Assembly (NCBI GenBank): GCA_044356215.1
Contig: JBIKWQ010000028.1
Coordinates: 1-41,215, forward strand
Reading direction: 5' to 3'
Origin: Bdellovibrionota bacterium
GTDB lineage: Bacteria > Bdellovibrionota_C > UBA2361 > OMII01
DNA: 41,215 nt
Shown here piece after piece: positions 1 to 41,215 of this stretch (positions are counted from its first letter, which is position 1; each line of letters opens with the position of its first letter). Under the pieces are notes generated by a model. The model was not told where the DNA came from and searched no databases. It saw only the letters and a list, made by a program, of their open reading frames with translations. The translations under genes and the position numbers were made by a program.

Positions 1-125
1 ATCCAAGCTTCCGATACTTCCAAATCACTCGCCTTTCGGCCACACCTAACTGTCCTTTTGAATCTTCCATAACTACCTAGATGCGATACGCATTCTAGGT
101 GTTGCGTTTCGGAGTTGAATCTACC
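1..125 (-). mobile_element. IS30-family insertion sequence, left end (IRL at 100-125, transposase start at 70), running off the window
   Basis: Exact reverse complement of 41090-41214. The terminus GGTAGATTCAACTCCGAAACGCAACA matches 20/26 nt of the E. coli IS30 IRL as I recall it (TGTAGATTCAATTGGTCAACGCAACA). It is followed by MEDSKGQLGVAERRVIWKYRKLG, resembling the QLxxxERxxI...G start of IS30 transposases. Confidence 0.85.
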
Positions 126-330
126 GAGCCAATACGAGGGCCCTGATGTTGTGGCATTTAATCTTGGCAAGCATCATTTTCAACTAGTCGTAGGTACAGA
201 TGATAAAGGTCGCGCCCTAACTTGCCAGATAAAGCAAGGAGAAAAAATACTTCTCTCGTTTGAAGGACATGGCAGTTACGTGTTCGAAGGCTGGCAAACG
301 AATGACACGGTCGAATTGAAAGCGCGTTGA
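126..330 (+). pseudogene. 3' remnant of a hypothetical gene interrupted by the IS30 copy
   Basis: Open frame to TGA at 330. The ORF-track start (115) lies inside the IS end. It is convergent on cbpA with a hairpin between them. Confidence 0.6.
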
Positions 331-374
331 GGACTAACGTCATACCTAGATAGTCCTCTGCAAGTTAGCAAACC

Positions 375-406
375 CAGCAAAACGTCGCGATAGCGAGGTT
401 TTGCTG
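375..406. terminator. Hairpin, probable bidirectional terminator (copy 1)
   Basis: CAGCAAAAC-G-TCGC-GATA-GCGA-G-GTTTTGCTG between convergent stop codons. Confidence 0.65.
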
Positions 407-413
407 CTCTCCC

Positions 414-572
414 CTACCCCCGCGGATTAAACCGTGACTCGGCTGCCAGAGCCTCAAAGTGCTCGCGCTCTTTCTCTGAAAGCGTAGCAGGCACTACTAT
501 CTTTATCTCAGCCAACGCATCACCCCGCTCGCCTTTACCGGCTGCGAATCCGCGTCCGCGGACCCTAAGCTT
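414..572 (-). pseudogene. Displaced 3' fragment of cbpA (KLRVRGRG...RFNPRG*)
   Basis: Same protein sequence as the C-terminus of 1741-2712, with no start codon. Confidence 0.9.
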
Positions 573-612
573 CGAGAAACGAACAAAACACCGAGAAAAA
601 CGAGTTTTGAGA

Positions 613-1476
613 TCACTCTAGAACGAGGGCAAGGGGTTTGAAGATCTCCATCGCCCCCCAGCCCGGAGGAGTGACGAAGCTGACTATAAACATCCGTGGC
701 TGGCCATGTTGATCTGCAGGTGAGTAGTGCAGGGTATCAAAGTTCCCGGGTTCTCCAAAGGGCAATTCAGCGGTCTTGGCGCCTTTGAACAGAACGAGTT
801 GATGGCGCCTCATGGACATCGCGCCATCTACTTCACAAACTTCTTTAAAATTTCCGGGCACGTAACAAAATTTCAAATCAGAGCCAGTTTGGCAGAAGGC
901 CCTTAGAGGAAGTTTTTTTGATTCTTCAGGGGCAACAAAGATCGTGGTAGGTCCGCAGATCGTCACCGCGGCGGCGATGTCGTTGTGGATGTGGGGTTGC
1001 AGAAACGTCCTAGAGATATTTATCTGGGTGGTAATCGCATTCTTTACACCGGGGAAGAGGTCGGCCAAGAGTTGCCGATTATCTAAAACCTTACGGATAA
1101 TTATTTGGGTACTTTTCGGGTCAGCTTGTGCAAAGCCGATATTATTAAAGAACTGTAAAAGATTCTCATCCTCTGACTGACAGCTAACTCCCCCAATTAG
1201 ATCGTGCTCGTCTAAAAAGCAGATTCCTAACTTCCTGTCGACCTCTTCGACGAGCTGGTAGAAGCAATCTGAGGCAGGCGTCAGATTGTTAGAGCGAGCG
1301 AATCGCTCATAGCTGGCGCACGCTGCAATGAATTCAGTCTCGTGTTCAAGCGAGCATGCGGCCAAGGTCACGCCAGGCTGCATGATAAGCTTCATAGCTT
1401 CTTTCACATCTCCGCCCGTGTGCGAGATGACCTGGTCAACGTTCAACGGCCTTACTTGCTGCTTACCTACCATCAT
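613..1476 (-). CDS. DUF1826-like protein (probable 2OG-Fe(II) oxygenase-type fold)
   Basis: HxD (HIHND), TICGPTT, LVLFKG, LHYSP and a downstream Arg (PRMFIV) follow the DUF1826 motif order. Confidence 0.6.
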   Translation of the reverse strand: MMVGKQQVRPLNVDQVISHTGGDVKEAMKLIMQPGVTLAACSLEHETEFIAACASYERFARSNNLTPASDCFYQLVEEVDRKLGICFLDEHDLIGGVSCQSEDENLLQFFNNIGFAQADPKSTQIIIRKVLDNRQLLADLFPGVKNAITTQINISRTFLQPHIHNDIAAAVTICGPTTIFVAPEESKKLPLRAFCQTGSDLKFCYVPGNFKEVCEVDGAMSMRRHQLVLFKGAKTAELPFGEPGNFDTLHYSPADQHGQPRMFIVSFVTPPGWGAMEIFKPLALVLE

Positions 1477-1592
1477 AAACTTCGTTCCGAGAACTACAAT
1501 TGCCGCTATTAGGATTATTCGATTGGCAGGATATCAGCTCCTCTGCGCTACTCAACCCCTGTCCCGATCTGTTGGTTATAGTACGACCCTTA

Positions 1593-1899
1593 GACATGGC
1601 AGTTACGTGTTCGAAGGCTGGCAAACGAATGACACGGTCGAATTGAAAGCGCGTTGAGGACTAACGTCACACCTAGATAGTCCTCTGCAAGTTAGCAAAC
1701 CCAGCAAAACGTCGCGATAGCGAGGTTTTGCTGCTCTCCCCTACCCCCGCGGATTAAACCTTGACTCGGCTGCCAGAGCCTCAAAGTGCTCGCGCTCTTT
1801 CTCTGAAAGCGTAGCAGGCACTACTATCTTTATCTCAGCCAACGCATCACCCCGCTCGCCTTTACCGGCTGCGAATCCTCGTCCACGGACCCTTAACTT
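1593..1899 (+). repeat. 307-bp direct repeat, copy 2
   Basis: Matches 266-572. Confidence 0.97.
1702..1733. terminator. Hairpin, probable terminator of cbpA (copy 2)
   Basis: Same hairpin as 375-406, immediately past the cbpA stop. Confidence 0.65.
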
Positions 1900-2712
1900 T
1901 GCTCCGCTCTGCGATCCAGGCGGAACAGATAACTTAATCGCCCCATCTGGTAACACCAGATCAACCTTCGCCCCAAGCGCCGCTTCCCATGGAGTTATCG
2001 GTAGCTTAACTATCAGATCACTTCCTGAAGCTTGATATCTTGTATGCTTTGCTAACCTAATGCGTAGATATAAATCACCCTCACCGCTTTTTCCGGCTAA
2101 TCTAATAGTCGCTCCATCTCCCGTTCCAACGGGGATCTTAACCTGAATACTACGCGTGCGACCCTCTGGGTCAGTTAACTGCAAAGACTTCGTTGCCCCA
2201 GTAAGCGCATCTTCAAAAGTAATCTCAACTTGCGCCTCGCTTGCCTGCGGAGCTCGGCTCTTCGCGCCTCCGAAAGCCCCTGACTGTCCCGCGCCTCGAG
2301 TTCCAAACCCCTGCCCACCGAATCCTTGACCTCCGAAGGCCTGCCCGCCGAAACCACCTGCTCCGAAGATAGCATCAAAGAAATCGCTAAAACCGCCATT
2401 TGCAAAGCCGGCTCCACCGCCTTGACCGAAGTTAAAGTTAAAGCTACCGCCGTTACCCTCCCAGCCTGGTGGTGGCCTAAACTCCTGGCCAGCTTTCCAG
2501 TTCGCTCCGAGAGCATCGTATCTCTTGCGCTTTTCAGCGTCGCTTAAGACTTCATTAGCCTCGTTAATCTCTTTAAAACGATCTTCAGCTTCCTTGGTCT
2601 TATTAATATCCGGATGATACTTCCGCGCCAGCTTGCGATAAGCCTTCTGGATCTCGTCCGCTGAGGCGCTTCTATTGACGCCTAAAGTCTCGTAATAATC
2701 TTTAAATTGCAC
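1741..2712 (-). CDS. cbpA: CbpA-like class B J-domain chaperone
   Basis: KDYY...HPD J-domain, G/F-rich linker and DnaJ C-terminal domain (ITPWEAALG); no zinc finger; GTG start. Confidence 0.9.
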
Positions 2713-2849
2713 CTTTAACGCCCCTTGCTAGTTATGGTGATACACGTCTGCACAAGCGAGTTAGTTCACCACTGAGGCATATAATCACTTAAACGGCGGT
2801 TTCCAAGGGACGTGATAGCTAATTATATCCTCACCCGCTCTGCCGCCTC

Positions 2850-3980
2850 CTACTCGGGCTTTAGGATACCCCTTAAGCTCTTTATGAAACTAGGCCACCT
2901 ATCAGTGCGCGTGGAGTACAGCCATGAGAAATCGTCGTTTCGGAAATAAACTAAAGCCGCTGAAATCAAGGAAGTCACGGCCATGATCCCGATTCCTACC
3001 CCACTTGATAGTTGAAACGACTGAATAACCGCCAATCCAAGACCCAAAGGCACAGAGATACCTCCAAGCAGCTGCCACCTCGCGTCCGAACGTTGCTTGC
3101 GCTCCTCCGCAAGAGCCTGAATCTGATTAGCTTCATCCTGTTCCTCTATCGCCCGCCTCTTCAATAGATCTGAATGGAGCTGCCACGTCCACTTAATCGA
3201 GTCAGATAACTGCTTACAGGTATCCTCATGGGAATTAAAAAGCTCTAATAAAGAATCTAGTCCCGGTCCAAGTGTCTGCTGGGTAGTCGAATCGACTTTA
3301 TTTAGAGATAGGCTCGCTGAACGCGCCACTCCTGACCTCATCATACTTACCCGCCGGCGGATATACTCAACCGCCAAATAGATCGATGCTAGCTGTTCGT
3401 ACTCAGGGTCATTTAACGTCTCTCGCGCCACCTTCTTTAGTAGGGGTGCGACACATCTATCAAAGCCAAGTTCAACTTGAGGCAACGTATCAAGCGACTT
3501 CTCCAGTATCAGACGCGCGATATTCAAGGCATCCGCCGAGAATCCCTCTGTCATCATCTTCTCGCGCGCCCCGTTGATACCGCAGCTACTCCCATCGTGA
3601 ATCGAAACGAGATGGTTTTTACCGGCTAAAACAAGGAGAATCTTTGATTTGTCAACCTCGTACGGCCTCTCTTGGTCGTAACGGAACTCGCGGCCATGCA
3701 AGACCTCGCAATCTTGTGCTCGTATATTAATTCCCCTCTCCCTTAATTTCTCCAATGCTATCTGAACGGCCCTCTCTTCCTCAACTTCATGAGTGCTATG
3801 GTGAGCGGCAGATAACTCAACATCTATCCAGACATTCTCTGGCTGCTCTGATACACGACGCCCCATGTACTGATCGTAAGAGCTTAAAACTGGACGCTTC
3901 CAGCCGGGAAGCTTTATGTCCGCGACCGTTTCCCGTCTACTAGGAAAATCTCTTTCTACATCAATAGCTAGCGCACTCAT
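2850..3980 (-). CDS. Divergent CorA-superfamily transporter-like protein
   Basis: VWID motif, large soluble domain, long stalk helix and two C-terminal TM segments; GMN signature absent. Confidence 0.55.
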   Translation of the reverse strand: MSALAIDVERDFPSRRETVADIKLPGWKRPVLSSYDQYMGRRVSEQPENVWIDVELSAAHHSTHEVEEERAVQIALEKLRERGINIRAQDCEVLHGREFRYDQERPYEVDKSKILLVLAGKNHLVSIHDGSSCGINGAREKMMTEGFSADALNIARLILEKSLDTLPQVELGFDRCVAPLLKKVARETLNDPEYEQLASIYLAVEYIRRRVSMMRSGVARSASLSLNKVDSTTQQTLGPGLDSLLELFNSHEDTCKQLSDSIKWTWQLHSDLLKRRAIEEQDEANQIQALAEERKQRSDARWQLLGGISVPLGLGLAVIQSFQLSSGVGIGIMAVTSLISAALVYFRNDDFSWLYSTRTDRWPSFIKSLRGILKPE

Positions 3981-4056
3981 GTGATGATAATACTACACGT
4001 AGCTGGCCTAACAAAGAGCGGCCTATACCTTTAGTGGGGCGTCGCAGTTCTTTATC

Positions 4057-4142
4057 ACCACAGAGGACGCAGAGGACACAGAGAACGGCCATTTTATGGT
4101 CAATTTTGGTGTTTTCTCTGTGTCCTCTGCGTCCTCTGTGGT
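4057..4142. repeat. Perfect 29-bp inverted repeat with 28-bp spacer, built from 9-bp CAGAGGAC(A/G) units
   Basis: ACCACAGAGGACGCAGAGGACACAGAGAA (4057-4085) and its reverse complement (4114-4142). Confidence 0.95.
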
Positions 4143-4269
4143 AAAAAATATTTTGCTAATCATCCCAGCAGTTTACCAAAAACACTGCGGCGCCCTATTT
4201 CGCCGGTATTGATTTAATTCAACCATAAAAGTATGTTTTAAGCCGTTTAAAGCCCATTCTGCAGGTTTA

Positions 4270-4785
4270 TTGAGGCGGGTGCAGGTTCGTAGAGGCGGAG
4301 GTTTTATGTACAGCGGCGGAGTAACATTTTCTATCTCGAAATCTTTTGGCCGTTTGCAGCTGATTCCGGAATCGGAGGGGCTGCGCATGTTCTATATACC
4401 GATAGTAGATGGCTCAGAGACACCTGGCGCTCCCGGTCACTTGGACCTGCTTCTACCGATAGACGCCATAGGAGGCTTGTGGGCAACAACTCGGGCCTTT
4501 TTATACGGCGTAGAATCCCTCGATGAAAATGTAATCCTTCAAGGTGGCGCGGTTGAGAGCGACTCCGATTCTCTAGTTAAACTTTACCGGGACAAGCCTC
4601 GCGGTCAGCAAGGCAAGTTAACTGGCGAGGAGACCTGCTGGCTTCGTATAGTCACGGGTCGCACAGAGGAAGAGAGGCGCCGAATAAAGTTAGGCCCCAG
4701 AGATCTGCTCTGCATCGAGCTAGCCTGTAACTCAGTGATGATTCTCGCCGGGCAGAGGGGAACCCACAGGCCTGTTCTGGCCTAA
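4270..4785 (+). CDS. Hypothetical protein (true start probably the downstream ATG, MYSGG...)
   Basis: Only sizeable ORF in the gap, followed by a strong hairpin. Confidence 0.65.
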   Translation: MRRVQVRRGGGFMYSGGVTFSISKSFGRLQLIPESEGLRMFYIPIVDGSETPGAPGHLDLLLPIDAIGGLWATTRAFLYGVESLDENVILQGGAVESDSDSLVKLYRDKPRGQQGKLTGEETCWLRIVTGRTEEERRRIKLGPRDLLCIELACNSVMILAGQRGTHRPVLA

Positions 4786-4814
4786 CTAGTCCGGGGGAAC
4801 GCAATTGAAGGCAA

Positions 4815-4860
4815 ACCCTTATATTGACCGATAAGTAAAGTTATCGGTCAATATAAGGGT
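4815..4860. terminator. Perfect 20-bp stem hairpin between convergent genes
   Basis: ACCCTTATATTGACCGATAA-GTAAAG-TTATCGGTCAATATAAGGGT; no clear U-tract. Confidence 0.6.
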
Positions 4861-4867
4861 AGCAGCC

Positions 4868-6214
4868 TTACCAGTTGCAGCCACGTTCAGAGCCGGTTCC
4901 TAAAGGGCCAAGGAAGACCATTTTTCTTGATAACCAGCTAGGACAGTCACTTGGTAGGTCAACTCCAATTGTTTGAGTCACAGTCTCTTCACCGCGTCTA
5001 AAGACGAGCTTGGTTCCTTGGGCACTCTCGCTACAGAGGTCATCTTGGCAAGACAGGTACGCGCACAGAGTGATGTATGAAAGTCTGGGCGACTCTGTCT
5101 CGATTCTTCTCCTCAAGCCAGCATCTGCCGTCTCAAGTACCTCGACCGAGTCTCCAAAATATCCGAAGGGATCAAAGGCTGGCGGCATGAAGAAATGGTT
5201 TGAATATTCCGGCTCGATTCTAAGATTACTGTACATCGTAAGAGCCGATCTGGTCTTAAGCCCAAGATACGGCGAGAAGCCGTTAATAAGCTCAAGCAAG
5301 AGCACAAAAACAATAGGGGCGCCTACCCTAGATTTGGTCGTCGATTGGTCGCTAAATCGGAAGGTAAGATAGCTAAGGCGTAGCGCATAGAAAATAAAAA
5401 GTACGTGCCTGATCATAGCATATTCGACTGGACCGATTACGTTCAATAAAGATAACGCAACCAATGCGCACGCCGCGAAGATCGCAACCTGACTAGCGGA
5501 TAGAAATCGAGTTGTCAGATCTCTGTATATCCCCTCAGCCCGGCTCTCGGGAAGCCAGCTAATAAGCAATACGAACATTACGCTAGAAAAATTGCCGAAA
5601 TATTTAACATAATGAAGTGATAGCGAGGTGTGAAAAATAATACCTAGCCAAACTCCAGCCGTCCGAGATCGGGGCCAAAGCAGTAGTATTGGCAACAATA
5701 TCTCCATCACTAATGACCAGAGAGATATAAGTTGGGATACTTCTCCAGGAATAGTCGCTCGGATTCCATAAAGACTAAGAGTTTGCTGCCCGAAAAGCCC
5801 AGAGCAACTTATAGCTGGCTCAAAATAAGCGAAATTCATCTTCGCTAGCGCGGCGAAGAAATATACGACTATCATTAACCAACGAAGAGTCCCAATCGCC
5901 GACCAAAAAAACTCAGGAAGCGATTTTGCCGCTCTACCTCCGATAAGAACAGTGAGGGCGACGCTAAGGTGAATCCACCGATGATTTGGTACTACGGGCA
6001 TCTCTTCGAGCCACCCGATGACACAAAGCGCGGAGGCGAACCTAAGAGCCAGGAGGCTACGGTGATTTAGCAGCAGTATTAGCCCGCCAAAAACTAAGAG
6101 AAGAGACGGCCACAATAACGTCCACGGAGCATTCCACGAGACCGGGGAGATACCAGTTACTATGAGAGAGATGGACCAAACAAGAGAGAATAAATAGGAC
6201 GAGTACTGCAACAT
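4868..6214 (-). CDS. HTTM-like multi-pass membrane protein
   Basis: NH motif, YFFAALAKMN, E..LP.LL, FH and FSS motifs plus TMYSNL; many TM segments. Confidence 0.65.
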   Translation of the reverse strand: MLQYSSYLFSLVWSISLIVTGISPVSWNAPWTLLWPSLLLVFGGLILLLNHRSLLALRFASALCVIGWLEEMPVVPNHRWIHLSVALTVLIGGRAAKSLPEFFWSAIGTLRWLMIVVYFFAALAKMNFAYFEPAISCSGLFGQQTLSLYGIRATIPGEVSQLISLWSLVMEILLPILLLWPRSRTAGVWLGIIFHTSLSLHYVKYFGNFSSVMFVLLISWLPESRAEGIYRDLTTRFLSASQVAIFAACALVALSLLNVIGPVEYAMIRHVLFIFYALRLSYLTFRFSDQSTTKSRVGAPIVFVLLLELINGFSPYLGLKTRSALTMYSNLRIEPEYSNHFFMPPAFDPFGYFGDSVEVLETADAGLRRRIETESPRLSYITLCAYLSCQDDLCSESAQGTKLVFRRGEETVTQTIGVDLPSDCPSWLSRKMVFLGPLGTGSERGCNW

Positions 6215-6326
6215 ACCCGCTATGATTCTCCGCGGCCAAGTCTAGCGCAAGGATGATTCTTGACCGATTAAGCTGGGGAACGCCCGGCGAATTCCTACTC
6301 CTTTTTCGTCTCTGCTCGCAAGATAC

Positions 6327-8849
6327 CTATCGCAGACTGGCTCCCCGTCTCATACTAACTAAAACAGTTTTCTTCACTTCTACCGAGCCACCAACTGGAT
6401 CCTTAACTGTTACCGACAACTTTAAGCGCCTGTCTCTAACAAATGAACGTCTAACCGAACTGGTTCGGTACCTCTTGCCATCTGAAAACTTCCAAAGATA
6501 AGTCAGCTTCTCTCCCTCAGGGTCGCGCGACGAACTGGCGTCGATAGTCACATATCGACGGCCTTTAGAGCGTTTGCTGATTACCGGCGCGAACTCAACC
6601 CTGGGCGGAGAATTCCGATAAACAGCCGTTAAAGTCTCACTTGATGACTTGGTTAAAAAAGTCCTAACAGGATTAAGATACCCATCACTCCAGCCAACGA
6701 ATGACCTCCCCGCATAGATACCGGGCGCTCGAATCGATTGCTCCGAGCCCACAATAGGCCGCGCGATGTACGGGGCGACAACATCCTGTTCCTCGTCTAG
6801 GTAGCTAATCGTCGCTCCGGACGGCTCACTCGAGAAGATATATGGGGAAACTCTTGGGGGCAACTTAACGCATTTCTGATCCGCCAGTCCATCGCCGATA
6901 CTAGCGACGAGGCACAGTTCATAAGCCGTGTTATCAGAGTGCTCAGTCGGTATAAATCTTCCCGCAGCCCCATCAATTTCAGACACAAGATGTGTGTGCT
7001 GATTGTGGATCTGAAGGATGCTCCAGGAGAGCGATAACCTCTCTGGGAATTCGGTAATTGCCTCCCCAGAAAACTGGATCTCCTTTCCAATCTCGAATAG
7101 GTTTCCAACTTGCGGGGTGATAATTCGCGCAATGGGAGCATTCATACCTGCACGAACTGTAAACGTATCGGATGAACTAGCGAAGGGTGCACTTGTTTCT
7201 GTTACTGTTACCTTCACTGTATATGTTCCGACGCGTGTGTAGACGTGATTTACATCGGCATCAGTAGCTGTGTTGCCATCACCAAAGTCCCAAAGAAAAG
7301 TGAGAGACTGACCATCCGGATCGTAACTTGCTGAAGCTCTGGCGTTAACAACAAGTGGCACATCTCCCGATGTTGGTGACACGGATGCCTTTACTACTGG
7401 ACTTGAATTACCCGAGCCAACAGCTTTGAATCTCCTAACCTGACTGGTACGCGTCTTTAGGTCGAGATAAACCGCATAGATGTTCTTATCTGGACCAGAG
7501 AACAGCTCAACCGCCCCAAGATTACTCCCCACCTCAGTGGCAAAGTTATGCGCAGTGGGGCGACCATTTGAATCAAATGTAAGATACCGGATAAACTTCT
7601 GCGCGTAATCGGCGAAAAAAAGCGCGCCTCTATACTTTTCCGCGTAAACTGTACCTTCATAGAAAGCAAGACCGGTTATCGATGCCCCTAGATCTTTACC
7701 AGTTTCATCGTATGGGTGCCGATAGTTAAAAAGCGGCTTCCGCACGATCTCTTGCCCTTTTGCATACATATCGTTACAGAAATCGATCGTTCGCGGGTGC
7801 GACCTATATCCTACTTGTCGGACACTGGCCGTTGCCTCTCCTTCCTGTTGAGCTCGATCTGTAAAGCCGCCTTCGTAACAGGGCCAACCGAAGTTTAAGC
7901 CCTTGCCGTTGTTGATCTCCTCGTAATAAGAGGTGCCAACATCACCAAAGAACGCGTCTCCCGATTTAGGGTGCAAGGTAATTCGAAACGGATTTCGAAA
8001 GCCGTAAGCCCAAGTTCTTGAGCGATTCGAACTAGGACTGTTGGGATCAAACCATGGATTATCGGCGAGCCCTTCTCCTGTATCTGGATTAATTCGGAGA
8101 ACACGCCCAGATAGTGAATCTAGATTCTGCGTACGAAGCCCCACTCGATTCGGCCCAGAGTAATCAGCGCCATCACCCAATGAAGCGAAGAGAATCCTAT
8201 TTGGCCCGAAGATCAAAGTACCGGCTGTATGAGAAGTCGAATCACAGGCTATACAGTCCTCTATCGGCGTTCCATCCATATTTAGTCCAGTCATGCACGA
8301 CGCGCGCTCCGGGATGTTAAGATCTCCAGGTGGCACTGGCGGAGCCATGTTAGCGAGAGTGCTATTCTTGCCGACAATTACCTCAAGTGAATCAGGCAGA
8401 GCCACAGTGTAGTCCTTGCTCGCGTCGGCCGTTAAACGAGCAATCTGGATTACTCTAGGTTCGGCGGAATCAGCAACAGCTCCAGGGGGATCAAAGACGT
8501 AGGAGATATAAATAAAAGGCTTAGCAGGAAAGCTAGGATCGACCGCAATTCCAAGCAAACCCCGGTCGGTTTGCTTATTCGTGATACTCTGAAGATCAAT
8601 AAAGGGCGTCGTCAGTAATTTACCCTTATCGACAACTCGAATAATTCCAACCTTAAGCGCGAGATAGGCGCGATCAGGCGTGGCGAATGCCATAGCTGTA
8701 GATATCGGGAGATCTCGCAGTACAACTTCCTCAACAAAATTCTCACCTGGCGCGAACTCCGATTGAGATGCCGCCTCATTTATTGGGAATATTCCCGAAA
8801 CAAAAACAGATATAAACAACCAGAAGAAAAAAGTAGATGTTCGCGCCAT
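6327..8849 (-). CDS. Secreted PQQ-dependent sugar dehydrogenase (GSDH) family protein with PKD domains
   Basis: Signal peptide; RGLLGIAVDP, GFRNPFR, GDVG, NFGWPCYEG; PKD motifs WDFGDG and WKFSDG. Confidence 0.85.
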   Translation of the reverse strand: MARTSTFFFWLFISVFVSGIFPINEAASQSEFAPGENFVEEVVLRDLPISTAMAFATPDRAYLALKVGIIRVVDKGKLLTTPFIDLQSITNKQTDRGLLGIAVDPSFPAKPFIYISYVFDPPGAVADSAEPRVIQIARLTADASKDYTVALPDSLEVIVGKNSTLANMAPPVPPGDLNIPERASCMTGLNMDGTPIEDCIACDSTSHTAGTLIFGPNRILFASLGDGADYSGPNRVGLRTQNLDSLSGRVLRINPDTGEGLADNPWFDPNSPSSNRSRTWAYGFRNPFRITLHPKSGDAFFGDVGTSYYEEINNGKGLNFGWPCYEGGFTDRAQQEGEATASVRQVGYRSHPRTIDFCNDMYAKGQEIVRKPLFNYRHPYDETGKDLGASITGLAFYEGTVYAEKYRGALFFADYAQKFIRYLTFDSNGRPTAHNFATEVGSNLGAVELFSGPDKNIYAVYLDLKTRTSQVRRFKAVGSGNSSPVVKASVSPTSGDVPLVVNARASASYDPDGQSLTFLWDFGDGNTATDADVNHVYTRVGTYTVKVTVTETSAPFASSSDTFTVRAGMNAPIARIITPQVGNLFEIGKEIQFSGEAITEFPERLSLSWSILQIHNQHTHLVSEIDGAAGRFIPTEHSDNTAYELCLVASIGDGLADQKCVKLPPRVSPYIFSSEPSGATISYLDEEQDVVAPYIARPIVGSEQSIRAPGIYAGRSFVGWSDGYLNPVRTFLTKSSSETLTAVYRNSPPRVEFAPVISKRSKGRRYVTIDASSSRDPEGEKLTYLWKFSDGKRYRTSSVRRSFVRDRRLKLSVTVKDPVGGSVEVKKTVLVSMRRGASLR

Positions 8850-9337
8850 AGTGTTTTTCTCTCAACTTCGCGTAGTAGTTATCGCGAGTGATGAGGTAAC
8901 ACGGAAATATATTGGGCGGATATGAGATGAGACAGAGCCCCATGCCTCTCTCGCTATTACCGACAAGTAGTAGTCGAAAGGAAAGATGTGTCGATAATAA
9001 TCTTGGGATTGGCTCAGTGCTGCCAGGCATGGCTCCACATAGCTTATACTTCTCCTTTCCCCCCCCTCTTTTTTCTCGCCGCTCTCTTTGTACAAAAAGG
9101 ACCCGCCGAGGTTTTTATTCAAACAAAGAGGCCAACGAGAACGGACAGAGGGGGATACTGAAGGCGCGGCTTATACCTTACCCTCGCTGTGATCGCTGTT
9201 CAGGATTAACGAATTGCTCATTTCGTTACAAAGAGAAAAAGGGAACAGCGAGCCGGAAACGGGCCATAGCTACTTGTTGTCCTGAACCCTCTATGTGAAG
9301 ACTTATCGCCCAGGATGCTGGTAATAGTCAGACGCCC

Positions 9338-9700
9338 CTATCCCCCAGCCCTCTTAGCGCGGAGCCCTCGTCTTGTTAGTTCTTTAATTACAGTCTCGCA
9401 ATGATCTCCTTGCAGCTCGAGGACTCCATCTTTCTCAGCTCCCCCTCCTCCAGCCAGACGTTTGAGGTCTGAGAGGAGCTGCTTTAACTGCGGAGTGTTC
9501 ATGGCGACACCCGAGATAGTAGTGACCGTCTTGCCTGCCCTGCCCTTGTTCTCACGACGGACCTTGATATCTCCGTCACCCTTTATTAGTTGTTTCCTGA
9601 GAGCACCGCACTTACAGCTAGAAATTGGCTCAGAGCACCCGCTGCAGATTGCGCCCTTGTCAGTGGAATAAACTTCTCTATACTCTTCACGCTTTGTCAT
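9338..9700 (-). CDS. yciH: SUI1-family protein YciH
   Basis: VYSTD, C-x2-C, KGRAGKTVTTISG, LELQGDH, AGG C-terminus. Confidence 0.92.
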   Translation of the reverse strand: MTKREEYREVYSTDKGAICSGCSEPISSCKCGALRKQLIKGDGDIKVRRENKGRAGKTVTTISGVAMNTPQLKQLLSDLKRLAGGGGAEKDGVLELQGDHCETVIKELTRRGLRAKRAGG

Positions 9701-10335
9701 AGATAGACCCCCTTGAGATTTACCCCCAAAAGCTGCGACTTAAAGAGCCTATCGTCAACCTTCCGTAGCGTCCTATGGTGACTGGTGGTGAGGAGATTAA
9801 AGTGCCTTCTTTTTCCGAGCATCTCAACTATCTTATCGCCTACCGAGTCGTCGCACTCCCAATCGAGCCGGGCAGGATCAGGCAGCTTAAACGGGGAAGA
9901 AAATGCTCTGAGCGACTTATCTCCCCTCATGCTAAAATAGAGTTCAAAGTAAGAGAGCACTAATTCCCTCGGGCTCCTAAATATCGGCTCCCTAAAGCGT
10001 AAACCCGGAAAATTTGATTTGGCGACAGCACCCCAGTACCCACGCCATTTATAAGCGCAGATCATGTGGTCATCGTCGTCTTCTGCGCAAAGATCAATAA
10101 GAAACGGCTCGCACTTTCCCCGCTTCAATGCCGCCGCGGCTAGCAACGAACCATCAAAGCAGTGGGCTCTGCCGTCTCTAAGGGCCGCTTTCGCTGAGAG
10201 ATGGCCATCTTCGCACCTGTAAGGAAGTGAGTCTACTAAATCCTGGGCACGATCGGGTGTTGAAGACTTAGAGAGAATAGCCAGCTCCTGTTTGCTCCAC
10301 GCAGCATTGATTTTCTGTGTCTTCATACAGTACAT
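9697..10335 (-). CDS. Conserved hypothetical protein, possible Cys-His papain/transglutaminase-like enzyme
   Basis: AHCFDGSLLAAA, DDDH, WGAVAKSN, LRFREP..RELVLSYF; 4-nt overlap with yciH. Confidence 0.7.
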   Translation of the reverse strand: MYCMKTQKINAAWSKQELAILSKSSTPDRAQDLVDSLPYRCEDGHLSAKAALRDGRAHCFDGSLLAAAALKRGKCEPFLIDLCAEDDDDHMICAYKWRGYWGAVAKSNFPGLRFREPIFRSPRELVLSYFELYFSMRGDKSLRAFSSPFKLPDPARLDWECDDSVGDKIVEMLGKRRHFNLLTTSHHRTLRKVDDRLFKSQLLGVNLKGVYL

Positions 10336-10412
10336 GCTGTGGGCTTTCCCAACCTACGTCAAGCCCAACGGTCACTACAATGACCGCGACGACCACAAAA
10401 TCCGGTGAGTAA

Positions 10413-10679
10413 TTACGCCCCACGAATGGCCCCGATCTCTCGCAAGACCGCCGCGGCCGCTTCAAAGAGTTCGACCGGAATCTCGGTGTCTAGTTCAACG
10501 GCCTCGAGAGCGGAACATAGACCTTCCCTCTCTACGATCGGAATACCGTGCTTCCGGGCGCAGCCGACGATAAAATCCGCCACTTTGTATTCTCCGCGCG
10601 CTGCTAATACGGGAGGCTGCTCATCACCGCCAGGAAGCTCTAACGCGAATGCTTGATAGTACTTATTGCTCATCGACAT
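10413..10679 (-). CDS. Stand-alone FlhB/SctU C-terminal (CC) subdomain protein
   Basis: AFAL...PPVLAARG...A..I...ARKHGIPIVE...L...L....EIP.ELFEAAAAVL is the FlhB-CC pattern. Confidence 0.88.
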   Translation of the reverse strand: MSMSNKYYQAFALELPGGDEQPPVLAARGEYKVADFIVGCARKHGIPIVEREGLCSALEAVELDTEIPVELFEAAAAVLREIGAIRGA

Positions 10680-10732
10680 TTCCCCCTTTTATTACATAGG
10701 GAAAGCCGGCAAAACCCCTCCCTAGGGAGTGA

Positions 10733-10761
10733 TCGGTCGATAATCTAAAAAGTTGCGCAAC
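10733..10761 (-). promoter_or_regulatory. Candidate alternative-sigma promoter GTTGCGCAAC-N15-CCGA
   Basis: A near-identical motif lies upstream of the sctI-like gene (17593-17622). Confidence 0.45.
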
Positions 10762-13700
10762 TACCCACGCTCGCTAGATCGGTCGCGAATCTTGTTGATA
10801 ACTTTCTCTAGACACCAAACAGTTATCGGCTTCTCTATGTGATAGATGCCTGTATGGTCGGGGGTTTCTTGCCCGTCTCTAACGGGCTCCCCTTCAGCTG
10901 CCCGAGCGCTCTTGTAGCCTTGAGAACATAAACATATTACCGAAGCCTTGGGGCAGGCAGAAGCGACCTCCTTACAGGTCAAACTACCTTGCGCTCCAAG
11001 CCCCTCTTTATCTAAGAGAATAATGTTCCACGCGTCCTGCTCACGCTCAATCAGTTCACGAGCTTGCCGCAAATCAAAAACCCCGCGCGCGACACATCCG
11101 AGAGATTCGAGAGCACTGCTGACGAAAGGTTGTACCCCTGACTCAATACCAAGGAGTAGGACCCCTACTGGCTTACTCTGACGAGTCGACTCAGCGGAGT
11201 TTTTATTCTGTCGCTCATTGCAAACTATCGGCAGGTACACACTGAAAATAGACCCCTCTCCCTCGCGGCTGTGAACGGTAATCGCTCCATCATGCTCACG
11301 TATGATCGAATAGGCGGCCGCCAATCCGAGTCCGGTTCCTGACAGGCCGACCCCCGTGTCGCGGTCAATATTTTTGGTTGTAAAAAAAGGCTCGAAGCAA
11401 CGACTAGCCGCCTCCTCGTTCATCCCGACACCGTTATCTCTCAAATCGATTCGCACATACGACCCCGGTGAGATATCAGGCCCTAAATCCCCACTTCTTA
11501 TGATAACTGAATGAGTCGATATCGAGACCTCGCCACCTTCGGTGTCGCCGATAGCGTCTTTAGCGTTAGCCAGCATATTGGTGATCACCTGTTGCAGCTG
11601 ATTAGAATCCGCTAACAAAGCGATCCCCTCTGGTAACTGGTCGTCTACAATCAGATTGATATCGCGGCCTAGAAGAGATCCATACAGCTCGCGCGAATCG
11701 CGCAAGAATGACGAGAGATCAATCTTAATCCTTTTTCGTGCCCCCTTCGCCGCGAAGTTAAGAAGTTGCGATACAAGAGAAGCGCCCCGCATCGCCGCGT
11801 CACTAATCACTTTAGATGCTTCAGCGACTCCCTGATTACCCTTCGCTTGAAGCTGAATCAGCGACACCTGACCAACTATAGTCTGCAGTAGATTATTAAA
11901 GTTATGCGCCACTCCAGAGGCAAGCAGCCCCGCTGTTCTCATCTTTACCGCATTCGCCATCTTGGTTTCAAACCGACCAGCTATCATAGCGGTCGCCATC
12001 TCACTTGCCATACTCACCAGAAGCTGTAGTCTGTCCGAAGTTGAAAAAGTCCTCTTCGAAATAGGCTCCAGAACGAGAACACCCATTACCTGACCGATCG
12101 CGACAAGCGGCACTAGTATCAAAGAGGACGGATCTGGAAAGAGAGATATGAGGTCCTCTTTTACTTCACTCGATGGATCGTCAACTATAACTGGCCTCTG
12201 GTCTGTCAGCAGCTCCTCTAGAATGCTTTGTGAATCATCGATCTCAATCTGCGAATCGACGACCTCCGGAGTAACATTAGGACCGAAGCCGGCTCGGCCA
12301 ACTATAAAGGTCCCCTGTTCATTAGTCATTCCGATCCAGCCACGTTTCAGCGCAAACTCCTCCTTAAGTACTGGAAGAATCTGTTCCCCGAAATCAACAG
12401 CCGCTCTGTACTTAGCTAACTCCCGACTCACTTTAAACAGAGATCCTAGCGAGACGCTCTGCCTTTTCTGAACCTCAAAGTTCTCAGCTTGACGGATAGC
12501 TAGTGTGATCTGCGACGCCGCCGCGCTGGCGAGGTCGTAATCTTCCTCAAGAAAAGGCTCGCTACCCCTCTTAAAAAGCACAAACGCCCCGTAAACAGTA
12601 GATTCAAAAAGCATCGGCGCCACAATCGTCGCTCTTAATCCCTCACTTTTAGCCAGCGATCTAATCGCTCGCTGGTCACTCTGGAGGTCATCGATCAATA
12701 GACCACTCCTGTCCCTGATCGCCTCCCTGAGCAGGCTCGGCCCTTCAAGGACCTCATGAACATTGACCAGATAGTCCTCTGAAAGCCCTATCGCCGCGGA
12801 AACCTCTAAGGCAGCCGACTCGCGATCTGTCAGCACCGCGTACCCACACTCAGCCCCAGTGGCTCGCAAAACAGATTTTAAACCTGTGAGAGTCACCGCG
12901 GCTGGCTCATGCGGCTCCTCTAGTGACTGCGCGATCTCAAAGAGCGCCTCAAGACGCGCGTTCTGCTTTACGAGAGCATCCTGGGCCGATCGGCGATCAG
13001 TAACATCAACACCAAATCCCTCCCATCCAAGAAGTTTTCCCGAATTATCCCAATGCGGAACAGCGCGCAGGTGAATCCACCTGAGTTCGCCGGTCTTTTG
13101 ATGTGTTACTCTAACTTCCTCTTGTAGCTCGGTACGTTGTTCTCTAAGTCTAACGATCCGCTTTAAAAGATTAGGGGCGTCCCTTGGGTCAACGATCTTG
13201 GCCCAGACACTCGGATCTCCCTTTAACTTCTCAGCGGGATATCCGATTAGCTGCTCTGAATTTCCAAAAACATCCCTTATACTAAAATCCCTGTCAGTGG
13301 TGAGGATGACTATATTCCCATGCGTTGCTAAACGCTGGTAGCGCTCAACGCTTCTGCGACTCGCGTTTGTATCGGCTTTAAAAGGCTCCTCTTCGGTCGA
13401 CTTAGGGGATGCCAACCGAATCTGCTCAAACGCAGAGACCTCAGCCGGTAGCCACCTGTGAAAAGCCCTCTTAAAAAAGCACGCGACATAACCAACTACC
13501 CTGCCGTTCGCGCTCAACTTAAAGAGCCCGAACGACTTAGTTCCGCTGTGTGTCAACGCGTTTGCGAGAGCGGTAGGAATCCGTGCTCTGCTAACATCGT
13601 TGGCTGTAATTGTAGGTGGCAAGGCATTATCATTAAAAAGAACTTTGCCATCACTAAAAGAGAAGAGTCGATTGCCATTTGAATTAGCTACCACGCCACC

Positions 13701-13889
13701 CGACAGCACAAATTGGGCATAGTCCTGCGGTGATCCAGGCACCGAGACCAGCACATCCACCTCATCGCACTTAAGAGATTGCGCGACCGCTTGCGCGATC
13801 CCGGTAGCCGGGGTGCTCGTGCCGCTCCAGAGACTACTGTCAAAGTAGCCTTGCGTGGTCGTATTGTCGTCTCGCGCTTCGCTGGCCAT
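10761..13889 (-). CDS. Soluble hybrid sensor histidine kinase (GAF-like, PAS, GAF, GAF, HisKA, HATPase, atypical receiver)
   Basis: H-box VAHNFNNLL, NMLANAKDA, DNGVGM, FEPFFTTK, GTGLGL; PAS end DVTDRR; receiver keeps LLD and EKP but lacks the N-terminal acidic pair. Confidence 0.93.
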   Translation of the reverse strand: MASEARDDNTTTQGYFDSSLWSGTSTPATGIAQAVAQSLKCDEVDVLVSVPGSPQDYAQFVLSGGVVANSNGNRLFSFSDGKVLFNDNALPPTITANDVSRARIPTALANALTHSGTKSFGLFKLSANGRVVGYVACFFKRAFHRWLPAEVSAFEQIRLASPKSTEEEPFKADTNASRRSVERYQRLATHGNIVILTTDRDFSIRDVFGNSEQLIGYPAEKLKGDPSVWAKIVDPRDAPNLLKRIVRLREQRTELQEEVRVTHQKTGELRWIHLRAVPHWDNSGKLLGWEGFGVDVTDRRSAQDALVKQNARLEALFEIAQSLEEPHEPAAVTLTGLKSVLRATGAECGYAVLTDRESAALEVSAAIGLSEDYLVNVHEVLEGPSLLREAIRDRSGLLIDDLQSDQRAIRSLAKSEGLRATIVAPMLFESTVYGAFVLFKRGSEPFLEEDYDLASAAASQITLAIRQAENFEVQKRQSVSLGSLFKVSRELAKYRAAVDFGEQILPVLKEEFALKRGWIGMTNEQGTFIVGRAGFGPNVTPEVVDSQIEIDDSQSILEELLTDQRPVIVDDPSSEVKEDLISLFPDPSSLILVPLVAIGQVMGVLVLEPISKRTFSTSDRLQLLVSMASEMATAMIAGRFETKMANAVKMRTAGLLASGVAHNFNNLLQTIVGQVSLIQLQAKGNQGVAEASKVISDAAMRGASLVSQLLNFAAKGARKRIKIDLSSFLRDSRELYGSLLGRDINLIVDDQLPEGIALLADSNQLQQVITNMLANAKDAIGDTEGGEVSISTHSVIIRSGDLGPDISPGSYVRIDLRDNGVGMNEEAASRCFEPFFTTKNIDRDTGVGLSGTGLGLAAAYSIIREHDGAITVHSREGEGSIFSVYLPIVCNERQNKNSAESTRQSKPVGVLLLGIESGVQPFVSSALESLGCVARGVFDLRQARELIEREQDAWNIILLDKEGLGAQGSLTCKEVASACPKASVICLCSQGYKSARAAEGEPVRDGQETPDHTGIYHIEKPITVWCLEKVINKIRDRSSERG

Positions 13890-13920
13890 CTATACAGAAG
13901 CTATCGCTAGTTTATAAAAT

Positions 13921-14703
13921 TTATTCGACTTGGGTCTTCGATTTTCTGACAACCACAACTTTGGAGCGCTTAATCCTCTTCTCAATCTCGGACATGAGCA
14001 ACATCTTATGCTCATGTTTGCGAGAAGCCTTAGCGTGGGGATCGCCCTCTTCATCCTTGTGTTCATCCTTTAACTCTTGAAGGCTCATTCGCAGTCCTTT
14101 ATAGAATCGCCACCGTGCGAGTGAGTACCCCACGACAGCGAATAACATTAAGACCACTCCCCCACGCGTTAGCGCTGAACGGACCAGCATATGGAAACCG
14201 ACCTCCGCCTCGCTTGTCAGTCCGATGTAAGATGACGGAGTCAAGCTCGCGATCATCATCAAAATCGGAAACAATACCGCGGCTAAGAAAGCGCATCTCA
14301 CCAGTCCGAGCGAAGCATCAAGAAGCCCTTGACCTACTTTCTTGACAAAAGTGCTGGGTAGATACGCGTCAATTCCCTTTACAAGTTGAGCTGGAAGGAG
14401 AAGTCCCCGAGACTGAAACAAACCTACCACGCAACCACTCACCGCGATCGCGCCAATCATCGGCACTAACACCCTCAATCCAAGCCAACTAGCTTCCACC
14501 AGAGCTACCTGTGGGTTCCAAACCTTGTAATTACACCATTGTACCAAGGTTCCATTTCTGACCCAAGCAAACGCCGGGAATAATACGAGAATTAAGCTCC
14601 ACCACGACACGGCGAGGCTAACCATTCGACTTTTGGGTGTTTTTCCCTCACGTCTGGCTTTGTTAAGGCGCTTAATCGATGGTGGGAACTCCTTTTGCCC
14701 CAT
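13921..14703 (-). CDS. sctU: SctU/FlhB membrane + CN part, lacking NPTH and the CC domain
   Basis: KEFPPS.KRL.KARREG, 4 TM segments, LRMSLQELKDEHKDEEGDP; ends SKVVVVRKSKTQVE where NPTH is expected. Confidence 0.85.
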   Translation of the reverse strand: MGQKEFPPSIKRLNKARREGKTPKSRMVSLAVSWWSLILVLFPAFAWVRNGTLVQWCNYKVWNPQVALVEASWLGLRVLVPMIGAIAVSGCVVGLFQSRGLLLPAQLVKGIDAYLPSTFVKKVGQGLLDASLGLVRCAFLAAVLFPILMMIASLTPSSYIGLTSEAEVGFHMLVRSALTRGGVVLMLFAVVGYSLARWRFYKGLRMSLQELKDEHKDEEGDPHAKASRKHEHKMLLMSEIEKRIKRSKVVVVRKSKTQVE

Positions 14704-14705
14704 CT

Positions 14706-15434
14706 TTAAGCACCAGAAAACGACAGCTTTGATATCTGCGCATCTATAATCTTAATCAGTTCCGCCGGGTCCGAAACTAGATTGAGAAGTAATAAGAACG
14801 TAATCACCATCTTAAAGAGCGTTGCTGTCGTTGTGAAATTCATGCCATGTGACACCTTCGCTAGTAGTGCCGATATGATATCAGTAATGAGATACGCGAC
14901 TAACCAAACCGCGCTAAAGCGGATAGCGATACCAACAACTGAGACACCGCCAGCCACAAGCGAGAATAGATCGACCCGCGAAGAAAATAGCCCGCCTGCG
15001 GGTAGTACATGATAACTCTCCGCGACCGATGCCATAGCTCGGTCAAATAATCCAAGTTGAATGGACAGAGTAAGAACAACCAAACGGCTGAAAGCCGCCA
15101 TATCTGAACTCTGCTGTTGGTTAAGCGGGTCAATGATTGAACCTATCGTCTGACCGCGAGCCGTATCTAAGAGCTCTCCAAACATCTCGGCTGATTCAGT
15201 AAGGAAACGAACTGGCGCCGCTATTATTAGCCCGGTGATAAACTCAGGGATGAGAAATAGCAATGACGAATATTCACTGACTTTGCATGAATCGCCTAAC
15301 GCTAAGGCCAATAGAACTGAGATGAACAGTCGCGGAAGTGTTTGAAGCGCGTCCCCTAGCGGAAGACCCACAAAGAGTCCGAAGATACGAGCGGATGCAG
15401 CTGAAATATTCAAAAACTCTATCATCCGCGCCAC
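14706..15434 (-). CDS. sctT: Type III export apparatus SctT/FliR
   Basis: ARIFGLF..LP, EF..GL, GELLDTARG...DP, SY..LP; position after sctR and sctS. Confidence 0.85.
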   Translation of the reverse strand: MARMIEFLNISAASARIFGLFVGLPLGDALQTLPRLFISVLLALALGDSCKVSEYSSLLFLIPEFITGLIIAAPVRFLTESAEMFGELLDTARGQTIGSIIDPLNQQQSSDMAAFSRLVVLTLSIQLGLFDRAMASVAESYHVLPAGGLFSSRVDLFSLVAGGVSVVGIAIRFSAVWLVAYLITDIISALLAKVSHGMNFTTTATLFKMVITFLLLLNLVSDPAELIKIIDAQISKLSFSGA

Positions 15435-15692
15435 CTATCTTCCATTTAGGCTACTTGTCAGCGAGAACGCTCGATAGAACACCTCCTCTAAGAGTACATA
15501 TCCCTGCTCACCGCAGACAATAAGCACCGCCGCGAAGACAGCTAGTCTGGCCAAGTGCGTTAGACTCTGCTCTTGAACCTGTGTAATGGCCTGCAGAACC
15601 GTGACTAAGCCAGCGCCCATCGCGATAGCTGTCATCGGAATTACCGACAGAAGAATCACGACAGTCAGAGCCTCTTGTATTAGATCTTCCAT
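15435..15692 (-). CDS. sctS: Type III export apparatus SctS/FliQ (start MEDLIQ)
   Basis: GLVTVLQAITQVQEQSL signature; 85 aa. Confidence 0.88.
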   Translation of the reverse strand: MEDLIQEALTVVILLSVIPMTAIAMGAGLVTVLQAITQVQEQSLTHLARLAVFAAVLIVCGEQGYVLLEEVFYRAFSLTSSLNGR

Positions 15693-15694
15693 AA

Positions 15695-16366
15695 TCAGTG
15701 GTATGCCTGGACCAGATTTTTTGTCAGCAATAACCAACCATCGGTTGAGATAAAAAGAAGTATCTTAATCGGAAGGCTGACTATGACCGGACTCATCATC
15801 GTTAGCCCCATTGCTACCAGTAAGTTTGCGATAACGAGGTCAATTACGAAAAACGGGATTAGAAGAAAGAATCCCAAGGTAAATCCTCTCTTGATCTCAG
15901 AGAGTACAAACGCGCCAACGGCGACGCTTGTTGTAACTTCACCCTTCATCTCGGCTGTTTCGGCAGAAGGCTCCTCTCTTCGTGCTAATGCGGTAAAAAC
16001 GGCCAATTCCCGCTCTCCACTGTGACTCAACAGAAATTCCCTCCAAGGTGCGATGACTGGGCTCACTGAGTTCTGCAACGAAGCGATTGAGATCGACTTA
16101 AGCTCCTCAAGCTTTACATCAGATGCGCGCGCTATCGTCCGCTCAATAACAGGAGTCATTACCGTTACAGACATTACCAGTGACAACGCCATCACGAGCG
16201 CCGCGCTAGGAGCTTGCTGCGTGCCGAAACCACTTCTTAGCAATCCTAGAACGATCGAGAACTTTAGGTAGCAGGTGCCCACTGAGATCATCAGAGGAAC
16301 CGCCGCGAAGCCTAAGCTTAACAGTAAGAGAACCTCAGGAGACAGCGATTTCATCTTGCTCTCCAT
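15695..16366 (-). CDS. sctR: Type III export apparatus SctR/FliP
   Basis: TCYLKFSIVLGLLR.G.GTQQ.P, AFVLSEI..GF, PFFVIDLVIAN.L.AMG..MMSP, DGW; no cleavable signal peptide, which is SctR-like. Confidence 0.92.
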   Translation of the reverse strand: MESKMKSLSPEVLLLLSLGFAAVPLMISVGTCYLKFSIVLGLLRSGFGTQQAPSAALVMALSLVMSVTVMTPVIERTIARASDVKLEELKSISIASLQNSVSPVIAPWREFLLSHSGERELAVFTALARREEPSAETAEMKGEVTTSVAVGAFVLSEIKRGFTLGFFLLIPFFVIDLVIANLLVAMGLTMMSPVIVSLPIKILLFISTDGWLLLTKNLVQAYH

Positions 16367-17255
16367 CTTCTAGAACTGTGCGCTTTGCGCGCCCTTTCTT
16401 TGGGCCATCTGAATCGCTCCGCGCCCACTCGATACTTCCGATCTTAAGACCTAGAGCGCTCAAGCGCGCCTTAAGCAACTCACTTTCACCCTTCGCCCCG
16501 AGAGTTGGTCTAATAAAGCCCTGCTCGATAACCACCTTAAGATCTCCTGTTCTATCTTTGGCTATAGAGAGAGAAAGTGGTGCCTGATGGCCTAGCGAGC
16601 ATTTTATTGAAAGCATTGGCAGATCGGCGACATTAGAGAAACCGACTCTCTCGATTCGCGGGGATGGATCTATTCGGGTTGGCAACTCCCCGGGCCGAGT
16701 CTCCGATTTATTCGTTGAAGTCCCAACCAGAGTACATTGCGGCGAGTTGTTTAATGAATTGCTCTCACCACCCACAATCCTAAGGCTTCTAACCGCTCGA
16801 TTAGTCGCGATAAGCTCCGACAACTCGTCGGACACATTTGATTCCGCGCGCGTTTTGGCCTGTATCTCACTCTTAGCTATCATCTTCTCAAGCAGAGTTA
16901 TTCGTTCACGAGAGCTACTCGCCCTCGCCATTTGAGAGCTAAGATCCGCTGTCGCCTCCTTGTGTGACCTTCGCGCGACAACCATCTTCTCCTGGGCCTG
17001 CTGAAGACGTTGTAGCTCAGTGCTGACTATTTTGCCGTATTCATGAGAAACCTTAGGCGAATCGGTTTGCGCACCCGAAGTTTGAAGAGCTGAACCGACT
17101 CTGCTTAATTCGGACCAAAGGTTTTTTGTGCTCTGGTCAAGGTCGGCGCGTTTTTTCGCCTCCGTCTCCGCGTACTGACGCGCTGTTTTGAGATCGGAGA
17201 GGTATAAAATTTCGGAGCGAAGAGTTTTAGCTCTAAGAACATCTGTTCGAATCAT
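16335..17255 (-). CDS. Coiled-coil (SctO/FliJ-like) protein with a C-terminal SctP/FliK-like domain (start MIRTDV)
   Basis: N-terminal ~150 aa helical coiled coil, S/P/T-rich linker, then LSLSI...GDLKVVI...LKARLSALGLKIGSIEW resembling FliK-C. Confidence 0.55.
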   Translation of the reverse strand: MIRTDVLRAKTLRSEILYLSDLKTARQYAETEAKKRADLDQSTKNLWSELSRVGSALQTSGAQTDSPKVSHEYGKIVSTELQRLQQAQEKMVVARRSHKEATADLSSQMARASSSRERITLLEKMIAKSEIQAKTRAESNVSDELSELIATNRAVRSLRIVGGESNSLNNSPQCTLVGTSTNKSETRPGELPTRIDPSPRIERVGFSNVADLPMLSIKCSLGHQAPLSLSIAKDRTGDLKVVIEQGFIRPTLGAKGESELLKARLSALGLKIGSIEWARSDSDGPKKGRAKRTVLEDGEQDEIAVS

Positions 17256-17265
17256 AGTCCCAGCC

Positions 17266-17559
17266 CTACTGGTTCTGCTGTAACTTACGAACGGATGCAA
17301 CCGCGCTCTCTGATACCTTAGAAACCAGCTCGACTCTAAGTTGATACTGCCCGATATCGGCCTGAAGTTTGAGCAAGCCTGAGAGGTGGTCCAGTGATCG
17401 CTCAGGGCGCACCCCCGGCGCGGCGCTCATCTTAGATAATTGGGATACCCTAGAGAGGATCTCTGACCAGCTTGACAACTCGGTGGCTTTCGCTGACTCG
17501 CTCGGTATTAGCCGAGCCAGATCAAGGGGCTTATTGTGAATAGATTCAGTCGCACGCAT
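17266..17559 (-). CDS. SctI-like inner rod protein
   Basis: C-terminal LLKLQ.DI..YQL.VELVSKV.E.....V.KL...Q resembles the SctI/PrgJ family; AGGAG RBS; first gene of the operon. Confidence 0.65.
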   Translation of the reverse strand: MRATESIHNKPLDLARLIPSESAKATELSSWSEILSRVSQLSKMSAAPGVRPERSLDHLSGLLKLQADIGQYQLRVELVSKVSESAVASVRKLQQNQ

Positions 17560-17591
17560 ATCTCCTCCGCTGTTAGTACGCAGGAGATATG
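17557..17591 (-). promoter_or_regulatory. 10-bp stem covering the RBS and start codon of the sctI-like gene
   Basis: CATATCTCCT (17557-17566) pairs with AGGAGATATG (17582-17591). Confidence 0.5.
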
Positions 17592-17592
17592 T

Positions 17593-17622
17593 TCGGAGGG
17601 TTAGGGGAAGAAGTTGCGTAAC
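17593..17622 (-). promoter_or_regulatory. Candidate alternative-sigma promoter GTTACGCAAC-N16-CCGA
   Basis: Shared with 10733-10761. Confidence 0.45.
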
Positions 17623-17748
17623 TGGTCAGCGGATTTCTTAGATCGTCTGGGTTTGAGTCAATCTGTCTGTCACAGGCCTTAGATGTCACTTCTCTAGCTT
17701 TGTTAACATCCTGCGCTGGGCTGTCGTTCTAAGTATTCGGTTAAACGG

Positions 17749-18444
17749 ATGAGCCACAGTACCGAAAGAAAGACAAGCCCTGTTAAGGACTTTAAGGTTA
17801 AACAGCTTGTTGAAGGTATAAAACGCAAGAAAAAGTGTGCTCCTACTCAAAAGCAACCTACTGTCACTCTACACATAAAAGAGATGGTTGGAGAGATCCC
17901 CCCTACTCTTCAAGGCTTACGCAACAAGGCGCTATTACTCCTTGGGTTCTCTGGGGCGCTACGGCGCAGCGAGCTAGTTGGGATCGACGTTGAGGACCTT
18001 GCACTGTGCAAAGAAGGTCTAGTGGTGACGATTAAGAAAAGTAAGACCGACCAGTATTCGTTTGGACGAAAAGTTGGTGTGTGCTTTGGAGACCATGAGG
18101 AGACCTGCCCTGTGAAGGCAGTCACTGCTTGGATGAAGGCTGGAGGGATCGGAGATGGGCCGCTTTTTCGTCCGGTTAGGTGGAGTAAGGTACAGGATAC
18201 TAGACTCTCGGATAAAGCTGTCGCCCGGATGGTGAAACGCTACGGATCAGATATTGGGTTAGAGCCTAGTAAGTTCTCTGGACATTCACTACGAGCTGGG
18301 CTTGTCACGTCTGCGATTCAAGCAGGAGTAGATCCGCTTGATGTTCAGAAGCACTCAGGACATGCTTCACTTGATATGCTTAAGCGATATATCAGAGACG
18401 CTACGGTCTTTAGGGGGAATCCGACTAGTAAGATTGGGCTCTAA
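17749..18444 (+). CDS. Cre-like tyrosine recombinase, N-terminally truncated
   Basis: LRRSEL, SKTDQ, CPV, GPLFR, GHSLRAG, GH..S..ML.RY catalytic set intact; only 231 aa with an in-frame stop 14 codons upstream of the ATG. Confidence 0.88.
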   Translation: MSHSTERKTSPVKDFKVKQLVEGIKRKKKCAPTQKQPTVTLHIKEMVGEIPPTLQGLRNKALLLLGFSGALRRSELVGIDVEDLALCKEGLVVTIKKSKTDQYSFGRKVGVCFGDHEETCPVKAVTAWMKAGGIGDGPLFRPVRWSKVQDTRLSDKAVARMVKRYGSDIGLEPSKFSGHSLRAGLVTSAIQAGVDPLDVQKHSGHASLDMLKRYIRDATVFRGNPTSKIGL

Positions 18445-18493
18445 GTAAACCTAACACAAATAGGAACGGACTCGTCGGATTGCTAGCTTTTAA

Positions 18494-18521
18494 TAGCTAA
18501 GACTTTTCCGCAGGGCTGAAC
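18494..18521 (-). repeat. Possible degenerate terminal CRISPR repeat
   Basis: GTTCAGCCCTGCGGAAAAGTCTTAGCTA matches 16/28 of the repeat without gaps, keeping GTTCA and CTTAG; 48 nt from the last perfect repeat. Confidence 0.4.
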
Positions 18522-18569
18522 ACTTCCCTCACAGTTTATTACCCGCTCTATGGACTCCCGCCTTCTTGA

Positions 18570-21500
18570 CTTCTAAGCCGCCTACACGGCGGTGAACCAT
18601 ACTTATACAGTGTGATAGTTCTTTCTACTCTTCTAAGCCGCCTACACGGCGGTGAACGCTTTCCGTGTGAAGAAAGCCGATGTGATAGGCTTCTAAGCCG
18701 CCTACACGGCGGTGAACACCACCGCTCGCCGCCTTTACTTGCCATGCTACTTCTAAGCCGCCTACACGGCGGTGAACCTATATGGATTGATCCAAGGCGG
18801 GGAGCCCGTCTTCTAAGCCGCCTACACGGCGGTGAACGGTGCCATAATTTGATACAGTTCTGTTTTGTCCTTCTAAGCCGCCTACACGGCGGTGAACCTA
18901 GATCCGTGGTACCATTTAAGCGGACTACACTTCTAAGCCGCCTACACGGCGGTGAACCTGCTAGCGAGTATTTACGCCTATCCGCTTTCTTCTAAGCCGC
19001 CTACACGGCGGTGAACGGGAAGGCGATATTTGATTCACTATTAGCTGACTTCTAAGCCGCCTACACGGCGGTGAACCGGGCGATGCGGGCTTCATATTAA
19101 CGTGTCAGCTTCTAAGCCGCCTACACGGCGGTGAACATGTGATGGGCTTTAACGCTCAGCCTCGATGCCTTCTAAGCCGCCTACACGGCGGTGAACTCAA
19201 TTTCAATGCCTAACAGATACGACGTGTTTCTTCTAAGCCGCCTACACGGCGGTGAACTTCAGTAACTTATACCAACCGACGCGCCCGATCTTCTAAGCCG
19301 CCTACACGGCGGTGAACATTGAATACAGCGCCGACGCCGTTTCTTACACCTTCTAAGCCGCCTACACGGCGGTGAACCGTAGTCTTCTATAGAGGACTCA
19401 GCTTGAATAGCTTCTAAGCCGCCTACACGGCGGTGAACGGCAATCTCTTTGCGCTATGGTGTATCGATTCCTTCTAAGCCGCCTACACGGCGGTGAACAG
19501 CGATTCCGAGCGATCCCACGGGCTCCACGGCTTCTAAGCCGCCTACACGGCGGTGAACGACACAACAAAACGGCGCGGTGAATTCCGAGACTTCTAAGCC
19601 GCCTACACGGCGGTGAACCGAACAAAAAACGAACGCCGGAATACTGGAAACTTCTAAGCCGCCTACACGGCGGTGAACGTACGATCCCCGATCCCCCCAC
19701 GTATTCCACGCTTCTAAGCCGCCTACACGGAGGTGAACGGTATAACCTACTGCGTGAACTATCCCGAGAGCTTCTAAGCCGCCTACACGGCGGTGAACAT
19801 AGCGCAAAGAGATTGCCGACCGCTGGAGTAACTTCTAAGCCGCCTACACGGCGGTGAACATTAGTATACAGAGACAATGACGCTCCTGATACTTCTAAGC
19901 CGCCTACACGGCGGTGAACACTAGCTCATTAGATGGTGATCAGAGACTAGCCTTCTAAGCCGCCTACACGGCGGTGAACTTCGACGATCCGAAAATGTTC
20001 TTTGCCAAACTCTTCTAAGCCGCCTACACGGCGGTGAACAAAATCACGCACATATTACATCCCCCTTTAAACTTCTAAGCCGCCTACACGGCGGTGAACC
20101 TATATTTGATGCGTTAGAGATTCACACCATTCTTCTAAGCCGCCTACACGGCGGTGAACCTATATTTGATGCGTTAGAGATTCACACCATTCTTCTAAGC
20201 CGCCTACACGGCGGTGAACTGAGGGAGGGAACGGCCTAGCTTCTGATAGCACTTCTAAGCCGCCTACACGGCGGTGAACCAACTTTTGGCTCTCTCGTCT
20301 CTGGAAGATTCCTTCTAAGCCGCCTACACGGCGGTGAACACTCGATTATCAGTAGTGGTACTGAGTAACTACTTCTAAGCCGCCTACACGGCGGTGAACT
20401 GATGTAGGCAAGGCATGGCGGTACCCCTCTACTTCTAAGCCGCCTACACGGCGGTGAACTCAGCGGTGGCCTCTGACTCGTTTATCCGCTTCTTCTAAGC
20501 CGCCTACACGGCGGTGAACCGTCGATTGCTACGGCTTACATGAGCGAATATCTTCTAAGCCGCCTACACGGCGGTGAACAGGTCTTTTGTGCAATGCCTT
20601 CCTATAAGTCTCTTCTAAGCCGCCTACACGGCGGTGAACTGATAGCGATAAACAAATCTACAAACGAGTAACTTCTAAGCCGCCTACACGGCGGTGAACG
20701 AGCACACCGGATCGGATCTTGACCCACGATCCTTCTAAGCCGCCTACACGGCGGTGAACATTTTGAGCAGAGTTAGACTTGCAAGGTTACACTTCTAAGC
20801 CGCCTATACGGCGGTGAACTATAGCCTCTTTCTTCGTGTAGCCCATGTACTCTTCTAAGCCGCCTACACGGCGGTGAACAGTAGTACTCCCATGGACGTC
20901 ACCGTCCTTAGCTTCTAAGCCGCCTACACGGCGGTGAACGTAACAGATCAGGGGGGAGTAGTTATCAATTCCTTCTAAGCCGCCTACACGGCGGTGAACG
21001 AATCGCTCCACGTGATCTTTGATATAATCACCTTCTAAGCCGCCTACACGGCGGTGAACATCAATACCACGAAGCTTTAAAGCGCTTGCATCTTCTAAGC
21101 CGCCTACACGGCGGTGAACATTTATAAGGCTACAGGCGATTCTAGCATGATCTTCTAAGCCGCCTACACGGCGGTGAACAACTATCTCTAAGAGCGACAT
21201 TATACTACTATCTTCTAAGCCGCCTACACGGCGGTGAACGATCCCAAAGAATCGGGATCGTGTACTCTACGCTTCTAAGCCGCCTACACGGCGGTGAACT
21301 ACATCAGAATTTATCAGCTTGGGGTGGGTACCTTCTAAGCCGCCTACACGGCGGTGAACGGATTTCGTCGTTATCCACCCGCGCGCGCTTCCTTCTAAGC
21401 CGCCTACACGGCGGTGAACGGCTGGTATAAGCTACTGAAAGAACTCAGCGCCTTCTAAGCCGCCTACACGGCGGTGAACTTGCAAGTGGTTCTGTCATTG

Positions 21501-22620
21501 GAACTATTTCACTTCTAAGCCGCCTACACGGCGGTGAACGAGTAACAAACCAAGCCGGTTTGCCATCTCTACTTCTAAGCCGCCTACACGGCGGTGAACA
21601 TCCATGGTGACGTTTATGAGCCTAGACCAGCCTTCTAAGCCGCCTACACGGCGGTGAACATGAGAGGTAATCTTGTCTGGATTATTCCAGACTTCTAAGC
21701 CGCCTACACGGCGGTGAACGCGCCATGCTACCGATACCAGACCACCCCGTACTTCTAAGCCGCCTACACGGCGGTGAACATGTAACCTTTACCGGCAAAG
21801 ATACCATCTCAACTTCTAAGCCGCCTACACGGCGGTGAACGGCGATGGGGTCTCCTCCTGGGCCACCGATGACTTCTAAGCCGCCTACACGGCGGTGAAC
21901 GGGCCACCCGTTGCGATCTCCCCGCTCCCCGTCTTCTAAGCCGCCTACACGGCGGTGAACGCATTATGCTACCGATACCAGACCACCCCGTACTTCTAAG
22001 CCGCCTACACGGCGGTGAACGCTGATCTCGATCCCCATCCCCCCCGATAGTACTTCTAAGCCGCCTACACGGCGGTGAACATGGAATGACACATTTTGAA
22101 GATTTTTTACATCTTCTAAGCCGCCTACACGGCGGTGAACATACGATCAGCAATAACGGCAGTAAGTGAGATCTTCTAAGCCGCCTACACGGCGGTGAAC
22201 TAGTGCATGTTTCGATAACCATCAGCGAGTCACTTCTAAGCCGCCTACACGGCGGTGAACTTCCAACCAGCCAAGTAATTCAACATTACTGCCTTCTAAG
22301 CCGCCTACACGGCGGTGAACGTTTGAAGCTCAGGCTATGGGCTGTAAAGATACTTCTAAGCCGCCTACACGGCGGTGAACACGTGATAACCCTAGGTGTC
22401 TGCGCACAGCCTCTTCTAAGCCGCCTACACGGCGGTGAACTCTTCAACTACGAAGGGAAGAGGTACTATTGCCTTCTAAGCCGCCTACACGGCGGTGAAC
22501 CCTTACTACACCTAACCCTCTAAAACCCTCTACTTCTAAGCCGCCTACACGGCGGTGAACTGCAGGAAGGATATCTTGACCTGAAATACGAACTTCTAAG
22601 CCGCCTACACGGCGGTGAAC
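18570..22620 (-). CRISPR. Type I-F CRISPR array, 68 repeats and 67 spacers (mostly 32 nt, range 31-33)
   Basis: 28-nt repeat GTTCACCGCCGTGTAGGCGGCTTAGAAG with CCGCC/GGCGG stem; two single-base variant repeats (positions 19731 and 20807). Confidence 0.99.
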
Positions 22621-22716
22621 CGTATTACAAAGACGAAAATCCCTGATTTTCAGAATAGTTAGATTAATCTTGTCTTAACAACCTTCAGTTTTTGATATGC
22701 ACGCAAGCGCCTGGAA
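22621..22716 (-). promoter_or_regulatory. CRISPR leader (96 bp, AT-rich, imperfect IHF-like sites)
   Basis: Lies between the cas1 stop and the first repeat; TATCAA-AAAC-TGA and AATCAG-GGAT-TTT on the minus strand. Confidence 0.7.
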
Positions 22717-23682
22717 TTACTGCAAATCATTGCAGGTGTTCGTGAGGAAGCTAAAAAGATAGTCGAGTACCTCTTGAGATTGGCACCGCTCGATGAGGGT
22801 GGCCCTGAAATCATCTTGCGAGTCCCCTCGTTTTGCACATAAAAATGCCAGCGGCATAACATAAGCATCTTTGATTAAGTCGGCAATATCGAATACCAGC
22901 GCTCCTCGCCTGGTTTTGCCGTGCAAAATGGGGAGCGAGAAGCTTATCCCCAGCCCAAATAGTGCTGTAGAGGCAAAACCGTAGGCGATGTAATTGCCAT
23001 GGTCGAGAAACCCATTTGCTACATCCGCCACACTTTCACTTAGCCCCTCCCCCTCCTTTCGGGTGAATGGAATGTCTAGGTTTCGCGCAAGCGTTGCATA
23101 CAGCGACTTAGCCCATCCAGCCTCTGCAGACAATAGCTGTGCAGACGATGTGGCCACCTCTATATCACGACGGAGCTTTGCCACTGCAGCGTCAGGTAAA
23201 ATGATGCCTCGCCTAGCAAGTTCGGCGTCGGCAGTCCATCGGGTCATTGTTACAGACAGACGTTCACTGAGCAAACGCTTGCCGAGCTGTACCCGTTTCG
23301 CATCGTCAAGCCAAGCGCGCATCCAGTTCTGCATGTACACGGTAGGCCGATATTCGCTTTGCGGTGCTAAAAAGACTGGCTCTACCGCCCCGAAAAGAGG
23401 AGAGCCTCCTGAACCGCAAAAACCAACCATCACATTAGATTCAGCCAGTCGCCTAACAGCTGCATCTGTTATCGAAGTTCCTTTTCCGAGTAGAAGAAAC
23501 GCCGTGTTTCTCTCAGGAATATTAAAAAACTTCTCAAGTTCTGTCCCGTTTTGGGTCAAGTAAACGATCCTCTCATCTTTCTGAACAACTCGCGCATGCT
23601 CAAGATAAAAAACATTAGCTCGCTTAGAAAGGATCAAAGCGCGCGGGTTGGAGCGTCTCGTCTCCCTGCTATGACCAGTCAT
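22717..23682 (-). CDS. cas1: Type I-F Cas1
   Basis: SKRAN.FYLEH.RV, NIP..NT..LLLG.GTSIT, QSEYRPT.Y, NGFLDHGNY.AYG, LHGKTRRGALVFDIADLIKDA. Confidence 0.97.
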   Translation of the reverse strand: MTGHSRETRRSNPRALILSKRANVFYLEHARVVQKDERIVYLTQNGTELEKFFNIPERNTAFLLLGKGTSITDAAVRRLAESNVMVGFCGSGGSPLFGAVEPVFLAPQSEYRPTVYMQNWMRAWLDDAKRVQLGKRLLSERLSVTMTRWTADAELARRGIILPDAAVAKLRRDIEVATSSAQLLSAEAGWAKSLYATLARNLDIPFTRKEGEGLSESVADVANGFLDHGNYIAYGFASTALFGLGISFSLPILHGKTRRGALVFDIADLIKDAYVMPLAFLCAKRGDSQDDFRATLIERCQSQEVLDYLFSFLTNTCNDLQ

Positions 23683-24233
23683 GGAACATCAGGCAGCGCA
23701 AATAGATCCTCTCCTGAACTGAGCCCATAGCCGTTGGGCCTGCACTCGGCTGAAGGCGTACCAGGTCTCCGTTCAACCACAAGTGTAAACACTTGCCGAT
23801 TACTACTACTGCGGAGCTTGAAATAATCCATTTTAGATCCTGTCACGGTATTCAAACGTCGCTGACGTAAGCGTCCATGCTCGTCACCTTGCTTCCTGTC
23901 TGTCTTTAAAGTTGGAATGCGATATCTTCTGTAAGTTGTCCACGTGCCCGCAAAATCCAGAGGTACTACTCGCGGATAATTGAGTCGCACATAATCACGA
24001 ATCCAATTAATACGGACAAGATATTCCGCTAGGCTATCTAACTGCTCTCTTGTTGAAGCGAACACCCGTAGCTTACGAGTGTCAAGGGGTACTGCCAAAG
24101 CAAACGTCTCCGGATTACGCTTAAAGAATGGGTGTAGATGTGTCATAAGCCCACCCCTCAAGGCTGGTGACGCCATGCCCGAGTCATCTCCCGAAGCTAG
24201 CACTTCTAACTCAAAAAACCACGCCGGCTTCAT
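23679..24233 (-). CDS. cas6f: Type I-F Cas6f (Csy4)
   Basis: LH in the first helix, LRVFA, YRRYR, basic helix, LRSSSN.Q.F.L, GYGLS. Confidence 0.85.
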   Translation of the reverse strand: MKPAWFFELEVLASGDDSGMASPALRGGLMTHLHPFFKRNPETFALAVPLDTRKLRVFASTREQLDSLAEYLVRINWIRDYVRLNYPRVVPLDFAGTWTTYRRYRIPTLKTDRKQGDEHGRLRQRRLNTVTGSKMDYFKLRSSSNRQVFTLVVERRPGTPSAECRPNGYGLSSGEDLFALPDVP

Positions 24234-25300
24234 TATTTATCACTCCCCGAGAAGACGCCTCCCCGTATGATACAGGACAAGAGAAACATCCCATCGTTGC
24301 TATCGGGATCGAGATTGGCCATCTTTAACATTAAATGAAATCCAGAAGACTCTTTGCTGTCACGGAAAAACTCTTGGGCATCTAAACTAGCTCCGTTCGG
24401 CTCGATCGGAAGCGCGACTTTTCGCTCTGCAAAAAGCGGGTACCATGTATCAAATGTTCGCAGTGCGTTACCTATTTTCTGGTCGCGTAACGCAGCTTGT
24501 CCTAGTTCCCGAATGCTATGAGTATCTTGGCCCTGAGATATTTCACCTACGCAGTAAAGGGGGCGCGCGAATCCCTTCTCTTTCTTTTCGAGATAATTCT
24601 GAGATGGGAAAACTTCTACCGGACCTTCGACGCCATAGCTTACCTTCGCGCAAACAGAGAGTTTAGTCTGACGGTCTCCCTTTAGTCCCGCGGCAATAAT
24701 GCTTGCTACTTTTTTTTCTCCGTCTGAATAATCAGAGAACTCGTGGAGAGGAATCGTCAAGGAATCGAAGGTTGCAACTTCATTTGAGGCATCTCGCACG
24801 GATACTGTCACAGCCTGCGCTACTGCTCTGTTACGCCAGAGGAAACGAGCGTTTGCTATATTCCGCGCATACCGACAGGCTACCTCCGTAAGCCCCTTAC
24901 TATTTTTTGCCTTTTGGAGGAACTCCGTTAACGATGACCTTAAAAACTTAAGATCCTCTGCACTATCTTCCTTTCCGGGGGCACAGGCAAAAAGCGCTGA
25001 ATCTAGGTCAATAAAACGCATGTCAAACCGTACTTGCAAAGCCACTGCCCCTGGTTGAAGCTTTGCGCTATCAGTAGTCTGAATGTTGGACACTTCCTGG
25101 CGCTTTGTACTTGCGGCCGTTGCGCCTTCTTTAGAAGATCCCTTCTTATTGATATTCTGAGTCCCTCGAATTCCATGCCGCATAACATGAAGGGGAGCGG
25201 TTGAACCATCCGAAAACACATTAAAAAAAAGCCCATCCGTCACAACTAGTCCACGTTGAAACGAAAGCACGCTTGGAAGCTTCTTAAGCACTACTGTCAT
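24233..25300 (-). CDS. cas7f: Type I-F Cas7f (Csy3), start MTVVLKK
   Basis: SVLSF.R.L, RGT, SNIQT.D, RYARNIANARFLWRNR, VFPSQ, QKIGNALRTFDTWY, IRGGVF. Confidence 0.95.
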   Translation of the reverse strand: MTVVLKKLPSVLSFQRGLVVTDGLFFNVFSDGSTAPLHVMRHGIRGTQNINKKGSSKEGATAASTKRQEVSNIQTTDSAKLQPGAVALQVRFDMRFIDLDSALFACAPGKEDSAEDLKFLRSSLTEFLQKAKNSKGLTEVACRYARNIANARFLWRNRAVAQAVTVSVRDASNEVATFDSLTIPLHEFSDYSDGEKKVASIIAAGLKGDRQTKLSVCAKVSYGVEGPVEVFPSQNYLEKKEKGFARPLYCVGEISQGQDTHSIRELGQAALRDQKIGNALRTFDTWYPLFAERKVALPIEPNGASLDAQEFFRDSKESSGFHLMLKMANLDPDSNDGMFLLSCIIRGGVFSGSDK

Positions 25301-25301
25301 A

Positions 25302-26141
25302 CTATTCTCCTTCTCCTTTATCGATTTTCTTCTGCACAACTCTAAAAATATCCTCCCCAATCCACTCGGATTGCCAGAGCATTTGCTCTGGTTGCAGCTG
25401 CCCACAATCCCGAACTGAGCGGTATTGCACTATTCCCACTAAAGGCTCTGCGAAAGCGTGTTTATAGCCTTCCCGCACCCCTACACGATTTTCGAACGAA
25501 GAGATCGCCGCGTAACCGAGGTTTGTAGCTGAGAGCCATGTCGTATCGCTATCACTCTTGGGAAGAGTGCCTAAGGTCTCGATAAAAAGCTGTGCCTGAT
25601 TCTTTCCCTCGCGTTTCTCTAACAGATCCTTCCGATCCAATACCACGTAACCTGAGGTAACGTCTCCAAGAGCCTCCTCAAACGAGAGCGATGTTCTACA
25701 TTTTCCGGTGCTGATGATGGTGCCACCGGAAAATCGGCCCCCAAAAAGCAACGTTTCCACCCCCTGCAAACTTCTAAGGCCATGAGTTTCAATAATCAGA
25801 CTGACACACATATCTGCCGTAGCAACTGGCTGCAGCGATAGCACAGGCCGTTTCGGCTTCCTCATACTCTTCTTATCGTAGTCTGATCCTACCTGAGCGC
25901 TAAACGTGAGAGATGCGGCCCTCCGCTGCTGAGGATAGAAAATACCGTACGTGTCTACTTGCCCTTTGGGCTGAATATAATGATGGATTAATGCAACTTT
26001 CGGGGCTTGAAAATTAACTTTTCGTCCTAATGCGTGCGCAAACAAATATGCAGGTAGAACTGGTGGACCTCCTAGCAGGAATGATGCATTCTGAATATTT
26101 GCTGCTTGAACACGCAGATGAGGGATAAGAAGAAAAGTCAT
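25302..26141 (-). CDS. cas5f: Type I-F Cas5f (Csy2)
   Basis: LLIPHLRVQ.AN, G.P, F.HAL.R, RFSGG.I, GYAAIS, R....H.FAE...G. Confidence 0.92.
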   Translation of the reverse strand: MTFLLIPHLRVQAANIQNASFLLGGPPVLPAYLFAHALGRKVNFQAPKVALIHHYIQPKGQVDTYGIFYPQQRRAASLTFSAQVGSDYDKKSMRKPKRPVLSLQPVATADMCVSLIIETHGLRSLQGVETLLFGGRFSGGTIISTGKCRTSLSFEEALGDVTSGYVVLDRKDLLEKREGKNQAQLFIETLGTLPKSDSDTTWLSATNLGYAAISSFENRVGVREGYKHAFAEPLVGIVQYRSVRDCGQLQPEQMLWQSEWIGEDIFRVVQKKIDKGEGE

Positions 26142-27388
26142 GATAACGCTTCCTCAATCATGGATACCAAACTATTGCGCCCCAATTTATCAAGGGGGAT
26201 TAAAGCGACTAATTCCCCTTCCACCATGTGCTTTGCTGAAACCACGCACGAACCTATAAACTCGGCGGCTTCTCGAGGCCAATTCATCTGACGCCCCATG
26301 GATGTCCCTCGGAAATCAAGCTCGCGAAGGCGCGCATCAATTAGTCCCCTAACAACTCCCGGAACCTGTCGTGACAACAGTTCGTATTGCCCACTATCTC
26401 CGGAAATAAAATGCTCGCGAGGCAATATGTGCTCGTGCATCGTTAGGCACGCCAAAGCATCTGCCCCCAGCGCTAAAACGCTCTCCACAATAGTCTCTAT
26501 CAGCCGCTGCTCCTCGTTTCGCATCTCCATTGGACTGAGTGAATTGTTTTCACTTCCAATGTGCGCACGGAATTCCCCGTATTGCTGCAACCTTTCCCCA
26601 AAAACTGAACGAGGAGAAAAAGATAGCGCAAAGCCTTTATAGAACAGGGAAAATGCTCGTTTGATTGAACTATCCCCAACTGGGCCTTTAACAAAAATCG
26701 GCCTCGTCATACTTCGGACAAGAGACCCTACATTCTGCTGATTAGCCCCTCCTATTCCAAACTGGGCCTGTTTAATAATACGCAACTGTCTATCTTCATT
26801 ACCACCCTGCTCTTTCACGGCAAGATTGTGTCTCTTGAGCAGCCCACCTTCGGAGTTTAGAAGGTAATAACAAACACCTCCTGCTGTTATAGGAGTTAGC
26901 GATACGTAACCTCCTGGGCTTCCTTCGTGTGGCACCAGGACTTGACGCAGCCTTGAGTCCACCGCCGCTAAACCAGTTCCGTAACTGTTCTCCTCAGCCT
27001 GGGAGACCGCGGTAAGAATTGCTTCCCTCTCCTCAGGCGCAGCACTCAAAGCAAAATCAGAGTTGCCAAGTACTGCGTTGATCTGTTTCATCTTTCCAGC
27101 CTGCGTCGCTCCTCCTTCTAGGTAATCAAGGGGTAGCTTTATGCCTGCACTGATTAGCGTTCGAGCCGATACGTAAGGGAGGTCCACCGCGGCCGTTCTT
27201 GCCAACCGAATTCCTGATGCCGCTGCGTTAGAATTAACGGTTTTTGAGCTAAAATGAACAAGCTTGCCGACTGCCTCAGCATACTGGGCGGGTTCAAAGC
27301 GCTTCCACTGCTTCCCTTCATCTCCCCGTGCACCACTATCAGCTTCTTCACCTACTTCTTCCTGATCAAGTTTAGCGTCTGTTGCCAT
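26138..27388 (-). CDS. cas8f: Divergent type I-F Cas8f (Csy1)
   Basis: Position; H.SK..N, LRQV..P, Y..LTP, FGIGGANQQNVGSL (Csy1 GGxxPQNIS equivalent). Confidence 0.78.
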   Translation of the reverse strand: MATDAKLDQEEVGEEADSGARGDEGKQWKRFEPAQYAEAVGKLVHFSSKTVNSNAAASGIRLARTAAVDLPYVSARTLISAGIKLPLDYLEGGATQAGKMKQINAVLGNSDFALSAAPEEREAILTAVSQAEENSYGTGLAAVDSRLRQVLVPHEGSPGGYVSLTPITAGGVCYYLLNSEGGLLKRHNLAVKEQGGNEDRQLRIIKQAQFGIGGANQQNVGSLVRSMTRPIFVKGPVGDSSIKRAFSLFYKGFALSFSPRSVFGERLQQYGEFRAHIGSENNSLSPMEMRNEEQRLIETIVESVLALGADALACLTMHEHILPREHFISGDSGQYELLSRQVPGVVRGLIDARLRELDFRGTSMGRQMNWPREAAEFIGSCVVSAKHMVEGELVALIPLDKLGRNSLVSMIEEALS

Positions 27389-27467
27389 ATTTCTCAGTTG
27401 TTACTTATCTTGACCACCCGAAGGAGGATAGGCCAATTGACTCATAATCGAAAGCTCTAAATTCGAT

Positions 27468-30400
27468 TTAGCGACCTACTCTTAAAATGCCAAACCCCTC
27501 GTCAAACTCGAATCGATCCTGTTCCGTAAACGCCGTCAACTCGACCTCCATCCCATTTTCAAGGGGTATGCCCACTTCCTCGCAAAGCGTCACCATATCT
27601 CTGGGGCTTAAACAGAGCCAAGCGTTTTCATGCTTGGCGCGTGTCGTCATAGACTGCTTGAGCCAGACATCAAATAAGGTTCCCCCTTTTTCAACCCGCT
27701 CCTTTCGGAAAAATTCAAGCTCAGATTCGGCTAATACCAATCGCCAGTGCTGACGAACTAAGTGACGATCTCGCAAGCGAGTACGATCGTACGGTCCATT
27801 CGTCAGAGTCCAGACGTCTGCAGGGCAGCAAACGAAGCATCCATCTCGGCCAAAATAATCCGCAATCAATCTCTCTATTGCACGATCATCCGCCCTCGCC
27901 AGTGGGAAGACGTTTGTGTCAAAGCGTACTCTGGCATCAATTTTAAGCTGACTGTCTGTCCATGAAAGTAGCTTGCTCAAATCGTGATCGAGATAGTCCT
28001 TATTTGCCCTCCTGGTTCCAGGCAACGCCTCAAACCCAGGGAAAACAAAGGCCGCTCTATCCTCTTGTCCAGTTGCAGTATTTCGACAGTGTCGATAATT
28101 AAACTGCAAAATCTTAACATTAGGCCGGCCTGAATGAGAGACTAGCCTATGACGATTCACTCGTCCGCAAGTCTGCACGATAGACTGCGCACTAGATGGC
28201 TCGACCACTGCCCAGTCAAAATCATGATCCCGCCCGATTTCCTCCACAGGACTAGCAACGACAATAAATGGGATAGAGTTGCTTGCGCTGCTCTCTACAA
28301 GCTCCCGTATTTCAGGAGATTTTCGAATGTGGTCGTCCCCACGACTCCGGGTAAGAAGATTATCCAGCGCCCTCTCTTTATGGAACCTTGCTATCGGAAA
28401 GTCATTTGAATGGTAGCAAGCAACCCGACATCCAGAGATGCAATCAGCAAGATAGCGGGCCAGGACTATCGCGGTTGAAATATTGGCGACTCTCACTAGC
28501 CCAAAGGATACTAACTTGGTCTGGTTAAATTGCCAGGAATTTTGTTGATGGAGTTCTTGAACTGACTCCTTCACTGCTGTGAGCCAGCATTCGGGCGATT
28601 CCGATTCAAGCGTTTTAAGATAGGCGAGGCGATATACATCTTTATCCTCTAGCCGAGCCTTGATCTGTTCAAGACGCTCCGCGTAGCAATTCTGAAAATC
28701 TTCGGTGTCAGTCTCCACTACAGAAACAACTGGCTCAAGATCATCATCTATTAAGGCCCGGATAAAGCCGACTCTAAATATTTGTTGGCTTGGTGAATCA
28801 GATTTTTCTTTCTTGTAATTCTCAAGGCTCTCTAGCATCGCACAGCCACTCCGATATGCCCTCTCTATGGCCACCGCGACTGGATTGGAAAGCGTTGCTG
28901 AGGAACATATCACATTTCGCCGAAACATTGCGCTGAGCTGGACTAGCCGCAGCACAGCGGAAAGTGCTGGCGGCTCATACCCGTCAATTTCGTCCAATAC
29001 CAGGTCAGATGTCATCAATCGTAATACCGCCTTGACATGGTTCCCCTGCATGCCTGGATTTCCTGCTGCTACTAAAAAATCTACGGTTGACACCAGCAAG
29101 GGCGCTGCAAGTACGGTTTTTTCCTTATCTTTGCGGAAAAGCGGCTCCATCCAGGAAGGGATTGCTTGCGGTTCACCAAAACAACTTAGCTCCTCCTCAA
29201 GCGGATTCTCGTCAACATTATTGACATCCGAGAGAGCAGCTGCGTCAGCGCTCTTACCCCATTCGAAGAGATCCGCTGATGTCTTATCGCCGATGACGAC
29301 CGACAGTTCATCGTCACCAATATTGAGTCCTCGCTTAAGAGCTTCTCCTGTCTGAAGAGTCAGGGAACGAAGGTTCAATGCTATACTAAATCGAGGTGAT
29401 TGTGCCCGTGATAAGACGCACGCGGCGCGGGCATTCATTCGGGTTTTGCCCGATCCTGTTCCCGCCATGTTGAATACTAAGGCTCCACGATCAGGGTACG
29501 ATTCCCGAGCCTTTGCTAGAGCTTGCGCGCATTTATTCTGCCACGAAAACCTGCTTTTAGGGTTCGACGGCTGGGTTATTGCAGCAACTGACTCCTGCGA
29601 TAGACCTCCCAACTGATCATCGTCAGAGTTGCAAGTCAGCCGTGAGATTCTCCACATGGCATCTCTGGCCTTCGAAGCCACATTTTCCAAATGCCAATCA
29701 AGAGTCTGATTTAATATGCGCCTATCGCCTTCTCTTCGAGTGTTCGCAAATAACTCTGTGTCACTACCAGAGTGCCCAAAGGGCTGGCTGGATACCACGT
29801 GGTCGGCGAAGATCAGCGCAACCCTTGCGTAGGCTAACAGACCGCGCCAAAAACGGGAGTCCTTCACATCGGCCTGTTTAATTAACGTCTCCTCAAGAAT
29901 CCAATATTTATCGAGAAGTGCTTTAGAGATAACTCCTTCGGGGGCTATTTGTGCATCTGAGGGGGGCCTTCGCACATGTCGACCTTTGGCCGTTGGAAGC
30001 TTTTCATCACTCTCCAGCAGACCATGATGACTGACTATCAAAAAGTCTATTGCTTCAAGACAATCTGAAATGCCATGAACCGAGAAACTATCGATAATGC
30101 GAGATCCGAGAACGACTGAGTCTAACTTGGCAGGGAGGTTCTTCCATGCAGCGAACCAATCATGCCCATTCTTACGCATATGATGTATAAGGCGTAGGGA
30201 CAACCATTCATGCCTAACATCATCGCCTTCTTTAGTGGCTTTGCGTAACTTACTTTGGAAGCGCTTGGAAGCCTTACCAATATCGTGTACTAGGCCTGCG
30301 GCCTCTACAAGCTTGCAGGCAATACGAGCCCACGGTGGAGGCTCAGCGTATGTAAATGTACGACCCTTGGTAGTAGTGCCACTTGGATAATGCCCTGACG

Positions 30401-30650
30401 GCCCAAAAGCTCCCTTTGAGCCGACTGTCCATACCAACTTCATGCGCCTCCTACCATCGTTTTGGTAGCAAGCGACAGCCGTTTGACGAGTCGCGCTGCG
30501 TTTCAAAGCTGCTCTTAGTTCCCTGAGGCCCTCTAGTGTCATGGCACTTGTCCAAGTTCTGTCTCCCACTCTGACTGCATAAGAATCAACAATACGTCTG
30601 GTTCGCTGTAGCGCCTTTTTTTCACAAGCTGAGATTATAAGGACGTGCAT
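27468..30650 (-). CDS. cas3: Type I-F Cas2-Cas3 fusion helicase-nuclease
   Basis: Cas2-like N-terminus (ISACEKKAL..TRRI.D.YA...TAVAC); HDIGKA, RHEW.S, SHH, ADH; NMAGTGSGKT, LVLDEID, SSATL, GRDHDFDWA, GRVNRH. Confidence 0.97.
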   Translation of the reverse strand: MHVLIISACEKKALQRTRRIVDSYAVRVGDRTWTSAMTLEGLRELRAALKRSATRQTAVACYQNDGRRRMKLVWTVGSKGAFGPSGHYPSGTTTKGRTFTYAEPPPWARIACKLVEAAGLVHDIGKASKRFQSKLRKATKEGDDVRHEWLSLRLIHHMRKNGHDWFAAWKNLPAKLDSVVLGSRIIDSFSVHGISDCLEAIDFLIVSHHGLLESDEKLPTAKGRHVRRPPSDAQIAPEGVISKALLDKYWILEETLIKQADVKDSRFWRGLLAYARVALIFADHVVSSQPFGHSGSDTELFANTRREGDRRILNQTLDWHLENVASKARDAMWRISRLTCNSDDDQLGGLSQESVAAITQPSNPKSRFSWQNKCAQALAKARESYPDRGALVFNMAGTGSGKTRMNARAACVLSRAQSPRFSIALNLRSLTLQTGEALKRGLNIGDDELSVVIGDKTSADLFEWGKSADAAALSDVNNVDENPLEEELSCFGEPQAIPSWMEPLFRKDKEKTVLAAPLLVSTVDFLVAAGNPGMQGNHVKAVLRLMTSDLVLDEIDGYEPPALSAVLRLVQLSAMFRRNVICSSATLSNPVAVAIERAYRSGCAMLESLENYKKEKSDSPSQQIFRVGFIRALIDDDLEPVVSVVETDTEDFQNCYAERLEQIKARLEDKDVYRLAYLKTLESESPECWLTAVKESVQELHQQNSWQFNQTKLVSFGLVRVANISTAIVLARYLADCISGCRVACYHSNDFPIARFHKERALDNLLTRSRGDDHIRKSPEIRELVESSASNSIPFIVVASPVEEIGRDHDFDWAVVEPSSAQSIVQTCGRVNRHRLVSHSGRPNVKILQFNYRHCRNTATGQEDRAAFVFPGFEALPGTRRANKDYLDHDLSKLLSWTDSQLKIDARVRFDTNVFPLARADDRAIERLIADYFGRDGCFVCCPADVWTLTNGPYDRTRLRDRHLVRQHWRLVLAESELEFFRKERVEKGGTLFDVWLKQSMTTRAKHENAWLCLSPRDMVTLCEEVGIPLENGMEVELTAFTEQDRFEFDEGFGILRVGR

Positions 30651-31055
30651 GAGACAAAATAAGATAAGATTAAACGGTCATAGCAATCAAACTAAGAGTC
30701 ACTTAAACAAGAGAGAGGATCTGTTCCAACATGCTATATCCAACCCACTTAATCTTCTCTCGAGTTTGACAGAAGATCGTTTCTTTCGCACCTTCCAAGA
30801 TAACTCCTACAGGCAACTTTTGCTGCTTAGTGGTCGCCTCATCAATTCCTCTAACTCTCTGGGAGAAACTACCAGGGCCTTGCCTGTTTCGGTAACGGCG
30901 ACCGAGATTCTTATCATCGTCCTTTTGCTCCCGTATTCCGGGTGTTAAAAACGTCCAAATACATATACTACCCACTTTTTGCATATTGCTTTTCGCCTAC
31001 AGGTCCTCCCCTGTCGGCAGGTCAGTAGGTAAGTTTTTTGAGGACTCCTCTTTCC

Positions 31056-31174
31056 GAGGAACCTCAACGATCTCTTACTCTTCGGAACTTAACCATGGAG
31101 GATTCTAAGCTGTCCAGGACGTGTTTCACTGAGTGAAGCACGTCATCATTTTAAACATATACATGGAACGAGGA
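31056..31174 (+). repeat. Diverged ~119-bp repeat, copy A, with palindrome at 31118-31144
   Basis: About 74% identical by hand alignment to 32558-32675. Confidence 0.85.
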
Positions 31175-31564
31175 CGCGCCTCGAGGGGTACACGGCTGCA
31201 AGCCCTATGGGCAAATCTCGAGACTGTAGCTTGCGCCTTAAAGATGAACGAATCGTCTGCTCATACTCCCTACGGCCCCTCATAAGTGGTCATCACTCCG
31301 ATGAGCCTAGCGGTGTGCTGTCGTAACCGTCCACCCAACGACGCAGTTGCTAATCTAGATCTGACCTCACTCCGCTACAATAAAAAGACTTTTTGCTCAA
31401 AGGCTGCTCTTATCCGCTCTAGATATGCTATTGCTTCTATGATTAGACGATTACTCGCTACCTGAAAAAGAGGCGGTGGAGATCGGCCGGTATGTGTTTA
31501 AGCGGGACAATCTCTGTTGTATTTAGCAAAGCGTTTAAAACGCCGAATAATTCCACACGTTTCA

Positions 31565-32101
31565 CTAGCTGCCTTTGCAACAAAGCGCCTGTGCCTTAAT
31601 TGTAAAGGATTGGGCAGATAAGTTTGTAAACTTAGATGTTCTAAGTCCAGTACAGGAGAGATAGCTGTAAATTTTATCGCTTATACCCGAAGCAGGAGCC
31701 TGCAGCCAACTTGTAACTATGACTTCCGGATCTATCGAATCACACGTGTTTGTTGCCATAAACTCATCGGCTAAGCACTGTACGTCTGTTGACACATAAC
31801 CCGTACCAGTTTCTGAGCTCTCTCTCTTTGTACACTTTGAAAGCACACTAAACCCACCTGCTGGCCCTTGAGCCCCTGTAGCTCCTGCTGAACCTTGGAA
31901 CCTAGAAGTATCGGCCAACTCTGTGAACCCCTTAGGACAGGTGGCAGATACTACGCTCTTGTTAGTGGCCTTTAATGTCTTTCTGTTGACCGTAGTCTGA
32001 ATGCAGAGCTTATCTGCAAAGGCTGTTGAGGTAATGCAAAGGATCATTACCGATGCTAGGAGACTGAATTTTGCCTTGGTGTTCATTGGTCTATTCCGCA
32101 T
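31565..32101 (-). CDS. Secreted Cys-rich protein with a short collagen-like Gxy stretch
   Basis: Signal peptide (AFA), GSAGATGAQGPAG, C-terminal ALCC. Confidence 0.75.
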   Translation of the reverse strand: MRNRPMNTKAKFSLLASVMILCITSTAFADKLCIQTTVNRKTLKATNKSVVSATCPKGFTELADTSRFQGSAGATGAQGPAGGFSVLSKCTKRESSETGTGYVSTDVQCLADEFMATNTCDSIDPEVIVTSWLQAPASGISDKIYSYLSCTGLRTSKFTNLSAQSFTIKAQALCCKGS

Positions 32102-32111
32102 TAAAGATTAT

Positions 32112-32468
32112 TTATTTGATGCGCCTACACTTGGATCCACAAGCTTTTCTAAGCTTCCTTTCCAGTGCTAATTTACTATTCAGGGCTGCTCCACTTTGCT
32201 GCAGTTGAGTGAAAAGATCGTAGGCAAAAACAACCATAGACCCATATTGAAAGCCATAAAACTGCCGAAGCTGCTCTGTCGTATATCCATTTCCTGGATT
32301 CCAATTATTTATTGACTGCCGCTCTTCGTTAAAACATTGCGGAGGGGTAAGATATTTGACTCTCTCTTCATCAGTTACAAAACATCCTGATGGCACTCTT
32401 TCTTGAGCTACTGCAATATCTGCATTAAAAAAGAAAACTATAGACAAAAGCCAAAGTAGAGATTTCAT
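32112..32468 (-). CDS. Small secreted protein with a basic Cys-containing C-terminus (LRKACGSKCRRIK)
   Basis: Signal peptide (AVA); co-oriented 10 bp upstream of the previous gene. Confidence 0.75.
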   Translation of the reverse strand: MKSLLWLLSIVFFFNADIAVAQERVPSGCFVTDEERVKYLTPPQCFNEERQSINNWNPGNGYTTEQLRQFYGFQYGSMVVFAYDLFTQLQQSGAALNSKLALERKLRKACGSKCRRIK

Positions 32469-32557
32469 ATAAACATAGCCCTAATACAAAATTGTCCTAT
32501 CGTACCCTTATGCGATGTCAGAAGTGTCTGCTACTCAATGACTTGCGGAGAATTTTA

Positions 32558-32675
32558 GAGGCACCTCAATGGCCCATCACTCGCCTGGAGTTAATCATGA
32601 GGGATTCATGCTGTCCACGACGTGTTTCACCTTGTGAAACACGTCCTCCACTTCAACACATACTTGGAGCGGGGA
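32558..32675 (+). repeat. Diverged ~119-bp repeat, copy B, with perfect palindrome at 32619-32645
   Basis: GACGTGTTTCAC-CTT-GTGAAACACGTC. Confidence 0.85.
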
Positions 32676-33077
32676 ATAAACATCGAACGCGCCACGTCGA
32701 CCAATCCCTGCGGATAAATCTCGGAACTGGTATAGTACTTGGTAGTCCCCAATTCCCATTGAAACGGAAAGTTTCAATTTTTAAGGGCGGTCACTTCACG
32801 GGGCCTTTTAACATGCACCCGTTCGCACGTTTCTTTTTGGCTCTAAGCTCAATGGGACCGGGCATCGTTCAAAACTTGGATTTAGGAGCTCCTTTCGCTA
32901 CAAACACATCTCAGCCATGAGCCAGGCGACCCGATTCTCGCTGCAGCTCACCTTAGACTTACGCAACTCCTCACACACTCCTAGAAACTATAACGCAGCA
33001 TGGTTGTAATGTCTCGCAATGGACGCTTACGGTCGTTGCACTCATTCCGTAGTTGTAAAGTTGCTTACTCCCACCCT

Positions 33078-33422
33078 CTAATTCAACAACTCCGCCAGGA
33101 CTGTATCAGCTTTATCCTGCGGTTCCGCCGCGGTCGCTTTTTCCGTTTTCTTCGCCGCTTCCAGGCCAACCAATACGAGCACGGCCCGCGGATTTATATT
33201 TAGGTACGAGCAGACCGCTTGAAACGAGAAGATGTAATCATCCTCTTTACTCAGAAAATAAGCGCGTGCTTTACGGGCGAATTCGTCCTCGCGATTCATA
33301 TCGGCGATGGCGTTAAGCAGGATCGCTCGCAAGAGCCCCCTTTCAGGGACAGGGACCTCACCTGAGTCGTAGTCATCGAATGCCGTGTAAATTGCTGTGT
33401 TTCTCTTGTTATCTTTCGCCAT
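33078..33422 (-). CDS. Conserved hypothetical protein (PER.LL.AIL..AI...FSF..VC..L...P family)
   Basis: GAGGG RBS; motif pattern I recall from deltaproteobacterial hypothetical proteins. Confidence 0.75.
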   Translation of the reverse strand: MAKDNKRNTAIYTAFDDYDSGEVPVPERGLLRAILLNAIADMNREDEFARKARAYFLSKEDDYIFSFQAVCSYLNINPRAVLVLVGLEAAKKTEKATAAEPQDKADTVLAELLN

Positions 33423-33603
33423 AGTATCCCTCTAAGATGCACGCGGGGCGCACTTGGTAACGGATTTCCGCATACTCCTCTCTCACCCTCACTGGGGTAT
33501 ACGACCAAATTTCGTCGAATCTTGAGGATTTAGCTTGAAAACTTTTAAGATCTCTGAGTCGCAAAGTGTTTAAACGCCTGATAACAGGTCTGAGATTACC
33601 TAC

Positions 33604-33630
33604 TAAAGATCTTTTACGAAGATGCCGAAG
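33604..33630 (+). promoter_or_regulatory. Sigma28-like promoter TAAAG-N15-GCCGAAG
   Basis: Resembles the FliA consensus; lies upstream of 33703. Confidence 0.45.
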
Positions 33631-33702
33631 CTAAAACTGAAAAGGGCTGTATCTAATGGTTGAGATAGCCCTATTATCTTCGCCAAGGAGGGCAGATTAG
33701 AA

Positions 33703-33948
33703 ATGGAACTAAATCCACTACTTGCTACAACTACTATAGTAGACCGAACCGGTCGCCGAATCGGGACTTATCTGGTTGATCGGTCTAAGGATTCACTTGA
33801 CCAAGAGAATCGCGAGCAAAGAGATACAAAGCGAGACGAAGAAGCCGTAGTTATGCATAGCTCCGGCGATATTGGTACTGATAAAGCTCAGATCGACGTT
33901 GAGGCGGATCCGCTGACTGGGGTGGCGGTGCTGGATGTGAAGGCGTGA
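33703..33948 (+). CDS. Small hypothetical protein ending LDVKA
   Basis: AGGAGG RBS; C-terminal motif of the kind seen in small FliA-regulated proteins. Confidence 0.7.
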   Translation: MELNPLLATTTIVDRTGRRIGTYLVDRSKDSLDQENREQRDTKRDEEAVVMHSSGDIGTDKAQIDVEADPLTGVAVLDVKA

Positions 33949-33994
33949 TACTTACGCTCAGTCGAAGAGTCAGAATCTCGCGTAAGCGGGTAAC

Positions 33995-34195
33995 TTAATC
34001 TTCCCCGCCCCCAATCTCCCCCCGGATCCTCTCAATCAACGCCTGCTCCCCAAGTCCTAATTCCGCGATCGTCACGGTCCTGTCGCCCAGGGTTACTTTT
34101 GCTTCGATTCCCTCTCTAAACGGCCGCTTGATAAAAGTTACGGTAACGGTTTCGCCGTTTATAATAATCTCACGTTGCGAGGTGGAGTCTCTCAT
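33995..34195 (-). CDS. Small hypothetical protein
   Basis: Follows the acyltransferase by 16 bp on the same strand; protein-like composition. Confidence 0.6.
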   Translation of the reverse strand: MRDSTSQREIIINGETVTVTFIKRPFREGIEAKVTLGDRTVTIAELGLGEQALIERIRGEIGGGED

Positions 34196-34211
34196 TTCAA
34201 ACCATCCATCA

Positions 34212-36278
34212 TTATTGCTCAGTAATGCGCCTTACTAGAAGATTTTGGGCAAGATACCTCGAGGCACTTGGGGTTAAATGTCCATAATCCCAGGTAGTGA
34301 TAGACTCCCTTAGGTCGTCACCTGTACGAGTAAGACAACCATTCGCGTCACAAAATAGGCCAATTACGTCCACAAATTGACGATTGGCCCCAACGGGAAA
34401 TTCGCGTAAAAGGGCATTATTTGCGTCCAACACCTCCTGCTTTACGCCGATACGAGTTCTTTTAGGTTTTGTTACCCAAAGTTGTCTAGCCAGAATCTTA
34501 GGTAAATCACTCCTCCATTGAGGTGTTGGACCCAAAAATAGAATTTTTCCAACTCCTAATTCTTTAAGCTTGCCTGATATTTCATTCATAACTTGAATTG
34601 AGTGACCATTCGCTTGCGCAACAACAACAACATCAGGGATCAGATCCTTGATTGTTTTCATAGCGAAATAGTTTGACTGCGTGCACTGACTTTCAGTCGA
34701 TGGAGAATGAATATTTGGATTCGGCAAACATGCAGAGGAAGCTATCTGAAGTATCTGCCAGTTACTTGGCATAAATTTTACAAGCCCAGAAGATAATGTC
34801 TGCGCATGCGAATCTCCCCAAATTAGAACTGACTTATCAAACCTTGGATCACGCTTGTAACAGGACGAGGCTAGCTCGGCGACTGGCTTGCTGTCTGTAA
34901 CACCCCCTTCCAGCACTCCGTCCTCAAGATATTTTTTACCATTAAAAAAAGCACATTCGCTTCTCCACTCTACCGAAAGATTGATTCTCTTAAAGTACGA
35001 CCAATTAGGGTGGCTATTCTCGAAATAATTTACAAACTCCTCTCTATCCTTAGTTCTAAACGACAGACCATCACGACTGTAGGTGTGATAACCAATCCAG
35101 CCAACGCCTGCCATCAGCACAACAAGGACCGCAACGTTAATTTTTCCGCTCTTGTCGGAGCGCACAGGACTCTCAATAAGCTTATATGTTACCCAAGCAA
35201 GCACTATCGAGAGTGCCAGGGACATCAGGCGTACGTTACGACTTGGTGCCTCACACTCAACTATCCTAGCAAACGATAACAGCGGCCAGTGCCACAAGTA
35301 GAGAGGAAAGCTTATTAAGCCAATCCAAACAAGAATTTTGTTGGAAAGTATCTTTCTGTTAATCCAAGCTTTAGGGCCAGCTAGGATAATCAAAAAGGAA
35401 CCGAGCACAGGAATAATAGCCCAAACACCGGGAAAACCTACATCCTTAGTGATTCGCCAAAAACCATACGATAATAACGAGCTGCCAACAAACGACGTAA
35501 TATTGGATAGAGCCCTGGCGTTGGTCTTAACCGCTTCACTGTGCACGAACTTAGAGAGCCAACTATCAATCCTAATTTTGGAGGTTGCGAACGATTTTCC
35601 ACGGTAAATAGATAAGCAAGACAAAATGCTGCCGCTCAACAACTCCCAAAATCTAGTTTGTGGGGAATAGAAAGTGGCGACGGAGTCCTGCTTAATGCCA
35701 ATAGCGTTCAACACGAAAGAAACTAGAGCTATGACAAAGGTAATAGAAAAAAGATTAAGTCTTAACTTCCATAAAACCCAAACCAGGAGAGGCCAGATGA
35801 TATAAAACTGCTCCTCAATGCCCAAGCTCCACAGATGTAAAAGTGGCTTAGTCTCTGCCGAATTGTCGAAGTAGCCAGCCTCGCTCCACAAAACGAGATT
35901 AGAAACAAATCCAGCACCAGCAACGATATGCTTGCCTAACTGTTTATACTCATCGGCAAGTAGGGCAAACCATCCGAACCCATAGGTTGCAATTAGCACC
36001 AATAGCAATGCCGGGAAGATTCGCCTAATACGTCTTGCGTAGAACTCAGAGAAGCTGAAGGTACCTCTATCTAAGTTCTGAAAGATGATTGTCGAAATCA
36101 GAAAGCCTGAGATAACAAAAAAGATGTCGACACCAATAAAACCACCCTTCATCAGCTCTGGAAAAGCGTGGAAGACCACTACCGAGAGCACAGCAACAGC
36201 TCTTAGGCCATCAATATCAGGGCGGTACTTTACGAATGCCTTAGAACCAACCACTTGCGTCAGGTTCCCTACTCCCAC
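34212..36278 (-). CDS. OafA/YrhL-type O-acyltransferase (Acyl_transf_3 + SGNH)
   Basis: [56 protein letters not shown]. Confidence 0.93.
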
Positions 36279-37801
36279 TCAATAGTAGCTGGTGGCTTAC
36301 TAGAGATATCAAGTACTACACGGTTGATGCCGCGCACTTCGTTTACGATCCTGTTGCTAACTCTTCGTAAAAGCTGCTCAGGTAAGAATGCCCAATCAGC
36401 GGTCATACCATCCTCTGAATAAACTGCGCGTAACGCCACTGTCTCTTCGTACGTACGACCATCGCCCATCACTCCAACGCTCTTTACAGGAAGCAATACA
36501 GCAAAGGTCTGCCACAGTGTTGGGTAGAGCCCCTCGGACCTTATCTCTTCTAAAAATATATGGTCAGCTTCTTGAAGCACTGCCACTCGCTCTGGCGTTA
36601 CCTCTCCAAGTACTCGCACTGCTAGCCCTGGTCCAGGGAATGGCTGTCTCTGCAGGATCTCCTGTGGCATGTCAAGCTCCTTGCCGAGCGCGCGAACCTC
36701 GTCCTTGAAAAGCTCTCTAAAAGGCTCAATCAACTTTAAGTTAAGCCTCTCAGGTAATCCGCCCACGTTGTGATGAGTCTTAATCGTCGCGGATGGACCA
36801 CGAACCGAAACGCTCTCGATTACATCCGGATAAAGAGTTCCCTGTACTAAGTGAGTAGCACCTGGAATAGCCTTGGCTCGCTCCTCAAAGACCTCGATAA
36901 AGAGATGTCCGATTATCTTACGCTTCCTCTCTGGATCCGTTACGCCCTTCAGCCCCTCAAAAAACCTTGCACGAGCATCGACCATCTCTACATTTAGCTC
37001 TAGCGCCTTAAGACGCTTCATCACCGAAGCAGCTTCGTTCTTTCTGCCAAGTCCAGTATCTACATAAAAGCAGTGCAAACGCTCTCCCAAAGCACGAGCC
37101 ACTAAAACCGCCGCGACCGTTGAGTCTACTCCGCCACTTAACGCGCAGATAGCCTGGCAATTATCTCCAACCTGCTCTGAGATCGCCCGCACAGACCGCT
37201 CAATAAAATTCTCTGGGGTCCAATCCGGCTTGCAACCTGCTGCTGTGTAGACGAAGTTCTCGATAATCTGCCGTCCCTGTGGTGTGTGGACAACTTCAGG
37301 GTGGAACTGCAATGCACTCATGTTCTTGGCTGCGTTCTGCATGGCCGCAATAGGCGCCCCAGCGCTTGAAGCCGCGCATGTAAACCCTTGTGGTAGCTTT
37401 TCTACGTGGTCACCGTGACTCATCCAGACGTTAAGTTTTTCGCCCGTTGGCCATGACGAGAAGATTCCACTGGACTCCTCTACTGATATAGTTGATGGGC
37501 CGTATTCACGACTAGCTCCGCGTCCTAGCTTACCGCCAAAATGGTGAGCCATAAGCTGCATGCCGTAGCAGATACCCAAGGTCGGAAGACCCGTATCGAG
37601 CCATGCACTATCAAACTCCGGAGCGTCAGCATCAGTTACGCTGGCTGGACCACCGGAAAGTATTAAGCCCTTAACTTTGGATAGATCAACTGAACCTGGC
37701 TTGATGGTACACGGCTTAACCTCGCTGTATACCTGCATCTCACGAACCCGCCTAGCAATTAGCTGTGTATACTGAGACCCAAAATCAAGGATTAAAATCA
37801 C
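36269..37801 (-). CDS. guaA: GMP synthase (glutamine-hydrolysing)
   Basis: [46 protein letters not shown]. Confidence 0.99.
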
Positions 37802-38104
37802 GACACCCCCACGGTTTTATAACTACGTTTCTTGCAACCAGCGCCAGACGCATCTGGCAAAGATTAGCCGTTTCCTGAAATATTCTCAAATGGTACCTAC
37901 TCAACAGCTTTTTCACAAAAAGACCAGCGATAACGGCGAGGGGAAGGTATAAGCTGCATTCTATTTATAGATATAATAACGACCAAGAGCCAAAAAATCT
38001 GGCGACGTAGTTACCTCAAATGGTCAGATTTCCAATGTACTGATACCATAAAGGCCTTTAGTCGGCACGGCATCCAACCGACTTATTGCTTAGAGGGAAA
38101 AGAT

Positions 38105-39055
38105 ATGGGGACAAGAAATAACGATTTGGCGCACCTGCGCGTTAGGCTTTCTATACGCGCTGGGCTGGTGATTAAATCCTTAGCGGCTCTCATCATCTGC
38201 TTATCTCCCATATCCCTCAGAGCCGATTTCATCATGACGATGAGCTCTGGTGTCTATCAGAGCACCGACGGCAAAACTAAAGTGATACTGAGTAATGCCG
38301 AGGGAGCTCAAGGAATCTTTGTTACCCACCTAAAAGATGGCGTACCTCCGCAGGAATTTAATCCCGAGAAGATCCCCGCTAAGGACTCGAATCACGTTTT
38401 TATAAAATTTGATCCAACTTCACAAAACCAATACTCTGAAGTCACTATCTCTGACCGCACCTACAAGGTAGCCGGCAACCTAAATCTCTGGCTCACCCCT
38501 GATGGTGGGGTTTCAGTTAATATCGACAACACCAATCCATACATCACCATCACTAAACGCGAAGCCAGCGGTAAGAGCGATTCACTGATCGGGTTCTACG
38601 GCATGACTGAAGTAGTGAAGGGAACCGGCAACCTCGCGGCGATCCTAAGCGCTAACCAGCTTAGTCCCGATATCGCGAAGATAGTTAAGCCTTATCTAAT
38701 CGGGCAATCAGGACTTACCTTAAACGGCAAGGAAGTAGCCACGCCTACGATTGGAATCTTTGTTAATCGGGACCATGAGTGCACTACAAGCAACGCTAAA
38801 GTTTCTGTTCTGACCCTCGCGCAACTTCAAAGCATACAGAAAGCAAAGGTAGAGAGTCAGCAAGCGCAGTTACTTGAGAAGTTCATGAGAGAGAATCGCG
38901 TAAAATCTCCAACGCAAGGTTATCTCGTTCTAAGAGCGGATCGATCTGGGCCAATGATCCTATTAAACGTAGCCAGCAAAGATATATTTGATATGCGGCA
39001 GATTAAAAATACATTCTCGGATCGGAGGATCTGCGTTTTGTCGCCGATAAGGTAA
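38105..39055 (+). CDS. Hypothetical exported protein
   Basis: 316-aa ORF with a signal-like hydrophobic segment. Confidence 0.7.
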   Translation: MGTRNNDLAHLRVRLSIRAGLVIKSLAALIICLSPISLRADFIMTMSSGVYQSTDGKTKVILSNAEGAQGIFVTHLKDGVPPQEFNPEKIPAKDSNHVFIKFDPTSQNQYSEVTISDRTYKVAGNLNLWLTPDGGVSVNIDNTNPYITITKREASGKSDSLIGFYGMTEVVKGTGNLAAILSANQLSPDIAKIVKPYLIGQSGLTLNGKEVATPTIGIFVNRDHECTTSNAKVSVLTLAQLQSIQKAKVESQQAQLLEKFMRENRVKSPTQGYLVLRADRSGPMILLNVASKDIFDMRQIKNTFSDRRICVLSPIR

Positions 39056-39220
39056 AAAATGCGGGTCGAAGCTAGGCTTTACCGCTCTTAATCCGCTTGC
39101 CCTATCCCGCATATACGACGACCGGAGAGCTTATAATCGCGGGTCTTATCGGAGATATCAGGCACTTACCGCACCAAACTAGTGTTTGACTATTGATGTC
39201 TACCTCCGTATTCTCCTTTC

Positions 39221-41089
39221 ATGTTTGCTCTTCCTAATTTGCCCTCAGACACCCCTCAGCCAGGCACCGAACAGACAACCGCTATTGATCTATCGGGTCT
39301 CGACCTATTCTTTGGCAACTTTGAGCACGCAAAGGTATATCTCCCAGGGTTCTCTTTTGCGAGTCGTGCTGACCGTGGTCTAAGAGATGTTTCGATATCT
39401 CGCAACTCAGGTGAAGAGGCTCTTTTTTGGATAACTATTGAGTCGCCTCCAGTTAATCCCTCAATAATAAAGTCACGTCAGGGGTTGATAATAGACCTAC
39501 GCGAACATATCCAAAGCACTAAAAGTATCCACTCCGAGATTGGAAAAAGATCTGTACTACAACATAATCTTACGATTCTCTTTACTATTCCAACAAGTGA
39601 GTACGGACGGTCGGATAATGCGCCGCGCAACAACCTAGAGATACTGATACAAGAGCACGGAGTAACCTCTGAAAACATACAAAGTAAATTAACTGAGCTA
39701 AGTCAGGCGCAACCTAGCAGCCACCATAGGGATCAAGAGCGTCCTGCACCTGTCGATATAATAAGGGGATTACTCTATTTGGAGCCTGTGAGGCAGGGAA
39801 TAATAGCTGCGATTAAAAAGATATCTGACTTCGAGGATCCAAACCTAAAAGCTATCTCGACCTCTCTGCTTGCCAGCGCTGAAGCATTGGGTGAGATAAC
39901 TTCCGAGCGCGTAATTTTAGCGGCACCAGACGAGCCGCAGCGTCTAGAGTTGGCTCAGCGAGTGAGTGACTTTAATGAGCAGCTATCAAAGTTTGGCATG
40001 TTGTGTTCATTTGCCAATCTCGCACAGGCAGATGGGTATTGCCTCTGTACATTTGACGAATCGAAAGATGATGGTTACAAGGAAGCCTGGAACATGCTCC
40101 GTGAGAAAAACGGCAACAGGGGGGACAGTAATGGCGAGGATGTGCCCCCACAAGTTACATGTGACTCTCCATCTACGAAACAGCACATAGTTATCTGCGG
40201 CTCAAACACCGCAGGAAAAACTTTCTGCGGAGAGCGTGATTTAAGTTTAAGGCTCGTAGCGCAGAGTTTTGGGCTGGCACCGGCTAGTCAGGCCAATATA
40301 CACATTGCTGATTCATTTATCCGAGTAGACCGAACCTCGCCAGCGTCATCAGAAGTGCTTATTAACGGCGTCAAGAAAAAGCCAAGCGATTTTGCAAGAG
40401 AGGTGTTAGTTCGAAGGGAGGCCTACCCTAAGATCGGGGCTCGCTGTCGCTGGTATTCAGATGAATCTTGGACTACAACTTCACCCAATTATGAGTTTCT
40501 TTTGAACGTTGCAGAGGCAATCTTTTTAAAGTCAAAAAACGTCAATCTTTTTACGATTACACACAACACAGAGGCTCTAAAATTTTGGAGCGATCAGACC
40601 GATACAAGTATTCATCACTTCCGAGTTGATGAATCAGATGGCAAAAACCCCAAGTTTACGAGGGAACTTGCTGAGGGGATAGATACAAGCCGCGCCTTTG
40701 AAGTGGCGCTTGATCTTGGGATTCACCAGCAGTTTGTTGAATTTGCCAGAAGGTACCTAAACGGACAGTACACCGTTGAGCGTCCAGATCCTCGTAATAT
40801 AAAAGTCGCTGCTTATTCCTCCGATGAACGAACTCGTCTAAAGCAATCCGCACAAAGTCTGAGATCTCTGGTCCCCCAAAGTGACGAATTGGTACAGGTA
40901 GAAGATTCTAACAAGCGGATATTTGTTAGATGGAGGTCTCTTAACGATCGACTGCGCAGCCCCGACAGCGATCGCTCCATGCCACTTCCAATCGGGCATA
41001 GGGCATGGGATAATCGTTATCGGTTTCCATTTTCGGTTATAAGTAATAATAACGACCATTTTCTCGCATTTGATCGCAAATTCCCGTTT
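39221..41089 (+). pseudogene. Divergent MutS-related ATPase (domain V), interrupted by IS30; absent from the ORF track
   Basis: Hand translation from ATG 39221 is open to the window end: ICGSNTAGKT (Walker A ~40199-40222), VAQSFGLAPA, SDFAREV, WYSDES, ITHN, LAEG..TSRAFEVA..LG.....A..YL. Confidence 0.8.
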
Positions 41090-41215
41090 GGTAGATTCAA
41101 CTCCGAAACGCAACACCTAGAATGCGTATCGCATCTAGGTAGTTATGGAAGATTCAAAAGGACAGTTAGGTGTGGCCGAAAGGCGAGTGATTTGGAAGTA
41201 TCGGAAGCTTGGATA
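41090..41215 (+). mobile_element. IS30-family insertion sequence, left end (IRL 41090-41115, transposase ATG 41145), running off the window
   Basis: Inverted identical copy of 1-125; IS30-like IRL and transposase N-terminus. Confidence 0.85.

Follow-up and report, generated by a model that had tools for sequence, protein, structure and literature searches.

Natural division of the type III secretion switch protein SctU into two genes without the NPTH site, usually with a histidine kinase gene between them, in Bdellovibrio-like bacteria

SctU/FlhB is the switch protein of type III secretion and normally autocleaves at an NPTH motif into two parts. Few features of type III secretion are as conserved as this autocleavage, and the purpose of the cleavage has long been debated. 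The question raised here is how to interpret a locus where the two parts of SctU are encoded by separate genes, the motif is absent and a kinase gene lies between the parts. The locus is found in a Bdellovibrionota bacterium (assembly GCA_044356215.1, contig JBIKWQ010000028.1); the whole stretch of 41,215 nt that was analysed is termed the window.

The open reading frame list and Pfam matches place sctR-sctS-sctT on the minus strand, followed by an SctU N-half, a kinase and an SctU C-half. The features whose positions are given below are all on this strand. SctR (positions 15695–16366) is a FliP family protein (PF00813, 174.9 bits) of the non-flagellar type; it passes the NCBIfam EscR/YscR/HrcR model NF009438 (190.9 bits, cut-off 179) and is below the cut-off of TIGR01103 fliP (160.3 vs. 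217.45 bits). SctS (15435–15737) belongs to the FliQ family (PF01313, 42.6 bits) and probably starts downstream of the listed TTG. SctT (14706–15434) is of the FliR family (PF01311, 84 bits), and its top NCBIfam match is TIGR01401 SctT at 61.6 bits, which is under the cut-off. A 321 aa open reading frame in the list (16335–17300) overlaps the start of sctR and is possibly part of the operon. It has no Pfam match, and no tblastn match at E ≤ 1e-3 is present in any of 20 related loci, thus its sequence is not conserved. An integrase and a CRISPR-Cas locus adjoin the operon. Elsewhere in the genome, SctJ, SctQ and SctV are on contig C70 and SctL/SctN on contig C9. There are two secretin genes, and an extra SctV paralogue is immediately next to Tad pilus genes. 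A third T3SS-like operon, on C111, is very divergent; it shows only weak similarity to the SctU membrane part, and an SctU C-domain cannot be recognised in it.

The SctU N-half (13921–14703) directly follows sctR-sctS-sctT, and the order is the same in related loci. It is 260 aa in length and matches positions 2–256 of the 335 positions of PF01312 (FlhB/HrpN/YscU/SpaS; Bac_export_2) at 110.7 bits. It comprises the membrane domain, the cytoplasmic linker and the strand that, in canonical proteins, comes before the cleavage site. The C-terminal end is ...RSKVVVVRKSKTQVE-stop, i.e. SKVVVV plus eight residues. The C-half (10413–10679) is a stand-alone equivalent of the CC fragment, 88 aa in length, and matches PF01312 positions 262–333 at 44.6 bits. 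Both halves exceed the PF01312 cut-off of 24.4 bits. The break between the two open reading frames thus coincides with the NPTH autocleavage site, and NP[TS]H is found in neither half in the window. The top NCBIfam family of the N-half is TIGR01404 SctU; the N-half (95.3 bits) and the C-half (31.3 bits) are both under the cut-off of 358 bits, as is expected for halves. The closest solved structure to the C-half is an FlhB C-terminal fragment, 3b1s_B (E-value = 1.2e-5).

A preliminary description of this DNA stated that the membrane part ends where NPTH is expected, and the Pfam break and the absence of the motif agree with this. Its figure of only 31 bp after the N-half stop is also correct: the sequence and the gap table give a 31 nt spacer (13890–13920), after which comes the ATG of a kinase of 1042 aa (10761–13889). 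Since this gene of 3.1 kb lies between the halves, a single frameshift cannot explain the arrangement, as had been argued. SctU in the window is a genuine pre-split, two-gene protein without NPTH.

The split is not peculiar to the window. Forty loci were compared, i.e. the window and 39 relatives from across the phylum-rank group, all picked for a match to the N-half, so that presence of the N-half is by construction. A separate C-half is present in 38 of these N-half-selected loci and the kinase in 39. NP[TS]H is absent from all 40 N-halves and all 38 C-halves, and even the dipeptide NP is absent from the N-half tails and occurs at the head of one C-half only (L031, NPKY). This bears out the conservation of split and gene order in relatives on which the preliminary description had made its reading depend. 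The strand at the N-half tail is conserved in relatives as ...SKV[IV]VV. Full-length relatives from other phyla have kept N-P-x-[H/E/R] in 59 of 59 cases. A search of the genus and order (41 genomes) gives a separate N-half match in 37; flagellar FlhB is a single-frame copy in 39 of the same genomes and is broken at contig ends in the other two. Over the phylum-rank group, the N-half profile matches 107 of 124 genomes. Every match of at least about 129 bits lies in a stop-to-stop frame of 194–388 aa (mostly 255–330) and stops at the end of the profile; nine of the 17 genomes missed by the profile have a weaker Pfam match, again to the N-half only. The split is thus kept from genus to class level.

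The dN/dS values are 0.15–0.24 for the N-half, 0.10–0.135 for the C-half and 0.07–0.12 for SctR/SctT, all of them rough as dS is partly saturated (0.4–2.4). These values indicate that both halves are under purifying selection, another point on which the preliminary description had looked for evidence. Judged from the sequences compared, the two-gene state is genetically fixed and ancient in this lineage of uncultured Bdellovibrio-like bacteria.

The intervening gene encodes a hybrid histidine kinase, predicted to be cytoplasmic, with Pfam PAS, two GAF, HisKA and HATPase_c matches and an N-terminal region without a family match. HATPase_c scores 74 bits (cut-off 26.4) and HisKA 21.6 bits, which is under its cut-off of 26.9. 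Residues H662, N775, D818/G820/G822 and G853/G855 are invariant in 27 orthologues, and dN/dS is 0.03–0.04. The C-terminal region is receiver-like and degenerate: there is no Pfam Response_reg match at E ≤ 0.01, the consensus keeps a D and a KP motif, and NCBIfam VirA-like, CckA-like and PRK13557 matches extend to about residues 991–993. The kinase has the appearance of an active enzyme and is most likely a sensor through which this secretion system is controlled. No precedent for a sensor kinase between SctU halves was found in the literature.

Of the 38 inspected loci with both halves, 37 have the kinase between them. The kinase open reading frame overlaps that of the C-half in 22 of 37 loci, and the two are at most 60 nt apart in 30 of 37, which suggests co-translation. 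The kinase thus appears to be usually co-transcribed, and often translationally coupled, with the halves. In the window the two are separated by an 81 nt spacer (10680–10760), in which a weak hairpin spans the kinase stop and a Shine-Dalgarno-like AAGGGGGA lies ahead of the C-half ATG. The preliminary description assigned the C-half its own candidate promoter, however a consensus scan shows no sigma-70-like site on the minus strand of this gap, and the whole region has six promoter-like sites where 6.0 ± 2.2 are expected by chance. In four loci (L044, L048, L049 and L050) an insert of 2.0–3.4 kb separates kinase and C-half. Three of these are from the same genus; their largest inserted open reading frames are on the opposite strand, thus the C-half there probably needs its own promoter. 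In family f3 (genomes G026, G111 and G112) the split halves are adjacent with no kinase between them, and no match to the kinase sensor part is present anywhere in these genomes; in locus L042 of this family the N-half and C-half open reading frames overlap by 4 nt. The split is therefore independent of the kinase.

The reading best supported is that the separately encoded halves reassemble as a pre-"cleaved" SctU, with the kinase most likely a sensor that is dispensable for the split; this is likely correct. The N-half would contribute the membrane domain and linker as well as the final beta-strand ahead of the cleavage site, and the C-half the remaining cytoplasmic domain. After translation the two chains would associate non-covalently to give the fold of autocleaved SctU, with N-half strand V249–V252 between two C-half strands. 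The system would then start in the "cleaved" conformation and NPTH chemistry would be unneeded. Related to this, a complex prediction with the N-half tail and the C-half scores 0.67 vs. 0.02 for the best control. Of 157 solved complexes, 116 come up to this mark, as do 2 of 215 mismatched pairs. At least 91% of the contacts are shared between runs, with a pLDDT of at least 72 for the partner. Predicted contacts are between N-half residues 248–252 and C-half residues 10–13 and 46–50, i.e. the last N-half strand lies inside the C-half sheet as the preliminary description anticipated. The prediction may pass by way of solved structures of cleaved FlhB/SctU C-domains and shows likeness rather than binding, and physical reassembly of the halves is put forward here as a modelled property.

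Could the arrangement instead reflect recent breakage of sctU in a secretion system that is decaying? The secretion-system genes are spread over at least three contigs, and the neighbouring integrase and CRISPR-Cas locus would suit such a history. One locus, L147, does show damage, with two stop codons in the kinase match and no C-half in the fetched stretch, and its genome has C-like copies on other contigs. However the same break is present in relatives whose N-halves are only 20–46% identical, both frames are intact in 38 of 40 loci, and dN/dS is well under 1. In addition, a set of 5.8 billion proteins yields 50 close N-half homologues (39–100% identity), all of them 176–269 aa and none a full-length version. 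Recent decay is rejected because the split is conserved across relatives, and it can be given practically no credence. It is also very improbable, though less extremely so, that the 88 aa protein is an FlhX/FlhB-C-related accessory of flagellar FlhB, with the 260 aa protein working alone or a relic. A complete flagellar FlhB with NPTH is indeed encoded in the genome, by a fliPQR-flhB-flhA operon on contig C71, part of a separate flagellar gene set on C71, C123 and C29. The top NCBIfam match of the C-half is TIGR00789 flhB_rel, and C-domains often stand alone (of 9155 matches, the best 150 are mostly 80–130 aa). The score of 48.8 bits is nevertheless far under the TIGR00789 cut-off of 117.35, as are those of four relatives' C-halves (51.6–66.3 bits), and the C-domain of flagellar FlhB itself scores higher at 71.4 bits. 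In three genomes that are 93–97% complete (G079, G080 and G045), flagellar FlhB, rod proteins and flagellar-type FlhA are all absent, yet the operon still has N-half, kinase and C-half; the C-half is thus retained in all three inspected genomes without a flagellum. A second stand-alone C-domain family, with a different signature and 73–84 bits to TIGR00789, is found elsewhere in eight related genomes. In a C-domain tree (96 columns, a quick search with many forks unresolved), a branch with SH-aLRT 96 parts the 38 C-halves and 19 short database proteins from 14 flagellar FlhB C-domains, eight proteins of this second type and seven long database proteins (at least 300 aa). The N-half has also kept the strand that pairs with the C-domain. 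The preliminary description had recognized that a full-length FlhB might be the partner of the C-half; such an FlhB is present, yet the partnership is not borne out. It is largely refuted because flagellum-free relatives keep all three genes and the C-halves stand apart on the tree.

Further alternatives concern what the kinase and the C-half do. The C-half might no longer cooperate with the N-half, which alone would complete the export gate, and might instead serve the kinase, having been co-opted as its partner or substrate. The C111 operon hints that a membrane-only SctU can persist in the lineage, and the C-half nearly always adjoins the kinase. In family f3, however, the C-half stays beside the N-half without a kinase, with the 4 nt overlap noted above; the ...SKV[IV]VV strand would have no obvious role without a C-domain, and the complex prediction passes its controls. 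This alternative is improbable. Regulated supply, as proposed in the preliminary description, holds that the C-half is made or released independently under kinase control and that its arrival on the N-half times substrate switching, replacing proteolysis. Retention of an apparently active kinase between the halves in 37 of 38 loci, the four loci with inserts, and the gap with its hairpin in the window are all consistent with this. The frequent overlap or closeness of kinase and C-half suggests coupled rather than independent expression, however, and the gap has no promoter-like site. The kinase-free f3 loci and the published work on SpaS, which reports that cleavage happens before assembly, is not regulated and does not serve as the switching signal (PMC4620466), also argue against it, and the proposal is unlikely as it stands. 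Likewise unlikely is the idea that the kinase itself belongs to the switch machinery: kept between the halves throughout the history of the lineage, it would dock on or modify the SctU cytoplasmic assembly so that an intracellular or prey-contact signal, and not a needle-length ruler, sets when the C-half engages the gate and which substrates pass. If true, the two-piece substrate switch would be gated by a signal, on a T3SS that would lack a needle and might be related to predation.

The two-gene SctU with reassembled halves displays the same two domains in the same order as the canonical YscU, EscU, SpaS, Spa40 and FlhB proteins (PF01312), the same place after sctRST and the same predicted strand arrangement at the cleavage site. 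It differs in having two genes, no NPTH chemistry and usually a 1042 aa kinase gene between them. Fused FliR-FlhB (NF009411, among the NCBIfam matches) is also an altered export-gate gene structure, but is a fusion and not a fission, and there the NPTH region is not known to be affected. FlhX (TIGR00789; e.g. H. pylori FlhX and the P. putida fliK2-flhX operon) is likewise a stand-alone C-terminal homologue of about 90 aa. Unlike the C-half, which is encoded with a truncated SctU in a non-flagellar operon and is retained in genomes without a flagellum, FlhX is flagellar and accompanies a full-length FlhB, according to the accessible part of the report on the P. putida operon (bioRxiv 10.1101/2021.08.29.457346). 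The Myxococcus xanthus "needle-less" T3SS*, which acts with a Tad-like Kil system, is as described in the accessible text also a non-flagellar T3SS with scattered or atypical gene sets in a predatory-type deltaproteobacteria-like lineage (PMC12428579; Abby and Rocha 2012, PMC3459982). The likeness is by description, and here an SctV paralogue is beside Tad pilus genes. The accessible portions of these two papers make no mention of a split SctU. All seven Myxococcota-labelled records among 80 loci are single-frame proteins, and the two with the junction printed (L226 and L229) have NPVH. No description of a natural split SctU was found in the literature.

The closest parallel is experimental. 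In the accessible text of Monjaras Feria et al. 2015 (PMC4620466), both pre-cleaved and exogenously cleaved Salmonella SpaS show wild-type function, which implies that the two-piece state matters and not the cutting. By analogy, the two-gene SctU may be functionally equivalent to cleaved SctU. In both cases the switch protein is in two pieces before assembly, however SpaS is a lab-manipulated NPTH protein and the split described here is a genetically fixed and ancient genomic feature. A lineage with separately encoded fragments would thus be the natural counterpart to that experiment, and argues that it is the two-piece conformation that matters and not the cleavage event. The halves offer a ready-made protein pair for studies of CN/CC association. 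The presence of a kinase between them in nearly all inspected loci points to an unstudied coupling of signalling to the secretion gate in Bdellovibrio-like, possibly predatory bacteria.

The sctU gene of this contig is present as two separate open reading frames. As read from the ORF list, the minus strand carries a 321-aa open reading frame of unknown function (16335–17300), SctR (15695–16366), SctS (15435–15737), SctT (14706–15434), a 260-aa sequence (the N-half, 13921–14703), a 1042-aa histidine kinase (10761–13889) and an 88-aa sequence (the C-half, 10413–10679). The N-half matches Pfam PF01312 (FlhB/HrpN/YscU/SpaS) at profile positions 2–256 of 335 and the C-half matches the same family at positions 262–333; the NPTH of full-length proteins occupies the few profile positions that fall between the two matches. 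The N-half ends in ...RSKVVVVRKSKTQVE followed by a stop codon, and the ATG of the kinase is 31 nt further on. The C-half starts with MSMSNKYYQAFAL... and has upstream an 81-nt spacer with the Shine-Dalgarno-like sequence AAGGGGGA. The SctU model is the top-scoring model for the N-half, and SctR scores above the curated threshold for EscR/YscR/HrcR, a non-flagellar family. The open reading frames, the Pfam matches and a reading of the sequence show that the preliminary description, i.e. a split SctU that lacks NPTH and has a kinase between its halves, is correct, but the candidate promoter it proposed for the C-half is not found in the 81-nt spacer by consensus scan. The C-half is followed directly, also on the minus strand (9338–10335), by a 212-aa open reading frame without a family and a homologue of the SUI1/YciH-like translation factor; neither is detected by tblastn near the operon in 20 related loci.

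The Pfam search covered 41 genomes: the window's own, those of 24 further species in the genus, and 16 that represent further families in the order. A separate N-half match is present in 37 of these, and flagellar FlhB is found as one full-length, single-frame copy in 39 and is broken at contig ends in the other two. G002, G003 and G017 were rejected as genomes lacking the N-half, as their contigs stop inside the kinase gene. Forty loci selected for having an N-half match were then compared: the window and 39 relatives (20 from the order, 15 from the class's other orders, three from genomes without a flagellum and one more from the genus). The orthologous kinase is found in 39 of the 40 and a separate C-half in 38. 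A C-half is missing from two loci: in L148 the contig stops within the kinase gene, and in L147 the kinase match has two stops and C-like copies are on other contigs. NP[TS]H is absent from all 40 N-halves and all 38 C-halves. The dipeptide NP occurs in none of the N-half tails and in one C-half head, that of L031 (NPKY). This NPKY is located within a possible N-terminal extension of the C-half (L031:7591–7884, MVNPKYKLAIGL) and is possibly a remnant of the NPTH loop. Within the order, N-halves stop just past a conserved ...R[VI][KR][RK]SKV[IV]VV strand and C-halves start a few residues ahead of A.GL.Y.

A profile of the N-half matches 107 of the 124 genomes of the phylum-rank group, all of one class. 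Every match of at least about 129 bits is in a stop-to-stop frame of 194–388 aa, mostly 255–330, and runs out at the end of the profile; weaker matches in frames of 360–400 aa look like flagellar FlhBs. Nine of the 17 genomes missed by the profile have a weaker N-half-only Pfam match, and three more have lost the N-half to contig ends. A 344-aa frame in G051 was rejected as an unsplit form; it has only an N-terminal extension, and the profile aligns to residues 65–337. A search of 5.8 billion proteins gives 50 homologues of the N-half with 39–100% identity, all of 176–269 aa, and the nearest full-length proteins score at most 72 bits. Most related records, and that of the nearest GuaA (86% identity), are labelled as Bdellovibrionota or Bdellovibrionales MAGs. 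A locus search with the N-half alone gives only distant flagellar FlhBs of Alphaproteobacteria (26–30% identity). C-domain loci in named genomes were found from a genus-level alignment, and among the best 80 loci 59 are single-frame proteins from other phyla. All 59 have N-P-x-[H/E/R] at the junction (NPTH 43, NPVH 9, NPQH 2, and NPSH, NPIH, NPTE, NPTR and NPVE one each). Among these 80 loci, only records of this lineage have N and C as separate frames.

The dN/dS values from three closer relatives (L048, L049 and L050), with dS partly saturated, are 0.15–0.24 for the N-half, 0.10–0.135 for the C-half, 0.07–0.12 for SctR/SctT and 0.03–0.04 for the kinase, which is under the strongest constraint in the operon; G101 was left out, being only 44% identical. 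The comparisons of conservation and dN/dS suggested in the preliminary description thus exclude recent decay, the split being lineage-wide and both halves having values of 0.10–0.24.

The genome assembly (3.24 Mb in 131 contigs, completeness 96%) has a complete 366-aa FlhB that contains ...ITNPTHYAIAL... and is encoded on contig C71 within a fliP-fliQ-fliR-flhB-flhA operon. It has three homologues each of FliP/SctR, FlhA/SctV and FliF/SctJ; two ATPases of the T3SS type pass their family cut-off. We read the homologues as three sets: a flagellum (contigs C71, C123 and C29), a scattered non-flagellar system, and a very divergent third operon together with a further SctV paralogue. The scattered system consists of a sigma factor, SctJ, SctQ, SctV and a TPR protein on C70, SctL and SctN on C9, and the window's operon. 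The divergent T3SS-like operon on C111 (L015:49–7008) encodes an FHA/SctD-like protein, SctJ, SctQ, SctR, a weak SctS, a 191-aa open reading frame, a 194-aa open reading frame that matches only the membrane part of SctU, and weakly (E = 0.046), a 94-aa open reading frame and a TPR protein. Counterparts of the 194-aa sequence in relatives are "membrane-only" SctU-like frames of 210–240 aa that span profile positions 2 to about 220. The 94-aa sequence was considered as a second C-half and rejected; it has no Pfam match and is missed by the lineage C-half profile at E ≤ 1. A full-length 701-aa FlhA/SctV paralogue stands alone on C131 (L017:10249–12354), directly beside Tad pilus genes. Its neighbors are TadB/C-like genes, a CpaF-like ATPase and CpaB, as well as a Ser/Thr kinase. 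A similarly scoring SctV paralogue is retained in all three relatives that lack a flagellum. The location recalls the pairing of Kil (Tad-like) and T3SS* in Myxococcus (PMC12428579).

Since a full-length FlhB is present in the genome, the C-half had to be assessed as a possible partner of the flagellar protein, an alternative raised in the preliminary description. Genomes without a flagellum, a second C-domain family and a tree all argue against it. G079 and G080 (94–97% complete) and G045 (93%) show no full-length FlhB, no match to a flagellar rod protein and no flagellar-type FlhA, and in all three the N-half is followed by the kinase and then the C-half, as elsewhere. The second family of stand-alone C-domains (94–113 aa, signature ...AVALQY...LVAEI.FLY..D..W) is found at another locus in eight related genomes (L154–L161) and is not present in the window's genome. 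Its gene is always downstream of a 150–260-aa open reading frame without a Pfam family; a fliK2-flhX-like pair was sought, and none of the eight upstream frames has a FliK-like Pfam match. With TIGR00789, the FlhX-related model, the second family scores 73–84 bits versus 49–66 for the operon-linked C-halves, all below the cut-off of 117. The model was set aside as a discriminator because the C-domain of FlhB itself is also below the cut-off; it shows non-membership and separates the groups poorly. The C-domain tree has 100 sequences: 38 operon-linked, eight of the second type, 14 flagellar FlhBs and 40 of 149 database representatives (all seven of 300–499 aa and every fourth under 140 aa; 109 were dropped). 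A branch with SH-aLRT support of 96 places all 38 operon-linked C-halves, with 19 short representatives, apart from all other sequences, and the second type groups with 12 short representatives in a clade of its own (support 97); the alignment is short (96 columns) and the tree is trustworthy only to this depth. One database protein of 2099 aa (P0057) has 18 separate stretches that match the 92-position C-half profile, which suggests that FlhB-C-like domains are repeated in tandem. Two matching stretches occur in each of P0060 (437 aa) and P0094 (305 aa).

The preliminary description proposed complex modelling of the two halves. Residues 200–260 of the N-half were modelled with the C-half, a 21-row alignment being supplied for each. 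The N-half strand is predicted to lie within the C-half with a score of 0.67, versus 0.02 for the best control, a mark that 116 of 157 solved complexes attain, as do two of 215 mismatched pairs. Contact agreement between runs is at least 91% and partner pLDDT is at least 72. The tightest predicted contacts are with C-half residues 10–13 and 46–50, which flank N-half residues 248–252 (KVVVV). The predicted strand order is that of cleaved FlhB/SctU C-domains. As such structures have been solved, the result may reflect likeness to them and not be evidence for this particular pair.

The kinase has 190 initial residues without a predicted family, followed by Pfam matches to PAS, GAF (two), HisKA and HATPase_c. 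None of 27 orthologues differs at the H-box histidine or at the N, G1 and G2 residues. Hybrid-kinase models extend into the C-terminal stretch, where a D and a KP motif are retained; Pfam does not recognize a receiver domain there. By longest open reading frames, the N-half and kinase are at most 60 nt apart in 30 of 39 loci and the kinase and C-half in 30 of 37, with overlap of the latter pair in 22 of 37. This arrangement suggests that the three genes share one transcript and are often translationally coupled. Four loci have 2.0–3.4 kb inserted between kinase and C-half. Three of these, of 2.5–3.4 kb, are from one sub-clade of the same genus (L048:2789–6193, L049:7785–10539 and L050:2413–4899); the largest inserted open reading frames run opposite to the operon, among them frames of about 328 and about 281 aa, and the C-half there is thus separated from the operon. 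In family f3 (G026, G111 and G112) the halves are direct neighbors, overlapping by 4 nt in L042, and the kinase sensor part has no match anywhere in the three genomes. The split is therefore independent of the kinase. Since the kinase also separates the halves in other orders within the class, loss of the kinase is the simpler reading for this family.

On the other side of the operon is a phage-type integrase gene (17749–18444), located between it and a large CRISPR array (18559–22700) that adjoins a type I-F cas operon (22717–30650). In the array a 28-nt repeat recurs every 60 nt, in about 68 copies, and one spacer is duplicated (20072–20131 is identical to 20132–20191). The cas genes are Cas1, Csy4, Csy3, Csy2, a 416-aa open reading frame and Cas2-Cas3; the 416-aa sequence is in the Csy1 position and has no Pfam match.

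The split SctU is a real, ancient and lineage-wide variant of a known protein. The best-supported reading is that the two separately made chains would reassemble non-covalently and take the cleaved conformation; the lineage would thus have fixed genetically what NPTH chemistry normally does. This agrees with the behavior of Salmonella SpaS (PMC4620466), where autocleavage is unregulated and occurs before assembly, and pre-cleaved or externally cleaved SpaS gives machines like wild type, the cut itself not being the switching signal. A review has FlhB cleavage between N269 and P270 as required for export of late substrates (PMC7911332). Nothing here calls for or supports the earlier idea of a timer, in which a kinase-controlled supply of the C-half replaces proteolysis, and its probability is low. 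No description of a naturally split SctU or of a kinase within sctU was found in the openly readable full-text literature, and the available passages of Abby and Rocha (2012) and of a 2025 review of contact-dependent predation do not mention a split SctU. The kinase of this operon is nearly always conserved. To T3SS specialists, the split SctU is of interest as a natural test of the purpose of autocleavage.
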